Part shown: positions 1-61,389 of the stretch, one piece after another
Layout: each line of letters opens with the position of its first letter
Position numbering within the stretch: the stretch's first letter is position 1
IMG/VR virus record: IMGVR_UViG_3300031841_001859
Span: 1-61,389 of that record
Source: a virus
Lineage: Duplodnaviria > Caudoviricetes
Strand: one strand, 5' to 3'
Length of the DNA: 61,389 nt
Position numbers and translations under genes: made by a program
Notes under the pieces: generated by a model
Database searches by the model: none
The model's input: the letters and a program-made list of their open reading frames with translations, nothing else
Told to the model about the DNA's origin: nothing

Positions 1-91
1 TTGGCTATAAGCAACATGAACTGATGCAAGACATAGCTCTGTCAGTGGGTGCTACTTATTATTCTGAAAAGACAGGGGATGATTTATCTAT
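1..91. repeat. Terminal overlap, copy 1 (circular assembly signature)
   Basis: Identical to 61299-61389; lies inside groEL. Confidence 0.95.
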
Positions 92-737
92 TATAACTTT
101 CCAGGACCTAGGTAGAGCTAAAAAGATAATTGTAGGAAAAGACTCAAGTATTATACTGAAGGATGATGAGCACGTTAACCAGTCACTAATAAAAGAAAGA
201 GTAGACCAGCTATGGGACGCTCATAAGATAACAACTCAAAAACAGGATAAGGAGTTTATACTATCTCGAATCGCTTCACTCACCGGTGGTGTCGGGGTAA
301 TCTATGTTGGTGGTAACACCGACCTTGAACAGAAAGAACTGTTCGATAGAGTAGATGATGCAGTATGCGCAGTACGCTCAGCACTAGAGGAAGGCATACT
401 ACCTGGAGCTGGGCTAGCGCTGTATCAGGAAGGGTTAAAGTTATTAGGCTCAAAAAATTCTACAAAAAAAATCGCCAAGGCGATTTTAGGGGGGGCGCTT
501 AAAGAACCGCTTCTTCAAATACAACGTAATGCAGGAATAGAAAACAATAGAGTGTATAACGAGGACAATATAGGCCTTGATGTAAAAAACAACCAGGAGG
601 GTAATCTAATTGATATTGGGATTATTGACCCAATGAAAGTTACAAAGCAAGCGCTTCAAAATGCTGTGAGTGTTGCAGTAACAATACTATCTACTAACGC
701 TATAGTAACTATGGCAAGAACATACGAGACGCAGTGA
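1..737 (+). CDS. groEL: Chaperonin GroEL, 3' part (gene starts at 60443 and crosses the join; about 530 aa)
   Basis: LTGGVGVIYVGG, DDAVCAVRSALEEGILPGAG, GIIDPMKVTKQALQNAVSVA; in frame with ATG 60443; no GGM tail. Confidence 0.95.
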   Translation, partial: GYKQHELMQDIALSVGATYYSEKTGDDLSIITFQDLGRAKKIIVGKDSSIILKDDEHVNQSLIKERVDQLWDAHKITTQKQDKEFILSRIASLTGGVGVIYVGGNTDLEQKELFDRVDDAVCAVRSALEEGILPGAGLALYQEGLKLLGSKNSTKKIAKAILGGALKEPLLQIQRNAGIENNRVYNEDNIGLDVKNNQEGNLIDIGIIDPMKVTKQALQNAVSVAVTILSTNAIVTMARTYETQ

Positions 738-910
738 AGTTTATAGATTACATAATGCTGTTTGCGCTTATAAGTTTATTTTTAACTGTTTCGTCTTGCT
801 CAAAAACTGAAGACCCATGTAAAGATTATAGGGTCGAGCAATTTCAGAAAGTAGATTGCACAGATGACTGCGTTACAATTATAACCACTATTGAATATTG
901 TAGCAAATGA
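734..910 (+). CDS. Small Cys-rich lipoprotein (58 aa, not in ORF track)
   Basis: GTG overlaps the groEL stop (GTGA); MKFIDYIMLFALISLFLTVSSC-SKTEDPC..., i.e. hydrophobic signal plus lipobox Cys. Confidence 0.6.
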   Translation: MKFIDYIMLFALISLFLTVSSCSKTEDPCKDYRVEQFQKVDCTDDCVTIITTIEYCSK

Positions 911-1023
911 AATTATCAAAAGTAGTAAAGAGATATTATCAAAACGCTTATCTTCAAGCCAGAGGGCTAAAAAGAAAAAAGGAGCTTACTCTTAGAAAGT
1001 ATTTCAAAAAGCTTATGAAATGA
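907..1023 (+). CDS. Small basic protein (38 aa)
   Basis: ATGA overlaps with both neighbours; MKLSKVVKRYYQNAYLQARGLKRKK... Confidence 0.5.
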   Translation: MKLSKVVKRYYQNAYLQARGLKRKKELTLRKYFKKLMK

Positions 1024-1793
1024 AAGCAGATAATTCAGAGGTTTGCTTTGAAACATTTATTGGAAAAATTTACTTGTATAAAAACGAAACATTTATAACA
1101 CAAGAGTTTAATAAAGGAAGATATTGGGATATAAATGTTCTATTAAAAATTCAAAACTACATCGACCCTGAAAAGAATATTATTGAAATTGGAGCTCACT
1201 GTGGAACTTCAAGTTTATTCTATGCAAAGCTGTTAAAGAATACAAGCAAACTTTATGCTTATGAGCCGCAAACAAATTTATTTGATTTACTTGTTAAAAA
1301 CATAAACGAGAATAATCTGAATAAAAAAATAAAATCTTATAACAAAGCAATGTTTTGTGTGAAAGGTTTTTTTAACATGAATAAGATAGATATAGATGGT
1401 GGGGGTGGAGAAGTTTATAAAAGGTATAATGAAGAAAGTGAATTGCCATGCAACTTTGGAGGAATAGGATTAGGAGTGAAAGGAGAAAAAGTTAAAACAA
1501 TTACTCTTGATAATTGTAAGAAAAAAAACATAGGATTTATTCATTGTGATGCACAAGGAGCTGAAAACTTTATATTTAGTTCAGGAAAAAAATTACTTAA
1601 AAAAAATAAACCTGTCATTCTTTATGAGAATAATAAAAAATATAATCCAAAGCTTTATAAAAATGTAATGCAAAGTTACCCTCAATATTTTGTTGAAGGT
1701 AGTTTCAATTTAGAAGAATATTGTTTAAATGTCTTGAATTATTCAAAAGTAATACATAATTTTAATACTGGAGATGATTTACTAATACCTTAA
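1020..1793 (+). CDS. FkbM-family SAM-dependent methyltransferase
   Basis: IEIGAHCG, YAYEPQ, TLD...FIHCDAQGAE and KPVILYE motifs. Confidence 0.85.
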   Translation: MKADNSEVCFETFIGKIYLYKNETFITQEFNKGRYWDINVLLKIQNYIDPEKNIIEIGAHCGTSSLFYAKLLKNTSKLYAYEPQTNLFDLLVKNINENNLNKKIKSYNKAMFCVKGFFNMNKIDIDGGGGEVYKRYNEESELPCNFGGIGLGVKGEKVKTITLDNCKKKNIGFIHCDAQGAENFIFSSGKKLLKKNKPVILYENNKKYNPKLYKNVMQSYPQYFVEGSFNLEEYCLNVLNYSKVIHNFNTGDDLLIP

Positions 1794-1796
1794 TTT

Positions 1797-2054
1797 ATGA
1801 AACCAATCGGTAAGAATATAATTATAAAAACAATCGAGGAGGAGATAAAAACTTCGTCAGGACTTCTTCTTAGTTCAGAAGATGCCAACCAACTAAGATA
1901 CAAAAAAGGAGTGATAATAAAATCAGGAACTGAAGTTGACGTTTTAGATGAAGGTGATTTTATATTTTACGATAAACGCTCTGGCTACTCTATGATAATT
2001 AACGACGAGCCTTATACCATTATTCAGGAGAAAGACGTCGTTGTTGTCTTATAG
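1797..2054 (+). CDS. groES: Co-chaperonin GroES
   Basis: MKPIGKNIII...KTSSGLLL...GVIIKSG...GDFIFY...IIQEKDVVVVL. Confidence 0.9.
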   Translation: MKPIGKNIIIKTIEEEIKTSSGLLLSSEDANQLRYKKGVIIKSGTEVDVLDEGDFIFYDKRSGYSMIINDEPYTIIQEKDVVVVL

Positions 2055-2463
2055 TTTTGTTCATATCTAAAATCATTTTTTTGTAAACCTTATCACTAAA
2101 CTTAACATTTTTAGCAAACATAGGATTAGCGGATAAAGATGTAGGGATTTCCTCTCCTGATAATTTTTTATAGATAGAACCAATAACTCTATTGGTTTTA
2201 TAAGAAAGAGAATATAAGCTTTTAAATTTTTTTGGACTACGACGAAAGACTTCAATCCATCCATCACGAAGCAGTCTATCAAATCTATCTTCATCCCAAG
2301 ATAGGAGATTATCAAACTCTTCAAACTTATCTTTTGAAAAAATATCTTCGCTATATAGAAACAGTAACATATCTAGGTCTGCAGTAGTTAGACCATATTT
2401 AGCTTTAATAAAATAGCGGATGACTCGCCAGTACTTTAGGCAGTCGTTTACTTTGGATTTCAT
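2020..2463 (-). CDS. Hypothetical protein, possible winged-helix DNA-binding protein
   Basis: YGLTTADLDMLLFLY...FDRLLRDGWIEVFR...YSLS resembles a MarR-like wHTH; lone antisense gene. Confidence 0.6.
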   Translation of the reverse strand: MKSKVNDCLKYWRVIRYFIKAKYGLTTADLDMLLFLYSEDIFSKDKFEEFDNLLSWDEDRFDRLLRDGWIEVFRRSPKKFKSLYSLSYKTNRVIGSIYKKLSGEEIPTSLSANPMFAKNVKFSDKVYKKMILDMNKTIRQQRRLSPE

Positions 2464-2477
2464 TTTATTAGATTTAG

Positions 2478-2485
2478 TATCTTTG
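2478..2485 (+). promoter_or_regulatory. Bacteroidota -7 promoter element (TATCTTTG)
   Basis: Intergenic TAnnTTTG. The same element recurs upstream of + genes at 4416, 12727, 14313, 20077, 23620, 24000, 33928, 35532 and 59788, with variant TATCTTTA at 32032. Confidence 0.7.
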
Positions 2486-2501
2486 TAAAAATAATAATAT
2501 T

Positions 2502-2750
2502 ATGCCAAAAGGAATAAGACCCAGTAAAAAAAATAAATCTAAGTCAGTAGGAATCCGTAAAATGGATAATTACGACTCAGTGGGATTTCGTAATTCAGCA
2601 ATTAGAAGAATTAACTCAACACCAGGGGATGTAGAGATTTACAACCCTTCGACAGGTACATCAAAATTGGTATACGCACCAAAAGGGTCGAGAGAAGAAA
2701 AAATTCTTGACGCTACTTTAAGAACAAAAAATCCAATGGATAAAAGATAA
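2502..2750 (+). CDS. Small basic hypothetical protein
   Basis: ORF directly after a promoter element; Lys/Arg-rich. Confidence 0.6.
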   Translation: MPKGIRPSKKNKSKSVGIRKMDNYDSVGFRNSAIRRINSTPGDVEIYNPSTGTSKLVYAPKGSREEKILDATLRTKNPMDKR

Positions 2751-2849
2751 TGGAGAAAAGTTCTTTAGATAAAAACAAATACAATTATACGTGTCCAAAG
2801 GGTAACACGAAAGACTACCCTAATATGTTAATCTATAAAAAACAAGGTT

Positions 2850-3005
2850 ATGCCAACAGTAAAGTATAAAGGCGGAGAAAAAACATTTCCATACAACGCC
2901 GTGGGAAAAGCACAAGCAGCTTCATTTGCTGCTATGATGAAAGGTAAAATAAAGAACAATCCAGATTACGGGATGGAGAAGAATACTAATTCCGGTTATA
3001 AATAA
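2850..3005 (+). CDS. Small hypothetical protein (51 aa)
   Basis: MPTVKYKGGEKTFPYNAVGKAQAASFA...; stop overlaps the next ATG (TAATG). Confidence 0.6.
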   Translation: MPTVKYKGGEKTFPYNAVGKAQAASFAAMMKGKIKNNPDYGMEKNTNSGYK

Positions 3006-3340
3006 TGGATAAGCCGGCGTCGTTATCTGAATCAACAAAGTTTAACATCGACGTCAAAACAATAGTAGCCATCTGTTTTGGTTTACTATCGTTGGCGGGG
3101 GTGTATTTTACATTAATAGGTCAGATTCAGCAGATGGAGGTAAGTATAATGAGGATGGAGTCTGAGCTAGAAATGAATAGCGAGTTTAGGATTAAGTGGC
3201 CTAGAGGAGAACTAGGAGCTTTACCTGATGATGCTGAGCAGAATATGAGATTGATGTATTTAGAAAAATATCAAGCGAAAGCAATTGAAGATTTAGATTT
3301 TCTTAAATTAAAAGTGAAAGAATTAGAAATACACAACTAA
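3005..3340 (+). CDS. Membrane protein (one TM helix plus coiled coil)
   Basis: TIVAICFGLLSLAGVYFTLIG hydrophobic stretch. Confidence 0.7.
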   Translation: MDKPASLSESTKFNIDVKTIVAICFGLLSLAGVYFTLIGQIQQMEVSIMRMESELEMNSEFRIKWPRGELGALPDDAEQNMRLMYLEKYQAKAIEDLDFLKLKVKELEIHN

Positions 3341-3495
3341 TGGCAAAAAAAAAAACAGGTCGAAAAAATAAAATATGCGCGGCAGGTATAGCTTGGGCAA
3401 AAAGAACGTTTGATACGTATCCTTCTGCTTATGCAAATATGGCTGCAAGTAAATATTGTAAAGACCCTAACTACGCAAAAAAAAGTAAGAAATGA
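3340..3495 (+). CDS. Small basic protein with YPSAYA motif (51 aa)
   Basis: MAKKKTGRKNKICAAGIAWAKRTFDTYPSAYANMAASKYCK...; coupled to both neighbours. Confidence 0.7.
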   Translation: MAKKKTGRKNKICAAGIAWAKRTFDTYPSAYANMAASKYCKDPNYAKKSKK

Positions 3496-3737
3496 AAAAA
3501 CAAGAGCTCCAAAAACTTAAGGATTCTATTCCAATGAAAAACAAAGCAATAGAAAAGCTAAGTAAACGTTTTGACCCTGTTACCCAAGACCCTGTCTTTT
3601 TAAAAGCAAAAAAAAAATATGACAGTCTTTACAAGGTAAATCCTAAAGCAGCTGAAAAGTTTAGAATACAAAAAAATTCTCCAAATAAAAAAGGCGAATA
3701 TACTATGTATATAGCCCCAAAAAAAAGTAAGAAATGA
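3492..3737 (+). CDS. Small Lys-rich protein
   Basis: ATGA-coupled ORF. Confidence 0.6.
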   Translation: MKKQELQKLKDSIPMKNKAIEKLSKRFDPVTQDPVFLKAKKKYDSLYKVNPKAAEKFRIQKNSPNKKGEYTMYIAPKKSKK

Positions 3738-3880
3738 GTAAACATAGTAAAATGAGCAAAAAGGGTCGTAACGGAAAAAGACCAAACTTAGGAATGCAAA
3801 GTGTTATATATGGTATTGATAATAATCCAGGTATAACTGCAGCCGACCCTAAAGCTAAATTCATTGCAAAAAATAAATAG
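3734..3880 (+). CDS. Small basic protein (48 aa)
   Basis: MSKHSKMSKKGRNGKRPNLGMQSVIYGIDNNPGITAADPKAKFI...; ATGA-coupled. Confidence 0.55.
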   Translation: MSKHSKMSKKGRNGKRPNLGMQSVIYGIDNNPGITAADPKAKFIAKNK

Positions 3881-3882
3881 TA

Positions 3883-4125
3883 ATGAGTGAGTTAAAAAAG
3901 TGGAGAGACCAAAAATGGGTACGCATAGGAACTGATGGTAAAATCAAAGGTGAATGCGGAACTAGTAAGGATAAGAAGAATCCAGACAGATGTCTGCCAC
4001 TTGCTAAAGCTAGAAGGCTTTCTAAAAGACAGCTAGCAGCAACAGCTCGTAAAAAGAAAAAGGAAGGAAGAAAAGGAAAAACAGTAGTGTCCAATACGTC
4101 GGCAGCAAAAGTAAGAAACGCATAA
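3883..4125 (+). CDS. Small basic phage protein (DUF5872-like)
   Basis: LKKWRDQKWVRI...CG...RCLP...A..LS pattern recalled from aquatic phages. Confidence 0.65.
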   Translation: MSELKKWRDQKWVRIGTDGKIKGECGTSKDKKNPDRCLPLAKARRLSKRQLAATARKKKKEGRKGKTVVSNTSAAKVRNA

Positions 4126-4415
4126 TGGCAGATAAAAGTAAAATGGCTTGTAACAAGCCTATGAAATCAGACAGAGCAGGTAAAAAGAAAATGGTAAAAG
4201 CTTGTTCGGGCGGCAAAGAAAAACTTATACACTTTGGAGCTACTGGGTATGGTCATAATTATTCTGCTGCAGCTCGTAAAAGTTTTAAAGCAAGACACAA
4301 GTGTAGCAGTGCTACATCTAAACTAACCGCAAGATACTGGGCCTGCAAAAATCTGTGGGCAGGAAAAGGTGGTTCTACAAAATCTTCTCCAAAAAATAGA
4401 CAAGGAAAATATTAG
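4125..4415 (+). CDS. Small basic Cys-containing phage protein
   Basis: KLIHFG...ARKSFKARHKC...LTARYWAC pattern recalled from aquatic phages. Confidence 0.7.
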   Translation: MADKSKMACNKPMKSDRAGKKKMVKACSGGKEKLIHFGATGYGHNYSAAARKSFKARHKCSSATSKLTARYWACKNLWAGKGGSTKSSPKNRQGKY

Positions 4416-4440
4416 TATCTTTGTTATAAATTTTTAAATT

Positions 4441-4653
4441 ATGAAACAAGGATATAACGCTAGGCTAGACGAATCTCTAGGAGCAAAGAACGGAAAAAAG
4501 TCTCAATCTTATAAAGCAAGAAGAGACGAAAGCAAAGCTATGTCTAAGAAAATTTATGGACACGCTTACGGTGGTGACCATTCTATGGCATACGAATCTC
4601 ATGGAGAAAAGGGTAGTGTAAAACAACACATATCAGGTTTAATTAAAAAGTAA
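4441..4653 (+). CDS. Small basic hypothetical protein
   Basis: QGYNARLDESLG...RRDESKAM; follows a -7 element at 4416. Confidence 0.65.
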   Translation: MKQGYNARLDESLGAKNGKKSQSYKARRDESKAMSKKIYGHAYGGDHSMAYESHGEKGSVKQHISGLIKK

Positions 4654-4841
4654 TGGCAAAGCAACAACCCATAATGATTAAGAAAAAAAATCAGGGTAAG
4701 TTTACTGATTGGGCTAAGAAAAATATGCCTGGAAAATCAGTTTGCTCAGCAGCATCTGCTGTTATGAAAAACGAAAAAAAATATACAACTAGAGTTGTAA
4801 AGATGGCAAATTTTGCCAAGAACTTTGGTTGTGCTAAATAA
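4653..4841 (+). CDS. Small basic hypothetical protein
   Basis: IKKKNQGKFTDWAKK...MANFAKN. Confidence 0.65.
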   Translation: MAKQQPIMIKKKNQGKFTDWAKKNMPGKSVCSAASAVMKNEKKYTTRVVKMANFAKNFGCAK

Positions 4842-4846
4842 ATAAC

Positions 4847-5008
4847 ATGAAGAAACTAGGAGCATGGCTTATTAAAACTTCTCATGCTATCGCAAGATGG
4901 TGGGGAAAAATTACACATAATTTTAAATGTAATTGGAATAAGATTATCTTTGCAATATCATTTAAGATGAAAGAGTGTAAAAACGAAAAATGTTTATGTA
5001 CAAAATGA
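4847..5008 (+). CDS. Small Trp/Cys-rich protein (53 aa)
   Basis: MKKLGAWLIKTSHAIARWWGK...CKNEKCLCTK; ATGA-coupled to the next ORF. Confidence 0.5.
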   Translation: MKKLGAWLIKTSHAIARWWGKITHNFKCNWNKIIFAISFKMKECKNEKCLCTK

Positions 5009-5169
5009 AGTCAAGAGGACTGGGAGATGATATAGAAAAGTTTACTAAGTTCACAGGAATTAAAAAAGCTGTAGACGTAGTAGCACAAAAATTTAATAAA
5101 GATTGCGGGTGCGATGGAAGACGAGATGGTCTAAATCGTTTATTTCCGTATAGTAAAAAAAATAATTAA
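5005..5169 (+). CDS. Small GLGD...DCGC protein (54 aa)
   Basis: MKSRGLGDDIEKFTKFTGIKKAV...DCGCDGRRDGLNRLFPY; family recalled from Bacteroidota phages. Confidence 0.7.
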   Translation: MKSRGLGDDIEKFTKFTGIKKAVDVVAQKFNKDCGCDGRRDGLNRLFPYSKKNN

Positions 5170-5171
5170 AA

Positions 5172-5642
5172 ATGGCATACCAAAAATTACAGGCAGGAAG
5201 AGCATGGTCGGTAAATAAATCTGACAATACAGATATTCCTGATATAGGAACTGCAGGGCCAACTGGAACAACAACCAGTGGAAGTGCAACACAACTTATT
5301 GATAGCAACGCTACATTTTTAACAAGCGGTGTTAAATTAGGAATGATTGTCGTGAACACCACAGACGGTACTCAGACTACTGTAATTGGTATAAATAACG
5401 ACACAACTTTAACAGTTGCTAATAATATATTTGCGGTAACTGCTAAAGCATACGCTATTTATGGCGGTGAGCAAGAAGGAGCAGTACTATATATTGGTAC
5501 AGCCGGGGATTTAAAAGTAGAAACGGTAGCCGGTGACGAGGTTACGTTTGTTGGGATAAATACAGGAGCGTTTTTTCCAGTTCATGTAAGAAAAGTTTTT
5601 GCAACAGGAACAAGTGCTTCAAACATTATAGCTCTTTGGTAA
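5172..5642 (+). CDS. Putative virion structural/spike-base protein
   Basis: Thr/Gly-rich; C-terminal LYIGTAGDLKV...FFPVHVRKVFATGTSASNIIALW. Confidence 0.65.
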   Translation: MAYQKLQAGRAWSVNKSDNTDIPDIGTAGPTGTTTSGSATQLIDSNATFLTSGVKLGMIVVNTTDGTQTTVIGINNDTTLTVANNIFAVTAKAYAIYGGEQEGAVLYIGTAGDLKVETVAGDEVTFVGINTGAFFPVHVRKVFATGTSASNIIALW

Positions 5643-5643
5643 T

Positions 5644-5796
5644 ATGTCTTTAATAATTGCCATAGGAAATTACATTGGGATAAACCAATTAGGTATTACC
5701 CCGCCCTATGGAGGAGAAGACATAGTTACTGAAACCGGAGTTCAAATGGTAAGTGAGACAGGAAGTCAAGATTTAATAACAGAACAAGCACCTTAA
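5644..5796 (+). CDS. Small structural peptide with xTExG repeats (50 aa)
   Basis: ...EDIVTETGVQMVSETGSQDLITEQAP. Confidence 0.55.
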   Translation: MSLIIAIGNYIGINQLGITPPYGGEDIVTETGVQMVSETGSQDLITEQAP

Positions 5797-5806
5797 TAGA
5801 AAAAAA

Positions 5807-6472
5807 ATGGCAGTAAAATTTTCACAATTTACAACAGGAGCAACACTAGCGGACATAGATTATTTCGTTGGTTATCAAGGTACGGACAACGTACAGATAC
5901 CGAAAGCTCTTCTGACTGGAACAACATATACGGTAGATGTTCCAGCAGCAACAACAAATATAAACCTAGCAGGAAGTGATGGTAGCAATGATGCTATTAC
6001 ACTAACAGCAGGAACAGATATCGCTCTTACAAGAGTAAGCGCAAGCGAAATATCTATTGCATCAACTGCAACTGGAGATACATACACACTTCAAGCTGGA
6101 ACTAAAGTTGGTTCTAGTGTTCCATTACAATTAGATGCTGCCGTAGGAACTGATTCTACTGTTAATCTTACTGAAGGTGCAGGGATAACATTAACTCAGA
6201 CTTCCGCAACAGAGATAACAGTAGCTGCCACTGCCACAGGAACTACAGTTGTTAAAGACCAATTCACAGGAAACAATTCAACAACTGGATTTACATTATC
6301 AACTACTCCGAGTAGTGCAGACAATATTAACATTTATATAAGCGGTGTATATCAGAACTCATTAGATTCTGGTGGTTCAGCTAATTATAGCGTAGTAGGA
6401 ACAACATTAACGTTCACAACAGCGCCACCAACAACCGCAACAAATGGAATAGAAGTAGTAATAACACAATAA
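5807..6472 (+). CDS. Tail fibre/structural protein
   Basis: Two internal repeats (DAITLTAGTDIALT / STVNLTEGAGITLT) and an FTGN..TT.FTL...YISGVYQ...LTFTTAP domain. Confidence 0.7.
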   Translation: MAVKFSQFTTGATLADIDYFVGYQGTDNVQIPKALLTGTTYTVDVPAATTNINLAGSDGSNDAITLTAGTDIALTRVSASEISIASTATGDTYTLQAGTKVGSSVPLQLDAAVGTDSTVNLTEGAGITLTQTSATEITVAATATGTTVVKDQFTGNNSTTGFTLSTTPSSADNINIYISGVYQNSLDSGGSANYSVVGTTLTFTTAPPTTATNGIEVVITQ

Positions 6473-6482
6473 CGTTTAGCTC

Positions 6483-7493
6483 ATGGCAACAAACAAAGTA
6501 ACTACAAACTTAATTGACATGAGTGGTAACACTGGAGGTCTAGTGTGGTCACAAGGGACTACAGCTCAAAGACCTGCTGGAGTTGCTGGAGACCTACGTT
6601 TGAATACTACAGATAGCAGATTAGAGTTTTACAACGGAACAGATTGGAAAAGATTATCCGAAGGAGCGGCTACACCTAGCGTAGCTTTTCAAGCAGACTT
6701 TTTAGTCGTAGCTGGTGGAGGAGGTGGAGCATTTTCTGCACCAGGAGGAGGTGGTGCGGGTGGTCTGCGAACTTCATACGGAAGCACATCTGGTGGAGGA
6801 AGTTCCAATGAAAGTCAAATAGGTATTGCTCTTTCTACAAATTACACCGTAACAGTTGGTAGTGGAGGTGCTGGTGCAACAGTAGCAGCTTCAGGTGCTA
6901 ATGGGGTTGATTCATCTATTTCAGCTACAGGAATCACAACAATTACATCTTTAGGCGGTGGAGGAGGGAATCGAACGACAAATGTAGGTTTAACTGGTGG
7001 TTCTGGTGGTGGTTCTGGAGAAACACAACTTTCTACTGGTGGTAGCGGTACAGCTAATCAAGGATATGATGGAGGTTATGGTAATGGTGGGGGTGGAGGT
7101 GCTGGAGGAACTGGAAATAATGGTTACGGTGCTGGTGTTAATTTAGCAAGTAATGGAGGTATTGGGGGTGATGGTTTAGCAGTCTCAATAACAGGAAGTT
7201 CAGTAACTTATGCTTCAGGGGGAAGTGCATATTATGCCGCTCCTAGTGCTACTTTAAGTCCAAATCCAACTGGAGGAGGAGGAGGAGGGGCTTCTGTGGC
7301 TAATGGTGTAGCTAATTCTGGTGGTGGAGGAAGAGCAGATGGAGGAAATGGTGGAAGCGGTATTGTAATAATAAGATACCCTAACACCTATACAATAACA
7401 GTAGGAGCAGGTTTAACAAGTTCAACCACTACGGATGGTAGTGATAAAATAACATCGTTTACTGCGGGTAGCGATACAGTAAGTTTTAGTTAA
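6483..7493 (+). CDS. Glycine-rich tail fibre protein
   Basis: GTTAQRP...LRLNTT..LEFYNG anchor motif; LVVAGGGGG...GGSGIVIIRY Gly-rich domain. Confidence 0.75.
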   Translation: MATNKVTTNLIDMSGNTGGLVWSQGTTAQRPAGVAGDLRLNTTDSRLEFYNGTDWKRLSEGAATPSVAFQADFLVVAGGGGGAFSAPGGGGAGGLRTSYGSTSGGGSSNESQIGIALSTNYTVTVGSGGAGATVAASGANGVDSSISATGITTITSLGGGGGNRTTNVGLTGGSGGGSGETQLSTGGSGTANQGYDGGYGNGGGGGAGGTGNNGYGAGVNLASNGGIGGDGLAVSITGSSVTYASGGSAYYAAPSATLSPNPTGGGGGGASVANGVANSGGGGRADGGNGGSGIVIIRYPNTYTITVGAGLTSSTTTDGSDKITSFTAGSDTVSFS

Positions 7494-7494
7494 T

Positions 7495-8484
7495 ATGGCA
7501 CATTACGCATTTTTAAATAACGACGCAACTACAGGAACTCTAAGAGAGGAGCTTGAAGTATTATGGAATGAGATGGGTACGCTTACTTCTATTGAAGAGC
7601 CGACTCAGGATGATACAGCTGCTATTGAAGCAAAGCAAGCAGAGATAGATAGCAAGCAAGAAGAAATAGACAAAAGTCTTTGCGTAGTTACTGGAGTAAT
7701 TACTGGAGTTCTAGAGACGTATGAGAAATCTGCTAGTGATGAAACGATTGAGCAGGAAATAAAAGATTTAGAAGCTAGTAGGGTTGACCAAGAGACAGGA
7801 CAAGCCTTACCTAAAGAAGAAGTTGCAGCTATAGATGCGCAGGTTCAAGCTAAACTTGAAGAGCTTCATGCGCTTCCACCAGAGGTTATAGACAATACAG
7901 TTTACTGGGAAGGGTATTACGGGAAAGGCGGACTATGCAAGAGAACTTCTTATAACACAATAGGTGGTGTTCACCAAAATGGCGGTACACCTTTTAGAAA
8001 AAATTATGCAGGGGTAGGGTATACTTACGACCCTGTAAGAGATGCTTTTTATGCACCTCAACCATTTGAGTCTTGGACTCTAAATGAAGATACTTGTTTA
8101 TGGGAAAGTCCTGTAGAAAAACCAGAGGGAGAAACCTGGTGGAAAGAAGATACGACAGAGTGGGTAGATTATTTATATTTATCCCAGCCTTATAATCAAG
8201 AGCCACCATACCCAAGTTGGACTTGGAGCACAGAGACAGGATGGACAGCTCCAGTAGAAAAAGTAGAAGGAAAAGATTATTGGAATGAGGAAGCTCAAGA
8301 GTGGACAACTACCTATCTTGTCGGCCCTAAACCATACCCAAGCTGGATTGTAAAAGATGTTGAGGTTGGTTTGAATAAAGTTTTAGCGTCTGTTTGGTCG
8401 TCTCCAATAGATTATCCTAATGACGGAAATTCGTATATTTGGGATGAAGAAACACAAAGCTGGGATTTAAAAATTATAGATTAA
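7495..8484 (+). CDS. MAHYA-type fibre-associated protein with Trp-rich repeats
   Basis: KRTSYN...RKNYAGVGYTYD...DAFYAPQPFESW; paralog of 12748-13128. Confidence 0.65.
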   Translation: MAHYAFLNNDATTGTLREELEVLWNEMGTLTSIEEPTQDDTAAIEAKQAEIDSKQEEIDKSLCVVTGVITGVLETYEKSASDETIEQEIKDLEASRVDQETGQALPKEEVAAIDAQVQAKLEELHALPPEVIDNTVYWEGYYGKGGLCKRTSYNTIGGVHQNGGTPFRKNYAGVGYTYDPVRDAFYAPQPFESWTLNEDTCLWESPVEKPEGETWWKEDTTEWVDYLYLSQPYNQEPPYPSWTWSTETGWTAPVEKVEGKDYWNEEAQEWTTTYLVGPKPYPSWIVKDVEVGLNKVLASVWSSPIDYPNDGNSYIWDEETQSWDLKIID

Positions 8485-8485
8485 A

Positions 8486-9652
8486 ATGGCAACAACTAAA
8501 GTAAGAGGAGAGTTAGTAGATTTAAATGAAGCTGCTTCAGAGAGTGGACTAAAGATTCCTAGTGGAACAGAGTTAAATAGACCAACTGCTGCAGCTGGAC
8601 AAATCAGAAATAACACAAATGAAACTTCAGATGGTTCTGCTTCTTGTGAAGAGTATTATAGCGGAACGTCTTGGCAAAAAATTAATAATGTTGTTGTACC
8701 TGTTTATTTTAAAGCTCTTACTTACACAGGAACTGGTTCAACTCAATCTATCACAGGATTAGGCTTTCAGCCTGATTTTGTTTGGATGAAAAATACAAGT
8801 AATGTAGCTAATAATGTATTAGTTGACAGCAATAGAGGTAGAGATGGGGTATTATATTCAAATAGCTCAGCGCAAGAAGCTCCGTCACCAGCTGGAACAG
8901 ATTTAGTAAGTTTTGATTCAGATGGATTTACTGTAGGAACTAATAATAATGGAAATGTAAACGTTAATGGAAATTCTTACATAGCTTTCTGTTGGCAAGG
9001 GAATGGAGGTAATAATACATCAAATACAAATGGAAGTATTACAAGTACAGTACAAGCAAATACAAATTTAGGTTTTAGTATTGTAACATGGACTGGAACA
9101 GGAAGCAATGCAACTGTTGGTCATGGGTTAAGTTCAGCGCCAGAGTTTATCATTGTTAAAAATTATAGTGGTAATTATAGTTGGACTACAGGTTCAAGTG
9201 TTTTAAATGATGTTCTTGCATATTCAGATTTTAATGCTAACCAGTGGTCTCAATCGGGGAGTCCCTGGAACTCAACACAGCCTACAAGTTCTGTATTTAG
9301 CTTAGGAACTTATGTTGGTACAAATGGTTCTGGACAAAACATGCTTGCTTATTGTTTTCATTCTGTTGCTGGTTATTCTAAAATTGGAACGTATACAGGA
9401 ACTGGAAGTAGTAATTCAATTACTGGACTTGGGTTTCAGCCAAGCTGGGTAATGATAAAATGTACTTCTGCTGGGCCGGAGGACTGGCCTATATTTACCT
9501 CAGCTTTATCAAACAATTACACTACAGCAAACACTGATGCTACAGCTCAATCATTTACTTTTTCTTTTGATAGTGATGGATTTACAGTGCCAGCATCAAG
9601 TGGTATGACAAATGGAAATGGACAAAATTATATATACATGGCTTTTAAATAA
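8486..9652 (+). CDS. Tail fibre/receptor-binding protein
   Basis: YTGTG...GLGFQPDFVWMK, FDSDGFT, VGHGL..APE and YIYMAF repeats. Confidence 0.75.
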   Translation: MATTKVRGELVDLNEAASESGLKIPSGTELNRPTAAAGQIRNNTNETSDGSASCEEYYSGTSWQKINNVVVPVYFKALTYTGTGSTQSITGLGFQPDFVWMKNTSNVANNVLVDSNRGRDGVLYSNSSAQEAPSPAGTDLVSFDSDGFTVGTNNNGNVNVNGNSYIAFCWQGNGGNNTSNTNGSITSTVQANTNLGFSIVTWTGTGSNATVGHGLSSAPEFIIVKNYSGNYSWTTGSSVLNDVLAYSDFNANQWSQSGSPWNSTQPTSSVFSLGTYVGTNGSGQNMLAYCFHSVAGYSKIGTYTGTGSSNSITGLGFQPSWVMIKCTSAGPEDWPIFTSALSNNYTTANTDATAQSFTFSFDSDGFTVPASSGMTNGNGQNYIYMAFK

Positions 9653-9657
9653 TAGAT

Positions 9658-12600
9658 ATGGCAACAACAAAAATTACATCACCGGATTTCTTTGACTTAG
9701 CAAGTTTAAACACTGCTTTACAGTTGCCTAGTGGAACAACTGCAGAGAGACCGACTAGTCCAAGCACAGGTGAGTGGAGATATAACACGACTACTAACTT
9801 AGTAGAGTTTTGGGATGGGGGCGAATGGAGAGATTTACAATCCGAAGATTTACCGCCAGTGCCAAGTGAGAATTTTAATACGGTATTGTATAACGGTACA
9901 AGTGCTACCCATGCTATTACAGGTGTAGGATTTCAACCTGATTTAGTTTGGATAAAAGATAGAAATAATGGTGAATCACATATATGGAACGATTCAACAA
10001 GAGGCGCAGGTAACGATTTATCATCAAACTCAATAAACGCTCAAGCAAATAGGCCAACTGGTTTTACTTCTTTTGATAGTGATGGATTTACTTTAGGTAC
10101 AGATGGGGGTGGTGTTGTTAATGATTCAACTAGAGGGCCTTATGTCGCTTGGTGTTGGAAAGCTAACGGAGGAACTACGAGTAGTAATACGGATGGAACG
10201 ATTACAAGTACAGTGCAAGCAAATACAAAGGCTGGGTTTTCTATTATAAATTATACTGGGAATTTAACAGCAGGGGCAACTGTTGGTCACGGACTTGGCT
10301 CTACTCCAGAATTAATAATATTTAAACCTTTAGTTGGCGCTGCAGGATGGAAAGTTTATAGTAACCAATTATCTGACCCAGCAAATAAAGTATTATCACT
10401 TCAAGATTCTCACGCTGAATTAACTATTAACGCTTTTAATGGAACGCTTCCAAATTCTTCAGTTATAACTTTAGCAGCTTACGGAGATACAAATAGAACC
10501 TCTTCAATTATAGCGTATGCTTTTAAATCAGTAGCAGGATATTCAAAAACAGGTTCATACACAGGGAATGGTTCAGATAATGGGCCAATTATAAACACAG
10601 GATTTGAGCCTGCGTTTGTTATAATTAAAAGGACTGACACTGCTGATAACTGGTCTATGACTGATAATAAAAGGTCAACATCTAATCCTAGAGATAAAGC
10701 ACTTTTTCCTAATTTAACTCAATCTGAATTAACATCTGGTTATTCAGTAAATTATTTATCTAATGGTTTTCAAATAGCTACATCAGGTGCAGGTGTTAAC
10801 GCATCAGGAGGTACATTTCTTTACATAGCCTTTGCTGCAGACCAATCTGCTGCGCCAGTATTAGCGGATAGTTTTGCAAATAAATTATATACAGGGACTG
10901 GTAGTTCTCAATCTATAACAGGATTAGGTTTTAGCCCTAATTATGTTTGGATGAAACAAAGGTCGTTTGTTGATAATCATTATAATATGGATTCACTGAG
11001 AGGAGCAGCATTTAGAATACATAGTAATTTAACTGCAGCACAAAATGGACCTGATACAAATAGATTTACCTCTTTCGACACAGATGGGTTTACTATAGGT
11101 AGTGACCCTTCTGTAAATCAAGCTGGTTCAGATTTTGTTACTTGGAACTGGAAGGCAAATCCAAGTCCTACAATTAACACAGATGGTTCATCACAATCGG
11201 TAGTTAGCGCCAATCAAGCAGCTGGGTTCAGTATTGTTCAAGGAACAGCATCAGGAGGTCTTAACACTGTCAATAGTTTTGGTCACGGACTTGGTGTAAA
11301 ACCTGATTTGATTATTATTAAATCAACATCATCTGTAGATAATTGGTATGTTTATAATTCTATATCAGGTGCAGGTAAATCTTTGTATCTTAACGACACG
11401 GCTGCAGAATTTTCAACAACAAATGTTTGGGCTAATACTGAACCAACAGCATCAGTTTTTTCTATTAAAGATGGGCAAACTGTGAGTGTAGGTGCTACAT
11501 TTATTACCTACTGTTTTGCTTCTATATCAGGATTTAGCAAGATTGGAAGTTATACTGGTAATGGGAGTTCATCTGGTCCAACTGTAACAACAGGGTTTCA
11601 GCCAAGCTGGATAATGATTAAAAGAACTGATGCAGGTGGCACAAATTGGAATATTATGGATAGTACAAGAGGTAATTCTGATTATCTTTTAGCTGCCAAT
11701 ACAGATGGAGCAGAAGTTACAAGTGAAACACCATTAAACACAACTTCAACAGGATTTGTAATTACAGAATCAAGCGCCTATATAAACGCATCAGGAGGAA
11801 CTTACATCTACATGGCCTTTAAAGAAAACCCAGTGCAATACGCTATACCATCTGGAGAAATGGCGTTTTTAGTAGCCGCTGGTGGAGGTGGTGGAGGTTT
11901 TAATGAAGGAGCTGGAGGTGGAGCTGGAGGATTAAGAACTTCGTACGGGCTTACTTCTGGAGGTGGTGCAAGCGCAGAAAGCAATTTAACCTTAGCATCC
12001 GGTACTTACACAATTACAGTAGGTGGAGGTGGTATAGCTGGTACTTATACACCTACTTGGGCGCCAGGTGGAGATGGTTCGGTTTCATCAATAACAGGTT
12101 TAGTATCTATTACTACTGTAGGTGGTGGTGGAGGAGGAACAGGTGTTTCTGCTCAAGTCCCAGACATACAGCCAGGAAGAGATGGTGGTTCTGGTGGTGG
12201 AGGTTCAAGAGGTCCAAATAAACCAGGTGGTAGCGGAACAGCTAATCAAGGATTCGCTGGTGGAGCATCAAATGTAAGTAACGGTGACAGTGCTGGTGGA
12301 GGTGGTGGAGCTACTCAAGCTGGGCAAGTGCCTCCAGGAGCTGGAGGGGCAGACGGAGGTAATGGACTTACATCTGCAATTACAGGAAGCAATAGTGGTT
12401 ATGCTGGTGGAGGTGGAGGTGGAAGTTATACTGGAGGTGGCCCTGTTGGATTAGGAAAACACGGAGGTGGAGCAGGAGTTACAACTGGAACTCCTAATGC
12501 AGGAGTTGTAAACACTGGTGGAGGAGCTGGTGGAGGTGGTGGTTCTGGACTTGATTCAGCAAGAATAGGTGGTGTAGGAGGTTCTGGTGTAGTAATACTA

Positions 12601-12714
12601 AGAATGAACACGTCTGATTACTCTGGAAGTACAACTGGTTCACCGACTGTAACGACAGTAGGAACTGAAACCGTATTAACATATACAGGTAGTGGAACAT
12701 ACGTACATTCGTAA
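9658..12714 (+). CDS. Long tail fibre: two GFQPD-type modules plus a Gly-rich C-terminal domain
   Basis: Same modules as 8486-9652 and 6483-7493. Confidence 0.75.
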   Translation: MATTKITSPDFFDLASLNTALQLPSGTTAERPTSPSTGEWRYNTTTNLVEFWDGGEWRDLQSEDLPPVPSENFNTVLYNGTSATHAITGVGFQPDLVWIKDRNNGESHIWNDSTRGAGNDLSSNSINAQANRPTGFTSFDSDGFTLGTDGGGVVNDSTRGPYVAWCWKANGGTTSSNTDGTITSTVQANTKAGFSIINYTGNLTAGATVGHGLGSTPELIIFKPLVGAAGWKVYSNQLSDPANKVLSLQDSHAELTINAFNGTLPNSSVITLAAYGDTNRTSSIIAYAFKSVAGYSKTGSYTGNGSDNGPIINTGFEPAFVIIKRTDTADNWSMTDNKRSTSNPRDKALFPNLTQSELTSGYSVNYLSNGFQIATSGAGVNASGGTFLYIAFAADQSAAPVLADSFANKLYTGTGSSQSITGLGFSPNYVWMKQRSFVDNHYNMDSLRGAAFRIHSNLTAAQNGPDTNRFTSFDTDGFTIGSDPSVNQAGSDFVTWNWKANPSPTINTDGSSQSVVSANQAAGFSIVQGTASGGLNTVNSFGHGLGVKPDLIIIKSTSSVDNWYVYNSISGAGKSLYLNDTAAEFSTTNVWANTEPTASVFSIKDGQTVSVGATFITYCFASISGFSKIGSYTGNGSSSGPTVTTGFQPSWIMIKRTDAGGTNWNIMDSTRGNSDYLLAANTDGAEVTSETPLNTTSTGFVITESSAYINASGGTYIYMAFKENPVQYAIPSGEMAFLVAAGGGGGGFNEGAGGGAGGLRTSYGLTSGGGASAESNLTLASGTYTITVGGGGIAGTYTPTWAPGGDGSVSSITGLVSITTVGGGGGGTGVSAQVPDIQPGRDGGSGGGGSRGPNKPGGSGTANQGFAGGASNVSNGDSAGGGGGATQAGQVPPGAGGADGGNGLTSAITGSNSGYAGGGGGGSYTGGGPVGLGKHGGGAGVTTGTPNAGVVNTGGGAGGGGGSGLDSARIGGVGGSGVVILRMNTSDYSGSTTGSPTVTTVGTETVLTYTGSGTYVHS

Positions 12715-12747
12715 ATAAAATTTAATTAATTTTGTAAAAAATAAATT

Positions 12748-13128
12748 ATGGCACATTTTGCAGAACTTGATGATAACAACACAGTACTACAAGTAATTGT
12801 TGTACACAACAATGAACTGCTTGGAGCTGATGGAAATGAGTATGAAGAAAAAGGCGTTCAGTTTTGTGAGACCTTATTTGGCCACGCAAACTGGAAACAA
12901 ACTTCTTACAATCATAACATAAGAAAACAATTTGCTGGAGTTGGTTATACTTACGACCCTGACAAAGATGTCTTTGTTGCACCGCAACCTTTTCCAAGTT
13001 GGTCTTTAGACGATAACAGTGATTGGCAAGCCCCAACGCCAATGCCAGAGGACGATAACCTATATAGCTGGAATGAGGAAACTCAAGATTGGGATTTAGT
13101 TGAACCTATTAATGATGACACAGAATAA
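12748..13128 (+). CDS. MAHFA-type fibre-associated protein
   Basis: WKQTSYN..IRKQFAGVGYTYD...APQPFPSW...WQAP...WNE. Confidence 0.7.
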   Translation: MAHFAELDDNNTVLQVIVVHNNELLGADGNEYEEKGVQFCETLFGHANWKQTSYNHNIRKQFAGVGYTYDPDKDVFVAPQPFPSWSLDDNSDWQAPTPMPEDDNLYSWNEETQDWDLVEPINDDTE

Positions 13129-13129
13129 C

Positions 13130-13276
13130 ATGAATTTAGATTTTGAACCTACGGTACTTGGTATAACGGTTTTGGCAATCAGTGTAGTTGAAATAAATGA
13201 AGTGTTGCAAAGCATTTTGCTTTTAGCAACTATAGTTTATACCATCATTAAAGTTTACCAGTTATTAAAAAAATAA
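13130..13276 (+). CDS. Small hydrophobic membrane peptide, holin/antiholin-like (48 aa)
   Basis: MNLDFEPTVLGITVLAISVVEINEVLQSILLLATIVYTIIKVYQLLKK; directly upstream of the endolysin. Confidence 0.65.
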   Translation: MNLDFEPTVLGITVLAISVVEINEVLQSILLLATIVYTIIKVYQLLKK

Positions 13277-13725
13277 GCCCACATATATCTTACAAAGAAG
13301 CAGTCAAATCAAATACAGCATTAAGACTGGATATTGATAATACTCCTGATGCTTATGCGCTTTCTAATATGGAAGCTGTTGCAAAGCATATATTTGAACC
13401 ACTGCGTGAGTGGGTAGGAGGGCCAATTAAAATAAATTCATTTTACAGAAATCCAGATTTGAATACTGCTATCGGCGGAAGTGACAAGTCACAACATTGC
13501 CAGGGTAGAGCGATTGATTTAGACGATACATTCGGCCATAAAACAAACGCCGAAATGTATAACTACATAAAAGAAAACTTAAACTTTGACCAGATGATAT
13601 GGGAGTTTGGTAATGACAATAATCCTGATTGGGTGCACGTATCTTATGTAAGTCCAGACGAGAATAGAGGAAGATGTTTAAAAGCATATATAGAAAATGG
13701 TAAATCTAAATACATGGTTATATGA
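13264..13725 (+). CDS. Endolysin, peptidase M15A (first ATG 13369; frame open from 13252, start uncertain)
   Basis: INSFYR...LNTAIGGS..SQHCQGRAIDLD...FDQMIWEFG...WVHVSY. Confidence 0.85.
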   Translation: MKKISPHISYKEAVKSNTALRLDIDNTPDAYALSNMEAVAKHIFEPLREWVGGPIKINSFYRNPDLNTAIGGSDKSQHCQGRAIDLDDTFGHKTNAEMYNYIKENLNFDQMIWEFGNDNNPDWVHVSYVSPDENRGRCLKAYIENGKSKYMVI

Positions 13726-14180
13726 GTAAGAAAAAATTTAAAGACACAAAAGTAGGCAAGTTCTTATCAGGAGCTGGTTCTTCCATTATAGATTCTTTTG
13801 GAGATGTACTTCCAGACAAAGGAGTAATGGGTGTAGTTAAAAACTTAATTAAGAAAGACCCTGTACTTCCAGCTGAAGATAAAGAAAAAGCATTAGCCTT
13901 ACTACAGCAAGATACTATTGAAATGCAAGAAGTATCTAAACGCTGGGCCAGTGATATGCAGAGTGATTCTTGGTTATCCAAAAATACTAGACCACTGGCT
14001 TTAATATTTTTAACAATATCAATGGTGGTATTAATATTTGTTGACTCAACAGGCGGATGGTTTGATGTAGACAGTGGGTGGGTTGACCTTCTTAAATCTT
14101 TATTAATTACTGTTTATGTAGCATACTTCGGCTCAAGAGGAGCGGAGAAATTTAAATCAATTCAAAAAAATGGCTCGTAA
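13722..14180 (+). CDS. Holin (3TM gene-transfer-release type)
   Basis: RWASDM.SDSWLSKNTRPL, two TM segments, AYFGSRG.EK. Confidence 0.75.
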   Translation: MSKKKFKDTKVGKFLSGAGSSIIDSFGDVLPDKGVMGVVKNLIKKDPVLPAEDKEKALALLQQDTIEMQEVSKRWASDMQSDSWLSKNTRPLALIFLTISMVVLIFVDSTGGWFDVDSGWVDLLKSLLITVYVAYFGSRGAEKFKSIQKNGS

Positions 14181-14304
14181 TATTGCTTTCGCATATATCG
14201 AAAGACCAAAAAAGCGTAGACCTGGTGTACACGCAAAAACAAAATCATCTAAACTTAAATCATCTAAAAATTACCTCAAAAGATATAAAGGTCAGGGCAG
14301 GTAA
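14170..14304 (+). CDS. Small basic protein ending YKGQGR (44 aa)
   Basis: MARNIAFAYIERPKKRRPGVHAKTKSSKLKSSKNYLKRYKGQGR. Confidence 0.6.
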   Translation: MARNIAFAYIERPKKRRPGVHAKTKSSKLKSSKNYLKRYKGQGR

Positions 14305-14340
14305 ATAATTTATATCTTTGTATTAATTAAATTTAATCTA

Positions 14341-14565
14341 ATGGATATAAGAAAAATCTCTATTGGCCAAGACTATAAGTCTAGTGCAATGCACTACATA
14401 GTAGGTCAAGAGGTATTAGGAGGTAAATACGTAATACATTTAATACAGCACGTACAGCAATCAGATAGTATTAAGATTTGGATACAACACAATGACGAGA
14501 TTTTTTTGTGGAAAGAGTTTAACTCTAATATGCCCGTCTCGATAGAATATAATATTAATTTTTAA
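14341..14565 (+). CDS. Hypothetical protein
   Basis: IRKISIG.DYK..AMHY.VGQ...WKEFN.NMPVSIEYNI; has its own -7 element and leader motif. Confidence 0.7.
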   Translation: MDIRKISIGQDYKSSAMHYIVGQEVLGGKYVIHLIQHVQQSDSIKIWIQHNDEIFLWKEFNSNMPVSIEYNINF

Positions 14566-15128
14566 TGAGGTCACCATTTTATTTTATTGTAAAACCTTTA
14601 GATGACAAAAGGTATACAAATACAAAAAACATAGAGGGCATGGAGTTTATTACTAGCACCTCAGAAGAAAATTACAAAGCTTCAAACAGACAAGGTGTAG
14701 TAGTGGCAGTGCCTCTTGGTTATGATGGGCCAATAAAAGTTGGCGATATACTTCTTGTACATCATAATGTCTTTAAGTTTTACAATGACATGAAGGGAAG
14801 AGTAAAATCTGGTAAAAGTTTTTTTAAAGACAATTTATTCTTTATTGAGAATGACCAGTTTTTTATGTACAAACAAGATGATATGTGGCATTGTCATGAC
14901 AGGTATTGTTTTGTAAAACCTGTAGAAAAAGAAGAATCATTTATATCAAAGCTGGGAACTGAAGAACCTCTTGTTGGTATTATGAAATACCCAAACAAAT
15001 ATTTATCTTCACAAGGAGTAAACAAAGGAGATAAAATATCTTTTAAACCAGATAGTGAATATGAATTTATGGTAGATGATGAGAAGTTGTATAGAATGTA
15101 TGACCACCAAATAACAATGGTATTATGA
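14565..15128 (+). CDS. GroES-like protein with tandem domains
   Basis: FIVKP...GVVVAVP...IKVGDILLVHHN, then a second FVKP...G.MKY...KGDKISF unit. Confidence 0.6.
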   Translation: MRSPFYFIVKPLDDKRYTNTKNIEGMEFITSTSEENYKASNRQGVVVAVPLGYDGPIKVGDILLVHHNVFKFYNDMKGRVKSGKSFFKDNLFFIENDQFFMYKQDDMWHCHDRYCFVKPVEKEESFISKLGTEEPLVGIMKYPNKYLSSQGVNKGDKISFKPDSEYEFMVDDEKLYRMYDHQITMVL

Positions 15129-15403
15129 ACTCAGAGGAATTAAAAAAAGAAATTATTCACGCAGGTCGTAGAGCTGTTGAGCAACTAATAAAAGTTGCTA
15201 AAGAAGATATTATAAAGCCCGACCCTGATGATGAACTGGCGGCAGATAGATTAAAGAACGCAGCAGCAACAAAGAAGCTTGCTATATTTGATGCGTTTGA
15301 GATTCTAAATAAAATAGATTCAGAGGAAGAGGTAATAAACTCTGGAGGACACGTAGATAAAACAAATACAAAACAAGGGTTTGCTGAACGAAGGTCAAAA
15401 TAA
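15125..15403 (+). CDS. Putative terminase small subunit
   Basis: Helical protein overlapping the start of the large subunit. Confidence 0.45.
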   Translation: MNSEELKKEIIHAGRRAVEQLIKVAKEDIIKPDPDDELAADRLKNAAATKKLAIFDAFEILNKIDSEEEVINSGGHVDKTNTKQGFAERRSK

Positions 15404-17627
15404 TTTATATCACGTAATAAAAGATTACATACCTAAAGCTGTTTTTGCAAAAAAAAATAGAGCTAAGACATGGCTGTATGGCTATAATGAAAAGTATGAT
15501 GTAGTAGTTATAAGCAAGTCGGGCCAGATAGGAACTATAATAAATATAAATGGATTAGCTATTGCCTTACCTAAAGAAGCTGAAACAATATATAAACGCT
15601 CAGATAAAAAAGAAAAACAATACTGGGAAAGGCATGAGCTTCCAAAAGATTTAACTAGAATTAATTCTATATTTCAATGGAATGAAAGGCCTCCTCTTTT
15701 TAAAAACAAGTGGGTGGATTATATCGAAGAAGAATTTGATAGAAGAGAACTTGGATTTTGGTTTTACAACAACGGAAAACCTACATACATTACAGGTGCT
15801 CATTATATGTATTTACAATGGACAAGTATTGATGTGGGGTATCCTGATTTTAGAGAAGCAAACAGAATATTCTTTTTATACTGGGAGGCTTGTAAGGCTG
15901 ATAATAGATGTTTTGGAATGGATTATTTAAAAATAAGACGTTCAGGTTTTTCTTTTATGGGGTCATCAGAATGTGTAAACACAGGAACTTTAGTAAAAGA
16001 TTCTAGGGTTGGTATATTATCAAAGACAGGTGCTGATGCTAAAAAAATGTTTACAGATAAAGTTGTGCCTATTGCAAACAGACTGCCATTCTTTTTCAAA
16101 CCCATACAAGATGGTATGGATAAACCAAAAACAGAATTAGCTTTTAGAATACCAGCTTCTAAGATTACAAAGAAAAATATGTATGATAGTTTTGATGAAG
16201 AGTTAACTGGACTTGATACAACTATTGACTGGAAAAATACAGATGACAACTCTTATGATGGTGAAAAGCTTTTACTTCTTGTACATGATGAATCTGGTAA
16301 ATGGATAAAACCTAATAATATTTTAAATAACTGGCGTGTAACTAAAACTTGTTTAAGATTAGGAAGTAAAATTATTGGTAAATGTATGATGGGTTCTACT
16401 TCAAATGCTCTTGATAAAGGTGGTAATAATTTTAAAAAGCTATATGAAGATTCAAATGTATTAAATAGAAATGCAAATGGACAAACAAAATCAGGTTTAT
16501 ATTCTTTATTTGTTCCTATGGAATGGAATATGGAAGGGTTCATAGATAGATATGGTATGCCGGTATTTTATAAACCTAGCAAACCAGTTGCCGGTGTAGA
16601 CGGTGAATGGATTACAAATGGAGCAATAGACTATTGGGAGGCAGAAGTGGATTCACTCAAAAAAGATGCAGATGCTTTAAATGAATTTTATAGACAGTTT
16701 CCAAGAACAGAATCACACGCATTTAGAGATGAAAGTAAGTCTTCATTATTTAATTTATCTAAAATATATCAGCAGATTGATTACAATGATTCTTTAATTA
16801 TGCCTCAGCACGTTACTCAGGGTAGGTTTTATTGGAAAGACGGTGTAAAAGACTCAGAAGTAATATGGACTCCGGACTCAAGAGGTAGGTTTAAAGTTTC
16901 CTGGACTCCAAACAAAGGGCTTACTAATAAAAAAATATCAAAGCATGGAATCTTTTTTCCAGTAAATGAGCATATAGGGGCGTTTGGTTGTGATAGTTAT
17001 GATATTTCTGGAACAGTAGGAGGTGGAGGTTCTAATGGAGCGTTGCATGGTTTAACTAAATACAATATGGAAGAAGCTCCTAGTAATGAGTTTTTTTTAG
17101 AATATGTTTCAAGACCACAAACGGCCGAGATATTTTTTGAAGATGTATTGATGGCTTGTGTATTTTATAGTATGCCAATATTGGTAGAGAATAACAAACC
17201 TAGATTACTGTATCATTTTAAAAACAGAGGGTATAGAGGGTTTAGCATGAACAGACCTGACAAGCATTACAACAAATTATCAAAGACAGAAAAAGAGCTT
17301 GGTGGTATACCGAACACTTCTGAAGATGTAAAACAATCACACGCAGCAGCTATAGAATCATACATAGAGAAGTACGTTGGCATAGATTTAGACTCAGTTT
17401 ATAGGTCTTCAGATGAGATGGGCTCTATGTATTTTACAAGAACCCTAGAAGACTGGGCAAGGTTTGATATAAGTAATAGAACTAAGTTTGATGCTAGTAT
17501 AAGTTCAGGTCTTGCTATAATGGCTAATCAAAAGAATGTTTATCTTCCAGAAAAAAAACAATCAAAAATAAGTCTTAACTTTGCAACATATAATAATAAA
17601 GGAATATTAAGTGAATTAATTAGATGA
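15381..17627 (+). CDS. terL: Terminase large subunit
   Basis: KIRRSGFS (Walker A-like), LLVHDESGKW (Walker B), MGSTS, and nuclease FGCDSYD; precedes portal. Confidence 0.9.
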   Translation: MLNEGQNNLYHVIKDYIPKAVFAKKNRAKTWLYGYNEKYDVVVISKSGQIGTIININGLAIALPKEAETIYKRSDKKEKQYWERHELPKDLTRINSIFQWNERPPLFKNKWVDYIEEEFDRRELGFWFYNNGKPTYITGAHYMYLQWTSIDVGYPDFREANRIFFLYWEACKADNRCFGMDYLKIRRSGFSFMGSSECVNTGTLVKDSRVGILSKTGADAKKMFTDKVVPIANRLPFFFKPIQDGMDKPKTELAFRIPASKITKKNMYDSFDEELTGLDTTIDWKNTDDNSYDGEKLLLLVHDESGKWIKPNNILNNWRVTKTCLRLGSKIIGKCMMGSTSNALDKGGNNFKKLYEDSNVLNRNANGQTKSGLYSLFVPMEWNMEGFIDRYGMPVFYKPSKPVAGVDGEWITNGAIDYWEAEVDSLKKDADALNEFYRQFPRTESHAFRDESKSSLFNLSKIYQQIDYNDSLIMPQHVTQGRFYWKDGVKDSEVIWTPDSRGRFKVSWTPNKGLTNKKISKHGIFFPVNEHIGAFGCDSYDISGTVGGGGSNGALHGLTKYNMEEAPSNEFFLEYVSRPQTAEIFFEDVLMACVFYSMPILVENNKPRLLYHFKNRGYRGFSMNRPDKHYNKLSKTEKELGGIPNTSEDVKQSHAAAIESYIEKYVGIDLDSVYRSSDEMGSMYFTRTLEDWARFDISNRTKFDASISSGLAIMANQKNVYLPEKKQSKISLNFATYNNKGILSELIR

Positions 17628-20059
17628 AAGAGGTAAATATTAACATTTCATCTGTAGGATTCCCTAGTCAGTTTGTATCTGATGCTGAGAAAGCAACCGA
17701 TGAGTTTGGATTACAAATAGGACAAGCTATTCAATATGAATGGTTTCGTAAAGATTCTAACGGATGTAGGTACTACAGTCAATGGAGGGATTTCAATAGA
17801 TTAAGATTATACGCACGTGGCGAACAATCTATAGCAAAGTATAAAAATGAATTAGCTGTAGATGGTGATTTATCTTATTTAAATTTAGATTGGACTCCAG
17901 TTCCTATAATACCTAAGTTTGTCGACATAGTTGTAAATGGAATGTCAGATAGATTATTCAAAGTAAACGCTTTTGCACAAGACGCTTTATCTCAAAAAGA
18001 AAGAAGTGAATTTCAAAAAACTATAGAAGGTGAAATGGCAGCAAAAGATGTTTTGTCTACCGTATTAAATAAAACAGGATTTAATGCTTTCACTATGAAT
18101 CCTGATGATTTACCGCAAAATGATGAAGAGTTATCTCTTTATATGAACCTTAAATACAAACCTGCAATTGAAATTGCTGAAGAAGAAGCTATTAATACAA
18201 TGTTTGAAGAGAATCATTATGTTGATGTACGTAAAAGATTAGATTATGATATAATGGTTACAGGTATGGCTGTAGCAAAGCATGAGTTTTTACCAGGAGC
18301 AGGTGTAGGTATATCTTATGTTGACCCTGCAAACATGGTTTATAGTTACACAGAAGACCCTCATTTTAAAGATTGTTTTTATTGGGGTGAAATCAAAACA
18401 GTTCCTATTGCCGAGCTAATTAAAATTGACCCTACATTAACAAATGATGATTTAGAAAAAATATCTCAGTATAGCCAAAGCTGGTATGATTATTATAACA
18501 CAGCTCAGTTTTATGAGAACGATATATTTTATAGAGATACTGCAACATTAATGTACTTTAATTATAAAACCACAAAGAAGATGGTTTATAAAAAGAAAGT
18601 AAAAGATAATGGTAATATTAGTATGATAGAAAAGGATGATAGTTTTAATCCTCCAGAAGAAATGATGGAAGAAGGTAAGTTTGAAAAAGTAGAAAAAACA
18701 ATTGATGTTTGGTATGATGGTGTAATGGTTATGGGAACAAACATTATATTAAAATGGGAGCTTGCTAAAAACATGGTAAGACCAAAGTCATCATCACAGC
18801 ACGCTATACCAAATTATGTAGCAGTTGCACCGAGAATGTATAAAGGCGTAATTGAATCTCTTGTAAGAAGAATGATTCCTTATGCAGACCTTATACAAAT
18901 GACTCATTTGAAATTACAACAAGTTATTGCTAGAACAGTGCCGGATGGTGTGTATATAGATGCAGATGGATTGAATGAAGTAGATTTGGGTACAGGCGCA
19001 GCATATAACCCGGAAGATGCTTTAAGGTTATATTTTCAAACAGGTTCTGTTATTGGTAGAAGTTATACGCAAGAAGGTGACTTTAATCAAGCTAAAGTTC
19101 CTATACAACAGCTTACAAGCAATTCAGGCGCTTCTAAAGCCTCTATGCTTATAGGTAACCTTAACCACTACTTAGATATGATTCGAGCTGTAACAGGCTT
19201 AAATGAAGCGAGAGACGGTACTATAGCAAATTCAGATGCTTTAGTAGGTGTACAAAAGTTAGCAGCATTAAGTTCTAATACCGCTACTCGTCATATATTA
19301 GACGGAAGCCTTTACATATATAGAACGTTAGCTGAAGCCTTAACTTATAGGGTAGCGGATATTTTAGAATATTCTGATTTCAAAGAGGACTTTATAAATA
19401 AGATAGGCAGATATAATGTAAGTATACTTAATGAAATATCAGATTTATATATATACGACTTTGGTGTATTTATAGAAGTATCTCCTGATGAAGAGCAACA
19501 AGCTATGTTGGAACAAAATATTCAAATGGCTTTATCAAAACAAGACATTAATTTAGAAGATGCTATTGATATACGTGAGATTAAAAATCTTAAGCTTGCT
19601 AATCAATTATTAAAAGTAAAACGTAAAGCTAAACAAGAAGAAGATAAAAAGAAAGACCAACAGAAACAGCAAGCTGTGTTGCAACAACAAATGCAATCAC
19701 AACAAATGGCTGCACAAGTAGCGTTACAAAAAATTGAAGCAGAAGCTCAAGCTAAAATTCAATACAGACAAGCAGATATTGCATTTGAATTAGAAAAATT
19801 AAAAGGTGAGGCTAATTTAAAAGCCCAGCTAATGCAGCAAGAGTTTAACTATAACCTGCAGCTTCAAGGAATGAGTCAATCACAAATAAGTCAACGTGAG
19901 CAGGATAAAGAAAAAGCTAAAGCTAATAGAATTAGTCAACAAAATACACAACAATCAGAGCTTATAACTCAAAGAAAAAATAATTTACCTCCTAAAAAAT
20001 TCGAATCAAACGAAGATACTTTAGATGGGTTTGATTTAGCTGAGTATGAACCTAGATAA
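17624..20059 (+). CDS. Portal protein
   Basis: 811 aa after terL; LDWTPVPIIPKFVDIVVNG; C-terminal Gln-rich coiled coil. Confidence 0.85.
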   Translation: MKEVNINISSVGFPSQFVSDAEKATDEFGLQIGQAIQYEWFRKDSNGCRYYSQWRDFNRLRLYARGEQSIAKYKNELAVDGDLSYLNLDWTPVPIIPKFVDIVVNGMSDRLFKVNAFAQDALSQKERSEFQKTIEGEMAAKDVLSTVLNKTGFNAFTMNPDDLPQNDEELSLYMNLKYKPAIEIAEEEAINTMFEENHYVDVRKRLDYDIMVTGMAVAKHEFLPGAGVGISYVDPANMVYSYTEDPHFKDCFYWGEIKTVPIAELIKIDPTLTNDDLEKISQYSQSWYDYYNTAQFYENDIFYRDTATLMYFNYKTTKKMVYKKKVKDNGNISMIEKDDSFNPPEEMMEEGKFEKVEKTIDVWYDGVMVMGTNIILKWELAKNMVRPKSSSQHAIPNYVAVAPRMYKGVIESLVRRMIPYADLIQMTHLKLQQVIARTVPDGVYIDADGLNEVDLGTGAAYNPEDALRLYFQTGSVIGRSYTQEGDFNQAKVPIQQLTSNSGASKASMLIGNLNHYLDMIRAVTGLNEARDGTIANSDALVGVQKLAALSSNTATRHILDGSLYIYRTLAEALTYRVADILEYSDFKEDFINKIGRYNVSILNEISDLYIYDFGVFIEVSPDEEQQAMLEQNIQMALSKQDINLEDAIDIREIKNLKLANQLLKVKRKAKQEEDKKKDQQKQQAVLQQQMQSQQMAAQVALQKIEAEAQAKIQYRQADIAFELEKLKGEANLKAQLMQQEFNYNLQLQGMSQSQISQREQDKEKAKANRISQQNTQQSELITQRKNNLPPKKFESNEDTLDGFDLAEYEPR

Positions 20060-20106
20060 TGTGTTTAAATTTTGTGTAACTTTGCAAATAAATTAAATTA
20101 AATCTA

Positions 20107-21267
20107 ATGGAAATTAAAGTAAGAGAAGTAACTGACGTAGAAGAAAAATCTAGTCAGCAAATAGAACAAGAGCTTTTAGAAAAGCACGAGCAAAAACTAG
20201 AAGCTGTTGAAAAAAATACTGAAAGTGTCGCACTCGACACAAATCAAGTTGAAGATGTACAAGAAAAAGAAGAAGTACAACAAGAAATAAAGGAAGAGAT
20301 TGAAACTCCTCCTGTTGAAGAGCAACCTCCCGTTGAAAAGGAGTTAGCTGAAGATGAAGTTCTTTCATATATTGGAAAAAGATATGGTAAGGAAATTAAC
20401 TCTATTGATGAGTTAGTTAGCACTCGTGAAGAAAGCGAACCGCTTCCTGAAGATGTAGCTGCTTACCTAAAGTATAAAAAAGAAACTGGACGTGGTTTTA
20501 ATGATTTTGCAAAATTGCAAAAAGATTATTCCGATTTAAGTTCAGATGCTTTGCTAAGAGAGTATTATACAATTACAGAAGAAGGATTAGATTCTGATGA
20601 CATAACATCTTTGTTAGAAGAATTCGATTATAGTGAGGAAACTCATGAACCTTCGGAAATTAAAAAATTAAAATTAGCAAAGAAAAAAGAGATTGCTAAA
20701 GCTAAAAAGTTTCTACGTGAACAGCAAGATTTATACAAACAGCCCCTTGAGTCAAGGGAAAGTTCTGCCGCTGTTGATAATGACGAAATAATTCAGTACA
20801 GGCAATACATGGAAACAGCAAAAGTTACTTATGCTGAGAATGAAAAAAAATCTCAGTGGTTTGAGAAAAAAACAAATGAAGTTTTAAGTCCAGAGTTTAA
20901 AGGTTTTAAATTCAATATTGGTGAAACAGATTATGTATATTCTCCTGGTAGTGTTTCTGACATTAAAAAAGCTCATCAAACTCCTATGAACTTATTAAAT
21001 AAGTTTATGGATACTGAAGGCTATATTAAAGATGCAGAAGGATACCATAAAGCTTTAGCTGTTGCAATGAATCCTGAAGGGTTTGCAAAGTTTTTTTACG
21101 AACAAGGTAAATCACAAGCAACAGATGATGTAATGCGTAAGACTAAAAATATTGAAATGTCAGAACGTCAAGCACCTCAAGTTGCAACTAAATCAGGATT
21201 TCAAGTTAAGTCAGTTTCTCAGCCATCAAGCCGAGGACTGCGAATTAAGAGTATTAAAAAAAGTTAA
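20107..21267 (+). CDS. Putative capsid scaffolding protein
   Basis: Acidic, helical; between portal and capsid genes. Confidence 0.65.
   Translation: MEIKVREVTDVEEKSSQQIEQELLEKHEQKLEAVEKNTESVALDTNQVEDVQEKEEVQQEIKEEIETPPVEEQPPVEKELAEDEVLSYIGKRYGKEINSIDELVSTREESEPLPEDVAAYLKYKKETGRGFNDFAKLQKDYSDLSSDALLREYYTITEEGLDSDDITSLLEEFDYSEETHEPSEIKKLKLAKKKEIAKAKKFLREQQDLYKQPLESRESSAAVDNDEIIQYRQYMETAKVTYAENEKKSQWFEKKTNEVLSPEFKGFKFNIGETDYVYSPGSVSDIKKAHQTPMNLLNKFMDTEGYIKDAEGYHKALAVAMNPEGFAKFFYEQGKSQATDDVMRKTKNIEMSERQAPQVATKSGFQVKSVSQPSSRGLRIKSIKKS
20225..20240. repeat. Palindrome GTGTCG-N4-CGACAC, copy 1
   Basis: GTGTCG-CACT-CGACAC, inside the scaffold gene. Confidence 0.85.
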
Positions 21268-21289
21268 ATAATAATAAAAATATAAAATT

Positions 21290-22747
21290 ATGGCAGGACA
21301 AGTTGCAGCGTCACCCACATTTGCGTTGACGCCGAGTTCAGAAAGAACTCCAACAGCACAAAACTATATTGTAAATTTTGATTTCTTAAATCAGTATCTA
21401 CCAGATACGTATGAAAAAGAATTCGAAAGATATGGTAATAGAACGATTTCTTCATTCCTTAGAATGGTAGGAGCGGAAATGCCTACAAACTCAGACCTTA
21501 TTAAATGGGCAGAGCAAGGTAGGTTACACACAAAATATACACAAGTTGGTACAGGAGCAATATTAAATGCTGACCAAGCAGAATTTCAAGTAAATGATGT
21601 ATTAGACCCAACAACTGCTGAGCAAGTAATCAGAGTTGGACAAACTATTGTGGTTGTTCAAAATGATGGTTCAGGTATGAACAAAGCGGTTGTAAGTGCA
21701 GTAAACAATGCCGGTGGTGGTAGAGGACGCTTCACAGCTGACTTTTACGAAGCAGGTGGTTTGGTAACTGCAGGTACTGGAGTTGGTAACTCTGACGTTA
21801 CAGTATTCATTTACGGTTCTGAATTTAAAAAAGGAACAGCAGGCATGGTAGGTTCGTTAGAAGCAAATGACTTTATTTTCGATAACAAACCAATCATTAT
21901 TAAAGATACATATACAGTAAATGGTTCTGATATGGCACAAATTGGATGGGTAGAAGTTACTACTGAAGATGGAGCTACAGGATATTTATGGTACTTAAAA
22001 TCTGAGCACGAAACAAGATTAAGATTCGATGACTATTTAGAAACAGCAATGATTGAAGCTGTGCCAGCAGAGCAAAACTCTGGTGCTGCCGCTATCTTAG
22101 GTAGCGCAGGTGGTGCTGCTAACCCAGGCGCTGGTTCTGATGGTATTTTCTATGCAGTAGAAAACAGAGGAAACATTTGGAGTGGTGGTAACCCTACTAC
22201 TTTAGCTGACTTTGATTCTATTATTAGTAGATTAGATAAGCAAGGTGCTATTGAAGAAAACGTATTATTCGTTGACAGACAATTCGCATTTGACATTGAC
22301 GATATGTTAGCTGCTCAGAACTCTTACGGTGCTGGTGGTACTTCATACGGTCTATTTGACAATGACGAAGAAATGGCATTAAACTTAGGATTCTCTGGAT
22401 TCAGAAGAGGTTACGACTTCTACAAAACAGATTGGAAATACCTAAACGACCCTACTATGAGAGGTGGTTTACCAACAAATACTGGTTCTGGTAAAATCAA
22501 TGGTTTATTAGTACCAGCTGGTTCAACTAGCGTATACGACCAAATTCTTGGTAAGAACGCTAAGAGACCTTTCTTGCACGTAAGATATAGAGCTTCAGAA
22601 ACTGAAGACAGAAGATATAAGACTTGGATTACTGGTTCTGCTGGTGGTGCTGCTACATCTGATATCGATAATATGCAAGTTAACTTCTTAAGTGAAAGAG
22701 CTGTATGTACTCTAGGTGCAAACAACTTCTTCTTATTTAAGCAGTAG
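21290..22747 (+). CDS. Major capsid protein
   Basis: 485 aa after the scaffold; QYLPDTYEKEFERYGNR, WAEQGRLH, GFRRGYDFYK; followed by a strong terminator. Confidence 0.85.
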   Translation: MAGQVAASPTFALTPSSERTPTAQNYIVNFDFLNQYLPDTYEKEFERYGNRTISSFLRMVGAEMPTNSDLIKWAEQGRLHTKYTQVGTGAILNADQAEFQVNDVLDPTTAEQVIRVGQTIVVVQNDGSGMNKAVVSAVNNAGGGRGRFTADFYEAGGLVTAGTGVGNSDVTVFIYGSEFKKGTAGMVGSLEANDFIFDNKPIIIKDTYTVNGSDMAQIGWVEVTTEDGATGYLWYLKSEHETRLRFDDYLETAMIEAVPAEQNSGAAAILGSAGGAANPGAGSDGIFYAVENRGNIWSGGNPTTLADFDSIISRLDKQGAIEENVLFVDRQFAFDIDDMLAAQNSYGAGGTSYGLFDNDEEMALNLGFSGFRRGYDFYKTDWKYLNDPTMRGGLPTNTGSGKINGLLVPAGSTSVYDQILGKNAKRPFLHVRYRASETEDRRYKTWITGSAGGAATSDIDNMQVNFLSERAVCTLGANNFFLFKQ

Positions 22748-22758
22748 TAATTAATTCA

Positions 22759-22786
22759 AAGGGGTACAGTAATGTGCCCCTTTTTT
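22759..22786 (+). terminator. Rho-independent terminator
   Basis: GGGGTAC-agtaat-GTGCCCC followed by T6. Confidence 0.8.
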
Positions 22787-22815
22787 AAATTTTAAATTAA
22801 ATTAAATTAAATCAA

Positions 22816-23622
22816 ATGAATAAAGAAAAGACAACCACAGAAAAGTCGGGTGGTTTAAAAGTAAAACCCGCAAAAACATCCCCAAAGTTTGTTGACAAAA
22901 CTTATAAGCTTACCAGAGAGGTAGCTCCTTTATCTTTAATATTAGCATCAAGACACACTAATCGTGTGCCCTTATTATATTTTGATGAAGAGACAGGTGT
23001 AAATAGACCACTGAGATATGCAAGAAATCAAAACTCACCTTTTCAAGATGAGCAAGATGATAATGCAATATTAGAACCTATAGTGTTTGAAGATGGATTT
23101 TTATATGTTCCAAAAAACAATCAAGTATTACAAAAATTTTTATCATACCATCCAGCTAATGGAAGTATTTTTGTTGAAATAAACAAAAAGAAAGAAGCTC
23201 AAGATGTTGTTGATAGTCTTAACGCAGAAGTTGATGCTTTAATTGAAGCAAGACAACTTGATGTAGAGCAAGTAGAAACTATTGGTAGGGTATTATTTCA
23301 GCAAGATGTGACAAGAATGTCTACTTCAGAACTTAGAAGAGATATATTAATATTTGCTAAGCAAGACCCTAATGGGTTTTTAATGATGTTAAAAGACCCT
23401 ATGCTTAAGTTAAACGCTACCATACAAAATATGTTAGATAAAAACTTATTGCAGTTAAGAAATAAACAAAAAGAAGTCTGGTATAATACACCGTCTAATA
23501 AAAAGAAAATGTGTAACATACCTTATGGAGAAGACCCACTATATATTATAGCTTCATTTTTCCAAAGCGACGATGGACTTGATATGTACAAGCACCTAAA
23601 AACGTTAGTTAAAAATTCGTAA
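22816..23622 (+). CDS. Hypothetical protein after the capsid gene
   Basis: 268 aa ORF with the (TTAAA)n leader motif. Confidence 0.75.
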   Translation: MNKEKTTTEKSGGLKVKPAKTSPKFVDKTYKLTREVAPLSLILASRHTNRVPLLYFDEETGVNRPLRYARNQNSPFQDEQDDNAILEPIVFEDGFLYVPKNNQVLQKFLSYHPANGSIFVEINKKKEAQDVVDSLNAEVDALIEARQLDVEQVETIGRVLFQQDVTRMSTSELRRDILIFAKQDPNGFLMMLKDPMLKLNATIQNMLDKNLLQLRNKQKEVWYNTPSNKKKMCNIPYGEDPLYIIASFFQSDDGLDMYKHLKTLVKNS

Positions 23623-23656
23623 CTTTGTTTTTTGTTTAACCCATAAATTTTTTAAC

Positions 23657-23941
23657 ATGGCAAAATATATAACATTAGATACAGCAAGTGACGGTAATGT
23701 ACACATTAACACAGATTCAATTCTTTATGCAGAGACTGTAAGCTCTACTGCGGGAGATATATTTCTTACAAATGGAACACACAAATTAACGGTTACTGGA
23801 ACTGGACTGACATCAGGTTTTGCTGGGAACGTAAACACTGCACTGGTTACAGCAGCAGAAACTTCTTGGACAAACGCAACAGTACCAGTATCGAAAGATG
23901 GTGGACTAGTATTTACTAGTATCGCTATAGGAACAGTTTAA
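23657..23941 (+). CDS. Small Thr-rich structural protein
   Basis: Own -7 element (23620) and terminator. Confidence 0.65.
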   Translation: MAKYITLDTASDGNVHINTDSILYAETVSSTAGDIFLTNGTHKLTVTGTGLTSGFAGNVNTALVTAAETSWTNATVPVSKDGGLVFTSIAIGTV

Positions 23942-23964
23942 TCCTTCCTTTACTATCGACAGAG

Positions 23965-23991
23965 AAAGCACCCAAATCAGGGTGCTTTTTT
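23965..23991 (+). terminator. Rho-independent terminator
   Basis: AAAGCACCC-aaatca-GGGTGCTTTTTT. Confidence 0.8.
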
Positions 23992-24023
23992 ATTTTGTGT
24001 ATCTTTGTATTAAACTTTTTTAA

Positions 24024-24758
24024 ATGATAAATTCAGTTAGAAATACTGTGTTAGCAATAGTAAATAAAAATAACTATGGATATATTTCTCCAGGTGATTT
24101 TAACTTATTTGCTAAACAAGCTCAGTTAGATTTATTTGACGAATATTTTTTTAATTACAATGAACAAGTTAATGAAGAAAATGCTAGGCTATCCGGTACT
24201 GGTTATGCTAATATAAAGTTAGGTTATGAAGAGGTAATAGATTATTTCTCAGTAACAGAATTTTTAACACAAAAAACATTAGGTACAAGTGTTTATTATT
24301 TACCTTCAACCACGACAACCGGTTCAGATTATTATTTATTAAATAAAGTATTATGTTACTCAGGGGGTAACTTATTAGGTGAAGCAGAAAAAGTTACACA
24401 TTCTAAAATTACACAATTAAATAGTTCACTATTAACTGCTCCTAATACAACTTTCCCTGCTTATACTCAAGCTGGAGACTCTATTACAGTGTTTCCAACT
24501 ACAATAAATGCTGGTTCAGATGTACAAGCACAATATATTAGATATCCAAAAGACCCTAAATGGACTTATGTTACTTTATATAATGGAGAGCCTTTATTTG
24601 ACCAAACAGCAAGCGACTATCAGGATTTTGAATTACCAATTGATGATGCAAATGATTTGGTAGCTAAAATATTACAGTATGCAGGAATATCAATAAGAGA
24701 AAAAGATGTTTTTGAATTTGGAAAAATTGATGAACAGCAACAAGATAATCAAAAATAA
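24024..24758 (+). CDS. Head-tail connector/tail ring protein
   Basis: NKNNYGYISP.DFNLFAKQAQL...YIRYPKDPKW...ILQYAGISIRE; position. Confidence 0.65.
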   Translation: MINSVRNTVLAIVNKNNYGYISPGDFNLFAKQAQLDLFDEYFFNYNEQVNEENARLSGTGYANIKLGYEEVIDYFSVTEFLTQKTLGTSVYYLPSTTTTGSDYYLLNKVLCYSGGNLLGEAEKVTHSKITQLNSSLLTAPNTTFPAYTQAGDSITVFPTTINAGSDVQAQYIRYPKDPKWTYVTLYNGEPLFDQTASDYQDFELPIDDANDLVAKILQYAGISIREKDVFEFGKIDEQQQDNQK

Positions 24759-24760
24759 CT

Positions 24761-25681
24761 ATGGCATATATAAATCAAAAACAATATTATACAAATAACG
24801 GTGTAAATCCGACAAACAATAATTGGGGTTCATATCAATACACTTCTTTGACAGATATAGTAAATAATTTTTTATTGATGTATCAAGGAAACCATGAGAT
24901 GATTAACAATGTCAATCGTTTTAAAATATTATTTCACGCTAAAAGGGGTATACAAGAGTTAAATTACGATGCTTTAAATGAAATAAAAGCATTAGAATTA
25001 ACAGTATATGATGACTTAAAGTTTGTTTTACCATCTGATTATGTCAATTGGGTAAAGCTATCTTTGTTCAAAGACAATGTAATTCGTGATTTAGTTGAAA
25101 ATATTCAAGTTCAATCTGCTACACAATATGTTCAGAGCGGAAGCTCTACTTTCACTTACGATGGAAGTAACAATGTGAACACTCAAACTTCTTCACTGGA
25201 CACATCAAGAACTGATGGTTCACTTAAAAGTATATATCTAAATGATGTAAGAGAAGAAGCAGTAAACCCTGGTTGTAATAATTGCGAAGATGATATTTAT
25301 GAATCAAGAATAGGAGCTCGTTATGGTTTAAACACTGAAACAGCTAACTTTAATCCTACTTTTACTATAGACAAAGCTAATGGAGTGATTAATTTTGATT
25401 CAACTATGGCTAATCAACAATGTATACTACAATATATTTCGGATGGTATGGAAAGTGGTAATGATGCAAATATTAAAGTAAATAAATTATTTGAAGATTA
25501 TCTATACGCATACATAAAATATTCATTATTAAATAATAAATTTGGAGTACAAGAATATATAGTGAATAGAGCAAGAAAAGATAAACAAGCTTTACTTAGA
25601 AACGCTAAGATTAGATTGAATAACATTCACCCAAGTAGATTGCTTATGAATTTAAGAGGGGAGAATAAGTGGATAAAATAA
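24761..25681 (+). CDS. Tail ring/tubular protein
   Basis: FHAKRGIQELNYD, LPSDYVNWVK, LQYISDG, LRNAKIRL; position. Confidence 0.65.
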   Translation: MAYINQKQYYTNNGVNPTNNNWGSYQYTSLTDIVNNFLLMYQGNHEMINNVNRFKILFHAKRGIQELNYDALNEIKALELTVYDDLKFVLPSDYVNWVKLSLFKDNVIRDLVENIQVQSATQYVQSGSSTFTYDGSNNVNTQTSSLDTSRTDGSLKSIYLNDVREEAVNPGCNNCEDDIYESRIGARYGLNTETANFNPTFTIDKANGVINFDSTMANQQCILQYISDGMESGNDANIKVNKLFEDYLYAYIKYSLLNNKFGVQEYIVNRARKDKQALLRNAKIRLNNIHPSRLLMNLRGENKWIK

Positions 25682-25682
25682 A

Positions 25683-28600
25683 ATGGCAAATCTTCAAAGA
25701 AATTTTATAGCGGGCCGTATGAATAAAAGCCTTGAAGAAAGGCTTTTACCAAATGGTGAATATACAAATGCTATTAACGTAAGACTAGGTTCAACTGAGC
25801 AATCAGAAATAGGTTCAGTAGAAAACTCTAAAGGAAATACGAAACTTACAGAATTAGCTTACACCAACGGGACTAAGCTTAGCAACTCCGCAAGATGTAT
25901 TGGTTCTTTTGAAGATAGTGCTAATGAAACAATTTATTGGTTTGTACACGACCCTGCTTTTACACAAGGTGTAACAGGAAAACTTGATTTAATAGTATCT
26001 TATAATGTAAGGACCGGAGGGATAACATATCACATTATTAGTATTGATAATGGTGGTGGTGTAAATACAACACTTAATTTTAATCCATCTTTTTTAATAA
26101 CTGGAGTTGATAAGATAGATAATCTTTTGTTTTTTACAGATAATGTAAACCCACCTAGAGTAATAAACATAGATAGAAACTATCAAAATCCAACAGCTAA
26201 CACTTCAGGAAACCAACAGGACCAATTTGATAGAAGAGAGATATTAGTAGTAAAACAACCTCCTTTACAAGCGCCAACATTTCAATTAATACAAGCTAAT
26301 AACGAGGATTCATATATGACCGACAACTTTATTTGTTTTGGTTATAGATACAAATATGCTAACGCTGAATATTCGGCAACCTCACAATTTAGTGAACCAG
26401 CTTTTGCGCCTAAAGCTTTTAATTTTAGTGCTCAAAGTTTTGCTAATGAGGGAATGGAAAACAAGTATAATGCCGCTATAGTAACTTACAACTCAGGAAG
26501 TGAATTAGTAAAAGGAATTGATATTTTATATAAAGAGGCTAATGATTCAACCATTAAGGTTATTGAAAGAATAAGTAAAGCAGAAGAAGGATTATCAGAC
26601 AACACTTTTTACACATTTACGTTTACTGAAAGTAAAATCTTTTCTGTTTTACCTGAAAGTGAAATATTAAGATTATATGATAATGTACCAACGTTAGCAA
26701 AAGCACAAACACTTATGGCTAATAGATTGGTTTATGGAAACTATGTTGAAGGGTTTGATTTGAAAGATACTTTCAATCAACCATTAACACTTAGTTATAC
26801 TACATCATTAAGTCAATCTCAAATTGGTGAAGAAACATTACCTGTTACAACAGCTCAATCAAGCTTTACAGCATTTGGTTTTTCAACCACTATAAATGAT
26901 AGTGCTTTTAGAATTAATTTTTCAGGATTTGAAAGCTCTTTAGTAATAGGAGCAACAATAGATTTTTCATTTACATTTGAACATGACTCGTGGAGCGGTT
27001 CGAGTTTGCCTGACCAAACAACAGGACCAACTACTGTACATTTTAGCTATACACTAATACAAGATTTTACAAGCAGTGCTACTCCAATTAATGATTTAAT
27101 AGCAACCGCAGATTTCCAAGCAAAATTTGGAACACTAACAACAGGTATACAAACTGTAGCAAACGCACAAGCAGGCTCAGGAACTACATTAACAGATAAT
27201 TTTAATTTTCTTTTACAAGGACAATTAGGAACAGTTGCTCCACAATACGATATAAACCAAACAGGAAGAACTAATTCAACACCTGCTTTACCGTCAGCCG
27301 GAGAAGGAATAGCAGCAAGTGTAATATTGCCAGCAACCTTACAATTACAAATATTAGCAGCTCAATATGAAGAAACAGGAGTAGGAACAAATACAATTGT
27401 TGAGTATTTTAAAATTACTAATGCTACAGCATCAATATCTGAAGTGCCAAATTCAGGAAGTTTACATAGTAACAGAGGATATGAGGTTGGTATAATTTAT
27501 ATGGATAGTTTTAACAGAGCTTCTACTGCACTTGTATCAACAAACAATACAGTAAACATACCTTGTTCAGCATCTACTACAAAAAATGAAATTCTTGTAA
27601 GTATACCTGTTACACAAAGAGCTCCTAGTTTTGCAACAAGATATAAGTTTTGTATAAAGGCAGACAGAGACACTTATGATACCATTTACTCAAGTATATT
27701 TTTAGAAGATGATAATACTAATAATGTATACTTTTTACTGGAAGGAGACAATATAGGGAAAGTAAAAGATGGTGATAGGTTAATAGTTAAAAGAGATGTT
27801 AGTGGACCTTTATCTACTTGTACAGAAGCTACGGTGCTTGAAGTTAAAACACAAAACAAAGATTTCATAACAGTTACCTTAAATGGAAATGCAGTTCAAG
27901 TACCTGAAGGAGTTTATATGAAAATGAATAGTATTTCTTTTGAAGCTAAAATGGATGAAGATGATATTGTAGATGAAAAAGTACCAGCAATAAAAGCTAA
28001 AGCGGCTGGTAATTATCCGGTTATTGCTTATCCTTTTTTCTTAAGAGATGCTAGTGGAGCATTTACTTCTAATTATACTTTACCGATTGGAACAAGGGTG
28101 GTTATGCAGATAGAACAAACTAGAGTTGGAACAGGAAATCAATGTGAGCCAAGAAGCAGTATTTTAGAGCAAACTATAATTTGTAGTGATACTTACGCCA
28201 ACATACAAGAGTTTTTTAATAATGAAAACCTTCAAACTATTATTGAACAAAATGCTGTAGTATCTCCAGCTGATATTAATAATGTATATATATCAACAGC
28301 TTCTCAATCAAGCGGACTTCCATCAGGAGCAAATTCAGGTTCAAATGGAAGAAGCTCTATAACAAATATATTTGGTTCAACAGCAACCAGTCCTACATCA
28401 ACAAATTATTACAGACTACACGAAGATACCAGTACATCTCCTAATAGTTATTACCTACTTGTGTCAGGTACGGAAGGGTGTGCGTCCAGAAGCTCAAGAG
28501 GAGATTCACAGGTAAGAGTAGATTTTACTATCTACAGAAGAGATTCAGTAGTGGTATTTGAGACAGAACCAAAACCTGCTCTACCAGATTTATGGTATGA

Positions 28601-31600
28601 GAGTTCTCAATCTTTTGAAATAGATGTTTTAGGTGACCATTTAGGAAATGTAACAAATCAAGATATAGCTGCAGGAGTAGCAGGTCTTGTAAGAACTGAT
28701 TTTTCTAACTGTTTTGCATTTGGAAATGGAGTAGAAAGTTATAAAATTTTAGATGCTTCTTATGGTGAACAATTTAATTTAGGAAACAGAACACTAACTA
28801 CAGGAAATACAACTTTTCAAAAAGCTCATAGATTTGCAGACGTAACTTATAGTGGAGTATTTAATGATGAAACTAATGTAAATAAATTAAATGAATTTAA
28901 TCTTGGTCTAGCTAATTTTAAACCACTGGAAGAAACATTTGGTGATGTAGAAATATTGTATGCAAGAAGAGATGATATTCTGGTGTTACAAGAAGATAAA
29001 ATATCCTACGTATTAGCAGGAAAAGATTTATTAAGTGACGCAAGTGGAGATGGACAACTTACATCAGTTCCTGAAGTTTTAGGAAAACAAATTGCTCGAA
29101 TAGAGAACTATGGTATAAGTAATCATCCAGAAAGTTTTGCGGCTTGGGGAGAAAGTAAATTTTTTACCGATGCAAAAAGAAGTGCTGTAATAAATTTAGT
29201 TGGAAGTTCCGCTGCAAACGAGCAGCTTCAAGTTATATCTGAAGCAGGTATGAGAAGTTGGTTTAGAGATTTATTTACTGCTTCGTTTACTACTCAAAAG
29301 CTAGGAGCTTATGACCCTTACATGAATGAGTATGTATTAACCTCTAATACAATATTAAAACCAGAGGTAGCTGTATGTACAGCTTGTGGTGTAAGTAGAA
29401 ACATAACAATTACAGCAGGAGAAACTTTTATTTACTGTGTAGATTTAGAAGAGCAATTAGGGACGGTAGTAGTTAGATATAATATTCCTATTGAAGGTTC
29501 TCAAAATATTATTACTGAGGCTACATCTCAAGATATAGTTACAGAAACAGGAGACAATATAACAACAGAAGGTGGAGTGGGTGTAGTTGGTTATACAGTT
29601 ACAGCTTTATATGATGGTGGAAGCGTAAGTAGTGGGTTAGTATATACAAGCGGACAAATTACTTTTAATAAAAACTCAACAACAGTTAATCAGGTAGTTA
29701 TTGAAGTAAGTTCTAATGCAACTGTAGATGATACTATTGAAATAACAGTAGAATGTCCTTCAGGAACACTTCTTAATTTATATAGTATTTGTGTAACAGA
29801 TGCAATTGATGCAGGTAAATTTATCCACAATGAAGCTAGTTGGACAGACGGAAGTTTATTCTCTGCTACTCAATCAAATCTTGTTCCATTTGGCTCAGGA
29901 ACTGGTGCGTTTGTTATATCACAATACAACTTTATTAATGGAAACCAAGGAGTTGGTTTAATACCGACTAACGGTTCAGTAATGACAATTGCTACAAACA
30001 AAATAAACTTTGATGATTTTCAGTTTAACGCTACAAATAATAACTATGGTTATTTAAGAACTAACACAACTTATGCTAACACAGAAACTGACGTAACAAC
30101 ATTACTAGGATTAGTAAACAATATACCAATTAATACTGCTGGAGCTCCAGGTTATTACAAAGGTTCTTTTACTGTTCCCTCAACAGGTAACAACTTATAT
30201 TTAGTATATGATTACAGAAATCCACCAGCACCAACACCAACCCCACCTGTCTATGATTATAAACAATATCAGCAGTGTAACGATGCAACTGTTTTAACTT
30301 TTGTTAGAGGTGCTTCGGGGTATAGTTTCCCAGGATTTATTAAGTTTGATGGAGAATGTTACGAAAATCCTCAAACCACATCATCAGTATCAAATACTGA
30401 TATTGCACCTTTACCAACGTATGTGGACTGTGCTACTTGTTTAGCAACAGTACCTACGCCTACACCTACGCCTGTAACTTACATTTACAGAGAGTATGAA
30501 GATTGTGAGGATAATACAACTAAACAAATATTTAGATTAGAGGATGGTATTGGGGTTACATTTCCAGGTTTTGTAAAATACAATAATATATGTTACAACA
30601 ACCCTGCAACTACTGGTTCGACCAGTATTGAAAATGTGCCAAGTTTACAGTATGCTAGTTGTAGTGAATGTTTAGGAACTATCGCACCAACACCAACACC
30701 AACACCTACACCGACTCCAACACCTACGCCGCCTACACCGACATATTATTATTGGGCAGTTCAAGAATGTAGCGGAACTAATGTGATTCAAATAAGAACT
30801 ACTGACCCTGATGTTGGAAGTACAAAAATATCAGTTGAATTTGGAGGAGTTTGTTATGAAGTTCAATCAGGAGGTACTGTAAATACAAATGACATATCTG
30901 CTGCTTTTACTGATTGTACTGCGTGTGCTGGTACACCACCAACACCTCCACCGCCTACACCGACACCTACACCGACTCCAACACCTACGCCGCCTACTCA
31001 ATTATGGTATAGATTAACGTCGTGTGGCAACCATGGAGATTGTTGGTTACTAGCATCTCAAGCACCTACTTTTGACCAAAGGTTTGTTGATAGTGCTAGT
31101 AATATAAATTACTTTTATAGATATGCGGGTGATGCAGGTCAAACATATAGCCAAGGTGATTGTTCTGTACAGGCAGTGGGTACGGAAACAGGATGTCCTC
31201 CTGCGCCTACGCCTCCTACGCCACCATCACCACCTCCAACTCCTCCAGCTACTACAGATGTGGAGATTAGAGAGTGTGGCACAACATCGCCAACTTATAA
31301 TGTTACTGTAAACTTCAGCACATCAACTACAGGAGTAGCGTTTAAAGGAACAGGAACTGGAGGTGGTTGTGGAACTACATTTGATGGTTCAAGATGTTGG
31401 GAAGTTATAACATTAGGTGTTTCTGTAGGAAATTGTAACATTACTACAACTCAAATAGGTACTTGTGGTAATTTAACAGATTGTGCTCCACCACCTACAC
31501 CGCCTACACCACCTACTCCTACCCCACCTACTCCTCCTGCAACAGTATACGCAAGATATGGAGATTGTGCTACTGGAGGTAATGATATTATAACTGAAGT

Positions 31601-32024
31601 AAGCGGACCAGGGGGAACAATATTCCCGAATGTATTATTAATATCTGGTATATGTTATGAGTATTTAGACTTAGGAGGAGTAACAGGACCGTTGTACAGT
31701 AATTATACTAGTTACACTGATTGTGCTACTTGTCAGTCGGCAGCACCTACGCCTACACCGCCATCACCACCGACTCCAACACCAAGCTCTTGTTTTGCAA
31801 TAAACAATATAACAAGAAACAATATTAGTGCTAACGATGCTTGTGCAGCAACAAGATTTAATACACATTATTTTGATAATGCCCAATTCTGTGATGCAAC
31901 TCTTTATTATGGTACAGATTCTACTTGTACTAGTTTATATGGATTTGCTACTTATGTGACTAACGGTTCGTATACAAGATATTGGACGGGTACTTCTTTC
32001 CAAAGTTGTATAGGTTGTCCATAA
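25683..32024 (+). CDS. Tail stabilisation (muzzle) protein with a C-terminal Pro-Thr/Cys-rich extension
   Basis: NF..GRMNK...ERLLP.GEY..A.N start; FGYRYKY, NRLVYGNY, GNGVES, YGIS..PESFA, GAYDPY..EY; PT linkers from 30222. Confidence 0.75.
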   Translation: MANLQRNFIAGRMNKSLEERLLPNGEYTNAINVRLGSTEQSEIGSVENSKGNTKLTELAYTNGTKLSNSARCIGSFEDSANETIYWFVHDPAFTQGVTGKLDLIVSYNVRTGGITYHIISIDNGGGVNTTLNFNPSFLITGVDKIDNLLFFTDNVNPPRVINIDRNYQNPTANTSGNQQDQFDRREILVVKQPPLQAPTFQLIQANNEDSYMTDNFICFGYRYKYANAEYSATSQFSEPAFAPKAFNFSAQSFANEGMENKYNAAIVTYNSGSELVKGIDILYKEANDSTIKVIERISKAEEGLSDNTFYTFTFTESKIFSVLPESEILRLYDNVPTLAKAQTLMANRLVYGNYVEGFDLKDTFNQPLTLSYTTSLSQSQIGEETLPVTTAQSSFTAFGFSTTINDSAFRINFSGFESSLVIGATIDFSFTFEHDSWSGSSLPDQTTGPTTVHFSYTLIQDFTSSATPINDLIATADFQAKFGTLTTGIQTVANAQAGSGTTLTDNFNFLLQGQLGTVAPQYDINQTGRTNSTPALPSAGEGIAASVILPATLQLQILAAQYEETGVGTNTIVEYFKITNATASISEVPNSGSLHSNRGYEVGIIYMDSFNRASTALVSTNNTVNIPCSASTTKNEILVSIPVTQRAPSFATRYKFCIKADRDTYDTIYSSIFLEDDNTNNVYFLLEGDNIGKVKDGDRLIVKRDVSGPLSTCTEATVLEVKTQNKDFITVTLNGNAVQVPEGVYMKMNSISFEAKMDEDDIVDEKVPAIKAKAAGNYPVIAYPFFLRDASGAFTSNYTLPIGTRVVMQIEQTRVGTGNQCEPRSSILEQTIICSDTYANIQEFFNNENLQTIIEQNAVVSPADINNVYISTASQSSGLPSGANSGSNGRSSITNIFGSTATSPTSTNYYRLHEDTSTSPNSYYLLVSGTEGCASRSSRGDSQVRVDFTIYRRDSVVVFETEPKPALPDLWYESSQSFEIDVLGDHLGNVTNQDIAAGVAGLVRTDFSNCFAFGNGVESYKILDASYGEQFNLGNRTLTTGNTTFQKAHRFADVTYSGVFNDETNVNKLNEFNLGLANFKPLEETFGDVEILYARRDDILVLQEDKISYVLAGKDLLSDASGDGQLTSVPEVLGKQIARIENYGISNHPESFAAWGESKFFTDAKRSAVINLVGSSAANEQLQVISEAGMRSWFRDLFTASFTTQKLGAYDPYMNEYVLTSNTILKPEVAVCTACGVSRNITITAGETFIYCVDLEEQLGTVVVRYNIPIEGSQNIITEATSQDIVTETGDNITTEGGVGVVGYTVTALYDGGSVSSGLVYTSGQITFNKNSTTVNQVVIEVSSNATVDDTIEITVECPSGTLLNLYSICVTDAIDAGKFIHNEASWTDGSLFSATQSNLVPFGSGTGAFVISQYNFINGNQGVGLIPTNGSVMTIATNKINFDDFQFNATNNNYGYLRTNTTYANTETDVTTLLGLVNNIPINTAGAPGYYKGSFTVPSTGNNLYLVYDYRNPPAPTPTPPVYDYKQYQQCNDATVLTFVRGASGYSFPGFIKFDGECYENPQTTSSVSNTDIAPLPTYVDCATCLATVPTPTPTPVTYIYREYEDCEDNTTKQIFRLEDGIGVTFPGFVKYNNICYNNPATTGSTSIENVPSLQYASCSECLGTIAPTPTPTPTPTPTPTPPTPTYYYWAVQECSGTNVIQIRTTDPDVGSTKISVEFGGVCYEVQSGGTVNTNDISAAFTDCTACAGTPPTPPPPTPTPTPTPTPTPPTQLWYRLTSCGNHGDCWLLASQAPTFDQRFVDSASNINYFYRYAGDAGQTYSQGDCSVQAVGTETGCPPAPTPPTPPSPPPTPPATTDVEIRECGTTSPTYNVTVNFSTSTTGVAFKGTGTGGGCGTTFDGSRCWEVITLGVSVGNCNITTTQIGTCGNLTDCAPPPTPPTPPTPTPPTPPATVYARYGDCATGGNDIITEVSGPGGTIFPNVLLISGICYEYLDLGGVTGPLYSNYTSYTDCATCQSAAPTPTPPSPPTPTPSSCFAINNITRNNISANDACAATRFNTHYFDNAQFCDATLYYGTDSTCTSLYGFATYVTNGSYTRYWTGTSFQSCIGCP
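30222..31786 (+). repeat. Seven Pro-Thr/Pro-Ser linkers alternating with Cys-rich modules
   Basis: PTPTPTPTPTPTPP, PTPPSPPPTPP etc.; exact 35-bp repeat at 30702-30736 and 30963-30997. Confidence 0.9.
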
Positions 32025-32059
32025 TATTTTATATCTTTATATAAATTAAATTAAATCTA

Positions 32060-33316
32060 ATGCACGAAATATCAAACTTTATCACACATGAAGAGTGTGA
32101 CGAACTCATAAAAATGATAGACGCAAACCACACCCGCTCATCTGTAGTGGTAGGTGGCACTGACCGTTCTGATATCACAGACCATAGAACATCAAGCACT
32201 TCAAATTTAGACCCTAATAATGTTATAATTAAAAGTGTTCATAAAAAAATAGCAGACTATTTAAATTTACCGATAAATAAAGGAGAATCTTTGCAAGGGC
32301 AGTTGTATGAACCGGGTCAATATTTTAAACCTCATCACGATTTTTTTAGTGGGCCTGCCTATGATATGCACTGTTTACAATCAGGAAACAGAACGCATAC
32401 TTTAATGATATATTTAAATGATGACTTTGAAGGTGGTGAAACTAACTTTCCTAAGCTATCAGAATCATTTAAAGCTGAAAAAGGAAAAGCGCTTTGGTGG
32501 AAAAATATGATGGATGGGGTTACTGTAGATGATATGCTTCATGAAGGACAACCAGTTGTGTCTGGTAAAAAATATATTGTTACATCTTGGTGGAGAGAAA
32601 ATGGATGGGATGGTGCTGGAGATGAACAAAAACATAAAGAGCTTACAGAAGAACCTGTAAGTGAAGTAGTGGAAGAGGAAAAAGTTTTAGAAAGCAAAGT
32701 GGTTAAGGTTAACAATAATGTTATACAATCAGACTCACCGCTTCCTAAATTAACACCCCTTGGTTTTGAATTAATAAAATGTCCAAGCGATATGTGGAAT
32801 TTAATTAAAGAGTGTTATGAGTTATTAAAATTAAAAGAAGTAGAAGAAAACTTTGACGGTAAAGACCATTATGTGCCAGGAGAAACTACAATGTTAAGTT
32901 TTGATAATTTACCTACAGTTAAAAATATACTACACAAACAATTAAAAGATGTGCACGAAAATTTTTGTGGCAGAAAACTTGACCCTAGTTTTGTTTACGG
33001 TATTAGGTCTTACAAAAAAGGTTCTAGTTTAACTGAACACACAGATAGAATCGAAACACATCACATATCCTCAATAATTATAGTAGATAAAGATTTAAGA
33101 TGTGGATGCCAAAATAAAAAATACGCAGATGACTGGCCTCTTGATATAAAAGGCCACGATGGTGAGTGGTATAAAGTTTATGCGCAGCCAGGAGATATGA
33201 TACTGTATGAATCGGCTGTGTGTGAGCACGCAAGGAAAGAACCGTTCGGCGGAAACTTTTTTAGAAACTTTTATATACATTACAAGTTAAATGATTTTAC
33301 ACTTCCTAGCTCCTGA
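32060..33316 (+). CDS. Prolyl 4-hydroxylase fused to a second 2OG-Fe(II) oxygenase domain
   Basis: NFITHEECD, RTSS, ESLQGQLYEPGQYFKPHHD, TLMIYLND..EGGETNFP, LHEGQPV.SGKKYIVTSW; second domain YGIRSY...EHTDR...WPL...PGDMILYES..EHAR. Confidence 0.85.
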   Translation: MHEISNFITHEECDELIKMIDANHTRSSVVVGGTDRSDITDHRTSSTSNLDPNNVIIKSVHKKIADYLNLPINKGESLQGQLYEPGQYFKPHHDFFSGPAYDMHCLQSGNRTHTLMIYLNDDFEGGETNFPKLSESFKAEKGKALWWKNMMDGVTVDDMLHEGQPVVSGKKYIVTSWWRENGWDGAGDEQKHKELTEEPVSEVVEEEKVLESKVVKVNNNVIQSDSPLPKLTPLGFELIKCPSDMWNLIKECYELLKLKEVEENFDGKDHYVPGETTMLSFDNLPTVKNILHKQLKDVHENFCGRKLDPSFVYGIRSYKKGSSLTEHTDRIETHHISSIIIVDKDLRCGCQNKKYADDWPLDIKGHDGEWYKVYAQPGDMILYESAVCEHARKEPFGGNFFRNFYIHYKLNDFTLPSS

Positions 33317-33911
33317 AGATAAATCCAAATGGTCTCAAAAGTGGCACTACTGTTTAGACTCCTGGAAGAAATCACATTGCTGTATAAAAGTGTGGAATGA
33401 TACTGAAATCGATGAGTTTATTAAATGCAACGACCCAGAATTTTTTAAAGTCTTGGATATGCTACATAAGATATTTAAGCTTGATTATGTTAGGAGTTTA
33501 ATATTAGAAAAGATAGGAGGCGCATACATAGATATGGATGTAGAATTAATATCTCCTTTTATAAACCAAATCGATAGAAATAAAATTTATATTATTGGAG
33601 CTTCATCAGCAGATGAGGTTGTTCAAAACAGCTTAATGATTTCTCCTCCGTCAGATTTTTGGGCACGGTTTCTGACCTACTCCCGAAAAAATATTATTGA
33701 AAATTTAGAAGCAGTACGTGCTTATCCAAATTATGAAGAAAAGTTAAGAGGTACAATTGTTAGAAAAACCGTTGGACCTATTGCTTTATCTGAGTTTATT
33801 GAACAAGACAAAGAAAATGTAGAAATATTACCAGCAAACTTATTTAATAATTCACAAGGTATTTGTTTCACCAAACACCATCAAACAGGTATATGGGGCT
33901 TTATTGATTAG
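33291..33911 (+). CDS. Glycosyltransferase, GT32/OCH1-like DxD family
   Basis: CLDSWKK...W.D, KLDYVRSLILEKIGGAYIDMD, NSLM.SPP, TVGP, HH.TG.W. Confidence 0.8.
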   Translation: MILHFLAPEDKSKWSQKWHYCLDSWKKSHCCIKVWNDTEIDEFIKCNDPEFFKVLDMLHKIFKLDYVRSLILEKIGGAYIDMDVELISPFINQIDRNKIYIIGASSADEVVQNSLMISPPSDFWARFLTYSRKNIIENLEAVRAYPNYEEKLRGTIVRKTVGPIALSEFIEQDKENVEILPANLFNNSQGICFTKHHQTGIWGFID

Positions 33912-33952
33912 CACCAATAAATTTTCGTAAATTTGTACTTTAATTATATATA

Positions 33953-35524
33953 ATGGCAAACTGTATATCGTATGACTTGATTTGTCCTATTGGAGCAACA
34001 GGAGGAGAATGTAGATGGTCTATTAGTTGTTGTGATGGAAGTTTTCAAAGAGTTATACTTCAAGAAGGAGAAATTTCTACCCCTTGTATAGATAAGGATT
34101 CAACATTTTATAACGGAGAACCTGTAGCACAAAACTCTATATCAGGTACTTTTACTCCAGTAGATGTTCCATGTACAAGTGCTTGTGGTACAGTTAATCC
34201 AGCGCCAAATCCAACTCCGCCGAGTCCTCCGACTCCCCCTACACCGCCGAGTCCTCCGACTCCTGCGCCAACGCCAGCCCCTGATTATTGTTTAGGAGCT
34301 GAGAATGAAGTTACAATTCAAAATATTAGCGGAAGTAATAAGTATGTGTTTGGTGGAAACTATGGTACATACGGAACTAATGTAGGAACATACGTATTGA
34401 AAAACGTTCCGGCAGCACATCCAATTGCTATACAAAATTATAATTTAACTGGTTCAATTACATATACAGGTACAAATGCGGTTGGGCCTAAAGTTGGTTT
34501 AGATGGGAATACATATACATATTATTGGGGAGATGTAACAATTACTGTTCTTGGTTTTTATGGAACTATAAGTTATGAGTGTTACTATCATGGATATATG
34601 GGTGGTCAGAATAATCTAATTTATAATTCAACTACTTGTAGCGTACCAAGTCCAACGCCACCTGCTCCGACTCCGCCTACGCCTCCTACACCTAGTACAG
34701 TTCCTCCTGTGCCATCACCGGTTACAACGGAATATACTTTAACGTATGCTGGCAGTGTAAAAGGATGGCCCTCATTTTATTCTTATATACCAGAATATAT
34801 GATGGGTATGAATAATTATTTGTATTCTTTTAATGGTGGTAATTTATATAAACACAATACAAATGAAGTTAGAAATAATTTTTATGGCCAACAGTATGAT
34901 TCTCAAATAACAAGTGTGTTTAATCAAAACCCGCTAGAGAATAAAATATTTAAAACTATAAACCTAGAATCAGATTCTGCATGGACAGTTAACTCAAAGA
35001 CAGATATACAAGATGAAGGATATGTTGACTACAGGTGGTTTGAAAAGAAAGAAGGTGCATACTTTGCATACCTTAGAAAAACAAATCAAATACCAGCGCC
35101 TGATAATGAATTTGCGCTAAGGTCTGCTAATGGTATTGGAAAAACTTCTGGATGGAATTTACAAAGCAATGTGCTTACTGTAAACTTTTCTGTAAACCCA
35201 CTGGTATCTATTGGCGATATAGTTAGTATAGGTGATTATCTTTATTTTTCTGAACCTCAATATACCACTGTAAAATTTGCAGGACAAATAACTAATATTG
35301 AGGTAGATTTAAGAAGTGGTATAAACAGATTGTTTGCTAATACAAACATAACAGGTGCACAAACGATAGGTGTTACAGACCCCTATATGTTATACATTAA
35401 AAATATTGAGGCAGAAGTAAACGGTATGTTAGGTCATCAATTAAACTTTACACTTACAAATCCAAGTACAACTTCAGTTGAACTCTTTGCTGTAGAGGCT
35501 GAAGTTATGAAAAGCTATCCGTAA
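33953..35524 (+). CDS. Tail protein: Cys-rich module, PT linker, cupredoxin-like module, PT linker, muzzle C-terminal-type domain
   Basis: PT runs at about 34197-34283 and 34644-34720; AHPIAI...CYYHGYMGG; TLTY..SVKGWPSFYSYIPE...KIFKTINLES...FEKKEG. Confidence 0.7.
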   Translation: MANCISYDLICPIGATGGECRWSISCCDGSFQRVILQEGEISTPCIDKDSTFYNGEPVAQNSISGTFTPVDVPCTSACGTVNPAPNPTPPSPPTPPTPPSPPTPAPTPAPDYCLGAENEVTIQNISGSNKYVFGGNYGTYGTNVGTYVLKNVPAAHPIAIQNYNLTGSITYTGTNAVGPKVGLDGNTYTYYWGDVTITVLGFYGTISYECYYHGYMGGQNNLIYNSTTCSVPSPTPPAPTPPTPPTPSTVPPVPSPVTTEYTLTYAGSVKGWPSFYSYIPEYMMGMNNYLYSFNGGNLYKHNTNEVRNNFYGQQYDSQITSVFNQNPLENKIFKTINLESDSAWTVNSKTDIQDEGYVDYRWFEKKEGAYFAYLRKTNQIPAPDNEFALRSANGIGKTSGWNLQSNVLTVNFSVNPLVSIGDIVSIGDYLYFSEPQYTTVKFAGQITNIEVDLRSGINRLFANTNITGAQTIGVTDPYMLYIKNIEAEVNGMLGHQLNFTLTNPSTTSVELFAVEAEVMKSYP

Positions 35525-35545
35525 AAATTAGTATCTTTGCATAGA

Positions 35546-35953
35546 ATGGAATTTAACATAAATGAATTAAATCCTTCTGATTATGAAGAAGTTTTGGTAA
35601 ATTGGTGGAAAGAATGGGGTTGGACTCCTCCACCGAAAGAATTTTTACCAGAAGATGGACAAGGAGGAATAATGGTTTCATACAAAGATAAACCTGTTTG
35701 CGCAGGTTTTGTGTATTTTACCAACTCAAAAGTATCGTGGGTAGAATGGATTATCTCAGATAAAAATGTAGATAAAAAATTAAGACACGATGCAGTAAAA
35801 CACTTGATTGGATTGCTGACAAGCATCTGTCAAGAACAAGGAAGTAAATTTGTTTACGCTATCCTTAAAAATGATAACCTAATGAAAACCTATGAAGAGT
35901 GGGGTTATGTACAAGGAGATGTAAACTGTAATGAAATGATAAAAAAAATATAA
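35546..35953 (+). CDS. GNAT-fold-like protein at the T7 gp13-equivalent position
   Basis: PVCAGFVY.TNS.VSWVEWIISD...L.K.YEEWGY; ATG 35546 follows a -7 element. Confidence 0.55.
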   Translation: MEFNINELNPSDYEEVLVNWWKEWGWTPPPKEFLPEDGQGGIMVSYKDKPVCAGFVYFTNSKVSWVEWIISDKNVDKKLRHDAVKHLIGLLTSICQEQGSKFVYAILKNDNLMKTYEEWGYVQGDVNCNEMIKKI

Positions 35954-35954
35954 T

Positions 35955-36764
35955 ATGCCAATAGGTTCAGCACTCGCAGCAGCGGGAACATTCTTAGCTA
36001 AAACAGCATTGCCAGCAGTGGGTACATTTTTAAAAACAAAAGCACTACCAGCAGTGGGTAAATTTGTTACAAAAGAAGCACTACCAGCACTTGGTAAAGC
36101 GGCTGTTTCAAAAGTAGGAAGTCAATTACTATCTAAAGGTGCGCCAGCAGCTTTTAGTTTTGGACAAGCCAGAAACGCTAGACAGCTTCAAGGAGAATAT
36201 CAAGGCCAGATAGATGATTTATTTGCAAGCGCACAAGGTAGATTAGATATGGATAGATTCGCAGGGTTATCTGTTCCAACCACAGGATTAGAGTTAGCTC
36301 TCGACGCATCTCGAGCAACTGCTGGAGACTTCTTGCAGCGTGTAGCAGAGGGAGACCAAAGAGGTTTAGCAGCTGGTGGAAGAGCGCTTATGGCTATACA
36401 AGAGGCTCAGCAAAAAGCTGGAGCAACGTATGATGATAGACTAGCTAACTTACAATTAAGACAAGCTATAGGTGGACAACAAGCAGATGCTGCCGCAGCA
36501 GAGTTAGAGCTTGAACAAGTAAAAGGTTTACAAGGAATGTTAGCTGACCAAAGAGCAAGACAAATGGGGGCAACAGGAGCAGGTATTGATTTATTAAGTC
36601 AGTTAGCTGCTGGCCTTGCTAAGAAAGACCCATTTGATGGGGATGAAAGTAGTGATTTAGAAGAAGATATTGTAGAGACAGGAAGAGATTCAATGGGTGG
36701 TTTCTCAGGAGGCGGCTCAAGTAGTGGTAGTGGAATGGCTGGGTTTACAGGAGCAACAGCTTAA
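35955..36764 (+). CDS. Putative internal virion/ejection protein
   Basis: Ala/Gly/Gln-rich; N-terminal 12-aa amphipathic repeats. Confidence 0.6.
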   Translation: MPIGSALAAAGTFLAKTALPAVGTFLKTKALPAVGKFVTKEALPALGKAAVSKVGSQLLSKGAPAAFSFGQARNARQLQGEYQGQIDDLFASAQGRLDMDRFAGLSVPTTGLELALDASRATAGDFLQRVAEGDQRGLAAGGRALMAIQEAQQKAGATYDDRLANLQLRQAIGGQQADAAAAELELEQVKGLQGMLADQRARQMGATGAGIDLLSQLAAGLAKKDPFDGDESSDLEEDIVETGRDSMGGFSGGGSSSGSGMAGFTGATA

Positions 36765-36774
36765 AATATAGATT

Positions 36775-38358
36775 ATGCCTACAGGATACGGATACGTAAG
36801 AGATAAAGAACCTTTGTTTGTTAACTGGGCAGAGGTAAGTCAAAAATTTACTGACCAATTAAAAGCTGATGAAGAAGCTAGGTTAGCTACTAAAAAAGAA
36901 ATACTTGACAATCGTAACGAATTTACAAAGACCTTACTTAATAAACCTGTTGGACAAAACACTGCACTAAACAGAATACTTTCTGGATATACAGACCAGG
37001 CAAGAGAATATTCTCTTTCTGCTTTACAAAGGTATAAAGACAAAGACTCAACTCTTGCAGAGTATAATGCTTTTGAAAACAATTTAAAATCAGGTACAAG
37101 CTTACTTTTTGATGCAGTAGAAGGTTTTAATTCAAACTTCGATAACTACGCACAGCGTGCACAAGATGGTTCAGCTTCTAAAATAGAAGTGTTTATGCAC
37201 GAGCTTACACAAAACTATACGGACTTTGGTAGAGTATCACTAGATGTAGACCCTAAAACTGGTGAGGTAATTATCTCACAACTGGGGGAAGATGGAAACC
37301 CTACAGGCAAAACATTAGATGTATCACAGCTTGGATACTTCTCTAAGTTTACCAGAGATAAATATGATATAGACGGAGAAGTAAATACTATTGCACAGAA
37401 TTTAGGAACTAAATTTTTACAAGATACTGAGGGTAGAAGTTTAAAATACCAAGGGCAACTGTATGATGAGATTGTAAGTAATGAAGAGTTAATGAAAGGT
37501 TTAGACACAGAGATTAAATCTTTAATTGATGAAGGCTTTGAGCTTGAGAGTGTACTAGCTGACAGTATGAACTATAAAATTGTTACAGATAAAACTGATA
37601 ATCCATTTGATTTATACTTCAATCAAGATACAAATGAGTTTGAAATAACAGATGCTCAAAAACAAGCAGCGTTTGACCATGTAAAACAAAAATTAATGAA
37701 CTCTCTTAACATTGATAGAAGAGAACCTGAAGCTGAGGATGAGTTAAGCGATTCTCAAATACAATCAGATTTAATCAGAAAGATACAAACTGTAGCATTG
37801 TATGGAGATAAAGTTCCTAGAACATTAATAGAGCAATTATTATCAGAAGAAGAGTTAGCCGAGTATGACAAGCTTGTAGAAAGTCAAGGAGGAACAGATG
37901 CTATTCAAGGATTGGTAGATGATATTACCACAGTAGTAGGACTTTCAGATTTAACAGAAGAACAGTTTGCCGATAATGATACAGTTAATCAAGCTTTAGG
38001 AGGTTTACAAGCTCTTGGTATTGATGCTTCTGTAAGTGGCGCAGGTAATATGCTTACTGCAAGAATAATTAATATTAAAGAAAGAGGAGATAAAGGTGAA
38101 GGTATAACTATTAATACTAAAGGTAAAACTCAACAACAAATAATTGATGAGATAGTTAGACTCGTACCTTCAGTAAGAAGTTTAGAAGATTTAGCTACGT
38201 CCCTCGCATTTATAAGAAGACAGAGTAATCCACAGGGTGATACACAGGGTGATACACAAAATGTGCCTCCATTTTTTGAATGGTCACAAAGAGAAGAAAA
38301 CAAAGGTAAAGGTATGAATGAATACATACAAGAATTTAATTTATCTCCAGCTCAGTAA
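36775..38358 (+). CDS. Putative internal virion/ejection protein
   Basis: Helical 527 aa protein; position. Confidence 0.55.
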   Translation: MPTGYGYVRDKEPLFVNWAEVSQKFTDQLKADEEARLATKKEILDNRNEFTKTLLNKPVGQNTALNRILSGYTDQAREYSLSALQRYKDKDSTLAEYNAFENNLKSGTSLLFDAVEGFNSNFDNYAQRAQDGSASKIEVFMHELTQNYTDFGRVSLDVDPKTGEVIISQLGEDGNPTGKTLDVSQLGYFSKFTRDKYDIDGEVNTIAQNLGTKFLQDTEGRSLKYQGQLYDEIVSNEELMKGLDTEIKSLIDEGFELESVLADSMNYKIVTDKTDNPFDLYFNQDTNEFEITDAQKQAAFDHVKQKLMNSLNIDRREPEAEDELSDSQIQSDLIRKIQTVALYGDKVPRTLIEQLLSEEELAEYDKLVESQGGTDAIQGLVDDITTVVGLSDLTEEQFADNDTVNQALGGLQALGIDASVSGAGNMLTARIINIKERGDKGEGITINTKGKTQQQIIDEIVRLVPSVRSLEDLATSLAFIRRQSNPQGDTQGDTQNVPPFFEWSQREENKGKGMNEYIQEFNLSPAQ

Positions 38359-41300
38359 TGGAAACACAAGAATTATTTGACATATTACCAACAGGTGTTT
38401 TTTCTAACGCTGAAGAACTACAAAAGTTTTTAGATGATGGAGATGTAAATCAATTATATCCTTTATTGGATAAAGAAAAGTTTCCCACTCTTGAATCATT
38501 TCAAGTTTCCTTAAAAAAAAAAGACACTCCAGAAATAAATACGGAGTTAGAATTGGAAGATGGTTTGTCGGAGCAGCCAGAGTCAGCTGAAGAAAAGAAA
38601 ACTCCAGAATCTGATTTAGGTAAAATTTTCAAATCCAATTTTTTAAGAACTGTAGGAGGTATATCCGACATTCCTTTGTTTATAAACCAAAGTGTTTTTA
38701 GCGCATTTGCTCCTAAACAACAAAAAGAATATATAAATAGTCTTACTCCAGAACAAAGAGAAATATTTTTTGAAACTTTAAATACTGCACAAGCTCAGAC
38801 TGGAGGTGGTTTACCTATGGATACAGACTTTTCAAGAAAAATGTATAATGAAGCCAATCGTTTAAGGGAGCTTGTTGACACACAATACGACACCGGCATA
38901 ACTCAAGATATCTTTTCTGAAAATGTGGGTAGAGGTTTGAGAAGACTTACTAACGAAGCAGTAGGAGCTATACCTCAAATAGTTACTGCGTTTGCTCCTG
39001 GTGGTATTGTAGCAATAGGAGCAGGGACAGCAGCTACAAAATCCAGACGTCTCCAAGAAGAAGGAGCTGATTTAAATTTTAAAACACAATTAAATTCAGC
39101 AATTACAGGTACAGCTGAAGGAATATTTGAATTAGTAACTTATAGAATGGGTGGTCAACTGTTCAAAGGTTTAAGAGAAGCGTTATCATCTCAAGGAAAA
39201 GAAGCTGTTAAGGAATCACTTAAAACAATATTAAATGCTTATAAAAAAGGATTTGCAAGAGAGGGAGTTTCAGAGTTAGCTACAGAAGCTACTGAAGATT
39301 TAGCTGACCTTATAGTGCTTGGAGATGAAGAAGCTTTTGCAAACGCATTTTCAAGATATGCGGATACATTTATTATAGGAGGAGCTACAGGTGGGCCGAT
39401 TCAATCTTTTGCCCCTGGAGTCAAAAGAATTGTTCAAGGTAGACAACAAAAAATATTAAACGACAACGTAAAAAAAAGTAAATATAATAATGTACTAGAG
39501 CCATTTGATGTTGAATCTGGTAATATGGTAGTTGAAATAGACCAGCTGCCAATAGTGCAATCTCCAAATGCAGATTTATTTATCAACAGTACAGTTGACA
39601 ATCAAGTAAAAAGAAACGAGATATCGAAAACCCAGGCTGAACAAATAAAAGAAAACTTTGCTGTAGCTAAAGGTATATTCAACCAAATACCCACACAGAA
39701 TTTTAATACACAACAACAAAAACAAGCAGCTGATTTGTTGTTTGAAAAACTTACTTTAGAAAATTTTGTAGCTGGTAAAGATGTAAATCTTGTTACAAAA
39801 GAAATACAAAGAATAGAGTCAATTAATGAACAGCTAAAAAATATAGGATTACAAGCTCAACCAATAACAAGTACAGAGCAAGCTGTAGAAGAGGTCGAGA
39901 TTAAAGATGAAAGTGTCGTGAGCGACACTCAACAAAGAATATCTGTCGCTCCTTTTTTTGCAACACAAATTGAAACAATCGATGACGCAGAATCTTTGAG
40001 ACAAGATAATAAATACACGGAGTATATAACTGGTCTTAATACATTAATAAATGAGTTTGGATTAGAAGGCCAAGTAGAAGAAACGCTAGGCGGATTTCAA
40101 TTTGAAGACGGCACAACTGTTAGAGAAATATCTAACAATATAATTTTAAATAACGCTACCGAAACACAAGGTGATGAGTTTGCTGCGTTAGTAGGCGCTC
40201 TTGCTCCTGAAGTGCAAGAAGCAACTATAGCTGCTAATTATACAGATAAACAATCAGGCGATGCTAATGGAGTTGAGTTTATTTTACAAGTTGATAATAT
40301 TCAAGGAGCTCTCGAAACCGTTGCTGATGTTGGGATTACAGATTTTACTTTGAATCAATCAAATAATTCCTTATCTTTACTTAATCTTGATTTTATGGAT
40401 AGTGAAGTATTTCAAGATAAACTTAATAATCTTTTAGAAAAATTAGATGAAAAACAAATTAAATACTCAGCCCAAGACACAAGGCCAATCAACTCTCGAT
40501 ACATTGATGCTGAAGCCAGAAGGGAAATTTTACGAACTATTCAAAGACGTTCCGTTGAACAACAACTTGAAGGGGAAAGCCTTTATCCGAAAGTTGTCCA
40601 AGCGTTAGAACGTATAGGAGAAACAGTAACTGAAACTACAGTTGAAGAAACTGTTGAACCTTCCCCTACATCTCCCGAACAAATTATAGAAACCATAGGC
40701 GACCCTAGCATGAGCATGGAAGAAACCATTTCTGTGGGTAGAGCTCAAGGTTTTTCAGACATTCAAATACAAAAAGTTTTACAAGGTAGAGGGTTTAAAG
40801 TTAGAGATATAAAACCTCTTTTAGAATTAAAAATAGAAATACCTGCTGCTTTTAGAAATATAGCTGGTGGTATAAATGTAGGTCAACCTATATTTAATCA
40901 AGTTCAATCCGAGCTAAATGCCTTTGTAAAAAAAGCTGATAACGTTTTACCTGGAGCAAGAAGAGCTAAAGCGTTAGAAATTTTAAAAGCTAATGAAACA
41001 TTTCAAACTTTATCTGAGATAGACCAACAACAACTATTATTAGGTTTAGATAGAACTTTAGGAACAACAGCTAATAAAGTTATACAGCAAGAAATAAATC
41101 AAATAAAAAATTCAATAGCTGATTTCAAAAAAGGTATAAAGGATTTAAAGCAAGCGCAAAACACTGTTAATAATTTTATTAGAAAAGCTTTACCAAATGA
41201 GAAAGAAATCAAAGGGTTTGTTTCCTCTATAAATAAGGTTACTAGCAAAGATGATTTACCTGCTGTTGCTGAAAAAATAATAAAACAAATAGAGCAACAA

Positions 41301-44018
41301 AGAGAAAAACAAAAGCTAAGTGTAATAAAAAAAATAAAAACTTTAGCAAATAAAAAAGCCAGAACTACTAAAACAAGGTCAAACAAAATTAGAGGTGGAG
41401 ATTTGACAGCAGCTGGTAAACAATTTTTTCAGGCTGTCAGTGAAATAATGAACGCAGTTACAGGTAAAAATCCTGTAAACACAATGGTTAATATAGCTAA
41501 TGATTTATCTGACTTAGCTGAAATAGAAAGAGTAACAAACAAAGAAATAGCAGGAGAAAAATTATCACCATCAGAGTCAAGACTTTTAGATAGAGTGTTA
41601 GCTTTTGATATGTTTGGAGATATTCAGGAAAAATCTTTAGAGGAAGTGCAAGCTTTATTTACTGACTTACAAGCTGCTCGTGCAGAGTCTATTAGACAAC
41701 TAAATGTTTTAAGAGAAATTCAAGCACGTGAAACGCAAGAGCTTCAAAATGAACTTAACAATCAAGTGCAAAAAGATTTTCCATTTTTATATAAAACTGA
41801 TAAAGACGGAAACTTAGTAGTAAAAAATAGAAATGATTTGAATCAAGATTATCTTAGTATAAGAAGAGATTTTGATAAACTAAAAATTTGGAAAGGATTA
41901 AAAGGTGTAGCACAAACTTATAATTTTACTACAGCTAGAAATTTATTTCAAACCATTAGAAGATATTTAGCCAATCTACAAACCGTTACTAAGATACTTG
42001 ACAGATATAATGACCAAGGATTTTTTCAAAAATATTTTTACAACGAAACTAATATAGCTGAAGAAAATTCTTTAAGAGGTAAATTTAATCAACAAGATAA
42101 AATAAGTGAAATAGCTTCTACTATAGAGGGTGTAAACAATTACAATGATATATTAAACTTACTCAAAGAACCAGAAATATTCTTAAATGTAAAAGGTAGA
42201 CAAGTAGAATACTCTCCTGATAACATAGCTCGTATTTACGCTCTAAGTAAAAACGATGTGCAAAAAGATAAGCTTAATAAAATGGGCTATACTGATTCTG
42301 TTTTAAATGATATTAAAAATAATCTTGATAATAAAGTAATTGAGTTTATAGATAAGCTTATTGATTATTTAAGCACCGATTATTATGAAGGAGTTAATGA
42401 TGTATATTCTAAAATAAATAATATAAACTTGCCGCAAATAAGAAACTATTTTCCTACCAGAACTATATCTCAGGCAGAGTTTAGTAGCGACTTATTAGCA
42501 GCGGGAGATTTCAGTGCAATATTTAATGCTGAAACAGCTCCTGCATTAAAAGCAAGAGAGGATTTAATAAGCCCTATAGATTTAGGAAGAGGTTTAACAT
42601 TTACCAATACACTTTACAATCACATTGAAACTTTAGAAAAGTATAAAGCTTTTGCTTCTACAGTAAAAAAATTAAACACTATAATGAAGTTAGATGGAGT
42701 TGGAGCTTTGATGAATGAAACTGGTACATCACGATTGGTTAGAAATAGTGTTAATGCAATCGTCAATCCAGGTTATGGTATAGACCAAGTAGACACAGGA
42801 TTCTTTGCGAGGGCTTTAAATAACTTTACTGGATATGCGTTATCATTTAGACTTATGCAGATACCTAAGCAAGCTTCTTCTTTTGTAAATGCTTTTGAAC
42901 AATACAGGTTTAACAAATCCGGCAAACCTAATTTTGTAAAAGATTTATTTGGTTTTGCTATAGACATGGCTAAAGTAATATCTAATTTACCAAAAGAAAT
43001 TAAAGAAACTAGAGATATATCTGCAAGTTTTAGAGATAGATTAGAAAAAGGTTTCGGCGGAGATTTGTACGGGTTAGAAACCGGTGGTACTTTAGGTTTG
43101 AAAAAATCCCCTGCATTAAGAAGGTACAGAGCTGCTGCTGCTTCTCCTACTGTATTAGGAGATTTATTAGGTATTATGGGATATAAAATAGTATACAATA
43201 GAAATATTAAAAACGGGATGTCACCTCAAGAAGCTTTAAGAATATTTAATGATTATAATGCAACGCAACAAAGTAGAAGAGGGGCAGATAAAATTGAGCT
43301 ACAAAGAAGTAGAGACGCTCTTACAAGAACGTTTACTATGTTTATGAGCACCACCTATTTACAAATGAATCAAACTGCTCAAGGGGTATCATCTATAACA
43401 ACAGATTTAATTAACAAGAAAAAACCTAAAGCAGCTGATATAAGAAGAGTTGCTCTTAATGCTTATATTGCAAATGCGATGTTTGTTTTTATGGCAAACT
43501 CAGCAAAGTTTTTCTTAGGAGATGATGAAGACAAAGAAGAAGTATTTAATAGATTAAAATTTTCTAACACTGTTTTAAATTTAGTTTATGCTATACCGCT
43601 TTTAGGTTCTGCCGTTGAAGTAATGAATAATAGAATACAGGGTAAAAGGTTTTCTGAGGATAGTATCGTAAACCCATATAGTGCTGTAGTTTCTCGTATG
43701 TATAATTTAATTTCTAAAGAAGGTGGGTTTTCTTTAAGAAGCTTGACACCAATATTTGAGTTAATTGCTGGTACTAGATTCGACCCCTTTGCAGGATTGT
43801 TTAACATATTTAAAGACTTAAAAATTACAGAGGAAAGCTTCCTTGATTTAATAGGTACAACAAGTTATTACAGACCTGATAAAGATGAAGTTTCAAAACC
43901 GGTTTCTAATAAAGCAAGCGGTGATTTTGTTGACCCTGAATTACAACAACAAATTAAAGATTTAAAAAGTCAAGTAAGAGATATTAAAAAAGAAGTTAGA
44001 GATGCCATTTCAGAGTAA
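38358..44018 (+). CDS. Large internal virion/ejection protein (1886 aa)
   Basis: Size, helical composition, hydrophobic Gly/Ala segments, last large gene of the structural arm. Confidence 0.6.
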   Translation: METQELFDILPTGVFSNAEELQKFLDDGDVNQLYPLLDKEKFPTLESFQVSLKKKDTPEINTELELEDGLSEQPESAEEKKTPESDLGKIFKSNFLRTVGGISDIPLFINQSVFSAFAPKQQKEYINSLTPEQREIFFETLNTAQAQTGGGLPMDTDFSRKMYNEANRLRELVDTQYDTGITQDIFSENVGRGLRRLTNEAVGAIPQIVTAFAPGGIVAIGAGTAATKSRRLQEEGADLNFKTQLNSAITGTAEGIFELVTYRMGGQLFKGLREALSSQGKEAVKESLKTILNAYKKGFAREGVSELATEATEDLADLIVLGDEEAFANAFSRYADTFIIGGATGGPIQSFAPGVKRIVQGRQQKILNDNVKKSKYNNVLEPFDVESGNMVVEIDQLPIVQSPNADLFINSTVDNQVKRNEISKTQAEQIKENFAVAKGIFNQIPTQNFNTQQQKQAADLLFEKLTLENFVAGKDVNLVTKEIQRIESINEQLKNIGLQAQPITSTEQAVEEVEIKDESVVSDTQQRISVAPFFATQIETIDDAESLRQDNKYTEYITGLNTLINEFGLEGQVEETLGGFQFEDGTTVREISNNIILNNATETQGDEFAALVGALAPEVQEATIAANYTDKQSGDANGVEFILQVDNIQGALETVADVGITDFTLNQSNNSLSLLNLDFMDSEVFQDKLNNLLEKLDEKQIKYSAQDTRPINSRYIDAEARREILRTIQRRSVEQQLEGESLYPKVVQALERIGETVTETTVEETVEPSPTSPEQIIETIGDPSMSMEETISVGRAQGFSDIQIQKVLQGRGFKVRDIKPLLELKIEIPAAFRNIAGGINVGQPIFNQVQSELNAFVKKADNVLPGARRAKALEILKANETFQTLSEIDQQQLLLGLDRTLGTTANKVIQQEINQIKNSIADFKKGIKDLKQAQNTVNNFIRKALPNEKEIKGFVSSINKVTSKDDLPAVAEKIIKQIEQQREKQKLSVIKKIKTLANKKARTTKTRSNKIRGGDLTAAGKQFFQAVSEIMNAVTGKNPVNTMVNIANDLSDLAEIERVTNKEIAGEKLSPSESRLLDRVLAFDMFGDIQEKSLEEVQALFTDLQAARAESIRQLNVLREIQARETQELQNELNNQVQKDFPFLYKTDKDGNLVVKNRNDLNQDYLSIRRDFDKLKIWKGLKGVAQTYNFTTARNLFQTIRRYLANLQTVTKILDRYNDQGFFQKYFYNETNIAEENSLRGKFNQQDKISEIASTIEGVNNYNDILNLLKEPEIFLNVKGRQVEYSPDNIARIYALSKNDVQKDKLNKMGYTDSVLNDIKNNLDNKVIEFIDKLIDYLSTDYYEGVNDVYSKINNINLPQIRNYFPTRTISQAEFSSDLLAAGDFSAIFNAETAPALKAREDLISPIDLGRGLTFTNTLYNHIETLEKYKAFASTVKKLNTIMKLDGVGALMNETGTSRLVRNSVNAIVNPGYGIDQVDTGFFARALNNFTGYALSFRLMQIPKQASSFVNAFEQYRFNKSGKPNFVKDLFGFAIDMAKVISNLPKEIKETRDISASFRDRLEKGFGGDLYGLETGGTLGLKKSPALRRYRAAAASPTVLGDLLGIMGYKIVYNRNIKNGMSPQEALRIFNDYNATQQSRRGADKIELQRSRDALTRTFTMFMSTTYLQMNQTAQGVSSITTDLINKKKPKAADIRRVALNAYIANAMFVFMANSAKFFLGDDEDKEEVFNRLKFSNTVLNLVYAIPLLGSAVEVMNNRIQGKRFSEDSIVNPYSAVVSRMYNLISKEGGFSLRSLTPIFELIAGTRFDPFAGLFNIFKDLKITEESFLDLIGTTSYYRPDKDEVSKPVSNKASGDFVDPELQQQIKDLKSQVRDIKKEVRDAISE
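39912..39929. repeat. Palindrome GTGTCG-N4-CGACAC, copy 2
   Basis: AGTGTCG-TGAG-CGACACT. Confidence 0.9.
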
Positions 44019-44190
44019 AGCACAACGCCGTTGGATGTATGCCAACAACCCAGAGCTCGCTAAAGAGTTTGAAAAAGAAACAGGTAATCCTGATGCTTTG
44101 CCTAATCGTATACATCCCAGAACTGCAAGAAGAAGAAGAATATCTCAGAGAAGAGCTAGAAGATTAGCACGTAGAAACAATAAAAGATAA
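44002..44190 (+). CDS. Small protein with an Arg-rich tail
   Basis: MPFQSKAQRRWMYAN.PELAKEFEKET...RRRRISQRRARRLARR. Confidence 0.65.
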   Translation: MPFQSKAQRRWMYANNPELAKEFEKETGNPDALPNRIHPRTARRRRISQRRARRLARRNNKR

Positions 44191-44238
44191 GAGAGTTTAT
44201 CAGCATTGTTATAAAAAAATCAAAGTATTTATTTGTCA

Positions 44239-44955
44239 TTACAAGTTCATTAAACAATTAATAGCTGTGTGTCCACCAAGAACAACCCCACATCCGATAG
44301 CTTGCTTTTTGAAATGTTTTGCGTAAGCAGCTGCGTATGATGTAGTATCTATACCACAACCTACCTGCATACCAAAGATTCTAAAGTTCCTACCTACCAT
44401 CCATTCGATATAAGCCTGCGTGTGTATGTGTCCTTGAACAGTAGACATCATATCGTTCTTTGCTTTTGTTCTAGCTGTTCCACCCTCTCCGTGTATGTAT
44501 TGCACGTTATCATACACTATTCTTTCCACCCAGTTCCATTTAGTTCCCAGTACCTCATTGTAAGATTTAATCCACATTGTAGGTATTGCTGAGGTCTGAG
44601 CTTTACGCATTACCATTCTGTCATGGTTTCCTATAATTACGTCAGCTTCAGGAAATGCGTTACGCCAATCTTCTACTGTGCGTATTGCATACTCCAGTTC
44701 ATCTGCTCCTCCAAGGGCATCAGAAGAAGTTTCGTGGTAAGAACTGTAATGGTTGTCTATAATATCTCCAATGAATATTACTTGGTTACATAAATACTTT
44801 GCGTAAGTCTCTTGACAGAACTCTAAGTACCCGTCAAGTTCAAATGGTGCGTGTAAATCTCCTACTACTAATATTCTTTTTTCTTTTTTTGTTAGGTAGT
44901 CGTATGCAATTTTTTTATCTCCTTTTAATCGTGGCCGAAAATCTTTATAGTTCAT
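44239..44955 (-). CDS. Calcineurin-like metallophosphoesterase
   Basis: GDLH, GDIID, GNHD, HG and GHIH motifs. Confidence 0.85.
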   Translation of the reverse strand: MNYKDFRPRLKGDKKIAYDYLTKKEKRILVVGDLHAPFELDGYLEFCQETYAKYLCNQVIFIGDIIDNHYSSYHETSSDALGGADELEYAIRTVEDWRNAFPEADVIIGNHDRMVMRKAQTSAIPTMWIKSYNEVLGTKWNWVERIVYDNVQYIHGEGGTARTKAKNDMMSTVQGHIHTQAYIEWMVGRNFRIFGMQVGCGIDTTSYAAAYAKHFKKQAIGCGVVLGGHTAINCLMNL

Positions 44956-45133
44956 CGTTTATTGATTCGTTAATAGTTTTTAATTTACTATTAAGAGTCA
45001 ATATAGCCTTACGAGTGTCATCATACTCTTGGTCTACCAATGTTTCGTATATCTGATTTACTGAGTCATGAATATCTTCCATTATAAAGTTAATGTTTTG
45101 AAGACGCTTTTTTTCTAGCGGTGTTATATTCAT
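44945..45133 (-). CDS. Hypothetical protein
   Basis: Overlapping ORF in the minus-strand operon. Confidence 0.55.
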   Translation of the reverse strand: MNITPLEKKRLQNINFIMEDIHDSVNQIYETLVDQEYDDTRKAILTLNSKLKTINESINDEL

Positions 45134-45143
45134 TTTATAAGGT

Positions 45144-45380
45144 TTACTGTTCTCTTAACAATAACCTTCCCGTGTACTCATCGATTGTTTTTACAGCCTT
45201 ATATATTTTACGAGACTGTCGTTTTACTTTTTCTACTTCTGTCTTACTAGACTCGCTACCTAAATTACAATATAGGTTTGCGTCGATTTCAAAAAGAGTA
45301 TCTATTTTCCTTTTTTTACTCCAGCTCGTGAAGTTTAGAATCTTTTCAATATCATCTATTTTATAAGACATAAGTATCAA
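45144..45380 (-). CDS. Hypothetical protein
   Basis: KIDTLFEIDA.LYCNLG..S...SRKIY..VK. Confidence 0.6.
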   Translation of the reverse strand: MILMSYKIDDIEKILNFTSWSKKRKIDTLFEIDANLYCNLGSESSKTEVEKVKRQSRKIYKAVKTIDEYTGRLLLREQ

Positions 45381-45392
45381 TGCTACATAAAG

Positions 45393-45914
45393 TTATAAAA
45401 TTTTTTCTAATTTTTGATTTAATTGCTTATATTTTTCTTTAGCGTGATGGGGTTCGTAACCATAATGTTTTTTAGCTAGAGCAAAAAAACTATCGTATTC
45501 TTTAAGAAGACCATCCTCTATAAATGATTTTAAAATTTTACATCTATTAGATAAAATTTCGTTTTGCTCAATCAACTCATCAATTGTAAAGTATGTGTCT
45601 TTTCCGATAGGAACATTTAATTTTTTCATTAAAATTTCTTTAAGCTCATTGTATGGGTCAAGGTATTTTTTGTCATTTGAAAATACAAAATTATCAAACT
45701 GCCTTAGGCCATGAAGGACTGTAGCGTGGTTTCTATTAACTGCTTCTCCTATCTGAGATAAAGAACAAAAAGTAAAATCTCTACATAATTTGTAAAATAT
45801 AAAACGTGACACAACAAAGTGATGTTGACGGGCTTTTCGTCTTAATTGAACTTTAAATTTTGATTCTACTAATTGCAGTATTATGGTTATAGATTTAATA
45901 AATTTAGGTTTCAT
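45393..45914 (-). CDS. DnaA C-terminal (domain IV)-like HTH protein
   Basis: R.IFYKLCRDFT..SLSQIG..VNRNHATVLHGL. Confidence 0.7.
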   Translation of the reverse strand: MKPKFIKSITIILQLVESKFKVQLRRKARQHHFVVSRFIFYKLCRDFTFCSLSQIGEAVNRNHATVLHGLRQFDNFVFSNDKKYLDPYNELKEILMKKLNVPIGKDTYFTIDELIEQNEILSNRCKILKSFIEDGLLKEYDSFFALAKKHYGYEPHHAKEKYKQLNQKLEKIL

Positions 45915-46245
45915 AGTCGATAGTTTTATTAAGGTTTAAGTAGTCTAAGTATTCATCCGAAGATATTATATTAAATTTATAAAACAAAGGAAACATACTT
46001 CTTGAGTTAAGATATTCAACGCTGAAGAACAAAGGTTCTTGCATGGTCACAACACCTGCAATCATACCAAATCTTTTAGGCTCATCAGCATATTTTTTTT
46101 CTTCCTGCATTTCAGTCGCAAGTTTATCTAGCTGCATTATAATTCCAGCGCTATAAAGTGGAGGCAAACTTTCTAGCTCTTCTAAAAATTTTTCTTCCAT
46201 TTCATAAAAGTGGTCATCCCCTGAAAATCTCTGTTGTAAACCCAT
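45904..46245 (-). CDS. Hypothetical protein
   Basis: ORF in operon. Confidence 0.55.
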   Translation of the reverse strand: MGLQQRFSGDDHFYEMEEKFLEELESLPPLYSAGIIMQLDKLATEMQEEKKYADEPKRFGMIAGVVTMQEPLFFSVEYLNSRSMFPLFYKFNIISSDEYLDYLNLNKTIDYET

Positions 46246-46462
46246 ACTCTTCTAGTTCTTCTATTCTGTATTCCTGAAGTTTTGAAACCTTTCCCTTCGG
46301 TGTTTTAATTTCAAAAAACTTTACACCCAAATCTTTATGTAAGGCAAGCACATCTGGAATACCGTTCTTATTTGTTTTAATTAATTTAATAACATAGTAA
46401 CCTTCAGCTTCTAATTCTTTTATTTTTTTAGACTGAATCTGTTGCTCTGTCATTATATGCAA
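46214..46462 (-). CDS. VRR-NUC-type nuclease
   Basis: TEQQIQ...GIPDVL...FFEIKTPKGKVSKLQ. Confidence 0.8.
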   Translation of the reverse strand: MHIMTEQQIQSKKIKELEAEGYYVIKLIKTNKNGIPDVLALHKDLGVKFFEIKTPKGKVSKLQEYRIEELEEYGFTTEIFRG

Positions 46463-46826
46463 ATTTACTTAATTCTTTTATTGGTATTAATACTGATAAA
46501 GATGTTTTGTCATCACCCATTTCTTTTACTGCACCTTTTAAATAATATTCTCTCGCTATTTCCTTAAGTCTTTTGGTTTTAATAAAGATAATAACTTCAT
46601 CTCTGTATTGTTCAGCCAGCACAAACGCATAATAATCAGACTTGGTTTTTGAAATACCAGATGGCCTGCCTCTGCTTTCAAACTCAATAGCTATATTCCC
46701 TGTTGTGCCTGTCCAGAAATCTCTTTTAACTTCTATGGTACAATTTTTAAATATATGGTCAACAAGTTGCTCTCCTTCTTTCCCAATAATTAAATCATAA
46801 TCAAAGTTAGTCTTTCTGTCCTTCAT
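46428..46826 (-). CDS. PD-(D/E)XK-like nuclease-fold protein
   Basis: IEVKRD...TGNIAIEFESRGRPSGISKTKSDYY. Confidence 0.6.
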   Translation of the reverse strand: MKDRKTNFDYDLIIGKEGEQLVDHIFKNCTIEVKRDFWTGTTGNIAIEFESRGRPSGISKTKSDYYAFVLAEQYRDEVIIFIKTKRLKEIAREYYLKGAVKEMGDDKTSLSVLIPIKELSKFAYNDRATDSV

Positions 46827-47046
46827 CTTTTTTAGCAGCTTCTTCTGCTTTGGCAGCTTCTTCTGCTTTGGCAGCTTCTTCTTTTAGTTTATCAATAGCC
46901 TCTTGATAGTCAGGCATCCTTTTAATCGTTTCGAGTGTGCCCCTTGCTATGCTATTGATGTTTCGTAAATCAGATATTACCAAACCCATTGTTTCTTCGA
47001 GCTTGTTAATCTTGTTTACCATCTCTATTAATTTTGCTTCTTTCAT
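46807..47046 (-). CDS. Coiled-coil hypothetical protein with an 18-bp tandem repeat
   Basis: EEAAKAEEAAKAEEAAKK; DNA repeat at 46835-46882. Confidence 0.6.
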   Translation of the reverse strand: MKEAKLIEMVNKINKLEETMGLVISDLRNINSIARGTLETIKRMPDYQEAIDKLKEEAAKAEEAAKAEEAAKKDEGQKD

Positions 47047-47048
47047 AA

Positions 47049-48278
47049 TTATAAACTTAATAAATCTTTTTCGAAATGTTTCAAAGTGTAATCTTTTTTC
47101 TTTGATACCGTCTTATAAATTTTATCTTCGATTCCGTTGTCTGCAAAAATCCAGTACACATAATTCTTTCTTGAATCTTTAGTTGTCATTCTATCTCTGG
47201 ATTGCCAGTAGCTAAGTGCACTAAAGTCTATGTTGTAATACACCAGGTAATCAGCTTCTTTCAAACTTATTCCCTCTCTTCCACTTACTATCTGCAACGC
47301 AATACTTTTATTTGTGGTCTTAAACTCTTCCAACTCGGTAGTAAGAGTGTCGCCCAAGACACTTTTTAAAGCATCGTATTCAGCTTTAAATTTATAAAAG
47401 ATACCGAGCTTCTTATTTTTAAATTGCGTGGCTATAAACTCCGCTTTTGATGTATCGAGAACTAAAGACTTTCCGCTTTCAAACTTCACAGTACCAGAAA
47501 ACATTTGATGAATCTTTGACATAAGCTTAACTCCAGTGTCTGCTAATATAACTTCACCCGTCTTTCCCTTTATAACTAAATCTGTTTTTAATTTTTTAAT
47601 TAACTGGTAGGTAGTAAAATCCATTTTTACTTTCAATACTTTCTCAATAGTCTCTACTTTAAACCCCGCCTCCTTCTGCGTGTAGGAAATCATATATGGT
47701 TTCATTTCATCTAAGATTGTTTCTTTGCCTTGCGTGTAGTCGTTGTGTGGCATTGCTCCAATCTTTTTCTGAAACACATTGACATACTCTCTTGCGAACT
47801 TATAAAAGTTTGTGTGATGTTTGAAAGGATTGTTAGGACAAGAGTACACTTGATGATACATCTGACTAAATGATTCGGGAGTTGGTGTTCCTGACATTAG
47901 AATAACGTAGGGTCTATTGATAAGTATTATATCTTTTACTTGCTTAGCTCTCTTACTTGGCTTTGGATACGCACCCATTGAATGAGCTTCATCAAGTACA
48001 ATTAAATCAAACTTACCTTGAATCTTATGTAAGCTTTCATAATTAATAATAACAATCTCGTAGTTGGGATTTAGTTTATTGTAATCTTCCTGGATGGAAG
48101 ACATCGCTTTCTTCTTTGTTACGAACAACATCCTGCCAATGTTTAAATTGTTTGCTACACCCATAGCAGTAAGTGTCTTTCCAGTTCTTACCTGCATAGA
48201 CAAATAAACAAACTTACTTTTATAAACCACGGCTGTGGCTTTTTTAATAATCTCTATTTGATAGTCACGATACTTCAT
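47049..48278 (-). CDS. SF2 (SNF2-like) helicase
   Basis: RDYQ, VRTGKT, INYESL, LDEAH, MSGTP, EGISL, QSRDR. Confidence 0.85.
   Translation of the reverse strand: MKYRDYQIEIIKKATAVVYKSKFVYLSMQVRTGKTLTAMGVANNLNIGRMLFVTKKKAMSSIQEDYNKLNPNYEIVIINYESLHKIQGKFDLIVLDEAHSMGAYPKPSKRAKQVKDIILINRPYVILMSGTPTPESFSQMYHQVYSCPNNPFKHHTNFYKFAREYVNVFQKKIGAMPHNDYTQGKETILDEMKPYMISYTQKEAGFKVETIEKVLKVKMDFTTYQLIKKLKTDLVIKGKTGEVILADTGVKLMSKIHQMFSGTVKFESGKSLVLDTSKAEFIATQFKNKKLGIFYKFKAEYDALKSVLGDTLTTELEEFKTTNKSIALQIVSGREGISLKEADYLVYYNIDFSALSYWQSRDRMTTKDSRKNYVYWIFADNGIEDKIYKTVSKKKDYTLKHFEKDLLSL
47346..47363. repeat. Palindrome, near-perfect copy (1 mismatch)
   Basis: AGTGTCG-CCCA-AGACACT, inside the helicase gene. Confidence 0.65.
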
Positions 48279-48326
48279 AAAAAAACCGAGGAGCAGAAAT
48301 CAACCAAACGACCCCCCGGCATAAAC

Positions 48327-48692
48327 TTATTTAATTTGTTTTAATAAAAATTTTAAAAGATGAGCATAAGAATTTTTAGGATTGTCTTTGTAAAAATCTT
48401 TTGGCTCATGCAGTACGAACTGAATTTTTTTCCAGCCAGTGCTTGGAACTTTAAACCCATACCATAACTTGCATTGTTTTGATGCTTCCGGTAATGTGTT
48501 ACCTAATCCCCACCCTCTTGGGTATCCATGATTGTTTAATGTAAAAAGTTTTTTAGTTTCTCTAAGAAACGAAAAGTAGTTGTCACACTTCCAACCAATG
48601 TATTTGGAATTAGGATGTATATAATAATTCCATTTTAAAGTTTTACGTCTACCACTTTCATTAAGCAGCTGACGTACATCTATGATTTTCAT
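48327..48692 (-). CDS. Hypothetical protein (likely start MKIIDV)
   Basis: The longer ORF-track start would include the promoter at 48747-48778. Confidence 0.55.
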   Translation of the reverse strand: MKIIDVRQLLNESGRRKTLKWNYYIHPNSKYIGWKCDNYFSFLRETKKLFTLNNHGYPRGWGLGNTLPEASKQCKLWYGFKVPSTGWKKIQFVLHEPKDFYKDNPKNSYAHLLKFLLKQIK

Positions 48693-48746
48693 AATTAATG
48701 ATTTTATGTTTAAACAATTTTGACAGAACGTCAAAGAACTATAATA

Positions 48747-48778
48747 CAAAGATACGAAAAAAATATTAAATGTGCAAA
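48747..48778 (-). promoter_or_regulatory. Bacteroidota sigma70 promoter
   Basis: Minus strand TTTG-N20-TATCTTTG. Confidence 0.75.
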
Positions 48779-48797
48779 TCTTGTTCATAACGTGGGA

Positions 48798-51212
48798 TTA
48801 GAAAGGTACTTCAAATTGTTCATCTTCTTCTTGTTTCTCTCTTATCATAAACCAACGACCCGTTGTATCTCTTCCTTCCTCTGGTGCAATACCCTCTGAA
48901 TACATACAGTAACTATGCAACCATTTGTAGAATCTTATCCTACTTATAGTCATCTTAGATTTTGGACCGTAGTCTGGATACTCATTAATGAAATCAAAAT
49001 ACATTTCATTTTTATAAATCTTAATACCTGGTGTAAGCTTGTCATTTAGCACTGTGCCTTTGAGTAAACCGCACCACTCTATAAAGTCGTGAGATGTTTC
49101 AGCTGAGAGTTGTCTAATCTTTAGATTTACAAAGTCACTCTGAACAAGCCCCTCTCTTAAATACATTTGAAGACATTGAATCATATAGTTATCAAAGATG
49201 CACCACTCATCTGAATCCCAGTCTCCAAAAAATAATTTTCCAAACTCATCTTGAGGAGTAAATGTTTTAGTGTAGTGTTGAAATAATTCTAACTCCCACT
49301 TCCTTCTAGCAAAAGAATTACCCGCACCTTTTATTGCATAGTTTGTGGTAATGGCAATCTTTGGACTCTTGCTAAATGGAATCTTAATTGCATCCTTGTT
49401 TTTCTTTTCCAGTGTCAATCCCTCAGTCACTACACTAAACAACCTTTCAAAGTCAAAGTATTTTTTAACATCATCAAAGCATAGTATCTGAGTATCAGCT
49501 GAGACTAACTGGTAAGCAAAAGACCTTTCGAAAGTAAAAGCCTTACCATCTATAGTGACAAGCTTTTTCATGTGGCTTAGAGCGTTCATAAAGATTCCTT
49601 TACCAGTTCCACCCTCTGGGTTATCAGATATAACTTCATCATTGAGAATCACTGCGGGGCAGTAAGATAAATTTTTATGACCGTGCATTAAGAATCCAAT
49701 CGTTGATTCCATCGATGCTTTTCTTTTTAAATCTTTAGCACAGATGTTATAAATAAAAGTTTGGTAATCACACTCTGTTGTATCACAGTCTTTATACATT
49801 CTATCTATCACGTGGTCTTTCCAAACATAGCCACCCAGGTCAAGATAATCTATAGCTGTTACCTCATCTTTGGTTATTTGTACTGCACAATTCTTGTAAT
49901 ACAAGTAAGAAGTTTTTGGTGTATCAGCTATAAAATATATATCAATCGTGCTTAAAAGAGTTAAAAACTCCTCTCTAAACAGTCTAGTTTGGTCAGCAAA
50001 GTAATTATAAATTGACACATCTTCATAATGATACAGTGTGTCCAAGACGAAATCTTTTATTTCTTTCTCGCTCGTGTGGTCTATAAGATTGTTTGTAACC
50101 TTGACAAATACATAGTTCTTCCCACCCTCTGGACAGTACTTATAAAATCCGCTGTCTTCTAAATACTTTTTAAATAGGATTGGTATTACTTTTATTGTAC
50201 CCTTTTCATTCTTGCTCCAAAATTTAAATGTATCATCTTCCTCTGCTTTTTCTATCACTGCATCTATTACTTCATCTTCTAGCTGCGACTCCATCAACTC
50301 TCTTCTAATAACTTTTTTTGAATCTCCTCTTTTTATTCTCTGTTTTATATCATTGATAGTCTCAGTGTCTTCGTAATACTTGGTAGCAAAGTTCTGAGTC
50401 TTTGAGTAAGCTGACCTAATGGTAGTTTCTATTTCTGATTTAGGAAAATCTTTTGATGAGTATTGATTACAAACAAATGATGCTAAGCTTTTGCTTATTC
50501 CAAAATCATTAAAGGCCATAGCTAAAATATAGACATTGTGATTGCGCTGTCCCTCAGCCATTGGATATTTTTTCTGCCACCACTTCACTAAGATATCTAC
50601 TATCTTGTTCTCATCAGTAATCTTTATTGTAGGTTTGTCTCTGTATGTACTTCTCTCATCATACTCTTCCTCTTCAATTGTATCCCAGAGTAAACTGTTT
50701 GGATTAAAATATATAAGTGGGTCATAGCTTTCATAACAAACTCTAGATAAGTTTTTACTGGTCGTGTCAAAGTATTCTGAATTGAACTCACTCTTAAGTG
50801 AATTGAAATACTTGGTATGATTCTCTGGCTCTGGTGGTATTCTAACTAAAACTTTTAATCCGTTACCAGATGGAGAAACAAAAACAGAGAACACAAACTT
50901 ATTGTTTATGAACTGCTCTTTATTCTGGAGTAAGTCTTTTGTTTTGTCGTAGCCATCAAAGTCTAAACAGATGATACCGCTGTGCTCTTGTAATGATGAA
51001 TCGCTACGCTTGTTGAATTGTCCGCTGAAACAGATAGCGGGTAGATTTTTTTTAAGTTCGTTTCTTTTAGTCTTATCCTTTTCTTTCCTTATTTCTTTGA
51101 TAAGAATTTTAGACTTGCCTTCCTTAATTCTTTTGAGTATGTAAGCTACATCTTTGAAGAAAGGTGTCTCTGTTTCTTTAATGTTTTTAAATATAGTTAC
51201 TTGTTGTTTCAA
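48798..51212 (-). CDS. Primase-helicase (BT4734/VirE-N-like N-terminus, PriCT, P-loop domain)
   Basis: LPAICFSG.F..R, HSGIICLDFD, FVSPSGNGLK, EGQRN, EGGTGKG, FDDV. Confidence 0.8.
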   Translation of the reverse strand: MKQQVTIFKNIKETETPFFKDVAYILKRIKEGKSKILIKEIRKEKDKTKRNELKKNLPAICFSGQFNKRSDSSLQEHSGIICLDFDGYDKTKDLLQNKEQFINNKFVFSVFVSPSGNGLKVLVRIPPEPENHTKYFNSLKSEFNSEYFDTTSKNLSRVCYESYDPLIYFNPNSLLWDTIEEEEYDERSTYRDKPTIKITDENKIVDILVKWWQKKYPMAEGQRNHNVYILAMAFNDFGISKSLASFVCNQYSSKDFPKSEIETTIRSAYSKTQNFATKYYEDTETINDIKQRIKRGDSKKVIRRELMESQLEDEVIDAVIEKAEEDDTFKFWSKNEKGTIKVIPILFKKYLEDSGFYKYCPEGGKNYVFVKVTNNLIDHTSEKEIKDFVLDTLYHYEDVSIYNYFADQTRLFREEFLTLLSTIDIYFIADTPKTSYLYYKNCAVQITKDEVTAIDYLDLGGYVWKDHVIDRMYKDCDTTECDYQTFIYNICAKDLKRKASMESTIGFLMHGHKNLSYCPAVILNDEVISDNPEGGTGKGIFMNALSHMKKLVTIDGKAFTFERSFAYQLVSADTQILCFDDVKKYFDFERLFSVVTEGLTLEKKNKDAIKIPFSKSPKIAITTNYAIKGAGNSFARRKWELELFQHYTKTFTPQDEFGKLFFGDWDSDEWCIFDNYMIQCLQMYLREGLVQSDFVNLKIRQLSAETSHDFIEWCGLLKGTVLNDKLTPGIKIYKNEMYFDFINEYPDYGPKSKMTISRIRFYKWLHSYCMYSEGIAPEEGRDTTGRWFMIREKQEEDEQFEVPF

Positions 51213-51286
51213 TGTTGATTTATTTTTTTTGTTTTAAGAGGGGGTCACGATGCCCCCTCAGAATTAAAACCAATTTATATGAAAAA

Positions 51287-51565
51287 TTAAAAAGGGAAAT
51301 TATCACTGCCCTCTTTAAGTTTTTCTACCTCTTGTTTGTCTAAAGAGGTAGTCTCGCTTTCATCTTTCTTATATGGAAGACTCTGCTTGATAGATAACTT
51401 GTCATCGCCTGCTTTTGTTTTACCATACCAAGCAGCGATTTCATATTCTTTCCCATCCAGGCCCGTCATCGTGCCTTTAAGGTCGGGTTGTGTTTCCTTT
51501 TCTTTGTAATTATTTTTGAAAAGAGAACCGCTTCCCTCTTTATGTACATATTTATCTTTATCCAT
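51287..51565 (-). CDS. Putative single-stranded DNA-binding protein
   Basis: GSLFKN..K....PDLKG...EYEIAAW; acidic C-terminus ending NFPF. Confidence 0.6.
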   Translation of the reverse strand: MDKDKYVHKEGSGSLFKNNYKEKETQPDLKGTMTGLDGKEYEIAAWYGKTKAGDDKLSIKQSLPYKKDESETTSLDKQEVEKLKEGSDNFPF

Positions 51566-51575
51566 TTTGTTTTTA

Positions 51576-52370
51576 TTAAGTTAATATTCCTTTTAATACT
51601 ATGTCTTTGATAGACTTTGTATTGCTATCGCCAAAGTATTCTTTATAGTGAGTCAAAGCGTGTTCAACTTTGTTCTTACCTTTCTCGATAAACTCCGGGG
51701 AACAATTAAATACAGCTACATCATAGTAGTCTTCATCAATTGTACCATAAGACTTTTTTGTCTTTCCAATTACAAAGAACACCAAGGGCATACCGAATAA
51801 CTCCTGGTATATGTATGCTTGACTATCATAGAAGTAATAGCTAGCGTTGTTTTGGAAACTGTAGATATCTCTACTTGTTTTGATATCTATAATTATATTA
51901 TCACTAATACAATCTGCTTTACCTTTAAACAAATGCCCGTGCAGTTCTTTAATCATTGGCTCTTCATACTTAGCCCCAAACCTAAAAAGATATTCTCTTA
52001 AGCTTGCGGTCTTGCTATTGGACTCATCCATAAACCACTCTGCCATGGCTCTGACTTCATCTGCTTCACTTGTTTTAAGTGCGAAGCTTAAGTCATTCTC
52101 CTGGAGAAATTGTCTATAAGAAGCGTTCCTTACGCTTCCATCAAAAGTCGGGAAGCTTTTAGCTTTCTTTGGCTCAAGGAGAAGTTGATGAAACAACCTC
52201 CCTCTTGCCAAGTTCTCATTCTCAAGGACCGGCAATCTAAATTGCGCCGGCTCTTGATAGAGAGTTTTAATATCTGAATTGCTCAGAAATTGTTTACCAC
52301 CCTCGCCATAATAATATTCATCATTACGAAGCTTTTCTATTTCTTGCTTTAGGTTTAGTTTCTTTACCAT
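51576..52370 (-). CDS. PD-(D/E)XK exonuclease, RecE/DUF3799-like
   Basis: YY...LSNSDIK...GRLFHQLLLEP...KGKAD...DIKTS...YDSQAYIY. Confidence 0.75.
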   Translation of the reverse strand: MVKKLNLKQEIEKLRNDEYYYGEGGKQFLSNSDIKTLYQEPAQFRLPVLENENLARGRLFHQLLLEPKKAKSFPTFDGSVRNASYRQFLQENDLSFALKTSEADEVRAMAEWFMDESNSKTASLREYLFRFGAKYEEPMIKELHGHLFKGKADCISDNIIIDIKTSRDIYSFQNNASYYFYDSQAYIYQELFGMPLVFFVIGKTKKSYGTIDEDYYDVAVFNCSPEFIEKGKNKVEHALTHYKEYFGDSNTKSIKDIVLKGILT

Positions 52371-52905
52371 CAGAATTTTCTTTAATTAATTTAATCTTCT
52401 TGTCATCGACATCCTTGTAGGTGTCAACTATCTTTTGGAAGATTTGCTCTTCCGACATCTCCGGTTTGTTTTCTCTATACCATTTGATGCCTCCCAACAC
52501 TTCCTCTAAATTAAATTCTTTCAGAGGTAGTTCCTCTTCTGAATCTTTTATTGGCGTGCTTGATTGTTTGACAGCGTTAGCCACCTCATTGTATGAAGCA
52601 ACTGCTTCATCAATTCCAATACCAAAATTACCAAGGGCTCTACCCCACGCTGAGGTCTCACAGTTCTCCACATAACTTGTTTTGTTTATGAACGAACTTC
52701 CCTTGACTTCCTGGGCTAAGCCAGTCGAAATTGGTACTTGGTTATCATCAAAGATTGTAGCCTTGATGAGTATAGTAGTCTCAGTAGTTTCTAAAACTTC
52801 TGAGATAAGACTGTAGCCAGGGTAATTAGAACGAAAGTATTTAAGTCTTTCGTTTACCTCAACATAAGCCTTATTTTGAATAGTAGTAGTTTTAAGTTTA
52901 GTCAT
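52324..52905 (-). CDS. Putative ssDNA-annealing (Rad52/Sak-like) protein
   Basis: YVEVNERLKYFR...TGLAQE...INKTSYVENCETSAWGRALG..GIG; next to the exonuclease. Confidence 0.6.
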   Translation of the reverse strand: MTKLKTTTIQNKAYVEVNERLKYFRSNYPGYSLISEVLETTETTILIKATIFDDNQVPISTGLAQEVKGSSFINKTSYVENCETSAWGRALGNFGIGIDEAVASYNEVANAVKQSSTPIKDSEEELPLKEFNLEEVLGGIKWYRENKPEMSEEQIFQKIVDTYKDVDDKKIKLIKENSDGKETKPKARNRKAS

Positions 52906-53329
52906 TACTTTTTAATTTTTGAGTTAGCTTGAAATATTTTTTGAGTATCTGCTCTCTAGTTTCCTTGAAGAACTTCAACCTCTTCTGACTGTTGCTGCTG
53001 TTTATTTCTCTTGCGATACTATCCTTTATTCTCTCTAGTTTAGATTTGTATTTGGATAGTGTCATTTGAATCACAGCCTTTCTCCACCCTTGCTCCTGGA
53101 AAAACATATAGCCCTCCGGGTCAATCTCGACATAGTAGTTGGTGCTTTTTTGTGGGTCAAATATTTTAACCTCGCCAGTCTCATCATCTCTAATGATTTT
53201 AACTCCCAGGTAAATACAAGACTCATACCCATCTCCTATGAGGTGTACACTTGCATAATCAGAACAAGCTTCATTGAATATTTCATCTAAGTTATACTTC
53301 AATTTCTTCTTGCATAATTGAATTAGCAA
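52898..53329 (-). CDS. Hypothetical protein
   Basis: ORF in operon. Confidence 0.6.
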   Translation of the reverse strand: MLIQLCKKKLKYNLDEIFNEACSDYASVHLIGDGYESCIYLGVKIIRDDETGEVKIFDPQKSTNYYVEIDPEGYMFFQEQGWRKAVIQMTLSKYKSKLERIKDSIAREINSSNSQKRLKFFKETREQILKKYFKLTQKLKSND

Positions 53330-53597
53330 TTAGTTTAAAGTCCTTATCGTTTTCGATAGTCGTTGTTATCTCCTTGATACCGTGTAGTATCGTAGTGTGC
53401 TCAAGAGAGTGACCCTCCCTAGACATATAATCTTTTATCTCGGTTGGTCTCATTCCTCTTTTCGTACACAAGTAGTATAACAATTGTCTAGCCTCAACGA
53501 CTGACTTCTTTCTAGACTTTTCAAACAAGTCCGCATGGTTTATTTCCATGTGCTCTAATATTCTTTCAATGAACTTTTTAAATAATTTATATTTCAT
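53292..53597 (-). CDS. Second DnaA C-terminal-like HTH protein
   Basis: LFEKSRKKSVVEARQLLYYLC...HTTILHGIK. Confidence 0.65.
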   Translation of the reverse strand: MKYKLFKKFIERILEHMEINHADLFEKSRKKSVVEARQLLYYLCTKRGMRPTEIKDYMSREGHSLEHTTILHGIKEITTTIENDKDFKLIANSIMQEEIEV

Positions 53598-53599
53598 AA

Positions 53600-53782
53600 T
53601 TAAATTTTTAGAGATTGTAAAATTTTTTGAAGGAATACATCTTGCTTAGATTCTGACATCGTATTCTTGTGAGTCTGAAAAAACTTAACCGATGTATGTA
53701 CCTCCCCTAATTTTTTTTTAAGGGCCTCATTACTTTGTAGTAAGTAGGTATTTAATTCTTGTTGTGCAGTTTGCTCCGGCAT
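53600..53782 (-). CDS. Hypothetical protein
   Basis: ORF in operon. Confidence 0.5.
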   Translation of the reverse strand: MPEQTAQQELNTYLLQSNEALKKKLGEVHTSVKFFQTHKNTMSESKQDVFLQKILQSLKI

Positions 53783-53784
53783 AA

Positions 53785-54078
53785 TTAAAGGTGTAATAAT
53801 TTTAATCTTCTTTTATATTTCCTAGCTAGAGCCAGTTCCTTTTTACAATCGTTCAATAAATCTAAATCATCTTTAGATAATTTGCAAATAAAATAGGATT
53901 GACTTTGCTTTTTTGTTCGTGTCGTTCTTTTTCTAACGACCTCCACTTGTGTCTCTAAATCCATAGAAAATATTCTCCTGGAAATATTATTGTGGAGTTC
54001 AATTATCCTATCATAAATATATTTTTTATGATTGGATACTCTCTTGTAGTTTTTCAGTAAGGTTGGTATTGTTTTCAT
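53785..54078 (-). CDS. Basic hypothetical protein
   Basis: ORF in operon. Confidence 0.5.
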   Translation of the reverse strand: MKTIPTLLKNYKRVSNHKKYIYDRIIELHNNISRRIFSMDLETQVEVVRKRTTRTKKQSQSYFICKLSKDDLDLLNDCKKELALARKYKRRLKLLHL

Positions 54079-54259
54079 TTGTTGTTGAGTTGGTTGCGAT
54101 TGGTGTTAGATGATAGACATAATCAGAGTAGATTGTCTCTTGGTGTCCACAAGCTTTACACTTATAAATGTGTTCCGCCCATTCTCCCATATAACTAGAA
54201 TCAACAAGTGTCAATTCAGTTGGGGAACAAGCGGAACAATTTTTATATACAAAACTCAT
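54026..54259 (-). CDS. Zn-ribbon protein
   Basis: CSAC...CKAC; directly after the promoter at 54268-54299. Confidence 0.55.
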   Translation of the reverse strand: MSFVYKNCSACSPTELTLVDSSYMGEWAEHIYKCKACGHQETIYSDYVYHLTPIATNSTTNENNTNLTEKLQESIQS

Positions 54260-54267
54260 AGATAGTG

Positions 54268-54299
54268 TAAAGATAGTTCATTGATTTGTCACTACCAAA
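54268..54299 (-). promoter_or_regulatory. Bacteroidota sigma70 promoter
   Basis: Minus strand TTTG-N20-TATCTTTA. Confidence 0.7.
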
Positions 54300-54302
54300 T
54301 TT

Positions 54303-54665
54303 TTATCTATTAAAATCATTTAACATTTCAATTAAGTCTGCGACCTCTTGCTTAGTTTTCCATCCCGCTACTGCGACTGAGCCTCCTAGGCAAAGTCCGA
54401 CCTCAAAGTTTTCTTTACCATCTCCGTAGAAATTGTCTCCTCCTACTACGGATATGATTAAGCCTTTGTCCTCATCTCCAACGGCATAGGTGGCTCTTAC
54501 TCCACTACCGCAAGGATGAGTTTTAAATTCTAAGGAGTCAAAAGTATCTTTAACTTTTTCTTCCATCTCTTTATCAAGTTGTTCAATCGACTTCACATCG
54601 ATATCTAAAACTTTATTTATTACTTCATTAAATTTAGTCATAACAATTAATTTTAAGTTAAACAA
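54303..54665 (-). CDS. Hypothetical early protein
   Basis: TFDSLEFKTHP...ISVVGG..FYGDG...FEV. Confidence 0.65.
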   Translation of the reverse strand: MFNLKLIVMTKFNEVINKVLDIDVKSIEQLDKEMEEKVKDTFDSLEFKTHPCGSGVRATYAVGDEDKGLIISVVGGDNFYGDGKENFEVGLCLGGSVAVAGWKTKQEVADLIEMLNDFNR

Positions 54666-54670
54666 AGGTG

Positions 54671-54702
54671 TAAAGATAGTTCATAACATTTATATTACCA
54701 AA
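54671..54702 (-). promoter_or_regulatory. Bacteroidota sigma70 promoter
   Basis: Minus strand TTTG-N20-TATCTTTA; shares TGAACTATCTTTACAC with the 54268 promoter. Confidence 0.7.
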
Positions 54703-54711
54703 TAATAATGC

Positions 54712-54740
54712 AAAAAAAAAGCAGGCCTTTCGACCTGCTT
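54712..54740 (-). terminator. Rho-independent terminator
   Basis: Minus strand GCAGGTC-GAAA-GGCCTGC followed by T9. Confidence 0.8.
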
Positions 54741-54758
54741 CAACATTAAAACTAAAAT

Positions 54759-54869
54759 TTAAACAGTATAGAAACTGCAGTTCTCTCCGCACATTGAACA
54801 CCTACTGTACATTAGTTCATTGCCGTAAGGTAGTGCATCGCAGCAGCTAGATAGGAACGTTGGTTTCAT
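54759..54869 (-). CDS. Tiny Cys-rich (Zn-binding?) protein (36 aa, not in ORF track)
   Basis: MKPTFLSSCCDALPYGNELMYSRCSMCGENCSFYTV. Confidence 0.55.
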   Translation of the reverse strand: MKPTFLSSCCDALPYGNELMYSRCSMCGENCSFYTV

Positions 54870-55089
54870 TATTATTTTCTTTTAATATTTCTTGTATTCC
54901 ATTTAGTCTTCTGAGTTTTTCATCAGTTGGTAGTTCGTTCCAATCTCCTGGTGGTTGCCACTCGGGGTTGGCTTTTCTCATAGTAGCAAAAACAATTCTT
55001 TGTTTGGTTGCCACTTTCTCTTCATCGGTATCAGATAATAATTCTGACATCCATAAAAATTTGTTAGCTAGATTTAGTAAGTCATTCAT
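54847..55089 (-). CDS. Hypothetical protein
   Basis: RIVFAT...PPGDWNELPTDEKLRRL. Confidence 0.6.
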   Translation of the reverse strand: MNDLLNLANKFLWMSELLSDTDEEKVATKQRIVFATMRKANPEWQPPGDWNELPTDEKLRRLNGIQEILKENNNETNVPI

Positions 55090-55091
55090 TG

Positions 55092-55304
55092 TTATTTATT
55101 TTTAGTGTTAAGATGTTTCATTAAACTTTCTAAGGCAAAATCTATAAACGGGTCTGCCTTTTGTTTGAATACAAGTTCTCCTTGAGTTCTTGTTCTAGGT
55201 ATATTCATCCTAGTTCTATCCTTATCAGATAGTTGCTCTGCCCACTCTTTGGTTTCTCGTTGGGCTTTCTTTTGTTTATGGCCGTGCCATTTAGGTTTGT
55301 TCAT
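55092..55304 (-). CDS. Hypothetical protein
   Basis: ORF in operon. Confidence 0.5.
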   Translation of the reverse strand: MNKPKWHGHKQKKAQRETKEWAEQLSDKDRTRMNIPRTRTQGELVFKQKADPFIDFALESLMKHLNTKNK

Positions 55305-55307
55305 TAT

Positions 55308-56417
55308 TTATAGTTTAAATTGTTGCATTACTTCCTCGGTCTCAAATTTCTGACACGAGTGACACCACCATTCATTTGAGTAAGGGTCTTGCTCGGTTGC
55401 TTGTGAGCAGTCCGGACATAGCCTAGTCTCCTGGTTGTAGTTAAGTTCAAAACATTGAGTGTCGCTAGCGACACTCTCCGTTTCTTTCAAGTACTCTTCT
55501 TGTCTCCACCAAGGAGTCCACTCCTTACTGTCTGCATAAGTATAAGACCTATCTCTTAGGGAAAACTTAGGATAGGTTTTTTCGTAGCTACTGTGTAGCT
55601 GCTTGCCTTTGTACTCTTGACCTTGGCCAAAGTATAACCAAGCTTTGTACACTCTGCCTTTAACAAGCACAGTGATTTCTCTTCTCTTGTAGTGTCTCGG
55701 GTGTCCCTCAAGCATATCGAGTTGAGCAAGTGTAGTATCACTGACTGCAAACAAATCAATATCAATAAGGTGTCCCACTCCTGGCTTGTCTATCACATAA
55801 GGTAGCCCTGGTATTATCATCGGGTACTTCATGGTTGTTTTACCTTTACCAATAAAGGTTTCATTTCTAAGATAGCTATAGTAGTTGCCATTGCCTTTCT
55901 TAAGTGTACCATAGACTGCTACAAGGTTGTTCTTAATAACATTGTCTTTGGAGTACCAGGTGCTGCCATCTTTAGTCCATAACTTTTGGTTGTAGATTTG
56001 AAATGTTCTATTCCTGGTGTTGATAGTAACAAACCTGGAATCATACTTCGCAAGTTCTTTTTTCCAAGTGTTACGAGGTATCATACCGAGTGCATTAGCG
56101 AGGGTGCGAGAATCAGATACCGCATCAGTTCCTAGCCCTGGTATTGTACCATTGTGCATCAGTAGTTCGTGCTTGTTGTTACCACATACGAAAGGATGGG
56201 TGTTGGCCTTGTTAACTTTACCTTTGGTTGCATATCTGAAATGAGCAATGAAAGGTCTATTGGTTACAAGTTTTTTCCAGTCCGTAGACTTATGATAAGT
56301 TGTCTCGTAAGTATCGAGCCAAACAATCCCCAGTCCGTGAGGATTTATTTTTGAGGATGTCCTCAAAGTTGTTTTTGACAATTGCTTGCCGGTTTGATTG
56401 ATTATTATTACACACAT
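55308..56417 (-). CDS. Class II glutamine amidotransferase fused to gamma-glutamylcyclotransferase (AIG2-like) and a C-terminal Zn ribbon
   Basis: N-terminal MC, NPHGLG, HFRYAT.G, NTHPF, MHNG; VAVYGTLK.G...LDMLEG.P..Y.R; CPDC...CHSC. Confidence 0.8.
   Translation of the reverse strand: MCVIIINQTGKQLSKTTLRTSSKINPHGLGIVWLDTYETTYHKSTDWKKLVTNRPFIAHFRYATKGKVNKANTHPFVCGNNKHELLMHNGTIPGLGTDAVSDSRTLANALGMIPRNTWKKELAKYDSRFVTINTRNRTFQIYNQKLWTKDGSTWYSKDNVIKNNLVAVYGTLKKGNGNYYSYLRNETFIGKGKTTMKYPMIIPGLPYVIDKPGVGHLIDIDLFAVSDTTLAQLDMLEGHPRHYKRREITVLVKGRVYKAWLYFGQGQEYKGKQLHSSYEKTYPKFSLRDRSYTYADSKEWTPWWRQEEYLKETESVASDTQCFELNYNQETRLCPDCSQATEQDPYSNEWWCHSCQKFETEEVMQQFKL
55457..55476. repeat. Palindrome GTGTCG-N4-CGACAC, copy 3
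   Basis: GAGTGTCG-CTAG-CGACACTC. Confidence 0.9.
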
Positions 56418-56467
56418 AGTTAGTTAGTTGCGAGGGTGCACCATTGTACACGACCTCAAGTTATACA

Positions 56468-56499
56468 CAAAGATACAACAAGTTATGCACATTACCAAA
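56468..56499 (-). promoter_or_regulatory. Bacteroidota sigma70 promoter
   Basis: Minus strand TTTG-N20-TATCTTTG. Confidence 0.75.
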
Positions 56500-56618
56500 T
56501 TTATTTGTAAGTGCCTGGTTTCCAGAGTTGTAAAATTTTTTTGGATTTTCAGATTTGTTTCTTATATTTGATAATCATATTATTTATTTGTGGCGTTTGA
56601 TTAGCGCCGGATTATAAT

Positions 56619-56652
56619 AAAAAGCCGAGTGATTTTATCGCTCGGCTTTTTT
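56619..56652. terminator. Bidirectional terminator-like hairpin
   Basis: AAAAAGCCGAGTGAT-ttt-ATCGCTCGGCTTTTTT. Confidence 0.7.
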
Positions 56653-56791
56653 AATTAGAAATCGAAACAGTACAAATGTAAATCAAGGATGCGAAGAGTT
56701 AATTCGTATTCTGGTTCGGAGTAAAAAAAAATTCTAGTGTGCAAAACTTTTGCATACTATTTCATCCTAACTTTGTTTGGATTAAGCGCAC

Positions 56792-56825
56792 AAAAAAACC
56801 GGCACTAAGGCCGGCTTTCTTTTTT
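56792..56825. terminator. Terminator hairpin after ORF 56837-57544
   Basis: A7-CCGGC-actaag-GCCGG followed by a T-rich run. Confidence 0.7.
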
Positions 56826-56836
56826 GTCTAAGGGTT

Positions 56837-57544
56837 TTACACCTCGACTCCTTTAAACCTTTCTAAGAGATGCGCATTTTCACTCTTGTAGGCTGCTTGG
56901 AGTTTCTCTAGTAGTAGGTCTCCGACTCTTTCGATATAGTATCTATTAGCTGCGGACCTACCTCCATCGTAGTAAGCCTCAACTTCCTCTTGGTAGTTAT
57001 ATTTAAGGCTCTTGCTTTCCGGCAAATTTAAATACTTGTCGATGGTATCAACCACTTCTTCATTAGTGTCATCCCTCCAGTAATACTCCCATGAGTAATC
57101 TTCGTAAATTTCATTATATACCTCTCTTCTATCATACTTATTTGTACCACCATTGTTGTACAAATCGTAGTAAATATTAGAGTACACTCTGAAACATTCA
57201 AGCAAAGGTTTAAAGGATTGCTTGTCTTGTAGAAAACTCGGTAGGTCATTTATAACCGCTCCGCTTTGCGGAATTAGCTTTTCAACCTTATCTGAAAAGT
57301 CCTGGTATTTACCATTGCCACTCCAGTAAGAGCCATCTTTTAACTTAAAGGAATTGGCTAAGTGATTTTCATATTTAGCCCACCACTCGGTCGGGTTATC
57401 ACATAGCATTGAGATTAAATCCATTTGGTCCTCCTCAGCTAGTAAGCTAAAGGTATCTTCGCCCTTTAATTCTTGGGCCATATAGTTCAAAAGTTTTTCA
57501 ACTTGTTCGGGCATCAGTCGATGCAATTGTTTTACATTATTCAT
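56837..57544 (-). CDS. Hypothetical early protein
   Basis: SYWSGNGKYQ...LIPQSG...IYYDLYNNG. Confidence 0.7.
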   Translation of the reverse strand: MNNVKQLHRLMPEQVEKLLNYMAQELKGEDTFSLLAEEDQMDLISMLCDNPTEWWAKYENHLANSFKLKDGSYWSGNGKYQDFSDKVEKLIPQSGAVINDLPSFLQDKQSFKPLLECFRVYSNIYYDLYNNGGTNKYDRREVYNEIYEDYSWEYYWRDDTNEEVVDTIDKYLNLPESKSLKYNYQEEVEAYYDGGRSAANRYYIERVGDLLLEKLQAAYKSENAHLLERFKGVEV

Positions 57545-57622
57545 ATTTATTTAGTTTTAATTAATGTTACTGTTTCATCCTTTTGGAATCATCAGTCGGA
57601 GCACACACTCCGAAACAGCGGA

Positions 57623-57642
57623 GAGTGTCGTGAGCGACACTC
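57623..57642. repeat. Palindrome GTGTCG-N4-CGACAC, copy 4 (intergenic)
   Basis: GAGTGTCG-TGAG-CGACACTC. Confidence 0.9.
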
Positions 57643-57651
57643 CCCTAGCTT

Positions 57652-58611
57652 TTACTCCCTATCTATCCTTAAGGCAGTGTTAACCATTATCCATTCGCCA
57701 TCTCTATTGGTGGTCGCTCTGTATCTTCCATAGTGACTCGAGTCCTCATTTAAGTCCTCCGGTAGGTACGGGAGTATTCTTCTCGTAACCCTACCTTTGT
57801 CGAGCATCCTTTGAAAGTCCCTAGCTAGCTGAAAGACCTCCTCGACTTTGGCTGCATCTTGGTCGTACATCCTCATCACTATCGGCCTACACTTCTCTAG
57901 GAAAGTGTTGAATCTAGTTCTCGGTCTATGTACTGCAGTGTCCATCAGTTCAAAGAAGAGCGAGTATCTCTTCATTAGTGACTCGGTGCTTGGGACAGCA
58001 CTCGGGAATCTATACTCGGCCACTTTTGACTTTGCATTGATTACCCCCCTCCAGTAGCCGGAGTTATTTAAGAACATATCCCCGTTGCCGTATCTCTTTT
58101 TAAGCCTACCTTTGTACATTGCATATATAAGCCCGGAGAACGGCTTTAAAGCGGCTTTCAGTTCTCTTCCGGACATCCCGTGAGCGGAGAGATTAATATG
58201 CCCTCCGCACGTTGTGTCCACTGGAGCATCCAGTATCGGTCTAGCCTCGGCCATCAAGTCCATCATCTTGTTTTTAAGATTAGAGTTAGGTACTAGCGGG
58301 AGTATGTTTGTAATTGCTTCACAGTCCCTTTCCGACCTTGGACTCCTTGCTACGGAGGAATCTCTTTCATACCCTCTAAAAATTGGGTACTCTTCCTCGT
58401 TATGCACAGTGAGTTTCTCTACCTCAAAGCCTATAGCAAATTTGGTTTTTAAGTATTTGCCATCGGGACTCGGAACATAATATTTTTTATTTACATCCCT
58501 TAGTTCTTGAGCCGGTACGATATTAAATTTTCTATCTAAGCCCTCAGTGCCATTGTATCTAACAAGGTGAGCCCTTGCTCTTTGTCCAGTTTTGTTGTAT
58601 TTAATTCTCAT
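57652..58611 (-). CDS. Putative amidoligase (COOH-NH2 ligase type 2)
   Basis: IGFEVE, ERDSS, EAIT, TCGGHINLS, EYR.P. Confidence 0.7.
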   Translation of the reverse strand: MRIKYNKTGQRARAHLVRYNGTEGLDRKFNIVPAQELRDVNKKYYVPSPDGKYLKTKFAIGFEVEKLTVHNEEEYPIFRGYERDSSVARSPRSERDCEAITNILPLVPNSNLKNKMMDLMAEARPILDAPVDTTCGGHINLSAHGMSGRELKAALKPFSGLIYAMYKGRLKKRYGNGDMFLNNSGYWRGVINAKSKVAEYRFPSAVPSTESLMKRYSLFFELMDTAVHRPRTRFNTFLEKCRPIVMRMYDQDAAKVEEVFQLARDFQRMLDKGRVTRRILPYLPEDLNEDSSHYGRYRATTNRDGEWIMVNTALRIDRE

Positions 58612-59380
58612 CTTGAACAGTGTTTACATTATCAAATATGTATTGAGCGCAAGCCCTTTGGAACATCCCTAAAAATTCATTTTGAGTATCGCCCTCAAGC
58701 CTTGTTTGTGACCCTCTATTGGTAGAAAATTTAATTTGTTTCCATTGGCCATCTACTTTGATTTTCATAGAGCCCTCAAAGAATTTGCTTAGCTCTTGGC
58801 TTATCTCAGTTGCAACCTCCTCCGGAGTAATCTCGGCACTGGTATCTACAAGAGAGTTCATTATTGAATTTTTAACATCAACCGGTAAATCTGAATATCT
58901 AGTTGTATCGGCTGCTTTCATTGCATCGGCCTTAGCCTTTGCTACTTTGTTAAAAGAGTCGATATCAATTTTAACCTCTTGACCCGCAGATTTTGCAGTA
59001 TGTACTGCAGTTCTATATAAGTTTTGAGTATGTGCCGCCCCGTTGCCAGTTGCAAACTTAGCAGCCTTTTTCAGCCTATAGTACCAGGTATTTGATATTC
59101 TTAAAATTCTCTGAATATCCGTTGGACTCCAGGACATTTCCATATCTTCGAGCATAGCTTTAACACTTTGGTCTTTTAGCTTTTCCTCGATTTCTAAAAT
59201 TAACTTTCCTTTCTCGATTTGAGTGTTGAAAGTATCATATTGAGTTGCCTCAATTTGTTGGTCCAGTTGAGCATACTCCTCAAATTTTAGAGCAGTCGCA
59301 AGGCCTGGATGCCTTTCTAATAGTTGCTTTTCAGCATTGTTTAAATTTAACATAATTATAGTTTTAATTGTTAGTATCAA
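58601..59380 (-). CDS. First gene of the early arm, possible HTH protein
   Basis: WSPTDIQRILRISNTWYYRLKKAA. Confidence 0.6.
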   Translation of the reverse strand: MILTIKTIIMLNLNNAEKQLLERHPGLATALKFEEYAQLDQQIEATQYDTFNTQIEKGKLILEIEEKLKDQSVKAMLEDMEMSWSPTDIQRILRISNTWYYRLKKAAKFATGNGAAHTQNLYRTAVHTAKSAGQEVKIDIDSFNKVAKAKADAMKAADTTRYSDLPVDVKNSIMNSLVDTSAEITPEEVATEISQELSKFFEGSMKIKVDGQWKQIKFSTNRGSQTRLEGDTQNEFLGMFQRACAQYIFDNVNTVQDEN

Positions 59381-59602
59381 TGTTCATTTCTTGTTCATTG
59401 ATAGTTCAATTTAAGGTTATTATTTGAATATACAAAACAATTTACCAGGAAAATATGGACCAATTGCTACAATATCCTGTAAAGTATTGATATTAAAGAG
59501 TTTCTTTTGTATCTTTCCTGGAGTTTTGTTTTCTTTTTTTTTGGGTCGACAGGTGCAAAAGGGAAGGTCCTCCTTCCTCTTTTTTTGGAGAAACGGGGGA
59601 AG

Positions 59603-59618
59603 GTGTCGCGGGCGACAC
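59603..59618. repeat. Palindrome GTGTCG-N4-CGACAC, copy 5 (divergent intergenic region)
   Basis: GTGTCG-CGGG-CGACAC. Confidence 0.85.
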
Positions 59619-59798
59619 TGGCGAGCGACCGCGGGAGCGGGAGCGGTGCTAGAATTTTGCTAAAAAATTTGCACTAACCGGCCGAAAAATGCAGGGGGGA
59701 GTAAAAAAAATTTTGACTTTTTTTTTGTGGGTGGTCAGCGTCAGGGGGTAGGGAATATAAAACCCCTATATATCTCAAAAAAATTATTACCTTTGTAT

Positions 59799-59942
59799 AT
59801 GGATTATGAACTAGAAATACACAATCGAATTAAAATAGGATTCGCAGTTGGGTTTCAGTACTACGGTAAAGACGAAGATTATGATTGGTCGGAGCTCACA
59901 ATATTTTTAGGACTCATAAACATAGTAATTAAATATTCGTAA
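59799..59942 (+). CDS. Small hypothetical protein, probably near-leaderless
   Basis: ATG 3 nt after TACCTTTG (59788-59795). Confidence 0.55.
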   Translation: MDYELEIHNRIKIGFAVGFQYYGKDEDYDWSELTIFLGLINIVIKYS

Positions 59943-59943
59943 T

Positions 59944-60132
59944 ATGGCAAAAGATAATTTTGTAGAAGGTCTATACGTCAAGGACGGAAGACTTATCAAT
60001 GACCGTCCTAATGGAATGATGGGAATAGAGAAAGCAGCTAAGCTTAGAAAGATGGTCAAGAAGCAAGAGAAAGTACAGATGATATCAGACGGAATCCTTC
60101 AAGCGAAGATGTCTGAATTTTTTATGGATTAG
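59944..60132 (+). CDS. Small hypothetical protein
   Basis: GLYVKDGRLINDRP; followed by a terminator. Confidence 0.6.
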   Translation: MAKDNFVEGLYVKDGRLINDRPNGMMGIEKAAKLRKMVKKQEKVQMISDGILQAKMSEFFMD

Positions 60133-60167
60133 TTTAAATTCATAGTTAGTTGGTTTTAAGTGTTGAG

Positions 60168-60195
60168 AAGCTACTCTCTTAAGGGTAGCTTTTTT
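60168..60195 (+). terminator. Rho-independent terminator
   Basis: AAGCTACTCT-ctta-AGGGTAGCTTTTTT. Confidence 0.7.
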
Positions 60196-60203
60196 CATTA
60201 TAT

Positions 60204-60402
60204 ATGTCAACCTTTTTAGTTTATGTCAACCTTATGTCGAGAATTTTTAAAGTCGACATAACTTAACTTCTTTATTTACAATACTTTATATTCTTTATGT
60301 CGAAAATGTCGAGTTGAAAGCTATATTATAGAAGAAAAAAAATATATATATAAGTAAAATATATATATATAGTATAGAAAAAAAAAGTCGACATATTGAC
60401 AT
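60204..60402. repeat. Eight ATGTC(G/A)A repeats around an AT/TA-rich core (candidate origin)
   Basis: + strand at 60204, 60223, 60234, 60297, 60306; - strand at 60253, 60388, 60396. Confidence 0.7.
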
Positions 60403-60442
60403 AGGTCCAAATATTTTATATATTAGCATAAAATCTAATTGA

Positions 60443-61389
60443 ATGGAAACAGGAGGGTACTCACCAAAAGACTTGCACTTCGCAGATGGTGCAAGAAAAA
60501 AATTAATAAGCGGCATATCGAAAATGGCTAAGGCAGTTAAGTCTACACTTGGTCCTATGGGTAATACAGTGCTGATAGAATCCGCTTCACATACTCACGG
60601 CATAACAGTAACAAAGGACGGAGTGACTGTCGCTAAGTCTATACAACTACTAGACCCTGTGGAAAATTTAGCCGTACAGATGATGAGAGAGGCTGCCTCT
60701 CGAACAGCAGCCAACGCAGGGGATGGTACGACAACGGCTATAGTTCTTACCGAATCGCTAGTCAAACATGGTATAGAAGAGATAGAGAAAGCGGAAAATA
60801 AACCACAAGTGCTCCGTGATATTGTGGATGAGACTAATAATATAGTTAAGTCCCTTAAGAAAAGAAGTAAAGCTGTAAGCAAACAAAAGCTCCTAGATGT
60901 AGCAACTATATCTGCTAATAACGACAAATATATTGGCAAGATAATTGCAGATACTTACAACTCAGTTGGCAAAAACGGGATAGTGACCGTTGAGAAATCA
61001 CAAGGCTCAGAGACCAGCTTTGAAACAACACAAGGACTAAAAGTAGATAGAGGGTATTCTTCTCCTTTGTTTATAAACAACCATAAGAAAGACGAATGTG
61101 TGATGGAGGATGTGCACATATTAGTTTCTGATGCGGAGATAAATAATATACTAGTCGTTGAAAATATACTTAAACCTATAATAAATGAAGGAAAAAAATT
61201 ATTAATTGTAGCACCTTGTTCACAACAAGTCATAAACACCCTAGCGGCGAATGTGATGAAGAACTCCCTGAAGCTTTGCGCCATAATACCACCCTCCTTT
61301 GGCTATAAGCAACATGAACTGATGCAAGACATAGCTCTGTCAGTGGGTGCTACTTATTATTCTGAAAAGACAGGGGATGATTTATCTAT
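60443..61389 (+). CDS. groEL: Chaperonin GroEL, 5' part (missed by the ORF track because it runs off the end)
   Basis: METGGYSPKDLHFADGARKKL...AVKSTLGPMG..., TKDGVTVAKSI, AGDGTTTA, GLKVDRGY.SP.F. Confidence 0.95.
   Translation, partial: METGGYSPKDLHFADGARKKLISGISKMAKAVKSTLGPMGNTVLIESASHTHGITVTKDGVTVAKSIQLLDPVENLAVQMMREAASRTAANAGDGTTTAIVLTESLVKHGIEEIEKAENKPQVLRDIVDETNNIVKSLKKRSKAVSKQKLLDVATISANNDKYIGKIIADTYNSVGKNGIVTVEKSQGSETSFETTQGLKVDRGYSSPLFINNHKKDECVMEDVHILVSDAEINNILVVENILKPIINEGKKLLIVAPCSQQVINTLAANVMKNSLKLCAIIPPSFGYKQHELMQDIALSVGATYYSEKTGDDLS
61299..61389. repeat. Terminal overlap, copy 2
   Basis: Identical to 1-91. Confidence 0.95.

Follow-up and report, generated by a model that had tools for sequence, protein, structure and literature searches.

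A candidate hydroxylation and O-glycosylation cassette within the split tail muzzle gene of a marine tailed phage

Why would a bacteriophage carry a prolyl 4-hydroxylase (P4H) and a glycosyltransferase between two genes rich in proline and threonine? The window, that is, the whole stretch of 61,389 nucleotides analysed here, is the complete 61.4-kb genome of a marine tailed phage, a podophage of Elemovirus/Cellulophaga-phage kin. The original prediction was that the enzyme pair hydroxylates and glycosylates the Pro-Thr (PT) linkers of the phage's own tail proteins. We asked how far the genes themselves, and their relatives, bear this out.

A split muzzle gene with Pro-Thr appendages

The genes flanking the oxygenase and the transferase together make up a crAss-type tail muzzle gene that is split in two (its halves are called MuzN and MuzC here), and both bear, at the split, small Cys-rich modules linked by Pro/Thr. 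The locus is made up as follows.

25683-32024, + strand: ORF of 2113 aa (MuzN)
25683..30221, + strand: MuzN N-terminal core, aa 1-1512 of 2113; phrog_14478 virion structural protein, E 2.9e-210
30222..32024, + strand: MuzN C-terminal appendage, seven PT linkers alternating with seven Cys-rich modules
30222-30248, 30453-30473, 30684-30743, 30933-30998, 31197-31256, 31485-31544, 31737-31790, + strand: PT tracts of the 2113-aa protein ([PTSA]{7,} scan)
32032-32039, upstream of the oxygenase gene: TATCTTTA, putative -7-like element
32038..32056, + strand: A/T-rich leader TATATAAATTAAATTAAAT, ending 3 nt before the oxygenase ATG
32060-33316, + strand: ORF of 418 aa (oxygenase)
32060..32620, + strand: oxygenase domain 1, prolyl 4-hydroxylase, aa 1-187; PF13640, E 2.6e-16
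32744..33316, + strand: oxygenase domain 2, PhyH-like 2OG/Fe(II), aa 229-418; phrog_2954, E 3.2e-18
33291-33911, + strand: ORF of 206 aa, GT32-like GT-A glycosyltransferase, overlapping the 418-aa ORF by 26 nt; PF04488, E 1.7e-9
33953-35524, + strand: ORF of 523 aa (MuzC)
33953..34732, + strand: MuzC N-terminal appendage: 8-Cys module, linker 34211-34282, 121-aa module, linker 34646-34699
34211-34282, 34646-34699, + strand: PT tracts of the 523-aa protein ([PTSA]{7,} scan)
34733..35524, + strand: muzzle protein C-terminal core; PF25729 crAss_MUZ_C, phrog_38031

The MuzN core shares homology with the first part of the Elemovirus muzzle ORF, which is single and unsplit, and also with a 1551-aa structural protein of MW202828, while MuzC matches PF25729 over residues 306-376 (E 8e-20, 71.5 bits where the cut-off is 27) and its core matches phrog_38031 at E 1.1e-88. 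The MuzN appendage modules are small (63-77 aa, with 4 or 6 Cys apiece), such that the 601-aa appendage holds 32 Cys compared to 14 in the 1512-aa core. Relatives that lack the enzymes also lack both appendages, their MuzC proteins being only 267-276 aa long.

We defined a PT tract as [PTSA]{7,} with at least three P and at least two T/S, which gave nine tracts, seven in the 2113-aa protein and two in the 523-aa protein. When residues were shuffled 1000 times, the mean was 0.084 tracts for the former (maximum 2) and 0.043 for the latter (maximum 1). When all six frames of the window were scanned more strictly ([PTSA]{8,}, four or more P), 6 and 2 tracts were found in these genes, and the three remaining matches all lie in short frames antisense to a Gly-rich gene (9658-12714). 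PT runs are therefore confined to two real genes, which flank the enzyme pair, as had been claimed.

Of the leader's 19 bases, 17 agree with the sequence immediately upstream of the ATG at 20107 (the 3' 15 nt being identical), and a similar stretch lies just ahead of the ATG at 22816; allowing up to 3 mismatches, there are 7 matches compared to 0.38 expected. The shared leader stands; the 20107 gene, for which no Pfam match was found, is a putative scaffold gene. A sigma-70 scan revealed no excess of sites (30 versus 25.9 in shuffles). From position and shared leader alone we infer late expression of the enzyme pair; a function for the leader itself is putative.

The oxygenase and the glycosyltransferase

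The 418-aa protein is a true P4H domain fused to a second, intact PhyH-like 2OG oxygenase domain, so that the earlier P4H call is confirmed for domain 1 while its picture of a single oxygenase is not. Among solved P4Hs (PDB), domain 1 is closest to that of Bacillus anthracis (E 1.5e-30), with PBCV-1 at E 2.5e-16. By fold (VIA) it aligns to Chlamydomonas P4H 2jij at Z 22.3 and to PBCV-1 5c5t at Z 20.6, and its top Foldseek match is 3gze, an algal P4H with (Ser-Pro)5. Indeed, H92-x-D94, H161, K171 and R43-T44-S45 are invariant across 27 homologues, in keeping with the HxD...H and RTS motifs originally noted. In domain 2, H390 and R402 never vary among 27 sequences, of which at least 90% also keep H327 and D329; tblastn matches the domain to cyanophage '2OG-Fe(II) oxygenase' genes, and its nearest folds (VIA) are HalB 7u6i (Z 14.5), 2rg4 (13.3), AviO1 (12.4) and EvdMO1 (12.2). 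Such a two-domain chain, with two DSBH domains and the prolyl hydroxylase first, recalls OGFOD1/Tpa1, and 4nhx and 4nhk align with it over residues 1-410 and 1-413, respectively (VIA Z 13.9 and 12.9); the high rmsd (18-20 A) shows, however, that the domains are not oriented alike. In Tpa1/OGFOD1 the C-terminal domain is not known to be catalytic, whereas the second phage domain keeps its HxD...H...R set.

The overlapping gene encodes a GT32-like DxD glycosyltransferase, as predicted: PF04488 is matched at 38.7 bits (cut-off 23), and the DxD motif, D81-M-D83, is invariant in 20 homologues. The best fold match of its structure model (pLDDT 94.3) is Och1 (9n3s, E 1e-8), followed by protein-glycosylating toxin domains, with PBCV-1 A64R also among the matches (E 1.4e-4). 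Och1 acts on N-glycans and the matched toxin glycosyltransferases act on protein Thr/Tyr. The enzyme does not belong to a proven hydroxyproline (Hyp) transferase family, and Hyp transfer is thus a candidate activity.

Tracts and partner genes at related loci

To what extent does this arrangement hold elsewhere? Both oxygenase domains are present, fused or adjacent, in 82/82 related oxygenase loci. Where at least 300 nt of upstream sequence is available (71 loci), PT tracts lie upstream of the oxygenase in 68; where MuzC is in view (65 loci), they lie downstream in 63. The oxygenase adjoins PT-rich genes down to 44-50% MuzN identity, and two loci with a more distant gene order (L221 and L222) run from an unsplit muzzle to a PT-rich ORF and then to oxygenase and GT32.

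What follows the oxygenase varies: GT32-like, HPAT-like (PF23452), PF11397 or O-FucT proteins, GDP-sugar enzymes, or nothing. In the 65 loci with the downstream muzzle gene in view, the island held a GT32-like gene (30 loci), u220 with an HPAT-like gene (9), an HPAT-like gene alone (6), radical SAM with PF11397 (5), GDP-mannose dehydratase with u220 and an HPAT-like gene (3), an O-FucT and carbamoyltransferase set (3), GMD with u273 and an HPAT-like gene (2), a GT32/GT60-like gene (2) or O-FucT with PF11397 and an epimerase (2); three loci had an oxygenase without a transferase. PF11397, the Skp1 Hyp-GlcNAc transferase family, is matched at E 2.8e-40 to 5.6e-75, and PF10250, PF16363, PF01370, PF16861 and PF04055 also occur. 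PF23452, the hydroxyproline O-arabinosyltransferase (HPAT) family, is matched by 4 of 12 members of a 277-aa partner family (best E 1.4e-7, 31.6 bits where the cut-off is 23.9), and in the three Atlas clusters nearest to that family it is found on 16%, 40% and 10% of members; the 277-aa family is a distant HPAT relative. The founding members of PF23452 and PF11397 glycosylate hydroxyproline. Judged by gene content, the slot behind the oxygenase behaves as a putative exchangeable glycosylation island across the phage family. Tract make-up follows island type: tracts beside GT32 are 58% Pro with 20 PP per 100 residues, those beside PF11397 are 48% Pro with 1.1 PP per 100 residues, and in those without P4H in view Thr (46%) exceeds Pro (40%).

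The absence test covered 48 loci spanning both muzzle cores. The 32 P4H loci have 5-13 tracts, the five PF11397-only loci have 2, 3, 5, 0 and 1, and the 11 no-enzyme loci have 0, 0, 0, 2, 0, 1, 1, 0, 0, 0 and 0; relatives without enzymes therefore have 0-2 tracts, and appendage modules are absent from them. On the MuzN-core tree (43 rows), however, the P4H state needs only two changes, so the co-occurrence of enzymes and tracts is not statistically independent: only 2 independent contrasts are available (sign test p 0.5). Co-occurrence, then, tracks across the loci as had been expected, but it is clade-structured and may go back to one or two ancestral events.

Starting from the transferases, the oxygenase lies directly upstream in 45/45 loci whose GT32-like protein reaches at least 53% identity, and in 42 of 45 loci found by the HPAT-like profile. 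The other three HPAT-like loci (34-36% identity) lack an adjacent P4H, and the one searchable record among them (299,853 nt, 68% complete) contains no P4H. Neither P4H nor PT tracts are in view at 32 of 77 GT32-profile loci (27-38% identity). Four oxygenase loci sit inside a large sugar-enzyme cluster; three of them (L073, L074, L078) have no PT-rich gene in view, and at the fourth (L069) a truncated 5' ORF bearing a short PTPAPTAP tract is all that is seen. Erwinia and Salmonella phage P4H-like genes (33-34% identity) lie among replication genes, beside asparagine synthase, and hence a phage P4H need not serve virion proteins.

A candidate pathway and its closest parallels

From sequence comparison, it seems fairly probable that the cassette in the split muzzle gene targets the PT linkers of its appendages, hydroxylating them and adding O-linked sugars. 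The P4H domain would act in the cytoplasm of the host while late genes are expressed, hydroxylating prolines of X-Pro repeats in the linkers, whose contexts (TP, PP, AP, SP) are the polyproline-II kind of substrate taken by algal and plant P4Hs. The transferase would then add a sugar from a host nucleotide sugar to hydroxyproline and/or neighbouring Thr/Ser, and the second oxygenase domain is a candidate for further oxidation, of another residue or of the sugar. The outcome would be stiff, protease-resistant, glycan-coated stalks showing small modules at the tail tip, presumably for adsorption. That they mimic algal glycans or target glycan-uptake receptors, as originally suggested, is conjecture. 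Each pair of muzzle halves has nine linkers, so that a virion would carry 54 if the muzzle is hexameric like that of PhicrAss001. This core of the original prediction gains from the synteny, the Hyp-family partners and the tract-poor enzyme-less relatives, and is weakened by the small number of tree changes and by the nearest folds of the GT32-like enzyme.

The two activities might instead be uncoupled: hydroxyproline would only stiffen the polyproline-II linkers, and the GT32-like enzyme would glycosylate Thr/Ser, or extend a host-added sugar. The Thr-rich tracts of PF11397 relatives without P4H in view, the three oxygenases without a transferase and the toxin folds that follow Och1 point this way; HPAT-like and PF11397 partners come from families founded on Hyp transferases, however, the 26-nt overlap suggests coupled production of oxygenase and GT, and the oxygenase precedes every GT32-like gene at the higher identities. 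We consider such uncoupling unlikely. It is improbable that the enzymes are directed at the host, P4H at EF-Tu or a ribosomal protein and GT at envelope glycans, with the PT neighbourhood incidental to a muzzle split that accepts insertions in general. The split site indeed holds a 183-aa 'putative glycosidase' in MW202828 and 212-552-aa unknowns in other relatives, the title of PDB entry 5v7y ties the closest P4H, that of B. anthracis, to EF-Tu modification, and P4H-like genes occur among early genes in other phages. Yet the oxygenase stays beside PT-rich genes in distant relatives, including the L221/L222 order, PT appendages are missing where the enzymes are, the partners belong to protein O-glycosyltransferase families, and the leader of the oxygenase gene recurs at two genes in the head-gene block.

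We give still less credence to the enzymes acting on a small molecule or free sugar beside unmodified flexible linkers. Enzymes secreted by bacteria commonly have PT linkers as unmodified spacers, domain 2 has small-molecule or sugar-tailoring enzymes (HalB, AviO1, EvdMO1, EctD) as nearest folds, and PHROGs classes its cyanophage homologues as auxiliary metabolic genes; domain 1, however, is a peptidyl-prolyl hydroxylase by sequence and fold, and the cassette keeps its place among virion genes, its presence or absence tracking the PT appendages. DNA hypermodification, with a base oxidised and then glycosylated as in TET/JBP-type phage systems, which also pair a 2OG oxygenase with a glycosyltransferase, is scarcely credible, as the best 50 VIA rows contain no TET/JBP structure and place AlkB/FTO nucleic-acid oxygenases at only Z 10.9-13.9, below all P4Hs (Z 18-22), the 20 other ORFs scanned include no hydroxymethylase-type or nucleotide-metabolism family, and the enzyme genes sit inside tail genes.

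The proposed modification of the muzzle linkers has its closest parallel in the plant and green-algal extensin/arabinogalactan-protein pathway, which uses a P4H of the same structural family (Chlamydomonas P4H-1) on TP/SP/AP/PP repeats, and whose HPAT has a distant homologue directly behind the P4H in the phage's relatives. That pathway is in the ER/Golgi, whereas the phage version would run in the bacterial cytoplasm with enzymes free of membrane anchors, a P4H fused to a second oxygenase, a GT32-like transferase rather than an HPAT in the window itself, and virion tail proteins as targets. In the Skp1 system PhyA is followed by Gnt1 (PF11397) and further transferases; likewise, PF11397 proteins adjoin the phage oxygenase in relatives, with O-FucT-type and further transferases in some islands, and Toxoplasma Glt1 is a GT32. 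Skp1 has one defined Hyp, whereas the phage linkers have many repeats, and the phage P4H domain is nearer to collagen/algal-type P4Hs (Z 19.4-22.3) than to the PHD type (Dictyostelium PhyA 6t8m, Z 15.7). As summarised in a preprint, in Dictyostelium and Toxoplasma a cytoplasmic O2-/2OG-dependent P4H makes the glycan attachment site on Skp1 (bioRxiv 10.1101/764241).

Among viruses, chlorovirus PBCV-1 encodes a P4H of the same family (vCPH, 5c5t) and, for capsid glycosylation, a GT-A transferase acting on a virion protein (A64R, 2p72), although its host is a eukaryotic alga and it is not known to group its P4H and its glycosylation machinery with a substrate gene in a single cluster. In the present case such a cluster belongs to a tailed bacteriophage. 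Mimivirus L230, as outlined in accounts of this lysyl hydroxylase/glycosyltransferase, hydroxylates and then glycosylates the virus's own repeat-rich structural proteins, and its hydroxylase domain (6ax6) aligns to phage domain 1 at Z 12.9 (VIA). However, L230 targets lysine in Gly-X-Y collagen repeats rather than proline in PT linkers, and Mimivirus is a giant virus infecting amoebae; the phage itself showed no gene for a collagen-like Gly-X-Y protein, and its Gly-rich 1018-aa protein lacks a triplet repeat. Mycobacteriophages are tailed phages described in outline as glycosylating their own virion proteins with their own transferases, and in one study two putative glycosyltransferases are summarised as suggesting capsid glycosylation (PMC11256854). 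Their targets are capsid and tail tube, not the muzzle, and their hosts are actinobacteria. We know of no hydroxylase involved in their virion glycosylation.

To conclude, we found no description in the literature of such a hydroxylase and glycosyltransferase tail cassette in tailed phages, in agreement with the original remark that no description of this enzyme-plus-substrate arrangement there was known. New here are the muzzle split, the fused oxygenase, the variable partner genes in 82 loci and the tract-poor enzyme-less relatives. Because relatives swap in enzyme families known to glycosylate hydroxyproline, this phage probably decorates the tip of its own tail in much the way that plants make the glycoproteins of their cell walls.

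PT-rich linkers at a split muzzle gene

Four ORFs on the + strand fill 25683-35524, with the 206-aa ORF overlapping the 418-aa ORF by 26 nt:

25683-32024, + strand: 2113-aa protein carrying the larger muzzle core (MuzN)
32060-33316, + strand: 418-aa oxygenase
33291-33911, + strand: 206-aa GT32-like glycosyltransferase
33953-35524, + strand: 523-aa protein carrying the muzzle C-terminal domain (MuzC)

Using a fixed rule for PT tracts (at least seven consecutive P, T, S or A residues, of which at least three are P and at least two T or S), we found seven tracts in MuzN, all within its last 600 residues, and two in MuzC, both within its first 250 residues, against means of 0.08 and 0.04 tracts, respectively, in residue shuffles of the two proteins. 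Such runs had been described as limited to the two genes flanking the enzymes, and in a six-frame scan the only matches elsewhere indeed fell in frames antisense to a Gly-rich gene. Together the nine tracts comprise 158 residues (P 90, T 48, A 11, S 9); the residue preceding Pro within them is T in 42 cases, P in 30, A in 8 and S in 5, and the underlying DNA consists of short tandem repeats of 6-27 nt. The modules that lie between the tracts of MuzN (30249-32021) are 63-77 aa long with 4 or 6 Cys each, often with C-x2-C at the end, and the 601-aa MuzN tail contains 32 Cys versus 14 in the 1512-aa core. The first module of MuzC (region 33953-34645) has 8 Cys in 86 aa. A Pfam scan of the whole muzzle proteins returned no family for these Cys-rich modules.

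The 61,389-base record is that of a complete virus with direct terminal repeats, and its genes run in the order terminase, portal, head genes, a 306-aa protein and a very large structural protein. The 306-aa protein is 58% identical to its counterpart in the 60-kb podophage MW202828, 39% to those of Flavobacterium Elemovirus phages and 26-27% to those of Cellulophaga phages. Gene order and protein similarity tie this phage to MW202828, to Elemovirus and, more distantly, to the Cellulophaga phages, and from this kinship the host is probably a marine member of the Flavobacteriia. At the nucleotide level, a search of GenBank phages gave a single weak match, MW202828, with 8% query coverage.

The muzzle C-terminal domain of crassviruses is present in MuzC (crAss_MUZ_C, PF25729; residues 306-376, 71.5 bits against a cut-off of 27). 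MuzN corresponds to phrog_14478 (E 2.9e-210), and its identity as a muzzle protein comes also from the gene order common to Elemovirus and MW202828. A single 1493-aa ORF of Elemovirus matches the cores of both MuzN and MuzC, and in MW202828 there are two muzzle genes (1551 and 267 aa) with a gene for a 183-aa 'putative glycosidase' between them. Therefore, each PT-bearing gene of the window is one half of a split muzzle gene; judged from these comparisons, the modules joined by PT linkers were added at the split, with the enzyme genes seated within it. The split is a hot spot with variable cargo, namely the 183-aa protein in MW202828 and uncharacterised proteins of 212-552 aa in relatives that lack the enzymes. 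The crassvirus muzzle has N-terminal ring-joining and beta-propeller domains and forms a hexamer at the tail tip (PMC10172136). If the muzzle is hexameric here as well, each virion would display 54 linkers. The tracts reach extremes in some relatives: one 1052-aa ORF (L094, 10236-13391) has 23 of them, and the MuzN tails of L076 and L077 contain single (TP)n runs of more than 50 residues, which points to rapid repeat expansion.

The cassette sits within the + strand block of virion genes. Its 19-nt leader, said to be the same as that of the scaffold gene, does recur before the ATG at 20107, that of the gene between the portal and the major head gene, the match being 17 of 19 positions rather than complete. 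A leader-like stretch also precedes the ATG at 22816, and there are seven matches against 0.38 expected. Directly upstream of the oxygenase, TATCTTTA at 32032-32039 is one base off the Bacteroidota -7 consensus. A scan for sigma-70 promoters and terminators gave no excess over shuffles. From position and leader, it is reasonable to expect that the cassette is expressed late and strongly.

Several other features of the genome deserve mention. A GroEL-type chaperonin gene (PF00118) is split by the record ends, with its N-terminal part at 60443-61387 and its C-terminal part at 3-737, and the phage therefore has its own Cpn60; an Elemovirus relative has an annotated GroES co-chaperonin. Among the replication genes, a class-II glutamine amidotransferase-like region is fused to a gamma-glutamyl cyclotransferase-like (AIG2/GGACT) domain (55308-56417, - strand). 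An FkbM-family methyltransferase (1020-1793; PF05050, E 4.8e-8) lies 30 kb away from the cassette and might be a candidate for glycan methylation; in one relative (L105) the same family occurs within the glycosylation island, with PF11397 on one side and a tandem GT32 gene on the other. Probable fibre-like genes form a run over 6483-12714:

6483-7493: Gly_rich_2
8486-9652: DUF7483 (E 1.1e-84)
9658-12714: 1018-aa protein, its last 300 residues Gly-rich without a collagen triplet pattern

We considered the last of these as a collagen-like substrate and rejected it, as it has no run of Gly-X-Y repeats and the Pro-rich matches there are antisense frames.

A fused oxygenase and a small glycosyltransferase

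The 418-aa protein had been read as a prolyl 4-hydroxylase (P4H), and for its first domain (residues 1-187) sequence, fold and iron triad all agree with this. The domain matches characterised P4Hs of Bacillus anthracis (E 1.5e-30), Chlamydomonas (P4H-1, 2.4e-17), PBCV-1 (2.5e-16) and human (C-P4H alpha-2, 1.1e-15). In the AlphaFold model of the oxygenase (pLDDT 86.1), structure alignment with VIA matched it to 2jij, a Chlamydomonas P4H (Z 22.3), 5c5t from PBCV-1 (20.6), 5iax (19.7) and 7zsc (19.7), and the top Foldseek match of the oxygenase was 3gze (E 1.9e-15), an algal P4H bound to a (Ser-Pro)5 peptide. P4Hs use an HxD...H iron triad together with a Lys ten residues past the distal His for 2-oxoglutarate; here none of H92, D94, H161, K171 and the RTS motif varies among 27 homologues of 52-94% identity. 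On sequence and predicted structure, domain 1 thus belongs to the collagen/algal-type P4Hs (PF13640).

The view of the protein as a single oxygenase did not hold, as it carries a second intact double-stranded beta-helix domain, PhyH-like, from residue 229 to about 416-418. This domain matches cyanophage genes annotated '2OG-Fe(II) oxygenase' (in some records, ferrochelatase), and an Atlas search with it returned viral and bacterial clusters without a name, 185-217 aa in length. A Pfam scan gave no match, and a search of PDB sequences only a chance match (E 0.78). Its nearest folds by VIA (residues 221-418; Z 11.2-14.5) are HalB (14.5), the uncharacterised 2rg4 (13.3), AviO1 (12.4) and EvdMO1 (12.2), and also include the CurA halogenase and EctD; AviO1 and EvdMO1 are sugar-tailoring enzymes. 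The beta-helix is accompanied by an HxD...H triad and the Arg for 2-oxoglutarate, with H390 and R402 invariant and H327 and D329 present in at least 90% of 27 sequences. In every one of the 82 loci with a P4H domain, the second domain is present too. The fused protein has 565 matching clusters at 90% identity, is abundant in marine metagenomes as a family, and is labelled 'prolyl 4-hydroxylase' by JGI pipelines.

The assignment of the 206-aa protein as a GT32-like DxD glycosyltransferase was borne out: it matches PF04488 (38.7 bits against a cut-off of 23, E 1.7e-9), PF04488 is precomputed on 27 of its 28 homologues, and D81 and D83 of the DMD motif are invariant. Its model (pLDDT 94.3) adopts a GT-A fold whose best match is the GT32 mannosyltransferase Och1 (9n3s; E 1e-8, TM 0.67), after which come the protein-glycosylating toxin domains YeGT, SetA and PaToxG; a capsid glycosyltransferase of PBCV-1 is also present among the neighbours. 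The protein is therefore, on these predictions, a minimal cytoplasmic GT-A enzyme. Its fold neighbours include enzymes with glycan acceptors (Och1) and with protein acceptors (YeGT, SetA, PaToxG).

Island genes and PT tracts among relatives

Our scan of viral contigs found the oxygenase in 78 loci; identity was 50-94% in 77 and 28% in the remaining one (L079). A second scan, with the conserved 306-aa neighbour gene, added 80 loci kept out of roughly 566 relatives and includes relatives without the oxygenase. With the window, 82 loci carry the oxygenase. PT tracts lie upstream of it in 68 of the 71 loci with at least 300 nt of upstream sequence, the exceptions being L073, L074 and L078, which have another gene context, and downstream of it in 63 of the 65 loci with the muzzle C core in view; the two exceptions there (L119, L127) have tracts upstream only. 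A P4H gene encoded beside genes for predicted X-Pro repeat substrates is thus found in the window and conserved in its relatives. What varies is the island, which runs from the oxygenase to the muzzle C gene.

Genes of the island, with the number of loci out of 65
GT32-like: 30
220-aa and 277-aa (HPAT-like) proteins: 9
277-aa (HPAT-like) protein alone: 6
radical SAM and PF11397: 5
no gene: 3
GDP-mannose dehydratase (GMD) with 220-aa and 277-aa proteins: 3
O-FucT, carbamoyltransferase and two uncharacterised proteins: 3
GMD with 273-aa and 277-aa proteins: 2
380-aa GT32/GT60-like protein: 2
O-FucT, PF11397 and epimerase: 2

Transferases of families linked to hydroxyproline (Hyp) occupy this position in relatives. 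PF11397 was detected with E 2.8e-40 (L057), 4.9e-26 (L061) and 5.5e-35 (L065); to this family belongs the GlcNAc transferase that acts on hydroxyproline in Skp1, although its printed Pfam description is just 'Glycosyltransferase (GlcNAc)'. The 277-aa family matches PF23452 in 4 of 12 members, once above the cut-off (L036, 31.6 bits against 23.9, E 1.4e-7) and three times below it (E 2e-4 to 6e-4), and the other 8 gave no match at E up to 10. PF23452 is found on 16%, 40% and 10% of the members of the three Atlas clusters nearest to the family. By these profile matches the 277-aa proteins are distantly related to the plant hydroxyproline O-arabinosyltransferases (HPATs). Searched against PDB sequences, its profile gave nothing usable (best E 1.9), and hhalign against the GT32 alignment gave a probability of 0.14. 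In Pfam, the 220-aa partner matched only PF05637, under the cut-off (E 0.012), and the 292-aa and 273-aa island proteins had no match.

Searches that started from the transferases agree. With the HPAT-like profile, 42 of 45 loci had the oxygenase directly upstream, and it took the same place in each of the 45 loci where the GT32-like protein shared at least 53% identity with that of the window. In a more distant lineage (L221, L222) an unsplit muzzle gene is followed by a PT-rich ORF, the oxygenase and GT32. The oxygenase of L221 is intact (385 aa), and that of L222 (4876-5944) has a broken frame, in 119-aa and 275-aa pieces, possibly a frameshift, an assembly error or a decaying gene.

The proposal that enzymes and tracts occur together was examined in 48 loci spanning both muzzle cores. 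Those that carry the oxygenase, 32 in all, contain 5-13 PT tracts. Five loci have only a 403-408-aa PF11397 protein (four identified by Pfam scan, E 1.8e-70 to 7.8e-76, and L106 by tblastn only), with 2, 3, 5, 0 and 1 tracts. The 11 with neither enzyme have 0, 0, 0, 2, 0, 1, 1, 0, 0, 0 and 0 tracts and no appendages. The predicted pattern therefore stands as a pattern, PT-rich with the oxygenase and 0-2 tracts without either enzyme, but not as an independently replicated one: on a FastTree phylogeny of the muzzle core (43 rows, with 5 rows of fewer than 1200 aligned residues left out), the oxygenase state changes twice, giving two independent contrasts, both in the expected direction (sign test, p 0.5). 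With so few changes on the tree, the association is clean but clade-structured, and is compatible with the hypothesis without proving it. Tract make-up also follows island type, a softer signal seen in chosen loci and with kinship ignored: tracts are 58% Pro with 20 PP per 100 residues beside GT32, 52% Pro with 7 PP beside the HPAT-like protein, 48% Pro with 1 PP beside PF11397 plus P4H, and richer in Thr (46%) than in Pro (40%) where PF11397 occurs with no P4H in view.

Some observations weigh against a dedicated system of this kind. The transferase of the window is outside the families with proven Hyp acceptors: tblastn across the stretch that joins the two muzzle cores, with markers for PF11397, the HPAT-like family and O-FucT, and Pfam on 30 other ORFs of the window, detected neither HPAT (PF23452) nor Gnt1 (PF11397), and PF04488 was the only cassette transferase found. 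More distant transferase genes occur with no P4H or PT tracts in view, in 32 of 77 loci for GT32-like genes (27-38% identity) and in 3 of 45 for HPAT-like genes (34-36% identity); a P4H search of one record with a distant HPAT-like gene (L197, 300 kb, 68% complete) gave no match. Four oxygenases (L069, L073, L074, L078) belong to another phage context, a cluster of about 12 sugar-enzyme genes with a 1205-aa O-FucT/PF11397 fusion, a carbamoyltransferase, a sulfotransferase-like protein, a 182-aa PhyH-like protein and a GIY-YIG endonuclease; in L069 the sole tract is short and lies in a truncated 5' ORF, and the other three have no PT-rich gene in view. Single-domain P4H-like oxygenases of 33-34% identity are encoded by Erwinia phage Y3 (L161, 5923-6561) and Salmonella phage Sen-NF (L162, 5923-6570), among replication genes and directly after an 'asparagine synthase' gene, a pair conserved in these two unrelated phages. 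Finally, a PDB title connects the closest bacterial P4H with EF-Tu.

A candidate hydroxyproline glycosylation system

We propose that the P4H domain would hydroxylate linker prolines in the cytoplasm, upon which the GT32-like enzyme would place a sugar on Hyp and/or Thr/Ser. The second oxygenase domain would be responsible for a putative further oxidation, and the linkers, once modified, would serve as rigid spacers, coated in glycan and resistant to protease, between the Cys-rich modules of the tail tip. Some loci have the oxygenase and no island transferase, which suggests that hydroxylation has value by itself.

Hyp-linked glycans are regarded as characteristic of plants, algae and a few protists, Hyp made by enzymes is rare in bacteria, and HPAT and PF11397 have so far been tied to eukaryotic Hyp glycosylation. 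To our knowledge, Hyp glycosylation has not been described in bacteria or their viruses. Our wider reading is tentative, and we hold it with a confidence somewhat short of even: marine Flavobacteriia podophages may run a complete eukaryote-like Hyp O-glycosylation in the bacterial cytoplasm, with P4H followed by HPAT-like, Gnt1-like or GT32-like transferases and, in some islands, GDP-sugar synthesis, carbamoylation, radical-SAM chemistry and methylation, turning PT linkers into extensin- or mucin-like muzzle stalks. The slot behind the fused oxygenase would then be a rapidly exchanged cassette for glycan diversity, one that tunes adsorption or shields the tail tip, and these phages a large prokaryotic-virus reservoir of HPAT and PF11397.

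Systems of this general kind are known, both Hyp glycosylation of proteins rich in repeats and self-glycosylation by viruses, and the gene name is not new, as the JGI label attests; what appears to be new is the arrangement of enzyme, substrate and island. In line with the original prediction that this pairing of enzyme and substrate is undescribed in tailed phages, the literature searched contained no description of it, of a P4H-based modification system for tailed-phage virion proteins, or of a phage P4H linked to their Hyp glycosylation.

Confirmation would make this the first system in a tailed phage to hydroxylate and glycosylate its own virion, and one in which the substrate is at hand, the set of enzymes is compact and nature supplies variants with a swapped transferase. 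It would also be a source of soluble cytoplasmic pairs of P4H and Hyp transferase for glyco-engineering in bacteria. For the phages themselves, the system, if true, would offer a fresh means of studying how Bacteroidota podophages display their receptor-binding modules, and a test case for tail tips that diversify through glycans rather than through protein sequence.
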